Source: Octopus sinensis
Taxonomy: Eukaryota
Length of the DNA stretch: 64,000 bases
Reading direction: 5' to 3'
NCBI RefSeq assembly: GCF_006345805.1
Contig: NC_043017.1
Span: 11,222,001-11,286,000 of the forward strand
In this document: piece by piece, positions 1 through 64,000 of the stretch
Position numbering within the stretch: the first letter of the stretch is position 1
Layout: the number at the start of each line of letters is the position of its first letter
The notes under the pieces: model-generated
The model's input: only the letters and a program-made list of their open reading frames with translations
The model's database searches: none
Told to the model about the DNA's origin: nothing
Program-made: the position numbers and the translations under genes

Positions 1-15019: not shown

Positions 15020-16610
15020 AGGTTTATACCTCATGAGTAGTTGCAAACTGATGTCCTGCTTGTGAGAAAAACTTGAGCAAGGAGCTAATTTCAAGGGATC
15101 AGCAACATTTTGAGGGAGAGAAAAGACTGGATGAAGTAGTTTAATGCAGAGACTGTAGTGGAGAGGGCACACAATATGACTGATAAGAGAAGTTGAAATG
15201 CAGAAATCTCTGCAGAAAGGTCTCCCAAGTCCAACCAATTCTAAATAACTTATTTGTTGACATCTTTCTGTTTAATTAATTACCATTGTTGATTGAATTT
15301 TTATTGGGATTTCTTATCTTCATTTCACTTTTAATTTTAAAAAAATGTTGGATCATTTAGTACAGCCATGAGCAAACTATGCCCATGGGATTGTCCGAAT
15401 GGCAACCAGAAATTACCGTGAATTATTTAGTTGTGTGCGTTTCCTGATGATGAGTCATGTCTCATGGCAGCTGCTCCTTAGAAAAAGGTTGCACATGCCT
15501 GGTTTAGCACATGATGTGCAAATTTAGATATTTCCAACAGCAGATGCATGGCTCTCTCTCTCCCTCCCCTCCCCCCTTCCTCTCTCTTTTTTTCCTGTTT
15601 GGTTTGACTTATTGAACTTACTCAGTAATGTCTTTTGTGAAGATTATTTCTGAATTGAAGAGAGTTTTAACAGAATCCTTTTCTGCCTGTACATTTCTCT
15701 TCATGCACATCACTGCTTTCCCTTTCAATTAATCAAAATAATTTTGGCACAATTGAACTGTAGTTTGGAACATAACTTAACATAAAGTTTTTAATGGACC
15801 GTTTTTGATTTAGATTGCTTTAAAACAGGAAGTTTGCATTACAGTTACAATAACTGAAAAATAATTACTTAATTTGAAAATGAGGAATTCAGGTGCTCAG
15901 TAGTGTAATCAGCAATGTATTCACCTGACGGCGAGCTGGCAAAAACGGTAGCACGCCAGGTGAAATGCGTAGCCGTATTTCGTCTGCCATTACGTTCTGA
16001 GTTCAAATTCCGCCGAGGTCGACTTTGCCTTTCATCCTTTCGAGGTTGATAAATTAAGTACCAGTTACGCACTGGGGTCGATGTAATCGACTTAATACTT
16101 ATGTCTGTCCTTGTTTGTCCCCTCTGTGTTTAGCCCCTTGTGGGTAATAAAGGAATAGGTTTCTGTAGGTAAAGTCTGTTTGCATGTAGGTATGTGTATG
16201 TATGCATATAAATATGTATGTTTACACACACATATGGGTTTGTGCTGATGTCTAGTTGAGGTATTAGTAGTTGTGAAATCTGTTATATGTTTTGTTTTAC
16301 CGTTTCTGAAATTGCCGTTGTTTTGGAATAGCAAGTAGCAGCAATTGTAACCTTAAAAGTAACTGAGAAATTCTCAGTTACTGCCAATGCTGGCTACCGT
16401 TATTCAAGCATTCGGTGGGTGGTGGGCAGACTCTTCTCGTTGTCTTAAATTGTCATCACTGGAAAATATAAAATATATAAAGAAGCATAATAAAACCCAT
16501 CTGTCCTTGCTGCTATATCGGAATTCTTCCATCTGATAAAATACACCACCATATTGTCCAGCAATAAATTGCATTACTTTCACTGCACTAAATTACACAC
16601 CCTCTCTGTC

Positions 16611-16687
<77 letters not shown>

Positions 16688-18722
16688 GCATTAACAAACC
16701 ACTTTGTATCAGTTGATATAGTAAGCTCCTCCAGTTATTGATTTCTACTTCATCACCATTTAATGTCCTTTTTTTCATGCCGGCATGGGTTGGATGGTTC
16801 AACAAGAACTGATGAGTTGCAGGGTTGTGCCAAGCTCCAAAGCCTGTTTCGGCATGCTTTCTATAGCCAGATGCCCTTCCTAATACTGACCGTTTCACAG
16901 TGTACTGGATGCTAAATTGTTAGTAGATGCTTAGCAGCATTTTGTCAGTTTTTTATGTTCAGAGTTCAAATTCCACCGAGGTCAACTTTGCTTGTCATCT
17001 CTCCAGGGTCAATAGAATAATTACCTGTTCTGTATTGGAGTTGATGTAATCAATTTAACTCTTTCCTTACAATTGCTAGCTGTGTGCCAAAATTTAAAAC
17101 CATTACTACTACTACTACTACTACTATTGCTGGTACTGCTGCTCTGGCATGAATCTTGTATGGTCTTTGACTTTGATGCTACATTAATTCTATGGTCGAT
17201 GATCTGTCATTTTGGCATCGCAGACATTCTAATCCCATTAATCTAAGGCATGCAAGAAGAATGTTTTATCTTTTACTTGTTTCAGTTCTTTGGACTGCAG
17301 CCATGCTGGGTTAGGGTGTTTTGGATTTGTGGGCTGGGCAGGTGTGTTGTGTTCTTCACTTCATTTCACATTGCTCCAGTCTACTGCTCGGCTGTAAATG
17401 AGTGACCCTGCAATTAACTGGCATTGTAAGGTGGCCTGCTGGCAGAATTGTTAGCATGCTGGGTGAAATGCTTAGAGGTATTTCATCTGCCTTTATGTTC
17501 TGAGTTCAAATTCTACTGAGGTCGACTTTGCCTTTCATCCTTTTGGGTTAATAAATTAAGTACCAGTTGTGTACTGGGGTTGATGTAATCAACTGGCCCT
17601 CTCCCCAAGAATTTCGGGCCTTGTTCCTTGAGTGAAAAAGCAGAAAAGAATTGACAGGCATTCCTGTTCAAGGGGCATGTGGTGACCCCACTCTGCTCAT
17701 GAAATACAGTATATCTTTATCCACCATGGAAACTTGATAAATGGCCTTATGAGTTCTAAGACATGAGAGAGTAATATTCAGGGGTTGATTATCTCATGTT
17801 TATCTATCATTGTCTTTGGCTGAACTGCTATGTTATGGGGGATGTAAACAAAGCAATACTAATTGTCAAGCAATGGTGTTGGAGTGAATATAGACTCAAA
17901 GGTACAGGCTTCCACACAGTTCCCATCTACTAAATTCACTCACAAGACATTGGTCAACCTGGGGCCATAGTAGGAGACACACAGCTGGGGTATGTGGCCA
18001 GTGGGATTGAACTTGAAACTACATGGTTGCAAAGAGAGCTTCTTAACCACATAGCTATGCCTGTACCTATATATTGGCATAAAGTGACCCCCATCACTAT
18101 TAAAAAAAAAATTTTGTATTATCTCTTCCATTGCCAGCTGGTCTGAGATGATCTCTGATTCTATGATACAAAGAAACACCAACCTAATTAGGAAAATTTA
18201 ATTATATTACTAAACTCTTCAAAATTCTTATTTTCAAAATTTATCAAAATGTATAGCTGATATTTTCCATTAGAAACTTAAACTATCTTCTTCATCCTTG
18301 ATAAAAGAATAAGAAGGAACCCATCCCAAATTCATGGATTATGTATTAAATTAATTGATTCATATGCAAGTGGCTGAGTACTCCACAGACATGCATACCC
18401 TTAATGTAGTTCTCAGGGAGATTCGGCGTGACACAGAGTGTGACAAGGCTAGTCCTTTGAATTACAGATACAACTCATTTTTGCCAGCCAAGTGAACTGG
18501 AGCAATATGAAATGAAGTGTCTTGCTCAAGGGTACAAGGTGCTGTCAGGAATTGAACTCATGATCTTACAGTCATGAGTCGATTACCCTTATCCATGCAT
18601 CTAAAGGGCTAATGTAGATCACTTTGAACCAGAAAGTTTGTGACATAAAACTGAAAGAGATCTCTGCTGGATTCGTATCAAACAGGTTAAAGAAATCTCA
18701 CTCTTTGAGCTTAACAAATTAA

Positions 18723-19631
18723 CCCTTTCGTTACTGTATTTATTTTGAGATGCTTCGTGTTTCTTTCAATTACTTTAAATATAACTATATATATATATAT
18801 ATATCCAGCTGTAAAACCATGCCAAAACAGATACTGAAGTATTTGCACATACGCATATTTATCTGTTAATTACATTCGTAACTCTTAAAATATTAAAATA
18901 TAGAAATTGTTATTGAATTATAATACAGTTATTTAGAGACCTGAGGATTGGGGTTGCGTTTAAGAAAGGTTTCCTGTAAAAGACTGCGTGTATAAGGAAC
19001 GTTAAATGCACCTCATGAAACACGTGTAGCGGGGGAAATTTAGAAATGATTAGTAAGTATTAAAATGAAATTTTTTTATATGGTGTGATGTATATTAGGA
19101 TTTAATGAATTGCATGGGGACTTCTATCTCTAAATAACATATTTTTCCTTATCGAGAATAATTCATTTTATTTGAATCCCTGTGACGCCCCGGAATTTTT
19201 ATTCCCTAATAAATAAAATTATATATATATTTCCGTGCTGGTGGCATGTTAAAAGCTCCAACCAATTGTGGCCGATGCTGGACCCCCTGGCACCTGTGCA
19301 GGTGGCACATAAAAAGCACCCACTACACTCGCGGAGTGGTTGGCATTAGGAAGGGCATCCAGCTGTAGAAATTCTGCCAGATCAGACTGGAGCCTGGTGC
19401 AGCCCCTGGCTTCCCAGACCCCGGTCGAACCGTCCAACCCGTGCTAGCGCGGAAAACGGACGTTAAACGATGATGATGATGAATTCAGTAAAATAACTTA
19501 GTTATCATTCAGCTAGTGTTAGGAACATAAATTGTGACTAACGGTTTGGTGGAAAATTTTAATTCAAAACTTAAACAAAACGTTTGTACTCAGAGCCAGA
19601 GTCGGTTTCAGCCGGGTTGGTAACGAAAGGG
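18723..19631. mobile_element. same piggyBac-type MITE split by a ~695 bp nested insert (about 18787-19480)
   Basis: left part matches 6088-6150, right part matches 6153-6307; TTAA at both ends. Confidence 0.8.
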
Positions 19632-20872
19632 TTAAAAATGATGATGTTCTTATAAAGTTTCTTTCTAATGCTTAGTACTTCAATGAATGTGTTAAGATTA
19701 TTTTAACTCTTTTGTTACCAACTTGCCTTAGATTGGACCCCGATTCTACAAACTTCCTATTTAAAGTGGCTTGAATTAAAAAACCTTCTATCGAAATTCT
19801 TTGTTGATTTATGTTGTTTGAAATACCACATTGTTATTGACAAAGTTGTTTCATTATCTGCTTCATTATTTTGAAATTAATTGAAACAAGGGTAGTGTAT
19901 TTCAATAGGAACATGGTATCAACAACATATCTTGATATCCAGTTTGATTTCCTGTTTAATTTGAATGTCTTCATCAATAGGTAGCCATTGTTAATTGTAT
20001 CTTAAAAACAAAAAAAAAAAAGAAAGAAAACCTTTGTGTGTTGGAAGGTTTTGTTTCCATCTCAGTGGAATCATTTTTTTTTTGTTCTTGTTTTTGTTTT
20101 TCGGTTTTTAATTAGCTCCGCCTTAGATTTGCTTTGTAAAGTTCTTCATTGGTTTTCCTCAATATATCAAACGTAATTAAAATAGGAAAATTGATGGCAT
20201 AATAATTACAGGTTTCATTTAAAATTGCAGTACTAATTATAGGGTCTATATTTAAAATTCTATAGATTACTTTATCAATATCTTGCTGCAATTGTGATAT
20301 TTTTTTCTTCCTTTTCTCATTGCAACAGAAGAGAAGAGAAATAATAATGTTTATATTTTCATTATCATCCTTTGTTCTTGACTTCACGAATGTTTACATG
20401 ACTTGGCTCATATTCCTCTTTTTAACCATTCTTTTCTTCAACAATCTTGCACTACACTATATCACAAATTCCACTATTTACAAATTCCTAACAGATGAAG
20501 CTCTCATGCATTATTATATTCTTCCAGTTGATTCTGACCAAATTATACCTGTTGCTGTAATATATATTTTCCAAATTCTCCTCTTTTACACAGTTCTATA
20601 TTTTAGAGATGAGGAATTATGTACATTATTTACAATTGACGGATATTTGTCCTCGTTTTGTTTGTTGTTAATATGTTTCGGTTGATATACCCACCAGCCT
20701 TCATCGGGTGTCTTGGGGAAATTTCGAACCTGGGTTCTCATTCCTAAGGTATTCTTCGATGTTGTTGTTATTATTATTATTATTCAGGTCACTGCCTGGA
20801 ATCAAACTCTGAATCTTGGAGTTAGTAGTCCGCACTCTTAACCACTATGCCATATGCCCACTGGCATATGGC

Positions 20873-21262
20873 ATACTCTTTACTTGTTTCAGTCATGTGA
20901 CTGTGGCCATGCTGGAGCACCACCTTTGGTCAAGCAAATCGACCCCAGGACTTATTCTTTGTAAGCCTAGTACTTATTCTATCAGCCTCTTTTGCTGAAC
21001 CACTAAGTTACGGGGATGTAAACACACCAGCATCGGTTGTCAAGCGATGTTGGGTGGACAAACACAGACACAAACATATATACACATATATATACATATA
21101 TACGACGGGCTTCTTTCAGTTTCCGTCTACCAAATCCACTCACAAGGCTTTGGTTGGCCCGAGGCTATAGTAGAAGACACTTGCCCAAGGTGCCACACAG
21201 TGGGACTGAACCCGGAACCATGTGGTTGGTAAGCAAGCTACTTACCGTACAGCCACTCCTAC
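20873..21262 (-). mobile_element. SINE family B, antisense, just upstream of the first PKN exon in the window
   Basis: reverse complement of the 8661 and 27632 copies. Confidence 0.85.
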
Positions 21263-21438
21263 CCCTATAGCATCTGCTCGTTTTGATGAAACCATTTGAA
21301 CAAAAGCAGTGACATTGTGTTGGTAAGTTTGTATCGAAAGGGTTATCAAACTGCAATATTTCCAGTGCCATCAGTATTATAAACACTAAAATGTTTGCAT
21401 CTCACCCCAGCAATCATGTCTTTTTCTATTTTCCACAG

Positions 21439-21607
21439 GTGAAACAAGGTGCTGAAAATATGATTACTATGTATAGTACTGGTTCATCACGAGACAAGAA
21501 GCTACTGGCTGAAGCACAGCAGATGTTGTCCGACGCCAAATTTAAAATTGAAATTATTCGCATGCAAACATTGAAAGCGGCACAAGATGCAACTTCACAA
21601 TCAGCTG
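21439..21607 (+). CDS. PKN: PKN exon, HR1b C-terminal part ([47 protein letters not shown]...)
   Basis: ttccacAG acceptor and G|GTAATT donor; peptide matches the PKN HR1b pattern [10 protein letters not shown].....D.KLL..AQQML.D.K.KI..IRMQ; phase 0 in, phase 1 out. Confidence 0.96.
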
Positions 21608-22853
21608 GTAATTCTTTTATTCTTCAATTCATTTCATTATTATTATCATTTTTATTATTATTATTAAGGCAGCGATTTGGCCGAGCCATGACCATGTTGA
21701 ACAAAATGCCTTACCCTTCAGCATTCAGATTATTCTATCAGATGTAAGGCTTGTTTATTTGCCTTGTTTTGAATTAACCTTTAGCACACTGTATTTTCTC
21801 TAGAAATTGTTTCCGTGTCACTGCCCTGCAGCTACAGGGGAGAGAACTCGTATGGTGACATAATGCACCTACAGCATGCTAAAGATTAATCATGCATTAT
21901 TTTGTAGCTTCTGGATTTTGATGAGGTAATTATTTATTTTTAGAATGACATCATAGAGTAAGTGTGAGAGGCCATATCTGGCCACTGTGAACATTAAGCG
22001 GGTAGAATATTTTTGAGGCAGGTTTTTTACAGCCGGATTCCTTTTTTGTCACTAGCCACCTTCTGTTTCCAAATGAAGGTAATATTTCCGCATGGCCAGA
22101 CATCAAACACTGGTCATTTGAACAACGCCATTTGTTTGGTAGTGATGGTCACTTTAAAACTGTTAAAGCAAGAACACACCCACACATGCTGGTGGCATGT
22201 AAAGAGCACCCACTACACTCTTGGAGTGGTTGCCATTAGGAAGGGCATCCAGCTGTAGAAACCTTGCCAGACCAGATTGGAGCCTGGTGCAGCTTTTTGA
22301 CTTGCCAGTCCCCAGTCAAACTGTCCAACCCATGCCAGCATGGAAAATGGACGTTAAACAATGGTGATGATGATGATATATATATACAACATCTGTATCA
22401 CTTATATTGACTTGACTATCAGATGCTATACATTGCTGGTCACTTTCTCTCTCACATCCCCTGGTGGACAAGCCATGTATTCACCCCTTCAGCAAGGCAC
22501 TTGCTCCTCTCCCTCCATCACAGCTTCTTATTCTTCCTGTCTATACCCAACTCAGTTGAGGGTTCTCATCTTGTAGGTACTTGATGACCTCACCAGTGCT
22601 GGTGCCACTGTAAAGGGGTTCGTGTTAGGAAAGGCATGCAGATGTGGAAACCATGCCTTAGCAGACAACAAAGCCCTCTGGTTTGTCTGTTCTTGTCAAA
22701 TCATCCAACCCATGCTGACATGGAGAAAAAGGACATTAAATGCTGATGCTGATGATGATGACAGCAACTGGTTCCTTTTAGTTTCCTATTTCTTTATTAC
22801 CCACAAGGGGCTAAACATAAAGGGGACATACATAGGTATTAAGTCGATTACAC

Positions 22854-23810
22854 CGACCCCAGTGCGTAACTGGTACTTAATTTATCGACCCTGAAAGGAT
22901 GAAAGGCAAAGTCGACCTCGGCGGAATTTGAACTCACAACGTAACGACAGACGAAATACGGCTACGCATTTCGCCCGGCGTGCTAACGTTTCTGCCAACT
23001 CGCCGCCCTTTCAGTTTCCATCTTCCGGAATCCACTTCATGGCTTTGGTTGGCCAGGAGCTGTAATGGTTCCATCACCTTGCTGTGGGACTGAACCCCAA
23101 AAACATTTGATTACAAAGTGAACTTCTTAACCGTATGCCCACACCAGCTCCTTTGCCTATCCTTTATTTCCTACGACCCCAGTGCGTAACTGGTACTTAA
23201 TTTATTGACCCTGAAAGGATGAAAGGCAAAGTCGACCTCGGCGGAATTTGAACTCACAACGTAACGACAGACGAAATACGGCTACGCATTTCGCCCGGCG
23301 TGCTAACGTTTCTGCCAACTCGCCGCCCTTTCAGTTTCCATCTTCCGGAATCCACTTCATGGCTTTGGTTGGCCAGGAGCTGTAATGGTTCCATCACCTT
23401 GCTGTGGGACTGAACCCCAAAAACATTTGATTACAAAGTGAACTTCTTAACCGTATACCCACACCAGCTCCTTTGCCTATCCTTTATTTCCTACGACCCC
23501 AGTGCGTAACTGGTACTTAATTTATTGACCCTGAAAGGATGAAAGGCAAAGTCGACCTCGCGGAATTTGAACTCACAACGTAACGACAGACGAAATACGG
23601 CTACGCATTTCGCCTGGCGCGCTAACGTTTCTGCCAACTCGCGCCCTTTCAGTTTCCATCTTCCGGAATCCACTTCATGGCTTTGGTTGGCCAGGAGCTG
23701 TAATGGTTCCATCACCTTGCTGTGGGACTGAACCCAAAAACATTTGATTACAAAGTGAACTTCTTAACCGTATACCCACACCAGCTCCTTTGCCTATCAT
23801 TTATTTCCTA
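22854..23810. repeat. three tandem 320-bp units (half SINE A plus flank)
   Basis: CGACCCCAGTGCGTAACTGG at 22854, 23174 and 23494. Confidence 0.93.
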
Positions 23811-24083
23811 ACCCGGCTACTGACCGACGACCAATGTTCGTTTATAGATCTCTGATCAGAAAGCATTGACAGGTATTCAGTTGGAACTTTTACATTGCTA
23901 GGGAGATCTCAACTTGGCTATCCATCATGATTAATAGTATTGATCGAATAACAGGCCATTGTCGGTCGGACAGCTTTCTCACGGCTGAAACCATTATTTC
24001 GATTGGAGAATGGCAATAACATACGATTGATTTCTTCCTCCATTTGGTTTTGAAGTGTGTGGTGGGGTGGGGTGGAGTGTGTT

Positions 24084-24162
24084 GGGAGGTGCTACTTGTG
24101 TGATGGTAGGAGGTGCTACTTGTGTGATGGTAGGAGGTGCTACTTGTGTGATGGTAGGAGGT
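24084..24162. repeat. 24-bp minisatellite (TAGGAGGTGCTACTTGTGTGATGG) x3
   Basis: directly visible. Confidence 0.9.
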
Positions 24163-24349
24163 GGGGATGAGGAAGATGGGATCAAGTGAGCAGTTTTATT
24201 CATCAATCTTTAGTCAAGATTAATGACATAAAGACGCTCTTCCTTATTCGTCTTTTTTTTTGTCTTTTTTGTCTTTTTTTTTCTTATTTTTATATCATTA
24301 TGGATTGAGAATTTCTGTGTGTGTATGCTGACTGCACACATACATATTC

Positions 24350-24382
24350 ATGTGTGTGTATATATATATATATGTGTGTGTG

Positions 24383-24423
<41 letters not shown>

Positions 24424-25130
24424 ATATACCGGAGTAAACACATATATGTATATATATATATTATGTATATATATGTATGTATATATGTATATATATGTAT
24501 ATATATGTATGTATATATATATATATATATGTGTATATACCGGAGTAAACACATATATGTATATATATATATATTATGTATATATATGTATGTATATATG
24601 TATATATACCGGAGTAAACACATATATGTATATATATATATTATGTATATATATGTATATATATGTATGTATATATGTATATATATATATATATGTATAT
24701 ATATGTATGTATATACTGTGCAGGTGGCACGTAAAAAGCACCCACTACACTCACGGAGTGGTTGGCGTTAGGAAGGGCATCCAGCTGTAGAAACATTGCC
24801 AAATTAGACTGGAGCCTGGTGCAGCCTTCTGGCTTCCCAGAACCCCGGTCGAACCGTCCAACCCATGCTAGCATGGAGAACGGACGTTAAACGACGATGA
24901 TGATATGTATATATATATGTATATATATGTATGTATATATGTATATATATATGTATTTGTATATATATATATGTATATATATAATATATGTATGTATATA
25001 TATGTATTGATATATATGTTTGTATATAATATCTATATATATGTGTATATGTATATATATGTATTTATATATATGTATGTATATATATATATTATATGTG
25101 TGTATATATATATATGTATGTATATATATG

Positions 25131-25166
<36 letters not shown>

Positions 25167-25209
25167 ATGTGTGTGTATATATATATATGTATGTATATAT
25201 ATGTATATA

Positions 25210-25241
<32 letters not shown>

Positions 25242-25328
25242 ATGTATATATATATATGTGTGTGTATATATATGTATATGTGTGTGTATATATATGTATA
25301 TATGTATGTATGTATACACACACACACA
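24350..25328. repeat. TA/TATG microsatellite with CCGGAGTAAACAC higher-order unit x3, interrupted by a family C element
   Basis: directly visible. Confidence 0.9.
24717..24904 (+). mobile_element. short retroposon family C (GTGGCACGTAAAAAGCACCCACTACAC...GGCGTTAGGAAGGGCATCCAGC...GACGTTAAAC(GAT)n)
   Basis: many copies (9580-, 19237+, 22190+, 30232+, 38220-, 45338-, 59053+, 63720+) ending in a (GAT)n tail. Confidence 0.8.
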
Positions 25329-27631
25329 GGTGCATATGATGAAGCTTAAACCACAAAATAATGCGCTATGAAATATTTTCTTGCAGAACCTGTTTAACAT
25401 CCATCTTATCTTCCTTTCCTTCTTTTTCTTTTCCTTCTTCTCTCTGTCATCTTCTATCAATTTCTACTTCGTTAAGTTAACATTTTATTAGCAAAACATA
25501 TTTTACGTCAGGCTTTATAACCAGTTATTTTTGTTTAAACATCGTGCATCTATTGTTTGAGTTTTCTTTCTCTTTTTCCGTTTGTGTGTCTGTTTAATAT
25601 TTTACAGAAAATTAAATGTTTAGAAATACATACATTTATTTAGGAGTGGCTGTGTGGTAAGTAGCTTGCTAACCAACCAGACAGTTCCGGGTTCAGTCCC
25701 ACTGCGTGGCATCTTGGGCAAGTGTCTACTGCTATAGCCTCGGGCCGACCAATACCTTGTGAGTGGATTTGGTAGACGGAAACTGAAAGAAGCCTGTCGT
25801 ATATATGTATATATATGTATGTATGTGTGTATGTCTGTGTTTGTCCCCCTAGCATTTCTTGACAACCGATGCTGGTGTGTTTACGTCCCCATCACCTAGC
25901 GGTTCAGCAAAAGAGACCGATAGAATAAGTACTGGGCTTACAAAGAATAAGTCCTGGGGTCGATTTGGTCGACTAAAGGTGGTGCTCCAGCATGGCCGCA
26001 GTCAAATGACTGAAACAAGTAAAAGAATAAAAGAATAAAGAATATGTGTGTGTGTGTGTATTAAATATTTATTATAACTATATATATTCTTTCACCTGTT
26101 CCAGTCATCTGACTGTGGCCATGCTGGAGCACTGCCTTTAATCAAACAAATTGACCCCAATCGGTGTCCTTTGCCGAACTGCTAAGTTACGGGAGACGCA
26201 AACACACCAACATCAATTGTCAAGCACAGACACATATACATATATTTATATACGACGGGCTTCTTTCAGTCTCCATCTACTAAATCCACTCACAAGGCTT
26301 TGGTCGACCTGAGGCTAAAGTAGGTGCTACGCAGTGGGGCTGAACCCAGAACCATGTGGTTGGGAAGCAAGCTTCTTACCACACAAGCATTGCAGCATGG
26401 TCAAGAAGCATGTTGTCTTGGGTTCAGTCCCACTGTGCAGCCCTTAGGGCAAGTGTCTTCTACTTTAATAGCCAAGGGCTGACCAAAACCTTGTGAGTGG
26501 ATTTGGTAGACACAAACTGAAAAAAGCCTGTTGTGTGTGTGTGCGTGTGCCCTTGTCTACACATCAAGTGATGGTTGTAAACCATCATAGAAGTGATCTT
26601 GTTTGTTTCCAGTCTGCCATGGAGAAATATTACCTTGCTTGGAAACAGTAGTTGAGGATTAGCAACACACTTAAAGCATTCTTGTAATGCCCTCTTCATC
26701 TGATGTCCCTGCAACAAATAAAAGAAATTGTTATTATCAGCAAGCTGGCAGAATGATTAAAATGTTAGAGAAAAGTGCTTAGGGGCATATCTTCTGGTCC
26801 TTTATATTCTGAGTTCAAATCCCATTGGGGTCAACTTTGCCTTTCGTCATGTTTCGGAGTTGTAAAACATGAAGCATCAGTCAAGTGCTCGGGGGTTAGT
26901 TTAATTGAGGAGAACCATCCTCCTAAAGTTGCTGGCCTTGTGTCAGAATTTGAAGCAAAAAGTGGTGGCAAGCTGGCTGAGTTGTTGGAATGTTGAGCAT
27001 TTCTTCTGCCTCCTTACTGTGATTTCAAATCCTGCCAAGGTTGATTTTTGCCTTTCATCCTCTCCAGAATTGATAAAACAAGTATCAGTTAAGTACTGGA
27101 GCCAGTGACTACCCCTTCCCACACATACCTAAACAATTTCAGACCTAGTCCCTAAAACCGAATGGCTTGTTATTTAATCAATAAGACAGAAACATTGGCA
27201 GGCTGTATGGAATATTCAGTGGTATTTCGCCCATCACTACCTTCCTAGTTCAAATTCCACCAAGGTTGATTTTGCCTTTCATCCTTTCGGGGTTGATAAA
27301 TTAATTACCAGTGAAACACTGGGGTCGATGTAATTTATGGTCCTTCAAAATCATTTTGGTGTGTAACGTCAACTTACCCTTTTTTTAATGTAAATTTTGC
27401 TCTGAAAACTTCAACTTGTATGGCAGAAAATACAATGTTTTTGTTCTTTCTTGTGTATAAATGATTTTATGCATTGAAACTGCCTGTCCATATTTTATTC
27501 TATGTGTGTGTTATTTTAATTTGTTATTACTACTCTGTACTTGACTGGCACTCAATACACATATGTGTATTGAGTTTTAATAGCAGGTTACTAGTATCAC
27601 GATGACTAAGTGAAATAATAAATGATATATA

Positions 27632-27797
27632 GGCGCACGAGTGGCTGTGTGGTAAGTAGCTTGTTTACCAACCACATGGTTCCGGGTTCAGTCCCACTGC
27701 GTGGCACCTTGGGCAAGTGTCTTCTACTATAGCCTCGGGCCGACCAAAGCCTTGTGAGTGGATTTGGTAGACGGAAACTGAAAAAAAGCCCGTCATA

Positions 27798-27840
<43 letters not shown>

Positions 27841-28068
27841 ATGTGTGTGTTTGTGTGTCTGTGTTTGTCCCCCTAGCATTGCTTGACAACCGATGCTGGT
27901 GTGTTTATGTCCCCGTTACTTAGCGGTTCGGCAAAAGAGACCGATAGAATAAGTACTGGGCTTACAAAAGAATAAGTCCCGGGGTCGAGCTGCTCGATTA
28001 AAGGCAGTGCTCCAGCATGGCCGCAGTCAAATGACTGAAACAAGTTAAAGAGTAAAAGAGAGTAAGAG
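27632..28068 (+). mobile_element. SINE family B full-length copy
   Basis: near-identical to the 8661 copy; repeated AAAAGAGT-type tail. Confidence 0.85.
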
Positions 28069-28211
28069 TATATAGATCCTCATTCATTATCATCGTGTGT
28101 GTGGGGGGGTGTACACATGCTCGTACACAGTCAAATGTCTATTCATATCCAAAGACAAAAAATGGGGGGAAAAAAAACTAATTTCAAAACCTTTAAATTT
28201 CATTCTTCTAG

Positions 28212-28363
28212 GTCAGCAAACAGAAGTGCATTCTCCATTAGAACTCAGAATTGAAGAGTTGCGACACCACAACAAGATAGAATCTGCTGTGATGGAGGGT
28301 GCCAAGAATGTCATCAAACTGCTGCAAAATTCCAAAACTCCAGACAAAAAAGCTCTACAAGAG
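28212..28363 (+). CDS. PKN: PKN exon, HR1c N-terminal part ([51 protein letters not shown])
   Basis: cttctAG acceptor, GAG|GTAAGA donor; [26 protein letters not shown] is the PKN HR1c signature; phase 1 to 0. Confidence 0.96.
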
Positions 28364-29127
28364 GTAAGAATGGCTTTTTTCTTGTCCACTTATTGAATGA
28401 CTGCTTGTGAAGAAATTCTGAAATAACGAGGGTGCTTCTATATTAAATAGACTTGGTATGTGTAACCTTTTCTGAGCAGCAGTCAGTATGAAGCATGGCC
28501 CATCGTCAGATGAGCTGTATTACTGAAGAACTTCTTGATTGAAGATGTCATTCAAAAAGTCCTGTGGGTTCCAGTTTGCCCTTGACTGGAATAGAAACTT
28601 GATCTGCTAGAAATAGCAGTCAAATTTCCTTCAAAAATACACCTGACTAATCTTTTTAAAAAAATGAATGAATTTTGTTTACTCATTAGATTCATGTCAA
28701 GAAATCTTGAGCTAACAAAGTTGTCTGTGTATGTACATTTCACTTGCTAGAAATAGCAGCTAAATTCCCCTCATCATGCCTGGAAAACTTTTTAAATATA
28801 TAAATGAATGTTGTTTACTAACTGGATCTGTGTGAATAATTCACTGGGTAATGAGGGTGTCACTAGAAATAACAGTCAAATTTCCCTCAAATCACACCCA
28901 ACCATCTCCAAAAAAAGAAATAAAAATAATATGGAGGACATTGGATGAGCTGGAATGCATTTTATCATTGGTGTGCTCAATTATGGTTGGCTTAGGGCTA
29001 AACCACGATGGTCTCTATAAGGATATAAGCATATTAAAAGGGGACTGTGGGAAAACTCATTTAAATAAAAAGGGGTCCTTGGTAGTGAAAAGGTTGGTAA
29101 CCACTGCCCTAGCCACTAGACCACATT

Positions 29128-29177
<50 letters not shown>

Positions 29178-29209
29178 CAGATATCCCCCCCCCCCACACA
29201 CACACACCC

Positions 29210-29612
29210 ATAAAATTATCAACCATCTTACAAACAATAACTCTGAGCAACTTTTCAAACTCCACCCGTCTAACACCCGTGGACATATTTACAAAGTCAG
29301 AAAACAGCACAGCTCCCATGACTTCAGGAAACATTTTTTCACGCTGAGAGTTGCTGAAGCATGGAACAAACTGCCGGCATCAGTTGTTAGTTGTCGGAGC
29401 ACTGCATCCTTCAAAACTTCTATGCTTTCTGAGATTCGCCAACACTACACCTGATTTCCTCCCCTCCATACACACACAAGCATGTATCTGACTCATACAT
29501 TGTTCGCTTTCCAGACATTTGTACATTACTGCATATGCCTTATATGCACTTTCTGACAAGTTGTGGTGCACCTGAGCACTGTATACAATAATTTTATTAT
29601 TATTATTATTAT
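29210..29612 (+). mobile_element. CR1-type LINE 3' fragment
   Basis: translates NTRGHIYKVRKQHSSHDFRKHFFTLRVAEAWNKLPASVVSCRSTASFK, the CR1 ORF2 C-terminal pattern TRGH..K...R.HFF..RV...WN.LP..VV...FK; ends in (ATT)n. Confidence 0.85.
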
Positions 29613-29674
29613 CATTACAATCATACAATCATCATTATCATATGGTCATCGTATACAATTTCATTGCAAAACAG

Positions 29675-29895
29675 GCTCAGCACAGCTTAGCAGAATCCAA
29701 CCAAAAGCTGGAGCTGCTGGAAATATCCCTGAATCGGCGCCTTGAGGAGATGGAACCAAATTCAGCGCGTGCCCAACTGTTAAAAGCCGAGCTTCAAGCA
29801 TGCAGCCCCCAATCAGGAAACAAGGACAAACGAGTCATACAGTTTAACAGTAATTTCTCCAAAGCAGCAGCATTGACTGGGACCCTGGAAGTCAG
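29675..29895 (+). CDS. PKN: PKN exon, end of HR1c and start of C2-like domain (AQHSLAESNQKLELL...KAAALTGTLEVR)
   Basis: aaacAG acceptor, AG|GTCAGT donor; ALTGTLEVR is conserved in PKN proteins; phase 0 to 2. Confidence 0.95.
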
Positions 29896-30560
29896 GTCAG
29901 TCTTTTATTTGATTATTATCCTTTGTTTTTACTTGTTTCAGTCATTTGACTGTGGCCATGCTGGGGCATCGCCTTAGTTTTCTATTTTTTTTTAGTTGAA
30001 CTAACTAACCCCAATAATTTTTTTTGTTTTTTTTGTTTTTTCTTTTTTCCCTCAAAGTCTGATATTTCACCTATCTTTACATTTTGAGTTCAAATTCTGA
30101 CGAGGTCAATTTGCCTTTCATCTCTTTGGGGTCAATGAAATGAGCAGTAGTTGAGCACTGGGGTTGATGTAATTGATCAGTCCCTTGCTCAAAATTTCAG
30201 ACCTTGTGCCTATAAAAGAAAGAATTATTATTGGCACGTAAAAAGCACCATCCGACCGTGGCCGCTCGCCAGCCCCATCTGGCACGTAAAAAGCACCCAC
30301 TACACTCACGGAGTGGTTGGCGTTAGGAAGGGCATCCAGCTGTAGAAACATCGCCAGATCAGACTGGGCCTGGTGTAGCCTTCTGGCTTCCCAGACCCCA
30401 GTTGAACCGTCCAACCCATGCTAGCATGGAGAATGGACATTAAACGATGATGATGAGAAGTAGGGATGGTGGGCACATTTCTTTCTTTCTTCTGGTTGCC
30501 TGCAAATGAATTCTGTTATTTATTTACCTGGGTTTTTTTTTTTTTTTTTTTTCTTTGTAG

Positions 30561-30727
30561 ACTGGTTGGATGTCAAGACCTTCTGGAAGATATTCCTGGA
30601 CGTACGAGAAGAGATTCTTTACAGCTTATGTTTTCCAGCCCAGGTGAGAGTCGTAGTCTCTTACGTGGTGGCAAGACAGGCAAAAGCAATAGTAAAACGT
30701 ATAGTATAAAAGATGAAAATTTGTCAA
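30561..30727 (+). CDS. PKN: PKN exon, C2-like strand plus variable loop (LVGCQDLLEDIPGR...DENLS)
   Basis: poly-T ttgtAG acceptor, A|GTGAGT donor; AG|A gives R then LVGCQDLLE.IPGR as in PKN; phase 2 to 1. Confidence 0.95.
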
Positions 30728-33700
30728 GTGAGTATTCACGTCCTGGGAGATGTCCTTCACTTAGCATGAGATCCTTTAGCCTATTATATATATATATACA
30801 TATTATATAACATAATAACACTGTACTATAAAAACCATAGCTTTAATTAACAGCAGGAAATTACCACTAAACCCTATCGTGCTTCTTACAATGATGATTT
30901 AACAAACTAATAAAATCATAGATGAAGTCATTGATTATGTAAGAGACTGAGAGAGCGTGAGAGAATATATTTGCATTTTAATAACTAATTATTAAGACTT
31001 TGCATTTTAGCAAGTAATTATAATTAAGTGTTTGCACATTGATAACTAACTTTTACTGACATATTTTTTTACCTTCTCTATTTTTGTCTCTTCTTCCTCC
31101 TATGAGCTTTCCTTCCCACTGCTCTGATATTTCCTAAGTCTCAGTCCCCTAATGTTTTGAATGTCTATTCACCTCTTTAATAATCTATCATTATTATTAT
31201 CATTATTATTATTATTGGGTTATATATTTATTTAGCAAAACAGTTTTAAATCTGTGATGTATAGTTCATAAACATATCTTGTTGATCTGACCATAATGAT
31301 CTTAGTCTCTTCGTGTTTTGTATGTCTCTTCAATTTTGCAATAATAATTATTATTGTTACTAATATTATTATTATTATTAGGTTATATATTTATTTAGCG
31401 AAACAGTTTTAAATCTGTGATGGTCTACAGTCCATAAACACAGCACCTTGAAGACCTGACCTTAATGATCTTAGCCGATGACCTCATCTTGTAACCCAGC
31501 ACTTCAGCCATGCATCAGCACAACCCCAGTCTGCACTTGGTCCTTAAACCCATCACCTTGACCATTCAACCAACTGTCCACACTTTACAGCCAATGTCTC
31601 GTCTCAGTATGACCTTAAATTTCAGTTAGGAATGATCTCTTTTTCTATTTTTTCCTTTTTTTTTCTCTTTTGCAATATGCAACTAGGACAGGAAAAGATC
31701 TTGGTTAACACAGATACATACACACACAAATATATATATTTATATTGTATGTTCTTTTATGTATGGCAGTATGAATTATTGATCATGTACCTTGTGAAAT
31801 CATGTACTGGAAAAAAATTAACACTAGATGGCTATAATCACAATCTCTATAAGTGTGAAACCGGTGTCTGACCACTGGTATGATGAAAAATTTCAATAAG
31901 CAAATTTTAACCGTTTAGCATTCAGATATTCCTCTGTCAAATGTAATGCCTATTTATTCACGTAATTTCAAGATTTTGAGTTGTTTATTTTTAGAATGAC
32001 ATTGAAGAGTGGGTGTGAGAGGCTGGATCTGACTGATTTTGATATAAAGCAGGAAGAATGTTTGAGCTAGAGAAGGCCAGTTCAAATGCTGAAGGGTTAA
32101 ATGAAAGATGTACTGGAGAACTTGTATAAAAAAAGACATTTACATAAAATATTTCGTTTTTATATTTAGTTTGCAAGATTCTTGATGTGAACTTGTGTGT
32201 TGGAACAGATTTTGTTGTATCTGGGTGTGGGGAGTCATTGTGCCAATAATAGACACACATACAGATTGTATGTTTGTTTGTTATTGTGTATGTGTGTGCA
32301 CGTATTTTTTTTGTGGGGTGGGGCATTGAAATAAGTACCAGTCAAATACTGGGGTTGATGTAATCCTCCTCCTCCTCCTCCAAAACTGTTGGCTCTGTGC
32401 CAAATTTGGAACCCTTATTGTGTGGATGTTCATTATAGGTATTGAAATTTACATCAAAACAAACTGGGAAATAGTTATTGAAATTAAAATAAAATAAAAT
32501 AAAATAAAATAAAGTAGCAGGGCAAATTACCATCCTGAAGCATTCTGTTGGGGCATGGGGCCTATTGTTTGTAAACTGGTATGGTCTTGGAAAATCAAGA
32601 CATGTGGACATCACATTCTAAAGTCATTTCTTAATCAGCTTAAATGATAAGCTGCCTAGAACTGCTAAACTATTGCGCGTTGTCGGGCGTCACCGTTTGC
32701 ATTGCGGTAGTAGCACGTCCACCTCCCGGTCGTTTCGGCCCGCACAGTTCCACCGAGGGTGCTCTTCGCCGAGTGTCCGAGGCGGCCGGTACGTTCACAC
32801 AGGGATGAGGTTTCTGCTTGTTCAGTGGTCTCCAGTCCCCAACAAACCAACCATGATACATTCTGAGCATTCGATAACTGAACATGATCTGCATTACATG
32901 ACTTTATAAAGGCTGTGGCTGCAGGCAATGAAGCTCTCGCCGTTCCACAAGTTCATCGGAGTCTGTTCAGGCACTTCCATAGGGGTTGTGCAACATCTGA
33001 TATGACAGATAAATAGAGGATGTCAGTAAAATATTCAGTGCCTAACAAGACTGGTGAAGGAGGCTAATTTTAGGGGTTATATATATATATTAAAAGAATA
33101 GTTATCTGTCTGTAATTAGATTTAATTAATGCTGCTTGTGCTAGCTAGCTAGCTTGGTATAATTAACTTTAATTATAGGCTGTGTTTGCTCTGGAAGAAG
33201 CATCCCTCCCCATCCTAAAATAAGTAAAAAAAAAAAAGGCCTCCAAAGTCATGGTTCGGGATGAGTGGCAGGATGTTAGAGAAGTGTTAATATGGCAACA
33301 AAAAATAACAACAGCTGAAAAAAAAAGTGTTGCTTTAATAGTAAAGATAAACTGTACGGGAGGATGCATGTGTTTGAACGTCTGTTGATGGACGAGACCA
33401 CACGTGCATAGAGTAAGCACAAAACCACCCACTTCTACCACCACCACCACCACCACTGCTGCTGCTGCTGGGGGAATGGTGTATATCGCATTTGATGGCA
33501 CAAAGGACACATGGGCATATTTGATCTGCCCCAATTTCAGGAACATATACTCAGGGATAAAAAAAGTCTTTAGTGCCTTAAAGCATGTTTGTATATTGAA
33601 CCCAAAGGGGACGTTTTTGAGACATTCTTTTGGAGGAAAATTATATCTCAGATGCCTTCAAATATGGTAACCAGGTGGATGTAGAGGAAGTGTGAAGAGA

Positions 33701-35665
33701 AATTTAAGACTCCACTTTTGTTTTGCTTTGTTTTCTTAACTTCCTGACTGACCAAAGCATTTTCCATAAGCTTGTCCTAAACATCCGTGATTGTTTTCAG
33801 TCTTTTAGTTAGGCCTTGCTTCATATGTTCTTAGTAAAATTAGGCTTTCCCTTTTTAAGTCCCAAATTAATCTGGTGGTTGAGAAAAAAATAACTGGAAA
33901 CGTGTCTCATATATGGTTAGAGACATCTTAGCAGCATCATACGCCCCCCCCCCCAAGGAAATCAAAGCACTGAGCGATATGGTGTTTATTGATTGACAGG
34001 ATACATAGATCAGAATTGGGACCCTAAATCCGTGAGGCCTCCAGACAACAGCCCAGTGTGCTCATGTCTTAAGACGGCCCTTTATATGAGGGTACATGGA
34101 TGCCAGGGAAATATGTCCTGGGTATCACATGTCACACACAGGACTGACATGGAGATTTTGGTCCATGGCACATCAGCATGAAAATGAAATATTTAAATGA
34201 ATGCTATGGATCAATCCCATTCTACTACTTGCTGGTTGTCCAGACATTTGCAGTGGGAGGTGGAGAATATATTAAAGTGAATGGGTGTGTGTGTATAACT
34301 AATACTGAAGGGCAGTTCTTAGAACTATTTAATGAATTTGAATCTTAGAAAATTAGGTTTTACAAAGTGAAAATGGAGAGGTTTAGAAGTTGGTGATAAA
34401 AGGCTGAGAGGGAGATCATATCATGTAAGGGCTTTTGATGTTGGTATTTTTGGCTGACATAATTACAGTTGTTATTATTTATTTGTAGCTGGTCATTATT
34501 TGTTATCTGTTTAGAGTGATGAGTAACTAACTGTAGCAATTATCAATCGTTGTGGTAAGTTAGAATGGTCACTAGAATGTGTTAGGGTCAGCGATTGCCT
34601 CTTTTGACCTGAATCAGTGTTGGAAATATATTAACGATAAAATGTGAAAACTGAACTCTATGTTGGTGTACTGTAAGATAAAGTGAGCACTACATGCTTA
34701 TATATGCACACACACACACTTACATACATACATACATGTACACACACACACCATTTATCTTTTACTTCTTTCAGTCATTGAATTGCAGCCATGCTGGAGC
34801 ACCACCTTGATGGTTCCAGTTCAACAAACTGACCCCAGTACTTCTTACAAACCTGGTACTCATTCAGTCAGTCTGTTTTGCTGAACTGCTAAGGGATGTA
34901 AACAAACCATCATCGATTGTCAAGCAAAGGCTGGAACAAATACACACACATATGTATATATACACAATAGGCTTCTTTCAGTTTCCACCTATGAAATTCA
35001 CTCACAAGGCATTGGTCAGCCTGGTTCTCTATAAGCAGACCCTTCCCCAAGGTACTGCAGAGTGGGACTGAACCCAAGACCACGTGGCTGCAAAAGCAGC
35101 TCTTTTGATATAAGATCGTACGGATTACTATATTGTTCAAGGCTGTCTGTTGTGATGTGCCTTCCAGGCTTTTCTCTTTTTGATATGGGGTGACAAAAAT
35201 AACGACTATAATTAGTAGGTTAATGACAGTGAGAGTTAGCATGAATCAGAGTGGAAAATATTTGTATGAGAGAATGGAAGAAAGATGGGCTGTAAGCTGG
35301 TGGGTTCTGGAGAGCAGAGACAATTGTATGTGACTGAGAGTGTGTGTGTGTGTGACTGTATGTATGTGTATATGCACACAGAACTAGACCTCAATTATCC
35401 AAAGGAGATAAGTAGAGGAGTATATGCATGTGTGTGTAATGCGTATGTATGTGTACAGGTGTGTATGTATAAGTGTGTGTGTGTGTGTATTTCATGCGTA
35501 TTTCAAGCATACAAGGGAAAAGTCGACTGACTTTGAAGCTTTGGCTTGATTGCCTTCTTGAGATCATTTGATGAAGATGAGTAATCGAATCCGGGTTGAA
35601 CCAGCCTATGATTAAAAATGTTCCAGAGTGAACCTTTGGGTCTGTTTATATATTGAAACATCAAC

Positions 35666-35748
<83 letters not shown>

Positions 35749-36949
35749 GTTTCCTTTTCCTTATTTTGTCTTAATGATAGCAAGATGTAATCTGAGGAGT
35801 GATATTGGTTGTTGTTTCTAGCTGCTTGCTTGAATGACCACCTAGAGTTTCCCTTCCTGGTTTGGGTTTTCCTCATACACAATCTTGTTGTTGTTGTTTA
35901 GACCTGGGTCAGTTCTGACTGAGAAGAAACCTGTTATTATCTCACTGGCTTCCTAATCCAATGGCACTCATTTACAACTATTGAAGGATATCAAAGCAAA
36001 TAGATACAGACACACATTGTCATCAATTATTAATGTCCATGTTCTATTGTCGCATGAATTGGATGATTTTCTCTAGAGTCTTGCTCTGGCATGGTTTTTA
36101 CAGCTGGGTGCCCTTCCCAACACCAACCACATTATAGGATATAGTGGTTACATTTAAAAAAAAATTTTTTTGTACCACTGGCACTAGTGAGATTGCCGTG
36201 CAGTTTGCAGGACTACAAAACTTGTGTCAGGATGGGAGTGGAACAGCTTTATGTAACGGGCTACTGAGAGTTTCTGTCTACCAAATCCATTCACAAGGCT
36301 TTGGGCAGCCTGGAGCTATAGAAGAAGACACTCGCCCAAGGTTCCATACAGTGGGACCAAACCCAGGACCATATGGTTGAGAGGATTACTACTGTATAGG
36401 GCCACTTGATATATTTTCTGAGTAAACAACAATAGTGTTTTGGGTTGTAAGCACTGTATGTTCTCTGTCATGCATGACTGTATCATCATGTTGTATGGTG
36501 TCCATTCATGCATGACTTCTTTCTCATTCTGTGTCACTCTGAGAAGTCTATTTGTGTGTATCTTCTAATCTATGTTGATGTTCTTGTTGTTTAGTTCAAG
36601 GTTTGCTTTGACTTTGTAAAAGTATTCTATTTATGACTAAAACCATTTCAGGCCCTTTATTGGTTTTCTGTTTGGTGGTGGTGGGACAAACCACAGACAG
36701 CATTATTGAATATGTCACTCCCTTTTCAAGATGGTAGGATGCAATTTAAAGATTTGGCTACTATTTCTAACCTCTAGTCAAGTGACCTTGTAGAAACTTC
36801 ATTGTTAGTAGTTGGGGATTCTTTTATATCTGTATCTGGTTGATGTGTGTGTGTGTGTGTGCTATAGTTTTATTTCTGAAATTACCTGACATAAATCAAT
36901 GTTTCGAATTTTTTCCCTAAACTACACTTTCATTTTCCATTCTAATAAT

Positions 36950-37337
36950 GGAATGGAAGCACTCCGTTGGTTACGACGATGAGGGTTCCGGTTGATCCAA
37001 ATCAACGGAACAGCCTGCTCGTGAAATTAACATGTAAGTGGCTGAGCACTCCACAGACACGTGTACCCTTAACATAGTTCTCGGGGATATTCAGCGTGAC
37101 ACAGAGAGTGACAAGGCCGGCCCTTTGAAATACAGGTACAACAGAAACAGGAAGTAAGAGTGAGAGAAAATTGTGGTGAAAGAGTACAGCGGGGATCACC
37201 ACCAACCCTGCCGGAGCTTCGTGGAGCTTTAGGTGTTTTCGCTCAATAAACACTCACAACGCCCGGTCTGGGAATCGAAACCGCGATCCTACGACCGCGA
37301 GTCCGCTGCCCTAACCACTGGGCCATTGCGCCTCCAC
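36950..37337 (-). mobile_element. tRNA-derived SINE family D, full length
   Basis: minus-strand head GGAGGCGCAATGGCCCAGTGGTTAGGGCAGCGGACTCG...GGTTTCGATTCC; flanking CATTCTAAT(A/G)AT direct repeat; related copy at about 63209-63490(+). Confidence 0.8.
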
Positions 37338-39164
37338 ATTCTAATGATACAGCAGTGGAGGTAGCAAAGCATAGGTCTGTGATTTGAGAAAACTTATCTT
37401 GGGGAACAATAGGGACCATGGAATGAAGAGAGACAGTTGGAATGGTGATAGTAGTAGTAGTAAATTTTGTTATACTGTATTATTAGCAACTATAATAATA
37501 ATTCTTTCTACTATAGGCATGAAGCCTAAAATTCTCAAGGAGTGGCTAGTCAATTACATCGACCCCAGAGCTCAACTGGTACTTACTTTATCGACCCTGA
37601 AAGGATGAAAGGCAAAGTCACCTTCAGCAAAATACCTAACAATATCCTGCTTGTTTTTACATTCTAAGTTCAAATCTTGCCAAAGCCAACTTCAACTTTT
37701 ATTCTTTCAGGGTCAATAACATAAAGTAATGGTCAAGTACTCAGGTCGATGCAATTGATTCTCCGCTCCCCAAAAACTTTCAGGCCTTCTACCTAGAGTA
37801 GAAACAATTATTATTATTCCCCATTCTGTTTTTTCCTTATGTCTTTGATGATGTTTATTCTAGGTTTATATTCTTTAGTAAAGTCTTCTGCTTGTTGTTG
37901 TTGTTGTTGGAAAGTCTGTCTTCGCTGGCTGGTTCCTGTCTTTTGTTTTAGCTTCCTTCATTCTCTTCTTTATGTCTTTATCGATCTTCCTATGTTTTCT
38001 TACTTCCTTCTGTTTCAATCTTTGCTTTCCATGGAGGTGCATGGCTTAGTGGTTAGGGTGTTGGACTCGTGATCGTAAGATTGTGATTTCAATTCCTGAA
38101 TCGGGTGACACATGGTGTTCTTGATCAAACCTCTTCATGTTGCTTTAGTTCACTCAGCTGGCAAAAATGAATGGTACCTGTGATGGACCAGTGTCCCATC
38201 CAGCAGGAGCATATATATATCATCATCATCATCATCGTTTAACGTCCGTTTTCTGCGCTAGCACGGGTTGGACGGTTCGACCGGGGTCTGGGAAGCCAGA
38301 AGGCTGCACCAGGCCCAGTCTGATCTGGCAGTGTTTCTACAGCTGGATGCCCTTCCTAACGCCAACCACTCTGCGAGTGTAGTGGGTGCTTTTTACGTGC
38401 CACTGGCACAGGTGCCAGGGGAGTCTGGCAGCGGCCACGATTGGTTGGTGCTTATATATATATATATATATATATGTAAGAAAATCCAGGAAACCAACCT
38501 GAGGAGTTTACATGACTCGGGAAGGGGCTTTATCCTTTATTCTTTTAATCTTAGCTTTCTGTACTTTTCTTTTCTCTATCTCTCTCTCTCTCATGCACAT
38601 CCACCCATATACCCACCTCCCCTGTACATCCAAAATCTAGTTTGCCAGCAATGGTTTAGGTTTATGACTGCTTACCCCCTTCTCCCTCCTAGAACTCCAC
38701 CTCCTGTCTTTACTGTCACAGTTTTGTATGTGTTTGTGGTATAAGTCTCAAGGCCTTCTTCAAACAGGAGTACGGTGTGTGTATGGGTGTATGTAATTTT
38801 GTGTAAATTTGTGTGTGTGTATATGTAAATGTCTATGTGTTTAGATTATTATGTTACTGGTAGGTTGTGGTGTGAACTTGTACCGAGAGACTCTCCTCGG
38901 CTTGTATGGATCATTGTTGTCAGTGAGTGAATCTGTGTGAATGTTCTCCTCTTAATGTCGGAGACTAAATAACGTAAACAACATAACACCATGAAGTCAG
39001 AAGCTTTAATATAAATATACCAACATTTATTGCTTCTTCATTGCTACCTTTTTCTCTCTCTCCCTCTATCCTACACCAGGTGTTTCATGCTTCAGTGCAT
39101 CTCCTACACACACACACACCCACACCCACAGTCTTGCGCATTCTCTGTCTGTCTGTCTCTCTTT

Positions 39165-39203
<39 letters not shown>

Positions 39204-39779
39204 GCACACACACACATCTATGCAGTCAGTACAGCTGCACCCTGTACACTTTTATTACTGTCAAATGAGAGATACCACTATTAATTCTATTTATTGTACC
39301 TGTGTAGGGGGTGGGGGATCTTTTATTTTGTCTTTGTTTACTTGTAGAACACCCTCTGTCTCCACCCCCCACCCCCACCACCCTCCTTCTCTCTTTCTCT
39401 CTCTCTCTCTCTCTCTGTTCTTGTTAATTGTCTTGGGGCAGAGATGCAGCTAACTTTTCTGTAACCTAAGAGAAATAAATAAAAAAAAACTGTCTTTCTC
39501 TCTTTCTCTTTGTGAATGTTTGTCTCTTTTGTGTAGATGTCTTCTTCTTTTCTCTGTCTGTCTGTCTCTCTCTCTGTTTGTGACTTTCGCTTCGGCAGTT
39601 TTCTCTATTTCTGCCTCTACGTCTTTTGTCTTTCTGTGTCTCTTTCTCTCTCTCAGTCTCTCTCTCCTACTCCTGATGCATCTACCATTATTTGCACTAC
39701 ACTACTGTCCACACACACACACATATATCTACACTGATTTACTTCCTAAATATAACTGAAAGATAACCTATTATTCCAG

Positions 39780-39807
39780 TACATATATGTGTTAGTATAT
39801 ACGTATG

Positions 39808-39889
<82 letters not shown>

Positions 39890-39893
39890 GTAT

Positions 39894-39938
<45 letters not shown>

Positions 39939-40056
39939 TTATATATATATATATATTATATATATATATATAGTATATATATATACACATACATGCGTGT
40001 GTATATTTGTGTGGGTATATATATAAGTATGTATGTATTTGTGTGTATGTCTATAA

Positions 40057-40087
<31 letters not shown>

Positions 40088-40137
40088 CACATACATGCGT
40101 ATGTATATTTGTGTGGGTATATATATATATAAGTATG

Positions 40138-40177
<40 letters not shown>

Positions 40178-40229
40178 CATACATGCGTGGGTATATATAT
40201 ATAAGTATGTATGTATATATGTATATATA

Positions 40230-40267
<38 letters not shown>

Positions 40268-40340
40268 CATGCGTGTGTATATTTGTGTGGGTATATATAT
40301 ATAAGTATGTATGTATTTGTGTGTATGTCTATAAATATGT
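39780..40340. repeat. TA-rich microsatellite with higher-order CATACATGCGTG...GTGGG units
   Basis: directly visible. Confidence 0.9.
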
Positions 40341-40464
40341 GCTTCTCTTAACATTCCCTTACACAATGATTAAAAAAAAAAAAGAATGGAAAAAAAATAT
40401 ATAAAGAGCCTAATTTTGTTGTTGCTGTTGTTATTGCTCTCAAATATTGTCAATAAAATTTTAG

Positions 40465-40545
40465 GTTCCACTGCATCGATTGAAATTGATGGAGCCGAAC
40501 AGATCAGCCTATTGTTTAAACAGTTGTTAGGAGAGGATATAAAAG
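40465..40545 (+). CDS. PKN: candidate 81-nt cassette exon of PKN ((S)STASIEIDGAEQISLLFKQLLGEDIK)
   Basis: attttAG acceptor, AAG|GTAAAT donor, length 3n, stop-free in the phase-1 frame required by the host intron, in non-repetitive sequence. Confidence 0.55.
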
Positions 40546-42918
40546 GTAAATCCAGCACGTAGACGACTACCAAGCAGCCCCCCCGTTGTAAGAATAGGAA
40601 TAGCAAAATTGTGCACTGCTGTAAAAGGGGTAGGTGGAAGGAGAAGGTGTACACACCCACACACACACACAGAGGCAAGCACCCCTGTATGATCACGTCT
40701 TTTAAACTCCTTTTGACAAACCAGCCTCATTTGCCTAAAGCCACCCTCTTGATTCTAACGTACATGACTGCCTGTTTTGAAATGTTCATATTTATTTATT
40801 CATTCATTTATTTATTTATTTATTAAAAACCATCCGTTTTTAATTCCATGTGAGAACTGTTAAAGCTATATTCCAGACATGAGTTTAATAATGGAAAAAA
40901 AAAAAAATAAATAAATGATTAAAAAGTTATTTTACTAAATTTGGTAATAACTTGATTACTGCTTTCATACTAAACTGAAACTTAAAGCGATGGTATCCCA
41001 TTATTAGAAATGTAATAACGAGCTATTAATTGTTCCCATAATTATGCATGAAGCTACAAGTTTATGTATTTTTATAATATATATATCATCTTCATCATCA
41101 TTGTCATCATCATCATCCTCATCATTGTTATTCTAATGTCTATTTTTCCATGCTTGCATGGCTCAGACAAGACTTGTTGAGGCAGAATATTCTGCAGTTA
41201 GCTGCTCTTCCTGTTGCCCTCTCCTCACCTGTTTTCGAGTGAGGTAATGTTTCCTGCTTGACCGTCAAACAGCATAAAAGCTCAAATGGCCAAACATGCT
41301 TCTCTGGAGGATTTGCAAACAAACAACAGACAAAACTTGTATGATGGTGACTTTGTTTACAAGCAGTGTACCATGTTTCAGAAGAAATGGGTATACACAT
41401 GCACACACACACACACACGTGCACAATAGGCTTCTTCCAGTTTCTGTGTGCTAAATTTCACTAACAAAGATCAACCTCCAACTATGGTAGAAGGCACCAG
41501 TTGGTGGTGTCCATTACAGTGGAAATGAACTCTGAACCTCATAGCTCCAAAGCAAATTTCTTAATCACACTGCCACTTTACCCACTGTCATCATCATTAG
41601 CTTTACGTCCATTTTTCCATGCTTGCATGTGTTTGAGGGAGTTTTATCGAGGCAGATTTTCTACAGCCGGATGCCCTTCCTGTCACTAACACTCATCTGT
41701 TTCCCAAGTGAGGTAATATTTCCCCATGACTGGACATGCTCTCTCAGAATACGCAAAATGAATGGCACTGCTTGTATGATAGTAACACTCGATTACAGCT
41801 ACTACACTTTGTGAAGACAAGGAGACACATACGCACGCGCTCACACACACGACAAGCCTTTCCAGTTTCCATCTACCAAATCCACTCACAAGGATTTGGA
41901 ACCTGAAACCAAATTCTTACAAAGCAAACCTCTCCCCCTTTGCAGCCTGTCCCATGCCTGTTATATATTTCCATAAATCCATCTAGACTGTCTGAGTTAA
42001 TTCAACTTTGTTTATTTGGGAAGTGAAAGTCTAAGAGAAAAATAAATGATTGTTTTCAAAATTTTTAATTAGATAATAATTATGTCAGTAAAATTATCAT
42101 CAACATCATCATTGTCATTAGTATTATTATCATTATCTTCTTTCAATTTTGTTTCCATTTCTTGCTGAGTGTCTTCCTGACACATTATTATTATTATTAT
42201 AAGTGTAGCGGGCTGGCAGAACCATTACTCTGCTAGACGTAATTCTATGTGATATTTCTTGTCTTTACATTCTGAGTTCAAATTCCACTGGGGTCAACTT
42301 TGCCTTTCATCCTTTTGGGGTCGGTGAAATAAATCCCAGTTGTGCACTGGGGTTGATGTCATCACCTGACCCCACTCTCCCAAAGTTGCAAGCCTTGTGC
42401 CTCTAATCAAAAGGATTATTATTATTATTGTTTTCATGCTAGGCAAAATGCTTAGCAGTATTTCATGCACCTTTATGTCCTGAATTGAAATTCTGCCAAG
42501 GTCCATCTTTTTGGGCTCAATGCAGTAAGTACCAGTTATGCACTGGGGCATTGAATATTGGACTCTCTCCCTCCCCACACATTTCATGCCTTGTGCCTAT
42601 GGTAGAAAGGAGTATCGTTATTATTGTTACTATTAGTTAGTGTTGTTATTTAGGTCAGAATTAGTAAAGTGATGGACAAAAGGACCTTGACATATTTTGC
42701 TTGATTTTCAGTTGTCTGTCTCATTAAAAATGAAATTATTAGTTGATTACTGGGGTTGATTCATTTTACTAATTAATACCCCCTGTCTCTAAAAATTAGT
42801 GGTTTTTGTGCATATATTAGATTGCATCTATATCGTTACCTCATCATCATTATTGTTTATTACTATCATCCTTCATCATCATCATTATGATTACTGTTAT
42901 TATTATTTTAATTTTTAA

Positions 42919-42950
<32 letters not shown>

Positions 42951-43263
42951 TCAACTAATAGTATCTCTTGTGTGAATGAAAAAAATTAATTAAAATATAC
43001 TTGACAAATTGTTTAACAGAGCTAATTGTCTTCTTGCCATTGTTAAAGTTTTTTTTCTTCTTTTTCTTCTTATTGATGTTGTTTCACACGCTGTTTTAAA
43101 TGTGTTTGAAATAGTGTTTGTTTGTCTGTCTGTCTGTATGTCTCTCTTTGACTGACTGACTGTCGCGGTCGGGATATTTATTCGCAAAATACCAAAAAAA
43201 AAAAAAAAAAAACAAGTTTGATCTTCTCCTTGATAACTCACTGCACCCTGCTTTCAATTTCAG

Positions 43264-43296
43264 GTGGTGCACCCACAGAGTGTTGTGTTGACAATG
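43264..43296 (+). CDS. PKN: candidate 33-nt microexon of PKN (GAPTECCVDN)
   Basis: ctcactgcaccctgctttcaatttcAG acceptor, ATG|GTATGT donor, symmetric phase 1, stop-free. Confidence 0.65.
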
Positions 43297-43587
43297 GTAT
43301 GTGAAAAAGCAACTTTTTAACTGGTTGCGTCAGCGACCAAACTGTTGCTGTTTCTACACACCCCGAGAGCCAAAAAAAAATATATATTTAAAAATTAACG
43401 ATTTCAAAAAAAAAAACCATCTTACATGTGTTCTTGACTGTTTGTTTCAATTTTTCAAATCTCAATTTGTTTGATTTCTTTTTTTCCTCTCCCTTACCTC
43501 TCTGCATTCCATATTTATTAATATCCATTATTGGTATGACCTTTTTTTGGTTATTTTTCTTTTTGTCTTTCTTCCCACCTCTGATAG

Positions 43588-43591
43588 CTTC
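43588..43591 (+). CDS. candidate 4-nt microexon CTTC (phase 1 to 2 switch)
   Basis: first AG after about 215 AG-free, pyrimidine-rich nt is followed by CTTC and a perfect GTAAGT donor. Confidence 0.35.
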
Positions 43592-43913
43592 GTAAGTAAA
43601 TCGTCTTCTGTTGAGTTTTTTTTTTTTTGTTTTGTTTTGGTGTTGTTCTTCTGTTTATTTGAAAAATCTTCAATTCATTGATTTTCGTTTTTGTATGGTC
43701 ATGGTGTTTTCAGTGGAAAAATACAAAAAAGAAGCCCTTATTATCTTTTCTTTCATTCATTCTTTCTTTCAGTCTTTGGTATCTTCTGCTGCTAAGTGTT
43801 ACTGTCAATATGAAGATTTAACTTCAGTGCTTATACATACATACATATATATATATATAAAAATATATATAATATATTATATATTATATATATATATATG
43901 CACACCACACACA

Positions 43914-45010
43914 TGTTGAGTTGTCAGATAAATTCAGGGTCCACCCACCTATTTATTTTAATCTTTATTTTCCATTCAAAGATGTTAACAAATCAATCCA
44001 ATATCTTCTCCTTCATTGTTCAAGACTTCTTGACTTCTTGTCAATATTCTACAAACTTACCAATTCCTTGACTCAGATTCATTGAGCCACCTTCTCAGTT
44101 TTCATCGATGTTCAACAAATCACCTTACAGACGGTCAGAAAGCGATCAAAAAGTCAATAATTTGAAGGCAGTTCCTCAAATAGTATTTTTGGTCTAGTTA
44201 GTGATGTGGGTGGTGGGAGGCAGCCTTGTTGCATTGGAGAAATATGCAATGTTGCCATTTTGGCTTGTTTCACTCTGGATGGCCTTGTTGAGCAGGTGCA
44301 TTGATTGTGCAGTTGTTTTCAAGCATTTTATTGTGTATCAGCCCTTTGCAGTCCCACCAAATGCAGCTCTGGCTTGGCACCAGCCGGTACTTGCTTTTCA
44401 GGATTCGGCTATTGTTTGTGTCCAAGAGTAGCCTGATATTGCACGAGCAAATTGGTGGAGATGAAAGAGCACTGGAATTTGTCTCTTTTGTTCAGAGTGT
44501 GTGATGCCCCTGCATTGAGTTTTTGAACCTTACCCATCGACTGAAAGTGACGGGCAGTGGTCTTGTGGGAGGATCCCATCTGCTGGACCAAGTCCCTAGT
44601 GAACTGACATAGATCCCTGCCGATGAACATATTCAATCGATCTACATTGAACTGAATGAGCTGGCAAGATGCCAAGTCTGTGAAGTCAAATTTTCCTTCT
44701 TTGAAACTTGGAAACCATTTCCGTGTAGTTCTTTCAGTAATTGCTTCTCTGCACACAACACAGATGTCTTCAGTGTCTTTGACAGCTTTGGGATCAAAAA
44801 TGCTTGTTTCCTTTTTTTTTTACTATTTGGCATTCTGTCATCATATTTCTGAAAAAAAGGTAAAATTTATTCAAATTTCAAAACCTAAAGTTGGAGAGGA
44901 AAAATAGAGCTACAAAAAAAAAAACTAAAAAATATTGCAATTAAAGTATTTTTCGTATTAATTTAAATAACATTGAAAAGAAACCTACGAATATATCTGA
45001 CAACCCAATA
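43914..45010 (-). mobile_element. decayed mariner transposon
   Basis: imperfect TIRs (TGTTGAGTTGTCAGATAAATTC / GAATATATCTGACAACCCAATA); minus ORF 44409-44756 AITERTTRKWFPSFKEGKFD...TRDL...HKTT.RH..SMGKVQKL matches the mariner transposase HTH region; stops and frameshifts. Confidence 0.85.
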
Positions 45011-45337
45011 TACACACATACCTATATACAGGGGTTTCTCCTTCAAATTTGTCATTATAGCTCTCAGTTTAATTTTCTTCTGTTTTGATTACCCTGTTGT
45101 CTATCTCAATTCTGGCATTGTTAACTAATTTAAATGTTGTCACTGTAAAATGGAGCAGATTTTTCTCTTTTTTATTAATTAACAGCCAATTACATCAGTG
45201 GTTAGTCCTTGCAGAATTGTAAAAGAATGTAAACATTAGATAGTTTTGTAAGGCATGACAATGTTTTATAGAAAAACTTGTTGTACCCTAAATTACAATA
45301 AAGCTTCGTACATTTGCTAGTTCAGATGTAAAACTAC

Positions 45338-45770
45338 ATCATCATCATTGTTTAACTTCCGCTTTCCATGCTAGCATGGGTTGGACGGTTCAACTAGGGT
45401 CTGGGAAGCCCGAAGGCTGCACCAGGCCAGTCAGATCTGGCAGTGTTTCTACGGCTGGATGCCCTTCCTAACGCCAACCACTCCGTGAGTGTGGTGGGTG
45501 CTTTTTATGTGCCACCGACACAGGTGCCAGACGAAGCTGGCGAACGGCCACGCTCGGATGGTGTTTTTTTTATGTGCCACCAACACAGGTGCCAGACGAG
45601 GCTGGCGAACGGCCATGCTCGGATGGTGTTTTTTACGTGCCACCAGCATGGAGGCCAGGCGAGGCTGGCACGGCCACAATCGGATGGTGTTTGTTACGTG
45701 CCCACAGCACGGAGACCAGTCGATGCGTTACTGGCTATGGCCACGTTCGGATGGTTTTCTTATGTGCCTA
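45338..45770 (-). mobile_element. family C copy with several tandem ~57-60 bp 5' subrepeats
   Basis: repeated GGATGGTG-TTTT-TACGTGCCACC...GGCCA unit next to the family C body. Confidence 0.75.
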
Positions 45771-45873
45771 TACTGTATATGTGCAGGTGTGGTAAGAAGT
45801 TAGCTTTCCAACCTCATGGCTCCAGTATCAGTTCCACTGTGTGGCATTGAGGGCAAATGTCTTCTACTATACT

Positions 45874-45987
45874 ATTTCTCCTGTTTGTTGTTCTGCTTAA
45901 AGTAACATAGGATTGGCCATGACTAAACACTGGCTTTTTGTAGGTAAACCCCAACCATGTCAACGATTGGCTCTGAGACTTATTATG
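45874..45987 (-). mobile_element. Helitron/PIF1 helicase C-terminal motif fragment
   Basis: HNKSQSQSLTWLGFTYKKPVFSHGQSYVTLSR matches INKSQGQ.L..VG.....PVFSHGQLYVALSR. Confidence 0.8.
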
Positions 45988-46364
45988 TATTTCTTTATTG
46001 CTCACAAGGGGCTAAACACAGAGGGAACAAACAAGGACAGACAAACGGATTAAGTCGATTATATCGACCCCAGTGCGTAACTGGTACTTATTTAATCGAC
46101 CTAGAAAGGATGAAAGGCAAAGTCGGCCTCGGCGGAATTTGAACTCAGAACATAGCGGCAGGCGAAATACCGCTAAGCATTTTGCCCCGCGTGCTAACGT
46201 TTCTGCCAGCTCGCCTTTTTTTTTTTTTTTTTTTTAACAAATGAAAGGATAGCAGGGAACTGTCTCCTTTTTTTTCATATTTACATTGTTTTGCTATTCT
46301 GTGATAATTAATCAATGATGTCATTGTTTATTAATTAAAAAAGAAAAAAATTTCCATCATACAG

Positions 46365-46526
46365 TGATGACATGTTTGATGATGAGGAGGAAGTTGAGAC
46401 AGACAGCAATGTAATGCACACTGAACGTAAAGAGATTGTAGGCAATGATGGTAACTTTGAGGCTGATGTTGATGAGATTCAAGTTGATAATGATGAATCT
46501 GAGGGAAGAAGCACTCTCTGCGGGGG
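46365..46526 (+). CDS. candidate 162-nt acidic exon ([53 protein letters not shown])
   Basis: tttccatcatacAG acceptor, GG|GTATGT donor, open Asp/Glu-rich frame entered in phase 2; the phase-1 reading hits TAA. Confidence 0.45.
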
Positions 46527-46555
46527 GTATGTGTGTGTGCACAGGCAGGTGTGCA

Positions 46556-46722
<167 letters not shown>

Positions 46723-47615
46723 TTGTTTGTACCTTAGCAATATACATACATGCATATGTATATATGTGTGTGTGTATATGTAAAAGTACATGATCCAATG
46801 GTTAAGGTGTTGACCTCATGATCATAAGGTCATGAGTTCAATTCCTTGACTGGGAAGCATATTGTGCCCTTAAGCAAGACACTTTATTTCACATTACTCC
46901 AGTCTACTCAGCTGTAAATGCGTACCAGTCATATACTGGTGAAGCTCTCCTTTCCTCCAGCTGTTTCATCCTGGATCAAGGATGAGGGGGCCAGGAGGTA
47001 GTCTGTGTCTGCTTGTGACTTCACAGGCACCTAAAGCAATTAAAGAAAGCATGGTATATGCTACTAAGTTGTACTCATGAATGATGGTTCATATACATAT
47101 ACACACACGTCTGGAGGTACAAAAGAAAGAGTACTCAATCCATGTAAGAGTACAAAAGAAGAAGAAAAAAAAACTGATGATTTACTCCATTACTATGTGT
47201 GATCTTTCAGTCAGGTGATGGATTTCGAATAATTTTGGACGATCTCATATAGAAGAGGACTCTTGAGTAAGCAACAGAGTGAATCATCAGCTTTTGCCAA
47301 ATATATATATGTATAGCAGACTGTTCCATTGTTGGTCAGTTCAACAAAGGAAGTACCTCATCCAGCGAGAGATAAGTTTCATTTAATAAACGTGGGATTT
47401 AACTATGACCTACTGTAAGTTTCATGGTTGGATGGTACAGATATTGGATGGGCTTGTATAACTTGCCGTGTGCTACCCTGCAATTGTTTAGGTTCAAAAT
47501 CCAATTACTGTACTGCTGAACATGAAAAGTATAGTAGCTCACCTATAAATCCTTTATTAAATGATGTTATTGTGTGCATGTATATATGTAACATACATAT
47601 ATTTATTTATTTATC

Positions 47616-47693
<78 letters not shown>

Positions 47694-47709
47694 ATATTAT
47701 ATATATATT

Positions 47710-47757
<48 letters not shown>

Positions 47758-47789
47758 ATTTATATTTATATATATTATATATTTATATT

Positions 47790-47823
<34 letters not shown>

Positions 47824-48169
47824 ATATTATATATATATATATGTAGTTTGCTAATAGAATTAACAGCATATTGAGGAGAGAATAATGTCGTTATTTTGGT
47901 TCTTTTCGTTTCTTTGTTGTTTTCTTTTCTTTTTCTTCTTGTTGGCGCTGTTTGAATGTATTGAGTGATACTCTCTTGTATCTTCTTAATACAGACACCA
48001 AACATACAAACAAACAAACAATTTTACAGTTTGAAGCCCCCCTCAGTAATATATAATATAATATATATCTTCGTGTTTTGTTACTGGAGTTGATGTATAT
48101 ATTTATATACACGCACAGATATATACATAAAATACTTAAATAGATTCTTATCTGTATCACTGCTTTCAG

Positions 48170-48214
48170 CTTTTAAGTTAGCTTATCAGGGATGTCAAAA
48201 TCAACACCATGAAG
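48170..48214 (+). CDS. PKN: candidate 45-nt cassette exon of PKN (FKLAYQGCQNQHHE)
   Basis: atcactgctttcAG acceptor, AAG|GTATGA donor, symmetric phase 1, stop-free; an internal AG at 48188-48189 gives a 25-nt alternative. Confidence 0.5.
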
Positions 48215-49021
48215 GTATGACCATTCTTCCTTACCGTGTATTGTATATTTTTCTTCTTCTTCTTCTTCTTATTTGTTGCTGATATATTAATGGACTTTTT
48301 CAAAGTAAATCGTTATATAATATGTCCTTCGTGAAAAAGCTGTGAATGCTTCTTTAACGACTTTTCTTCAGTTTATTTCTTCCGTTCAGCTAAATGTTGT
48401 TTCATTTTCGTGACGTTTCGTGAAAGCTTTGTTGTACGTATGACTGGTTCTTACACAAACTGACAATTTCATCAGTTTTCTACAGAATTTATCTTCAGAT
48501 GGTGATGAAAGAATAGCGTGATAGATGGGAGCAGTTCATTCAAGCTGTCTCTCTCTCTGTCTGTCTATCTATCTGTCTTAATTTAATGAGGTAAAAATTG
48601 ACCCCCTCTCTTCTTGTTGAACTTCCTTCTTAACCTGTAAATAAAGGTTTAATCAGGTATTTAAAATATATTTTTGTTTCTATTGATCTCTTGATCTTAT
48701 CAAAGTAAACTTTATCGTGTTTACAAGGGAGCTGAAGCAATGCCAGTCTAGTACTGGTTGTCGGTATGATAATCGTCTGTACCTTCATGTAAAAAGTGTG
48801 TGACCTTGTGTTGATATCAAGATAGCAGTGTTGTAAGTTAGCTATGAAGACAAAAAGCAAAGCAAAATAGATAAGAAATAAACAGTTAAATCTGAAAAAT
48901 TCTCATTCAATTATAATGTTTTGTGTGTATATTTAATTATTTCCATGTATATTTAGTTATTTCCCAGCAAAACAAATCATGTGACAGCCATTAAAATCTA
49001 TGGGAATGATTGGTGGATGTA

Positions 49022-49087
<66 letters not shown>

Positions 49088-49730
49088 CATGTGAGCAAGC
49101 ATGTGTCTAAGAAGAAATATAAGTGTTTGTAAAAATGCCTATGTTTCTCGTTAAATTGCACAAAATTTCAATGAAATAGCATTGAAATATTATCATATAA
49201 TGTATTTTATTAATATTTTCACCTCACTGTCCAATAGAATTTAAAACTTTAGAGTTATGTGGAGTTTGTATTAAATTTGACAGTTTGTGTAAAAGCAAAT
49301 GAAAACGCATTATGCCATCTGCATGTCTTTTGTTATATAGATGGAACAAAAAATTAGATGCACAAGCAAACTTACGCATAAATCTTTCAAATATCTCAGT
49401 GCAGAAAATCATCATTTGTTCTATAAGGATTGGTTTCTAAGTTCATTGTGTGAAATGCATAGATACATTTTTGAAGCTCTGAAGAAGCTATAAGGTGATG
49501 CACTTGCACTCAGCTCGGTGTGTTCTACATCATATAGCAGAAACAGCTATAAGCATATGATAATCACTGCATAATTTCCTGTCCCCTTGTCATTTATTTA
49601 ATTTCATATTATGCTCTATACTTGACTAACTCTTTATTCTGAAGCATATATATATATATATATATATATAATGAGTTTTAACACCAGGGTATAAGTATCA
49701 CTATGCCTAAGCAAAATAAATGTGTGTGTG

Positions 49731-49766
<36 letters not shown>

Positions 49767-50109
49767 CACGCATGCATACACACCCACATATACATACATG
49801 TATGTGTATATACTTATTCTATTGGACTCTTTTGCTGAACTGCTAAGTTACGGTCATGTAAACGAACCAACATCGGTTGTCAAGTAATTGGGGGGACAAA
49901 CATATACACACACACACACATATATGATGGGCTTCTTCCAGTTTCCGTCTACCAAACCCACTCACAAGGCTTTGGTCAGCCTGAGGCTATAGTAGAAGAC
50001 ATTTCCCCATGGTGTCACGCAGTGAGACTGAACCCGGAACCATGTGGTTTGCTAAGTAAGCTACTTACCACACAGCCACGTCTGCATCTATGTATGTATG
50101 TATATTGTT

Positions 50110-50490
50110 GGCATCCTTTTGTCTCTGGAGACAATGGAGTTGTGCATAAACTAATCCAGTCGGATTTTTACATTTCATGTCCTCTCCAGTTTTGCGCAGG
50201 CCTGGGCTAGATGTAAGAAAATCCTGGGTAGCCCAATCGTCAGGATTCCTCTCTCAACCTTGCTGACGTAGTCCAAAGGAGTGCAGAGCATTACGTTTGG
50301 CACCAGCTTAGTGGCAGGAGCTGCCGGAAGAGTGTCGAGTCGAACACTGAACCACCTATGGGGCTCCACTCCGGATTTCTTTGAAGGTTGTCTCCTTTCT
50401 GTAACCCTGGATAGGGGCCCATACTGGGTACTGTCAGCCGGAGCCAGCTGAGCCTGTGACTCGTGTCTGGCAGGGTTGTCACTCCCTGAA
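50110..50490 (-). mobile_element. probable RTE-type LINE 5' UTR fragment
   Basis: GC-richer block with GTTTGGCACCAGC...GCAGGAGCTGCC and GTAGTCCAAAGG motifs recalled from RTE 5' regions; not alignment-verified. Confidence 0.4.
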
Positions 50491-52362
50491 GTAATGAAGA
50501 AAATCACTACCCACTACCTATATATGTGTGTATATATATATATGTGTGTATATATATATATGTGTATATATATGTGTGTGTATATATATATATGTGTGTA
50601 TATATGTGTATATATATATATATATGTGTATATATATATATATATATATACATATGCACACACACATGCACAAAACGATATACATAACGTGTGTGTCTAT
50701 ATATGTATGTATATTAGAGAGAGAATTTGATATTTACTGTTCCCATAAACACATGAAACCCTATATTTAGAACTACACATACACGTGTTTGCAACCTATC
50801 TCAGCTAAATATTCCCACTTTTGAAGTTTGCCATTTGATAAGAATTTGATGAAATTAATCATCGTTATCTATTCGGAGCCAATGTGTTCAGTTAAACCTT
50901 TTTTGTTCTCCTTTATTTTTGATGATGACTTTAGACATTAACTTCTGAAATCTAAAAGTCCTGTATTTTTATTTTATTCATTCATTTATGCTTGTACTGC
51001 TACAATTTCTATACTTTTTATTTTTTTTGGTTTTTTACTAATTATTAACTTACTAATTGTTGTAATATATTTTTCTCTTCTTTTGAAGAATTTATCTTTT
51101 AATTTATGTAAGCTCATTTCTTGTTGTTGTTGTTGCTCTTGTTGTTGTATCCTTAATTAAGGCTGTTGTATTCTAAGTGGCAAACATTTATTATTAAGTT
51201 TTTTTTATATATATATATATGTTGACTATATTGTTAGTGCATATCTGTATATATGTGTGTAAGTGTGTGTGTGCACATAAAATAAAAATGTGAGACTGCT
51301 CCAGCATGGACATGATCTTACAGCTCCCATCATTAAAAGAATATAGTAAAATAGGAAGAAAAAACGCATGCACAACAAATGCAGACAAGCTCGACACCCT
51401 TCATCAGTTGTCAACCAAATATCATTACAATTTTAACACCTTGTGACAAAACTGTGCAGTTGGGTGGTGTGAGTGACATAAGCTGCTAGGGTAGAAATGA
51501 GCAGGCATGATAGAGAAACACGAGTAGGGGAAAAAAAATGAGACAAGTGCAGTGACAAGATGAGGTCTGTTAAATGGATGGTAAAGACAAGTTAGAGAAG
51601 AATGAGTAACAAAAAAAAATTCTATCTAATGAAAGAAACAAATTTGACAACAGGAAAAATAATGACACAGAAAGATATTTGTATACCTTAAATGTCTTTT
51701 GACCCCGTGACAGAAATATGATGTGTTGGGGACCAGCTTTTCTTGTATAGATGTTTCATTAACCCTTTCATATTCAGATTGTTCTGTCAGATATAATGTT
51801 TATTTCTTCATATTGTTTTGAATTAATCCTGCATTATCTCCTAGCTTTGAGATTTCAGTGACATTGTTTAAGAGGCCAGATCTGGTCAGTTTGACCATAA
51901 AACAAGTAGAATATTAAATACATAACTGCATTCAAGTTTTATCCTTTTTATTCTAGATTTTACATATTTTCTTAGTTTTTTTTTTTTTGTATAGTATTGT
52001 TTGAAACTAACTGTAAAAAAAAAAAGAAAAAGAATATATTAAAAAATTGGAAATAAAAAGGATAAAATAAGCCTAACCATGTATTTAATGAAATGTGTGT
52101 GTGTATATATGTATATGTGTGTGCATGCATATGTGTATTTATGTGTGTGTGTGCATATTGTATATGTGAAGCGGGGAAAATCCAGGTAATTACCTCAGCC
52201 AACACTCATATGAATATTGCATGAAATTATGTAATTATTGCTTATGTTGATTCTGGTATGTTAAATGATCGATCTAATCCATGTTATTGAAATAATTATA
52301 ATAAAGATGATACCAATATCTACATATATTCATTATGTGTATGTATGTATGTATGTATATAT

Positions 52363-52643
52363 ATACTAAGTAATTAAGGGTTTAGCAACGATTTGCCTCA
52401 CCACACACCGAATTTAGAAATAGCAGTCAAAGAGTTTACCGAATTTAGAAATAGCAGTCAAAGAGTTTACCGAATTTAGAAATAGCAGTCAAAGAGTTTA
52501 CCGAATTTAGAAATAGCAGTCAAAGAGTTTTGGCTATTCTTTCTACTTTTAAGTAGAAAGAATAGCCAAAACTCTTTGACTGCTATTTCTAAATTCGGTG
52601 TGTGGTGAGGCAAATCGTTGCTAAACCCTTAATTACTTAGTAT
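52363..52643. repeat. fold-back palindrome: 93-bp arms, 2-nt spacer, 31-bp unit x4 in the left arm
   Basis: 52551-52643 is the reverse complement of 52363-52548 after removing three extra ACCGAATTTAGAAATAGCAGTCAAAGAGTTT units. Confidence 0.93.
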
Positions 52644-53210
52644 TACTTAAACCTTCCTTGAATGGGGCTTTGACATGCCGAACTCTACTTGGTGAAATTA
52701 ATGATTATTCCAAATTAATTAATTTCACCCTTTATTATTATATATATATATATATAATATATATATATATATACACACATATATACACATACATAGGTAT
52801 ACATATATTGTCTATTTTGTTATATTTATCATGTATATTTTCGGTATTCTGTTTTGCCCATTTTAACCAATAAGACATTAATTAATACATAATTATATTT
52901 ATTTATTTTTATTTGCTATTTCATTTTATTCCACTCTATTTATTTATTAATTTAAAAGTTTGGAAATACCATAATATTTACATATTTAATTTGAATTTTC
53001 TGTTTAAATTTTTTTCTTTCTTTATTCTAAAAAAATTGTTAAATAATTGCCGGCATGTTAAAATCTTTTATATTAATTTTCTTACTGGTTCTATAGTTAC
53101 TGTTGTTGGGTGTTTCAATCTGTATCTTCCCCATATCTGTTGATTGTACATTTATATCCTCTCAGGATTTATTCAGCAAAAACCTAATTTCTGAATAATT
53201 TATCTTCATA

Positions 53211-53586
53211 TAACCCTTTAGCCTTTGGATCTCACTGTCAAAGGTGATGATTATTTATTTACATTAGTTGGAATTAATCCCACTTAATTAATCTCAGAGC
53301 TTCAAGATTTCGATGATGTGATTGCATATTTTTTTTAGAACAACATTGTAGGGTAGGCATGAGAGGTTGGATCAAGCCAGTTTCAACATAAAACTCATAA
53401 TATTTTGACCAGTTCTGGTCGGTTTAAATGCTAAAGGGTTAATGTCCAAGATTTCGATGATGTGATTGCATATTTTTAGAACGACATTGTAGGGTAGGCA
53501 TGAGAGGTTGGATCAAGCCAGTTTCAACATAAAACTCATAATATTTTGACCAGTTCTGGTTGGTTTAAATGCTAATGGGTTAATGT
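53211..53586. mobile_element. TAACCCTTTAGC-type MITE with its right ~144 bp tandemly duplicated
   Basis: left TIR at 53211; right TIR GCTAAAGGGTTAA near 53430 and again near 53571; unit starts at 53303 and 53447. Confidence 0.75.
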
Positions 53587-55426
53587 TCATTTTCTTTGCT
53601 AGTGTGGGTTGGACAGTTTGACAGGATCCTATGAGTCCAGCAGCCACATTGTGCTCTAATGTTGACCATAGCATGGTTTCTATGGCTGAGTATTTTCCCT
53701 ATTGTCACTCACTTTACAAAGTGTACTAGTTGCTTTATTTTATATGGCACCAGCACTAGTGAGGTTGCCATGTAGCTTGCAAGACTAAGATTCTCCTTTG
53801 ATTGAGTCAGGCTACAGTTGAGAAGGAAAATACTGCATATCCAAAGACAAGTTAACTTGGTTCCTGTGTCTCAAGTGCACATGCATGGAACTGAATAAAT
53901 TCGATTCCTGCATAGTAAGGGTTAAAATAGCAAATAGGAAGGATTCAGGGGATAGAATATAGTTTATTTTGTTTTTCAGTGGATGGATGGTCAGTGAAAT
54001 CTTGAAAAGGAAAGGAGCTTTTACTGTAGGTGCCTGATCTTAACACACACCATTGAAATAAAAATAGTAATAAGTCCCCTGACAATTACTGTCTCAAGCC
54101 CCGGGACTCACAGGGTTGATTGACCAGTTCGCATGGTATACAAGCAACCAGGATCACTATTTTCCCCCCCATTGAATGGGGGGCGAGTCCTTCATGGGAT
54201 AACTCAATTTTGCCAGCTAAGCGGACTGGAGCAGTGTGGAATGAAGTGTTTTGCTCAAGAACACAATGTGCTGGCTAGCCTGGGAATCGAACCCATAATC
54301 TTGCAATCATGATTACAATACCCTAACCATTAGGTCTTGTACCTTCACATTGAAATGAAACAAAGGAAAATTCTAAAATTGCCATTTTTTAAAAAAGAAC
54401 ACATAGATTAATATGATTGATCTAATGTTGGAACTTGGATGGGGAGTTCTTGGTGGTACGAGGGTATTTGATCATTGATAAACTATCTATGATTTATGTA
54501 AGAAACTCAGTGCGTGAGATAATGAGCTCAGTCATTGGACTGTAAGTTCACATATCACTGCAGACATTTAGACAATGTTCCAGAGTGAAACACTCAATGC
54601 TTCTTGTCTAAAAACAATTAGCATATTTAAGAATTTTTTTCCTTCTTTTCTTTGTGTTCTGTATATATATATATTTTTTTTTTTATTTATTTGTTTACTT
54701 TTTAGTTGAAGAGAATATTGAAAATATATTCTTTAACTCTTTTGATACAAATTCACCTGAGACTACCCCTAGTTCCGTGATGCAAATCCCCTTCTTCAAA
54801 GCAATCTAAATTAAGACCTTCCATCAAAACTCTGTGTTGATTTGTTTCAGAAAACCAGCTTAATATTGCCAGAGTTACCTTAATGAATTCTTCATTATGT
54901 TCAAAATTAATTGCAACAAAGGCAGTGTATTTTGGGAAGAAATCATCAACATAATCATCACTATCATCCTTTAACATCTGGCAGGGGCTGAATGGTTCAA
55001 CAAGAGCTGGTGAGCCCGGAGACTTGACCAAGCTCCTATGTCTCTGCTTTGGTATTTTCTACAGCTAGATACCCTTCTTGACATAAACCCCTGTACAAAG
55101 TGTACTGGATGCTTTTTATGTGACACCAGCACCAGTTAGGTCACTGGGTAACTTGCAAGGCAAGGCCCTTCAACAGAGTTTGTGGGGGAAATTAGGGCAT
55201 TGAGGGGGGAAATGGGCTTTGTGTCAGGTAATAAAAGATTAATGGTAACAAAAGGGTTAAAAATGATAATGAAAGCCTGAACCAAATTTATATTTTTTTT
55301 TGTTCTCCCTAAATCTTTTTTGTTTTTAAATTATAAAATATTTCCCCTTGAACATTTCAACGTTGAGTTTTTAAACTTGTAACTTATGGTGATTTTTCTT
55401 TCTTTTTCTCTCTTTTGATATTTCAG

Positions 55427-55536
55427 ATGATGTTATGGCTGTGATGAAACTAGATAACCAGCATGTTGGACAGACCCCCTGGAAACCCTGTAGCCAACAG
55501 TGTTGGGATTATAGAACAAGTATCAACTTAGATAGG
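55427..55536 (+). CDS. PKN: PKN exon, C2-like domain (DVMAVMKLDNQHVGQTPWKPCSQQCWDYRTSINLDR)
   Basis: long pyrimidine tract and tttcAG acceptor, AGG|GTAAAG donor; matches PKN V.AV.KLDN..VGQT.WKP...Q.WD......LDR; phase 1 to 0; too short for the ORF track. Confidence 0.96.
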
Positions 55537-55767
55537 GTAAAGTTCTACTCTGAGACTTGTCTTCATTATTAGTAAAAACTATTAAGGGTGATGAGCGGGC
55601 AGAATTGTTAGCAGGCCAGGCAAAATGCTTAGCGGTACTTTGTCTGACTTAACATTCCGAGTTCAAATGTTGCTGGGGTTGATGTAATTAATTTACTCAC
55701 CCCCTAAAACTGCTGGCCTTGTGCCAAAATTTGAAACTATTATCAGTAAAAACTATTGCACTGATTT

Positions 55768-56554
55768 ACCCTGCACATCAAAATTGCTGGCCTGATGCTT
55801 TGATAGGAAGAAAATTATTTTACCATATTTACCATATTTGATGGCATAAAAGACCCACCACCACCACCAATTTCAGGATTGCTTTATTCAAGAAAAAAAG
55901 TATATTTAAGCTTGTGGGACGCTCAACTTTGCAGATAGGGTCCAAGGCAATATTCTGGGGCTTATTTCAGTCAACTTTTTAATACAAGATGCCCATCTTG
56001 TTGCCAAACTATGCATTTCGGGGAACTAGGTTTTTTTTTTGTCTTTTTTAATCATTTCACTGTTTTCCAAAAGTGCTGAGTGCTTGGTCATAATGTCAAC
56101 AAGTTTAAATATCCTGTCACTGTTTTGCTTAGACAGTGACCAGGGAAATCTTAAAATGTTGACATTCTGCTTTTTCTCTCTCACATACACACAAAAGAAA
56201 ATTTGGCTACCTTCCATACAGTTTCAATCCATCAATTCCATACACATGACATTGGTTGGTGCCATGGTTCCACAGTGGGACTGAAACCCAACTCCTTGTG
56301 TTTATGAAGTGAGCTTCTTAACCACACAGGTACACCTGTATGGCAATGAAATCTGGGGAATAAATGTATAAAAAAAATGGAAACAAACCAAAAAAAAACC
56401 ACTGCAGGAATTAGGGAGACATCTGGGTTTTGAGCTGTGCTGTGCTGATTATGTGAAGTGTTGAATATAAGGCCATCGTGAAAGTGGCTTATAGCAAAAG
56501 AAAATAATTTTCTTCCTGTCAAAGCATCAGGCCAGCAATTTTGGTGTGCAGGGT
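55768..56554. repeat. 54-bp inverted repeat pair (55768-55821 and 56501-56554)
   Basis: 52 of 54 positions complementary by manual comparison. Confidence 0.85.
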
Positions 56555-56711
56555 TGGGTTAATTACATCAAGTCCAGACAGGTTGGACAAAACACTTTGC
56601 AGAATTTCTTCCAGCCCTTTACGTTCTGGGTTCAAATTCCATTATGGTTGACTTTGCACTTCATCCTTTTAGGGCCAATAAAATAAGTATCAATCAAGTA
56701 CTTTTATTTGG

Positions 56712-56930
56712 GAGGGGATGGGACTGAAAAGTTCCTGGTTTTGGGTAAAAGAACATACAGGAGGATCAGTTAATTATGGTTTTGAATAACATATTCCCCT
56801 CTTAGATTCACACATTTATTGCAGTGGTCCTTCAGTTTTTCTAAGCCCTGTAAAAGAACTCGGAAGGTTGGGCCTCCAACCAGGCCTTTCGCAATCCCCT
56901 TAAAGCCAGAAACTTTTCATCACCCCCTCT
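56712..56930. mobile_element. mariner-derived MITE
   Basis: imperfect TIRs GAGGGG...TGAAAAGTTCCTGG / CCAGAAACTTTTCATCACCCCCTC. Confidence 0.65.
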
Positions 56931-57573
56931 TATGTAATTGACTTATTCCTCCCCTAAAATTCTTGGCCTTATACCAATATTTAAAACCATTGCTCTTATT
57001 ATGAAGGCAGTGAGCTGGCTGAATCTCTGGTGTGTTGGACAAAATGGTTAGCAGCATTCCTTCTGGCTCTATGTTGTGAATTTAAATTCTGCTGAGATCA
57101 ACTTCGTCTTTCATCTTTTCGAGATAAAGAAACAATGAAGTACCAATCAAGTCCTAGGGTTGGTCTGAATGACTTATCCCTGCCCTTAATTGTTCCAAAA
57201 ATTGAAATCATTATTATTATTATTATTATTATAAAAAGAGAAAGGGGCTCTCTACCCCGCTTTCAACCAGGCTCCTGTGACTTTTATGGGCTTTTCCACG
57301 TGAGACCTTTTCTTTTTTCGAAGCGTCTCCTCTATTGGGAGCTTCATAAATTGTTGAATTTTTTCGTTGTTGTAAAGCTTGTTTACACGGACTTTTTTCT
57401 TTCGAAAAACGGTCAAAACCTTTTGTAACCTTTCGTCCTGTTTTTGTCCCTTTATGTTTTCCAATCATGTTTGTCAGCCCTTGTGGCCAATAAAAAGAAT
57501 TAATTATTATTATTATTGTAATTTGATTATTTTTTATTTTTATCGTATGTTTTTTTTTATATATTTATTATAG

Positions 57574-57717
57574 TCTCGAGAACTGGAAATTGCCATTCAC
57601 TGGCGAGACTGGCGTCAAATGTGTGCTATAAAATTTTTAAGACTTGAAGATTTCCTTGATAATCAAAGACACGGCATGGCAATACATTTAGAACCGCAAG
57701 GAATTTTATTTGCTGAA
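57574..57717 (+). CDS. PKN: PKN exon, C2-like domain ([48 protein letters not shown])
   Basis: ttatAG acceptor, GAA|GTAAAA donor; close match to the PKN2-type [29 protein letters not shown]...LEPQG.LFAE; phase 0 to 0. Confidence 0.97.
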
Positions 57718-58046
57718 GTAAAAACATTTTTGTTTTTGTTTTTTCTATTTCTTCCTTACCAACTAAAATATAATTTATTTGATTTTATTAAGTCATATTA
57801 ACCTTTTTGGTACCAATCTACCTGAAACTACCCCTGTTTTAAAATAATTTCATTCAAAATTTTCCATCAACATTCTTTGAAATTTAATTTTCACACACCA
57901 GCTTAATAAATGACAAAGTTATTTTGCCAAATTCTTCATTCTTTTCAAAATTCATTGAAACTAAGGCAATGTATTTTGTCAGATATATGGTAACAAAAGG
58001 GTTAAAGTGATCTAAATTAATACCTACCATCAAAATTTCATGTTAT

Positions 58047-58081
<35 letters not shown>

Positions 58082-58712
58082 GTATATAAATATATTGATG
58101 TATATTATGTTGGTGTTAATTAAGTGAAACTTTGTGATAATAAGCTCACCATCATTAGCAGTAGCAGCCAAAAATCAGTGAAGGGAAATAACTCAATATT
58201 CTACAAATAACTAATAATCTATGGCGAGCTGGCAGAGTCGTTAGCATGCCGGGCGAAATGCGTAGCCATATTTCGTCTGCCGTTACGTTCTGAGTTCAAA
58301 TTCCGCCGAGGTCGACTTTGCTTTTCATCCTTTCAGGTTTGATAAATAAAGTACCAGTTACGCACTGAGGTCGATGTAATAGACTTAATCCCTTTGTTTG
58401 TCCCCGTTGTGTTTAGCCCCTTGTGGGCAATAAAGAAATAAATAATCGACAAGAATATGCCAGGCCATGGGGGAGATATTACCTTGCTTAGAAATAGGGA
58501 AGGACTAGTGAAAGAAAATGTATCTGTTTCTGGAAAATCTATGTCAGTAAAATTCTGACCCAGGCAAGCCTGGAAAAGTGAGCATTAATATGATGACGGT
58601 AATACATACATATGTGTATGCGTGTGTGTGTGTGTGTGTATGGCCCAGACATCAATCACCATTTGTTTAAGAAGTTTGATGATGATATCCTTCTATGTGT
58701 GTATAAGTAGAT

Positions 58713-58748
<36 letters not shown>

Positions 58749-59052
58749 TTCAGAAAATAGAGATGATTAAATTAATAATTATTTATTAATTACAAAATTG
58801 GACATCATCTCTGACAGCTGTTTCCGTTCAAGACTCTAGAAACTAATTAGTGTAATTAAAAACATTTTGAAGTTGAATCTCATCGGAGGCGGAAAAAGAT
58901 ACACCCTTACATTTTCATATCATTGTGTGTTGAGTATAGGGAGCAAATCAGGGGATTTCCTCCCTGCACATGTTTATAACTCATGACAGTTTAAATAAAT
59001 GGATGATAGGTGAATCAACAAACTAATACATGTATATATATAGTATGTATAT

Positions 59053-59414
59053 GTCGGTGACACGTAAAAGCACCGTCCGTTCGTGGCCGTTTGCCAGCTC
59101 TGTCTGGCCCCGTGTCGGTGGCACATAAAAGCACCATCCGCTCGTGTTTGTTGCCAGCCTCGGCTGGCCCCGTGCCGGTGACACGTAAAAGCACCATCCG
59201 TTCGTGGCCGTTGTGCCAGCTCTATCTGGCACCTGTGCAGGTGGCACGTAAAAAACACCCACTACACTCGCGGAGTGGTTGGCGTTAGGAAGGGCATCCA
59301 GCCGTAGAAACACTGCCAAATCTGACGGCCTGATGAAGCCTTCCGGCTTCACAGACCCCAGTTAAACCGTCCAACCCATGCTAGCATGGAAAACGGACCC
59401 TAAATGATGATGAT
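59053..59414 (+). mobile_element. family C copy with three ~57 bp 5' subrepeats
   Basis: repeated GTGRCACGTAAAAGCACCATCCG...GCCAGC...GGCCCCGTG unit, then family C body and (GAT)n. Confidence 0.75.
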
Positions 59415-59483
59415 ATGTATGAAATACCTCAAATGTATATATTTAGAACTTTTGAATTTGTATATTTATATTTATATTTCCAG

Positions 59484-59559
59484 ATAACATTTTTGAATCC
59501 AACTATTCCCAGAAGGCCAAAATTGCAAAGACAGCGTCGTATTTTCCCTAAACATAAAG
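59484..59559 (+). CDS. PKN: PKN exon (ITFLNPTIPRRPKLQRQRRIFPKHK)
   Basis: tttccAG acceptor, AAG|GTAACA donor; RRPKLQRQ.RIF autoinhibitory/pseudosubstrate region of PKN; phase 0 to 1. Confidence 0.96.
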
Positions 59560-60431
59560 GTAACAATTTTTGAAACATTGCTGCATTTAATAAAGTAAAA
59601 CTTTGTTAGTCTCAGGAAGCTAAGTAGCAGCTTCTGTGAACAGGAATCAGTTGAATGTGGTCTGGTCTTCTAATGGCTTTTTTTTTGTTGTTTTGGTCTA
59701 AGATTGGAGAAGAAACTCCAGGATTTTCTTCCCTTTGTGGAACACAAAACTGCTCAGATTTTGTAAAATTATCAATTTATTAAAAGGGATTCTTTTAAAA
59801 AAAATATGGTAAATATTTGCATATTTAAGCAACATTGAATGATCTTAACCCTTTTGATACCAACTTTCCTGAGGCCGGCCTTTGTTCTATGATACAGACT
59901 TCTTGTTTTAAAAGCATCTGAATTAAAACCTTTCACCAAAATCCCATATTTATTTATGTTCATAACATAATGACAAAGTTATTTTACTAAATTCTTCATT
60001 ATTTTCAAAATTAATTGAAACAAGGGTCTCATATTTCACTAGAAATGATCATTTATTGTCTGTTTTCTGTGTTCACATGAAGTGGGCAGTTCAACAGGAT
60101 CCAGCTAGCCTGAAGGGTGCATTGGTCCCTTATGCCTGCTTTGGCAGGGTTTCTATGACTGGATAACCATTCTAAAGCTTACCAGTTCATACAGTGTATT
60201 GGGTGCTTTTTTGTGGCACCAGCACTAGTGTGGTCACCATGTAACTCACAAGACAAGTCCCTTTGACAGTGGGGGTGCAGTATTGAGGGAGGTGGTATTG
60301 GGTTTGATGTAGAGAGGCCAAAATGTGAAAGATGGACAGGAACAGGTGTCTTACTGTAGAAGAGATACATGACTACTCCCAGCAGGAATGGGAGAAATGA
60401 TGGTGGAGATGAAGTATGGCATATACCCTCA

Positions 60432-61029
60432 AGGCGAGCTGGCAAAATCGTTAGCAATCCAGGCGAAATGCTTAGCGGTATTTCGTCTGCCGCTACGTTC
60501 TGAGTTCAAATTCCGATGAGGTCCACTTTGCCTTTCATCCTTTCGGGGTCAATTAAATAAGTACCAGTTATGCACTGGGGTCGATATAATCGACTTAATC
60601 CGTTTGTCTGTCCTTGTTTGTCCCCTCTATGTTTAGCCCCTTGTGGGTAGTAAAGAAATAGGTATTTACCCTCAAGTTACAAGAATATGGATGAAGAGTA
60701 AATTGGAGCAGTAAACTGATTCCAAAAGTGGGTTGGTCAGTAGATTCATGAAGGTGTGAAAGAACAACAAACAGTGGAGGTGGTAGGTGGTAATATAATA
60801 CATTAAGTGGACGGCAAGCTGGCAGAAACATTAACGCACCGGGCGAAACGCCTAGTGGTACTTCGTCTGTCATTACGTTCTGAGTTCAAATTCCGCCGAG
60901 GTCGACTTTGCCTTTCTTCCTTTCAGGGTCGATAAATAACGTACCAGTTTCGCACTGGGGTCAATGTAATCGACTTAATTCCTTGTTTGTCCCCTCTATG
61001 TTTAGCCCCTTGTGGGTAGTAAAGAAATA
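60432..61029 (+). mobile_element. two independent SINE family A copies (about 60432-60660 and 60808-61029)
   Basis: each has its own flanking direct repeat (TACCCTCAAG; ATATAATACATTAA). Confidence 0.85.
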
Positions 61030-61141
61030 TATAATACATTAAAAAAAACATAACAAAAGAGTTAAATTATAACATAATGATCTTTGTATATTACATGTTT
61101 TTTTTTTTCAATTGTGTCATGCTTTCTTTCTTGAATTGTAG

Positions 61142-61276
61142 GAAAAACTTTCTTACGACCTGGTCAAATGAACATCAATGTTGCAACTTGGGGTCGACTT
61201 ATGAAACGTGCTTTCCCATCTTTACCTCCAAACTGTGGTGAAGGTGGTGTGTACAGCCCACCTACTGCTAAACCAG
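61142..61276 (+). CDS. PKN: PKN exon (GKTFLRPGQMNINVATWGRLMKRAFPSLPP...TAKP)
   Basis: ttgtAG acceptor, CAG|GTAAGT donor; GK.FLR..QMNINVATWGRL is a PKN hallmark; phase 1 to 1. Confidence 0.96.
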
Positions 61277-62889
61277 GTAAGTCGTTTCATAACCGTAGCA
61301 AATTTTGATGCCTTGAAAACTCAGAAAGATGGTACCCAGAGCTAATGTAGGGTACCATAGTACCATCCCCAGAGTCAGGGTTTGGAATCTAACAACAAAA
61401 AGTGTTATTGTTGGTTTATAAGTGAATGATATAAAAGAAAAACCCAAAATATTGGAAAGAAATACCTTGGACAATGATGTGTTTGTTAATTTTAGATTGT
61501 GGCTTATGTGTCAGGAAGGATAGAAGAGAAGTACGGAGAAGATTATATTTTACTCCCATTTTTTCCATATTAGCAATGAGTGAGGTGGGCTGTTTTTATA
61601 TGAAATGTTCCATTGCCTTGTTGCTTGAAATGAAGTGTTACTAGCAGAGTTATGTACCTTGTTATGACGTCTGACACAACTTTTGTTCATCATCTCCTCT
61701 CATACTTTAGCTTTATTCGATACTTGGTTGCTACTTCATTTTTGAAGCAACTGACCTGGCATTATTTCCATGAAACAGTTCTGCGGTCAGATTTAGTACC
61801 CTCCATCTTTTATCATTTGTTCCAGTCATTTGTCTGCGACCATGCTGGGGCACCGGCTTAAAGAAATTTTAGTTGAATGGATTGGACTCTTTTTGCCAAT
61901 TGTTACAGGAATTTAAACACACCAGCACCAGTGGTCAAGCAGTTGTGGGGTCAAAGCCACACAACACACACACACATATATATACCCATACGATGGGGTT
62001 CTTTAAGTTTCTACCTACAAAATTCACTCGCTTGCAAGGTACAGGTCAGCCCAGAGCTATAGTAGAAGACACTTGCCCAAAGTGCCATGCCGTAGGATTG
62101 AACCGGAAACCATGTGATTGGAAAGCAAGCTTCTTACTACACAGCCGCACTTGTATGTAAAATTTTTATGTTTTTAATCCGTCCCTTTCTAATTAGATTG
62201 TAATTCGGTTGAGCAAAGTTGTGACAGGGATGACAATATATCTGAATCCCACCTGTAGGATTCTGGAACCTTGTATCAGTAGCAACATGGTTGTACTGGT
62301 CCCATGAACTCCACCATGTGCAAACCCGCCCTGCAGTCATGGGGTTGGATTTCTACAGGCAATTCCATTTATTTGCCATCCTAGGGCTACATTTATTCAA
62401 TAAGTGATATACTTTCTGAAAACAAATAAGTATAAGATCAATTTGATTAAAGTGGTTCTGAACCAGAGTCCACATTGATCCTTCAGGTCCACATAGATCT
62501 TCATGTTCACATGACCCTTCAGGTTCACATAAGATTTTGTTGTTAACATTTATTTGCAATAAGTTGGTTATATTCCAACAATACACAAAATATTTTGACA
62601 GTTTTTTCTGCAGTTCCTAATATTTAATTATAAGGGTATAAAAGGACTTTTTAAACATCAAATGGATATGAGGGTCCACCCGAGTAGAATAGGAATCAAA
62701 GGGGTTCATAAGTAATAGTCGAAGCAAACCCTTCAAGATGATGCCCCATCATGGCCACAGTCCAGTGACTGAATGAAGCAAAAGGTATTATTTATTTATG
62801 GCTTCGTTTGTGTTCAAGTCTCTTAAAAAGAAATAAAGATTTATTTTAAAACAACATTGTCAAAATTCCAAAATGGTATTGTTTTGCAG

Positions 62890-63044
62890 GAGGCATTCTT
62901 GCTCAAGATCGTGGTCCTCCAATTCATCAGTTGGAGTTTTCACCATTGCCATCATCACAAGAAAAAGAACCAGAGACAACACCTGCTCCCACGGAAGTTG
63001 TCACCACCCCACAGAAACCAGTTTCACCAATAAAAGAGATTGAG
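62890..63044 (+). CDS. PKN: PKN exon, Pro/Thr/Glu-rich linker (GILAQDRGPPIHQLEFSPLPSSQEKEPETTPAPTEVVTTPQKPVSPIKEIE)
   Basis: ttttgcAG acceptor, GAG|GTAAGG donor, open in the expected phase 1 to 0; composition fits the PKN linker. Confidence 0.88.
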
Positions 63045-64000
63045 GTAAGGATTTTTGGGTTTTGTTTTATAATTTGAAGAAATGAAAATCTGGTTTGTCC
63101 AATCTTTTTTACATGTTTTTGTCTTGGAGAAACAGTCTGCATTTATGATTTCTAATGTGTGTGTGAGCATACTCACACGTGCACACTACGCTTGGATTGT
63201 AGCCAAAAGTGGAGGCACATGGCCTAGTGGTTAGAGCAGCAGACTCGTGGTCAAGGGATTGCGGGTTCGAATCTCAGACCGGGCGATGTGTGTGTTTATG
63301 AGTGAAACACCTCAGCTCCAGCAGAAGGTAATGGCGAAACTTCTGCTGACTCTTTCGCCACAACTTTCTTTCACTCTTTCCTCCTGCATCTTGCAGCTCA
63401 CCTGCATCCAGGTGGGGAACCCATATGCCAAGAAACCGGGAAACCGGCCCTTATGAGCCAGGCATGGCTCGAGAAGGAACAAGCAACAACAAATTGTAGC
63501 CAAAAGGTTCTTATTAGCAGTTTGTCTCTCACCAAGGATATCCTATGGGAGGACAGGTCACAGTGTGTCCAGCTGTGGCCAGTCAGTCTGATGTGTGCTC
63601 AAAAGGTGTTTGCTGCAGGTCAGGCATTGGTGGTCTGTTGGGAGTGAAGGCAAGGAGTCGGATCGGGACTTGTGCTGGCGGCATGTGTAAAAGGATTCAA
63701 GTGAGGTCGTTGCCAGTACCGCCTGACTGGCACGCAAAAAGCACCCACTACACTTTCGGAGTGGTTGACGTTAGGAAGGGCATCCAGCTGTAGAAACTCT
63801 GCCAAATCAAGATTGGAGCCTCGTGCAGCCATCTCGTTCGCCAGCCCTCGGTCAAAATCGTCTAACCCATGCTAGCATGGAGAGCGGACGTTAAACGATG
63901 ATGATGATGATGTTTTCTTTTGTGCCTCTGCAATTCTCTTCTGTTGGTGCAGCTTCGCCCCAAACAGGGCAGTTTTATGTTTCTCAGGTGTTAGGATTGA

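Follow-up and report, generated by a model that had tools for sequence, protein, structure and literature searches.

Three in-frame cassette exons and an alternative donor in the C2-like loop of an octopus PKN gene

The PKN gene of Octopus sinensis contains three in-frame cassette exons (81, 33 and 45 nt) in one long intron and an alternative donor in the exon that precedes it, and in public gene models the affected loop can be up to 28 residues shorter or up to 53 residues longer than in the plain form that skips the cassettes. We regard it as almost certain that the three exons are real. The explanation that we favor, with a probability of approximately 0.5, is that the cassettes and the alternative donor vary a single PKN loop, likely tuning membrane recruitment and phospho-regulation of the kinase, and that the 33- and 45-nt exons are likely neuronal and under eMIC/SRRM-type control. 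The cluster is no new kind of system. Animal genes with several short in-frame cassettes grouped in a long intron are nothing unusual, and this group is already part of public annotation. Worth attention are the donor whose use deletes a likely phosphosite, the linkage between the 33- and 45-nt exons, and how far back the latter dates.

The PKN gene and its cassette-bearing intron

The window (the whole stretch of 64,000 nt that was analysed) covers the middle part of the PKN gene of O. sinensis, with other exons continuing downstream. Its exons translate to residues 186 to approximately 690 of the public O. sinensis PKN2 isoform X1 (P0026). Pfam matches to HR1 (three copies), Pkinase and Pkinase_C, all above cut-off, place the protein among the PKN/PRK kinases, and its closest solved relatives are the kinase domains of PKN2 and PKN1; the Pfam C2 match is weak and falls below the cut-off. 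The intron of interest separates the exons encoding LVGCQDLLE...ENLS and DVMAVMKLDN. The first-pass annotation had called it a phase-1 intron and the longest fully bounded one; its GT...AG borders and phase were verified, and no other bounded PKN intron in the window exceeds 6,604 nt. The features discussed below are as follows.

30561..30727, + strand: upstream PKN exon in its long form, with the first conserved C2-like block and most of the variable loop
30644..30727, + strand: 84-nt exon extension encoding 28 residues, basic and Ser/Thr-rich, dropped when donor 30643 is used
30728..55426, + strand: intron with the cassettes, 24,699 nt, GT...AG, phase 1, with abundant simple and interspersed repeats
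40465..40545, + strand: 81-nt cassette exon, 27 residues, partly amphipathic; in 8 of 22 Octopus models
43237..43263, + strand: acceptor region of the 33-nt exon, with a branch-point-like CTCAC at -27 and TGC at -22 and -15; putative role
43264..43296, + strand: 33-nt cassette exon, 11 residues including Cys-Cys; in 10 of 22 Octopus models
48157..48169, + strand: acceptor region of the 45-nt exon, with TCACTGC and TGC at -9; putative role
48170..48214, + strand: 45-nt cassette exon, 15 residues; in 13 of 22 Octopus models; homologue in a cuttlefish-like PKN
55427..55536, + strand: downstream constitutive exon, where the core C2-like fold begins

The three segments had earlier been reported by length only and were placed on the sequence here. 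They were said to be AG...GT-bounded, multiples of three, stop-free in phase 1 and located in repeat-free islands, and all of this held, with the three exons lying outside tandem arrays and each having a single match (its own) in its own genome. The segments at 43264-43296 and 48170-48214 were the sole two in the intron to pass a strict splice filter, while the one at 40465-40545 was picked from 24 stop-free AG..GT segments of exactly 81 nt, its identity being confirmed by the gene models. With AG/GT borders, a preserved frame, no stops, and both included and skipped forms among the models, all three are cassette exons; at 33, 45 and 81 nt they exceed the 3-27 nt by which microexons are defined in published abstracts. 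The long-form donor of the upstream exon reads CAA/GTGAGT (phase 1, at 30727). The 81-nt exon has a weak pyrimidine tract (9/20) and a strong donor (AAG/GTAAAT), and no branch-point motif was seen upstream of the 45-nt exon. The AG-free stretches before the acceptors of the 81-, 33- and 45-nt exons measure 54, 45 and 24 nt, and the cassettes thus show no contrast to nine constitutive acceptors (26-96 nt).

Two other origins for the cluster were considered. Derivation from a high-copy repeat was rejected on the single genomic match of each exon, in a search that ignores very common words, so that old, decayed repeats may escape it. A mutually exclusive or tandem-duplicated array was rejected because the three peptides are unlike each other and are all co-included in six of the 22 models.

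Taken alone, the sequence signals are not above chance. Under the strict filter, which passes two candidates in the intron, the reverse strand yields four and 100 shuffles average 3.25, with at least two in 79 of them; looser filters gave 10 candidates versus 5.8 in shuffles and 33 versus 24.7. The first-pass annotation had also pointed to a TCACTG motif shared by two of the acceptors and by a weaker candidate at 49238. The motif does occur at these places (43238, 48157 and 49224), but its standing as a special element is at chance level, with nine copies in the intron versus 7.5 expected; among 5000 draws of three random acceptor windows, 45% shared some hexamer and 16% some heptamer. The sequence-only case thus does not exceed chance; the exons are established by the protein models and, in part, by contigs. 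The earlier reader nonetheless chose the right three segments. The candidate at 49238 (49224..49267, + strand) was rejected, as it has no good donor nearby and is found in none of the 22 Octopus models.

Use of the exons in gene models and public runs

Each of the three exons is matched exactly by public PKN2 models from three Octopus species, which confirms the proposed in-frame cassettes and does not support the earlier description of the cluster as hidden. The 22 models examined (10 from O. sinensis, eight from O. vulgaris and four from O. bimaculoides) are products of automatic annotation rather than read counts, and one annotation may have borrowed from another. XP_036367851 and its siblings (O. 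sinensis), CAI9738443-50 (O. vulgaris), and XP_052831247 and XP_014767614 (O. bimaculoides) share the same cassette peptides and both donor forms; they are silent on tissue, regulation and function. The cassette peptides are identical wherever they are present across the three species, an identity over 50 residues that would arise by chance in approximately 17% of cases at the observed protein divergence of 3.5% (36 mismatches in 1030).

Together with the donor, the cassettes offer four choices and 16 possible forms, eight of which were seen in the 22 models: 0000, 0001, 0011, 0111, 1000, 1011, 1100 and 1111 (in the order long donor, 81, 33 and 45 nt). The cluster had been described as combinatorial, with up to eight variants from the cassettes. 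Several combinations do exist, but only five of the eight were observed, with 010, 110 and 101 (81/33/45) absent among the 22 models. The 33-nt exon was accompanied by the 45-nt exon in 10 of 10 models, a rule that may break since the 22 models leave out two of the 17 members of the main cluster. The 81- and 45-nt exons were each also found alone, and the most common pattern was inclusion of all three cassettes (6/22). Inclusion therefore looks nested rather than free, with the 33-nt exon needing the 45-nt exon and the 81-nt exon able to stand alone.

Contigs from four of 22 public runs were compared over positions 40270-43800; 19 of the 22 are RNA by guess, and the runs have no tissue label. 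A contig from run X3 has 30 off-stretch letters and then joins the window exactly at 40465, and one from run X10 joins it exactly at 43264 after four such letters. Beyond the exon, both contigs run on for approximately 120 to 190 nt of intron sequence, a pattern expected of partly spliced RNA. The 15 joints listed, of 140, included no exon-to-exon joint; interspersed repeats swamped the tables of joints and of loose ends (24 of 960 listed). Contig depth over the exons was low, and the lack of cover in X13 (81- and 33-nt exons), X8 (81-nt exon) and X3 (33-nt exon) is not evidence of absence.

The cluster is apparently undescribed. No paper on octopus PKN2 splicing or on these exons was found in a literature search that had most subscription journals outside its reach. 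PKN is not mentioned in the available main text of a preprint on octopus microexons and neural splicing (bioRxiv 10.64898/2026.09.05.749416), and the searchable text part of the supplements to PMC9699675 gave no match; the isoform annotation of that study may hold these exons.

The insert site, the alternative donor and other animals

In the alignment, two conserved blocks flank a segment of variable length, and the junction that receives the cassettes is at its end, which agrees with the proposed insertion in a variable loop of the C2-like region. The weak Pfam C2 match begins right after the junction, at profile position 21, and by Trp spacing the junction corresponds to approximately residue 392 of rat PKN1, just before the region 398-512. 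Strand and loop assignments rest on alignment and literature; we take the junction to fall in the loop that links the first strand to the second and, by analogy with the C2 domains of novel PKCs, to lie at the end that faces the membrane. A search of solved-structure sequences with the C2 region returned just four unrelated matches (E above 1), and an Atlas search gave C2 clusters at 0.89 or less, which serve as a lead only. Because the insert site directly precedes the block that starts the core fold, the core fold would probably stay intact. The 11 to 53 residues added by the cassettes would alter lipid or partner contacts. The C2-like domain is modeled as the membrane-recruiting part of a PKN1 dimer in the available text of PMC13218154.

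The alternative donor (CAG/GTGAGA) lies at 30643, inside the upstream exon. The short form is used in nine of the 22 models, drawn from all three Octopus species, and the long form in 13. This fourth switch was absent from the first-pass annotation. The Trp residues of protein P0302 are spaced exactly as in rat PKN1 (65, 8, 20, 80), for which this spacing and a C2-like region at residues 398-512 are given in the portion of PMC10956426 available. Position 377 of P0302 is a serine, and in the alignment it falls among the 28 residues that short-donor forms lack; the surrounding Ser/Thr-rich motif is kept there from molluscs to flies. Human PKN1 S374, which we infer from the paper's numbering to be the equivalent of rat S377, is important for membrane translocation, AKT binding and axon outgrowth according to the accessible text of PMC10669522. 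By alignment with rat PKN1 Ser377, the short-donor isoforms would lose phospho-control of a conserved basic, Ser/Thr-rich segment. The octopus gene thus resembles mammalian PKN1 in the region and its Trp spacing, with the serine falling within the short-donor segment; it differs in that the mammalian papers (PMC10956426, PMC10669522) report no splicing of this loop in the text available and in that the octopus serine is a putative phosphosite. If the neural reading of the cluster is true, the short donor would also amount to a deletion, made by nature, of a phospho-regulated loop about which little is understood in any PKN.

Outside Octopus, the clearest counterpart is an assembled protein (P0034, from three contigs) in which 15 residues are inserted at this junction; 6 of 14 positions agree with the 45-nt peptide, a score that none of 100,000 shuffles reached. 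Its cluster falls with Sepia pharaonis in the tree (support 98/96), and one of the four full-length proteins in the cluster has the insert. The 45-nt exon is not octopus-specific, because this cuttlefish-like protein has a homologue, and the suggestion of a lineage-specific cluster fails for it; its origin thus lies before the octopus/cuttlefish split. A search focused on the cuttlefish-like insert returned a protein of O. bimaculoides alone (one of eight candidates). For the 81- and 33-nt peptides, no homologue outside Octopus was found among 381 proteins, which include few isoforms from non-octopus cephalopods. The cassettes are skipped in an Argonauta model (long donor, without cassettes, and not part of the 22) and in three of the four cuttlefish-like proteins.

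Unrelated inserts occupy the same junction in the snail Bradybaena (eight residues, 3/8 models) and the nemertean Tubulanus (16 residues, 2/3 models), and one Lingula-like protein possibly has an insert there. The Bradybaena insert may be an acceptor shift, as its residues have pyrimidine-rich codons. Among mollusc and brachiopod rows, 83 of the 86 that bear the loop had no junction insert, five of the 91 rows being without the loop, and none of 84 drosophilid rows had one. Across animals, the loop varies widely in both length and sequence. Unrelated inserts at one junction in Octopus, Bradybaena and Tubulanus resemble the recurrent exon gain, or type I convergence, described in the available text of bioRxiv 10.64898/2026.09.05.749416, with the difference that the non-cephalopod inserts are known from proteins alone.

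Regulation and competing explanations

Motifs near the acceptors weakly suggest eMIC/SRRM-type control. TGC occurs between -35 and -6 in all three cassettes, and among the gene's constitutive acceptors 3 of 18 have it there (p = 0.015). The result depends on the window (p = 0.13 at -25, with two of three cassettes, and 0.04 at -15), and TGC is also present at 35% of 601 intronic YAG sites taken at random. Targets of the eMIC are characterized by UGC close to the acceptor (PMC8797185; bioRxiv 10.1101/2024.09.17.613571, as far as their text was available). The octopus cassettes resemble the eMIC/SRRM3/4-dependent neural exons of these reports in being short and frame-keeping with UGC near the acceptor, and the 33-nt exon is close to the fly eMIC median of 31 nt and combines a branch-point-like motif with a long AG-free zone. 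They differ in that all exceed 27 nt and lie in kilobase-long introns, whereas fly eMIC targets have short flanking introns. The poor pyrimidine tract of the 81-nt exon and the AG-free stretch of just 24 nt before the 45-nt exon also count against such control. In the octopus genome itself, an exon matches PF15230 (SRRM_C) above cut-off; the exon expected after this match was not found within 10 kb. According to the portions available, the supplementary table of PMC8797185 classes three Drosophila Pkn exons as ASE, not eMIC-dependent, and PMC9699675 reports that octopus splicing is highest in neural tissue, yet without departure from other invertebrates. In the favored explanation, the 33- and 45-nt exons would be included together in neurons under eMIC/SRRM-type control, which is its less supported step. 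If true, this would offer a concrete, testable case of splicing regulation in cephalopod nervous tissue, in a Rho-effector kinase linked to mammalian axon growth.

There are several potential alternatives to this explanation. The one that survives best, which we consider unlikely, is that the exons are real and regulated but neither neural nor eMIC-driven, answering instead to another tissue or developmental programme or to Nova/Pasilla-type control. Proteins of the Nova/Pasilla-type family bind YCAY, which the shared TCAC fits as well; the YCAY copies near the acceptors, however, are single rather than clustered. In addition, the excess of all three exons over 27 nt, the weak and window-dependent UGC signal and the fly Pkn exons that are not eMIC targets (PMC8797185, as available) are all in keeping with this alternative, while the branch point, the two TGC copies and the 45-nt AG-free zone of the 33-nt exon speak against it.

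An extended version of the favored explanation appears rather doubtful as a whole. It would make the cluster a splicing dial on PKN in coleoid neurons, with an eMIC-driven 33+45 pair, an independent 81-nt exon, and a donor that deletes the Ser377/Ser374-equivalent loop so that splicing control would replace phosphorylation control; the 45-nt exon would be older than the octopus/cuttlefish split, and the same-junction inserts would have been gained independently in other lophotrochozoans.

More improbable still is that a permissive loop simply tolerates the exons as low-level splice variants, which persist because they keep the frame and which have little effect on the kinase. The wide variability of the loop across animals, the unrelated inserts in snail and nemertean, the low contig depth and the skipping in Argonauta and most cuttlefish-like proteins are consistent with such tolerance. 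It is harder to reconcile with a 45-nt exon whose length and position, together with 6 of 14 residues, have been kept since octopus and cuttlefish split, or with the all-included form being the most common among the models.

Finally, it is very improbable that part of the signal reflects intronic termination, in which the 81- or 33-nt exon reads on to give a short, HR1-only protein without a kinase: the acceptor-starting contigs do run into the intron, read-through would meet a stop only a few codons on, and hexamers resembling poly(A) signals occur at 40822, 40906 and 40918, but none lies within 600 nt after the 33-nt exon, no truncated model of this kind was among those seen, and partly spliced pre-mRNA accounts for the same contigs.

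N-terminal and exon-internal variation

At least four different N-termini are found among the Octopus PKN models, encoded by exons that lie outside the window, upstream of position 21439, and two of them begin past the first HR1 repeat or later. Alternative first exons therefore add a further layer of variation to Octopus PKN. Within the upstream PKN exon (30561-30727), an acceptor-like site is present at 30639, with the short donor, the alternative donor of this exon, 5 nt further on. The Sepia pharaonis PKN model P0016 is joined at the place equivalent to 30639 and consequently lacks the first conserved block, a join that may be a prediction artefact. The 45-nt cassette exon (48170-48214) contains two more AG sites, at 48182 and 48190, which would leave an in-frame exon of 33 nt and a frame-shifting exon of 25 nt, respectively; use of either site was not seen among the Octopus PKN models examined.

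Contigs extending into introns

In several of the public sequencing runs presumed to be RNA, contigs that cover a cassette exon extend past its 3' end into downstream intron sequence (40546-40918 and 43297-43603), which may reflect either nascent RNA or intronic termination. Poly(A)-like hexamers are located at 40822, 40906 and 40918.

SRRM_C-like exon and repeats

One stretch of the octopus's own genome (L002) carries the following feature, on a small contig:

L002 about 1501-1635 (G000:C11337:11167-11301), minus strand, SRRM_C-like exon, PF15230 match above the cut-off

The exon after this match was not found within the following 10 kb. In the window, very high-copy interspersed repeats at 41800-41921 and 42158-42630 draw thousands of contigs from elsewhere, and a degenerate TA repeat of about 3 kb occupies about 1400-4300 (GC below 10%, G-only skew at its core). 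The 30728-55426 intron also holds three tandem arrays:

45497-45768, 65-nt units
52407-52530, 31-nt units
53303-53586, 141-nt units

Follow-up and report, generated by a model that had tools for sequence, protein, structure and literature searches.

A 33-nucleotide cassette exon in octopus PKN2 and its possible neural regulation

The analysed window, a stretch of 64,000 nucleotides of Octopus sinensis, contains part of the gene for the protein kinase PKN2 (Table 1). This part runs from HR1b as far as the linker that precedes the kinase domain, and nine constitutive exons were mapped in it by tblastn, separated by introns that are all long or medium in length. It is evident from the octopus PKN2 protein that the gene has the PKN/PRK architecture of three HR1 repeats, C2-like beta-sandwich strands and an AGC kinase domain with its C-terminal tail. 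Pfam detects HR1 three times, Pkinase and Pkinase_C, the best fold match in the PDB is human PKN2 (4crs, 76%), and the exon preceding the constitutive exon U matches HR1c of PKN1. Exon U is 100% identical with the Octopus bimaculoides protein kinase N2 records, and the exons of the window agree with the O. sinensis model X1 even at residues that differ in the O. vulgaris or O. bimaculoides records. Two O. bimaculoides models (P0001 and P0017) have intron sequence in place of the HR1c/C2 exon at 29675-29895; this looks like a fault of assembly or annotation. Elsewhere in the window, the block at 2001-4000 has a GC content of 0.086 and a GC skew of 0.97 and is likely a long simple repeat.

Table 1. 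Positions of PKN2 features in the window
Feature	Position	Strand	Basis or remark
Host gene PKN2, part within the window	21439..63044	+	tblastn of public models; Pfam
Exon U, upstream constitutive (end of C2-like beta1 and loop)	30561..30727	+	Frame; 22 models
Alternative donor in exon U	after 30643	+	Takes out 84 nt (28 aa)
E81, 81-nt phase 1-1 cassette exon (STASIEIDG...EDIK)	40465..40545	+	In 8/22 models
E33 acceptor	43217..43263	+	Sequence; ends in CAG at 43261-43263
Predicted hairpin, first TGC (TGCACC) paired with exon start (GGTGCA), AG covered	43242..43271	+	Folding
E33, 33-nt phase 1-1 cassette exon, encodes (S/G)GAPTECCVDN	43264..43296	+	Sequence; Octopus models
E33 donor GTATGT (ATG|GTATGT)	43297..43302	+	Sequence
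E45, 45-nt phase 1-1 cassette exon (FKLAYQGCQNQHHE)	48170..48214	+	In 13/22 models; TGC at 48161
Exon D, downstream constitutive (C2-like beta2 onward, DVMAVMKLDN)	55427..55536	+	Public models

Exon U ends with ...TCA A|GTGAGT (DENLS-A|GTGAGT in the protein reading), and exon D begins with cag|AT GAT GTT. The 24.7-kb intron between them contains three cassette exons, E81, E33 and E45. E33 lies 2718 and 4873 nucleotides from the neighbouring cassettes, and 12.5 and 12.1 kb from U and D. A sequence-only reading had proposed E33 as a microexon, and the letters of its acceptor, exon and donor are exactly as claimed. The branch-like motifs and the two TGC that it described before the AG were located at 43234-43237 (TAAC), 43237-43241 (CTCAC), 43242-43244 and 43249-43251. 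CTCAC fits YTNAY, a loose branch-site pattern, and not CTAAY; an exact CUAAY does not occur at E33. The upstream part of the acceptor contains TCTTCTC at 43222-43228. The AG-free zone is 45 nucleotides, since the nearest earlier AG is at 43215-43216. Both flanking introns are of phase 1, so that inclusion of E33 keeps the frame and reads S-GAPTECCVDN; skipping of all cassettes reads NLS-N-DVMAV.

The two U donors and the three cassettes allow 16 combinations, against which we matched 22 Octopus PKN2 proteins spanning this region; P0018, which starts inside D, was excluded. All the combinations are open in frame, and 8 of them explain all 22 proteins. The long form of exon U is used in 13 proteins and the short form in nine. 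E33 is present in 10 proteins and absent from 12, with all three cassettes skipped in 8. The 10 records with E33 (7 from O. sinensis, 2 from O. bimaculoides and 1 from O. vulgaris, including XP_036367851.1, XP_036367853.1, XP_052831247.1 and CAI9738444.1) carry an identical peptide, so GAPTECCVDN, which was to be sought in orthologous records, is found unchanged in gene models of three Octopus species. In all 10 of them E33 is followed by E45, whereas E45 occurs without E33 in three models; E81 occurs alone in one. The modelled product is therefore ...NLS-S-GAPTECCVDN-A-FKLAYQGCQNQHHE-D-DVMAV. The frame and the S-GAPTECCVDN part of the inclusion reading given earlier stand, and its junction VDN-D-DVMAV is found in none of the 22 models. 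What that reading missed is that E33 belongs to a set of three cassettes and never appears in the models without E45. Mutually exclusive, Dscam-like splicing of the cassettes was considered and rejected, because all three co-occur in 7 of the 22 models. Inclusion and skipping are documented here by predicted gene models and not by junction reads; annotation pipelines commonly build such models on junctions in RNA-seq data. These results confirm that E33 is a real, annotated and alternative cassette exon.

We further inspected contig sets X1, X9, X11 and X14 over 40400-43790. Among the contigs listed, mostly dispersed repeats, no spliced piece or joint was found at 43264 or 43296. The contig depth in the E33 bin (5.96 in X1, 6.7 in X9, 0 in X11 and 0 in X14) comes from unspliced contigs alone. 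Since contigs drop rare forms, this result is neither for nor against the splicing of E33. Two unspliced contigs cover the exon. The one from run X9 (43223-43380) has zero differences from the window, and the one from run X1, of a second organism (43223-43456), differs only at 43371, 43405 and 43416. The acceptor from 43223 on, the exon and the donor are thus unchanged in both contigs. Another X1 contig (40465-40646) begins exactly at the E81 acceptor and continues into the next intron, which is a weak hint of partly spliced RNA.

When the 24.7-kb intron was scanned with loose rules, 12 candidate symmetric short exons came up, three of which have TGC and a pyrimidine-rich acceptor, and two of these three (E33 and 48170-48214) occur in public protein models. 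The same kind of scan on the minus strand of the 64-kb window also returned 12 candidates, one of them with TGC and a pyrimidine-rich acceptor. The scan result for E33 exceeds chance. Rule scans pointed to further short exon-like candidates at 61574-61579 (6 nt), 21832-21849 (18 nt), 38693-38725 (33 nt) and 14261-14274 (14 nt), which are probably chance matches: the 6-nt candidate at 61574-61579 adds no residues in any of the 24 cephalopod proteins checked, and the one at 38693-38725 is in none of the 22 Octopus models. About 290 nucleotides downstream of E33, a 4-nt exon-like sequence, ctgatag|CTTC|gtaagt (43588-43591), follows a strong pyrimidine tract. None of the 22 models contains this sequence, which would shift the frame; it is possibly a poison microexon or a chance match. 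The intron also contains two ORF fragments that are acidic and look coding (46339-46530 on the plus strand and 54753-55058 on the minus strand), possibly remains of mobile elements.

The acceptor of E33 had been likened to those of SRRM3/4-dependent neural microexons. Exons of this class are reported to use a bipartite enhancer, UCU_CUC[N1-50]UGC, and the strict vertebrate definition of a microexon is 3-27 nucleotides (10.1101/2024.09.17.613571). In the fly, eMIC exons are described as having a median length of 31 nucleotides, short flanking introns, characteristic splice-site strengths, a strong branch point with the consensus CUAAY, a UC-rich tract, a long AG exclusion zone and UGC close to the 3′ splice site; inclusion drops in the eMIC mutant for 161 of the 173 exons under eMIC control, up to a third of the neural exons depend on eMIC, and the eMIC domain is placed in bilaterian ancestors (PMC8797185). 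Alternative splicing in O. vulgaris is reported to be highest in neural tissue (PMC9699675). As a control set we took 316 YAG sites, on both strands of the window, that are rich in pyrimidines and have an AG-free zone, and counted TGC in the last 25 nucleotides. TGC is present in 131 of the 316 sites, two TGC in 25 of them, and TGC lies near the AG in 3 of the 9 constitutive PKN2 acceptors. TGC alone is thus weak evidence for eMIC regulation, since 131 control sites have one. The E33 acceptor also carries the bipartite UCU_CUC...UGC element, which the sequence-only reading had not named. In a test designed after viewing the sequence, with the underscore taken as one free base, this element occurs in 4 of the 316 control sites, E33 included, and only E33 adds a branch-like motif. 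It is found in none of the nine constitutive acceptors and is absent from E81 and E45; the E45 acceptor has one TGC 5 nucleotides before the AG, and no TGC lies within the final 25 nucleotides of the E81 acceptor. The likeness to an eMIC-type acceptor holds for the two TGC, the AG-free zone and the bipartite motif, and it is weakened by the frequency of TGC by chance and by a length of 33 nucleotides, which exceeds 3-27.

Folding places the first TGC and the AG of E33 in a predicted hairpin of −9.8 kcal/mol. Its z score is −1.7 at 35 nucleotides, where 11 of 200 shuffled sequences are as good, and +0.4 at 62 nucleotides. The stability is matched by 12 of the 316 comparable acceptors and is far above that of 11 other acceptors of PKN2. 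The hairpin may add to skipping, although the folding result is not significant, and as the main mechanism it was rejected for the same lack of significance against shuffles. There were no Rfam matches to a structured RNA family in 30700-55500.

At the protein level, the E33 site appears to be the end of a predicted disordered beta1-beta2 loop in the C2-like domain. In the AlphaFold2 model of the skipped form (P0030), the C2 strands are at residues 315-327 and 379-386, with a loop of pLDDT below 50 at 334-375. In the model of the E33+E45 form (P0034), the strands are kept at 360-370 and 450-457, and residues 372-448, among them the insert, are of low confidence and have no secondary structure. 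Both models have a mean pLDDT of 57 and a pTM of 0.28-0.29, and because of this low overall confidence only the local topology was used. With the strands kept in both forms, the insert is predicted to lengthen the loop right before beta2. E33 and E45 together add 26 residues (3 Cys and 2 His) just ahead of this strand, in the pattern CC-x12-C-x4-HH. The C2-like domain of PKN is reported to bind lipids and to have a role in activation (PMC7925014, PMC10956426), and to help to relieve autoinhibition in PKN1 (PMC10956426); since it binds lipids, loop inserts could tune the site of kinase activity.

The Cys-Cys pair of E33 had been suggested as a palmitoylation or redox site. C429-C430 of P0034 are cytosolic and exposed, in the unstructured low-confidence loop of the AlphaFold2 model. 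Their neighbours are acidic, and nothing beyond the pair itself speaks for the modification. In the context E-CC-V-D, the 10 residues before the pair contain 0-1 K/R and 1-3 D/E in three isoforms. In P0034 there are 0 K/R and 2 D/E in the 10 upstream residues, and 4 K/R and 3 D/E in 25, the 4 K/R being supplied by the long U donor. S-acylation of the pair is one possible route, and an unlikely one.

We then surveyed PKN proteins for inserts at the same position. The peptide of E33 is found in 10 of 260 PKN proteins, all from Octopus. The survey drew on the best 120 of 2028 matches, in which vertebrates are barely sampled, and our pattern parsed 238 of the 260 proteins; those left over are fragments, Octopus forms with the short donor, and two fish proteins. 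Single Argonauta and Acanthosepion models lack E33, as do six decapod-like proteins covering its position; as evidence of absence this is weak. A search with residues 418-492 of P0033 gave 3 proteins among 43 candidates, all from Octopus. A 45-residue query of E33+E45 found nothing among 1.84 billion cluster representatives and is too weak to argue for absence, as the octopus protein itself was also missed. Different inserts are found at this position in other lophotrochozoans. The cuttlefish-like P0021 has 15 additional residues with an E45-like peptide, LRLVYYGCQAPKQE, and the chiton Liolophura has 5 (P0052), 7 (P0207) or none (P0206). Three of eight full-length records of the land snail Bradybaena have 8 additional residues with a Cys, two of three records of the nemertean Tubulanus have 16, and P0059 has 5 that resemble the chiton insert. 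P0072, P0013 and P0208 are among the records in which these optional C2-loop inserts were noted. In insects and bivalves no insert was seen in any record parsed from these best 120 of 2028 matches. Judging from isoform pairs, the lophotrochozoan inserts appear to be separate exons. The chiton SKRNS and the P0059 SKQKS look alike, and by their residues they may represent an old 15-nucleotide microexon.

On balance we favour, with somewhat more confidence than doubt, the reading that E33 is an optional PKN2 exon that is skipped by default and included in neurons by an eMIC/Srrm234 protein through UGC, together with E45, so that the C2 loop is lengthened and the binding of lipids or partners is tuned. 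Default skipping would follow from an acceptor that is weak next to the AG, where the pyrimidine run is broken by the two TGC and a hairpin is possible. In octopus, which we take to possess an eMIC isoform, a neural eMIC-bearing Srrm234 would bind the UGC and recruit U2AF/SF1, and E33 and E45 would be spliced in together. The C2 sandwich is predicted to stay intact, with the insert tuning lipid or partner binding and not catalysis; such tuning would shift where PKN, a Rho effector kinase, is activated. Neural inclusion of E33 is likely. E33 might instead be regulated by PTB/CELF-type factors or by the hairpin, with inclusion specific to muscle, gonad or a stage, or simply coupled to E45. TCTT/CTCT motifs number 12 and 10 per 300 nucleotides around E33 against a background of 4.4, and UG motifs upstream of it number 8 against 2.7. 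The hairpin is predicted across the first TGC and the AG, E33 never occurs without E45 in the models, and in the fly eMIC is reported not to regulate about two thirds of the neural exons or the majority of those in muscle and gonad (PMC8797185). PTB-type motifs, however, also flank SRRM4 targets according to the same source (PMC8797185), the hairpin is not significant, and the bipartite motif is rare at control sites. We regard regulation of this non-eMIC kind as possible, on the unlikely side.

It could also be argued that E33 is a young, weakly included and nearly neutral exon of Octopus, annotated from few reads and tolerated by a floppy loop. Outside Octopus it was not found in the proteins searched, the loop accepts inserts of many lengths, and species-restricted neural exons are described as common outside vertebrates and insects (10.64898/2026.09.05.749416). 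Yet three species share exactly its peptide although they differ in a nearby linker (PETTPAP versus PETTAAS), seven O. sinensis isoform records contain it, and its partner E45 has a cuttlefish-like counterpart, all of which make near-neutrality improbable. That E33 is no exon at all, just a chance AG...GT match copied between gene models, is very hard to believe. Loose scans do return chance candidates, as the minus strand of the window illustrates, and the O. vulgaris records, to judge from their names, may borrow other annotations; but gene models of different origin, covering three species, either contain or omit exactly this segment, in four of the eight combinations seen, all of them in frame. 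The reading of E33 as an optional exon with neural eMIC-dependent inclusion is the one we retain.

E33 is already present in public models and its class is well known. What is new here is the three-cassette module, the coupling of E33 with E45 and the finding that PKN of other lophotrochozoans has recurrent inserts at the E33 site. In the literature searched on octopus microexons and eMIC or on PKN2 microexons there is no report of E33; the long-read annotation of O. vulgaris (PMC9699675, data S1) may contain the exon and its tissue pattern. If E33 is neural and eMIC-dependent, it would be a ready test exon for a cephalopod microexon programme, with E45 (one TGC) and E81 (none) as built-in comparisons among its neighbours, and PKN would join those genes in which neural exons have been gained more than once at a single site. 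A broader reading would take this intron, located where the C2 beta1-beta2 loop ends, as a lophotrochozoan hotspot of repeatedly arisen small exons, and the two donors and three cassettes of octopus as a neural module, in which E33+E45 would give neurons a lipid-anchored or metal- or redox-gated Rho-effector kinase. We consider this a long shot. Were it true, it would amount to a splicing switch of kinase location, undescribed for PKN.

Among known systems, the closest are the Octopus PKN2 isoforms in RefSeq and GenBank, in which the exact same peptide is already present; these are predicted models without a statement of tissue or function, and in them E33 always runs into E45. The neural exons regulated by eMIC (SRRM3/SRRM4, Srrm234) resemble E33 in being short frame-keeping cassettes with a UGC between branch site and AG, a long AG-free zone and an upstream UC-rich element, here the bipartite enhancer. 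E33 differs from them in its length, 33 against 3-27 nucleotides, and in multi-kb flanking introns where those of fly targets are short; the fly median of 31 nucleotides, however, places E33 with the short eMIC exons of invertebrates. Three exons of fly Pkn (264, 210 and 190 nucleotides) are classed in Table S2 of the fly study as ASE, not as eMIC (PMC8797185). Recurrent (type I convergent) neural exons have been described in one protein region across bilaterians, in an article whose main text has no match to PKN (10.64898/2026.09.05.749416). The PKN site is like them in that orthologues from several lineages carry different small inserts at a single position. The alternatively spliced STREX exon of the BK channel carries an S-acylated di-cysteine, C645:646, whose acylation needs a polybasic stretch immediately upstream (PMC4122160). 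As in STREX, an optional exon brings Cys-Cys into a cytosolic segment, whereas E33 has no upstream polybasic stretch and PKN is a soluble kinase.
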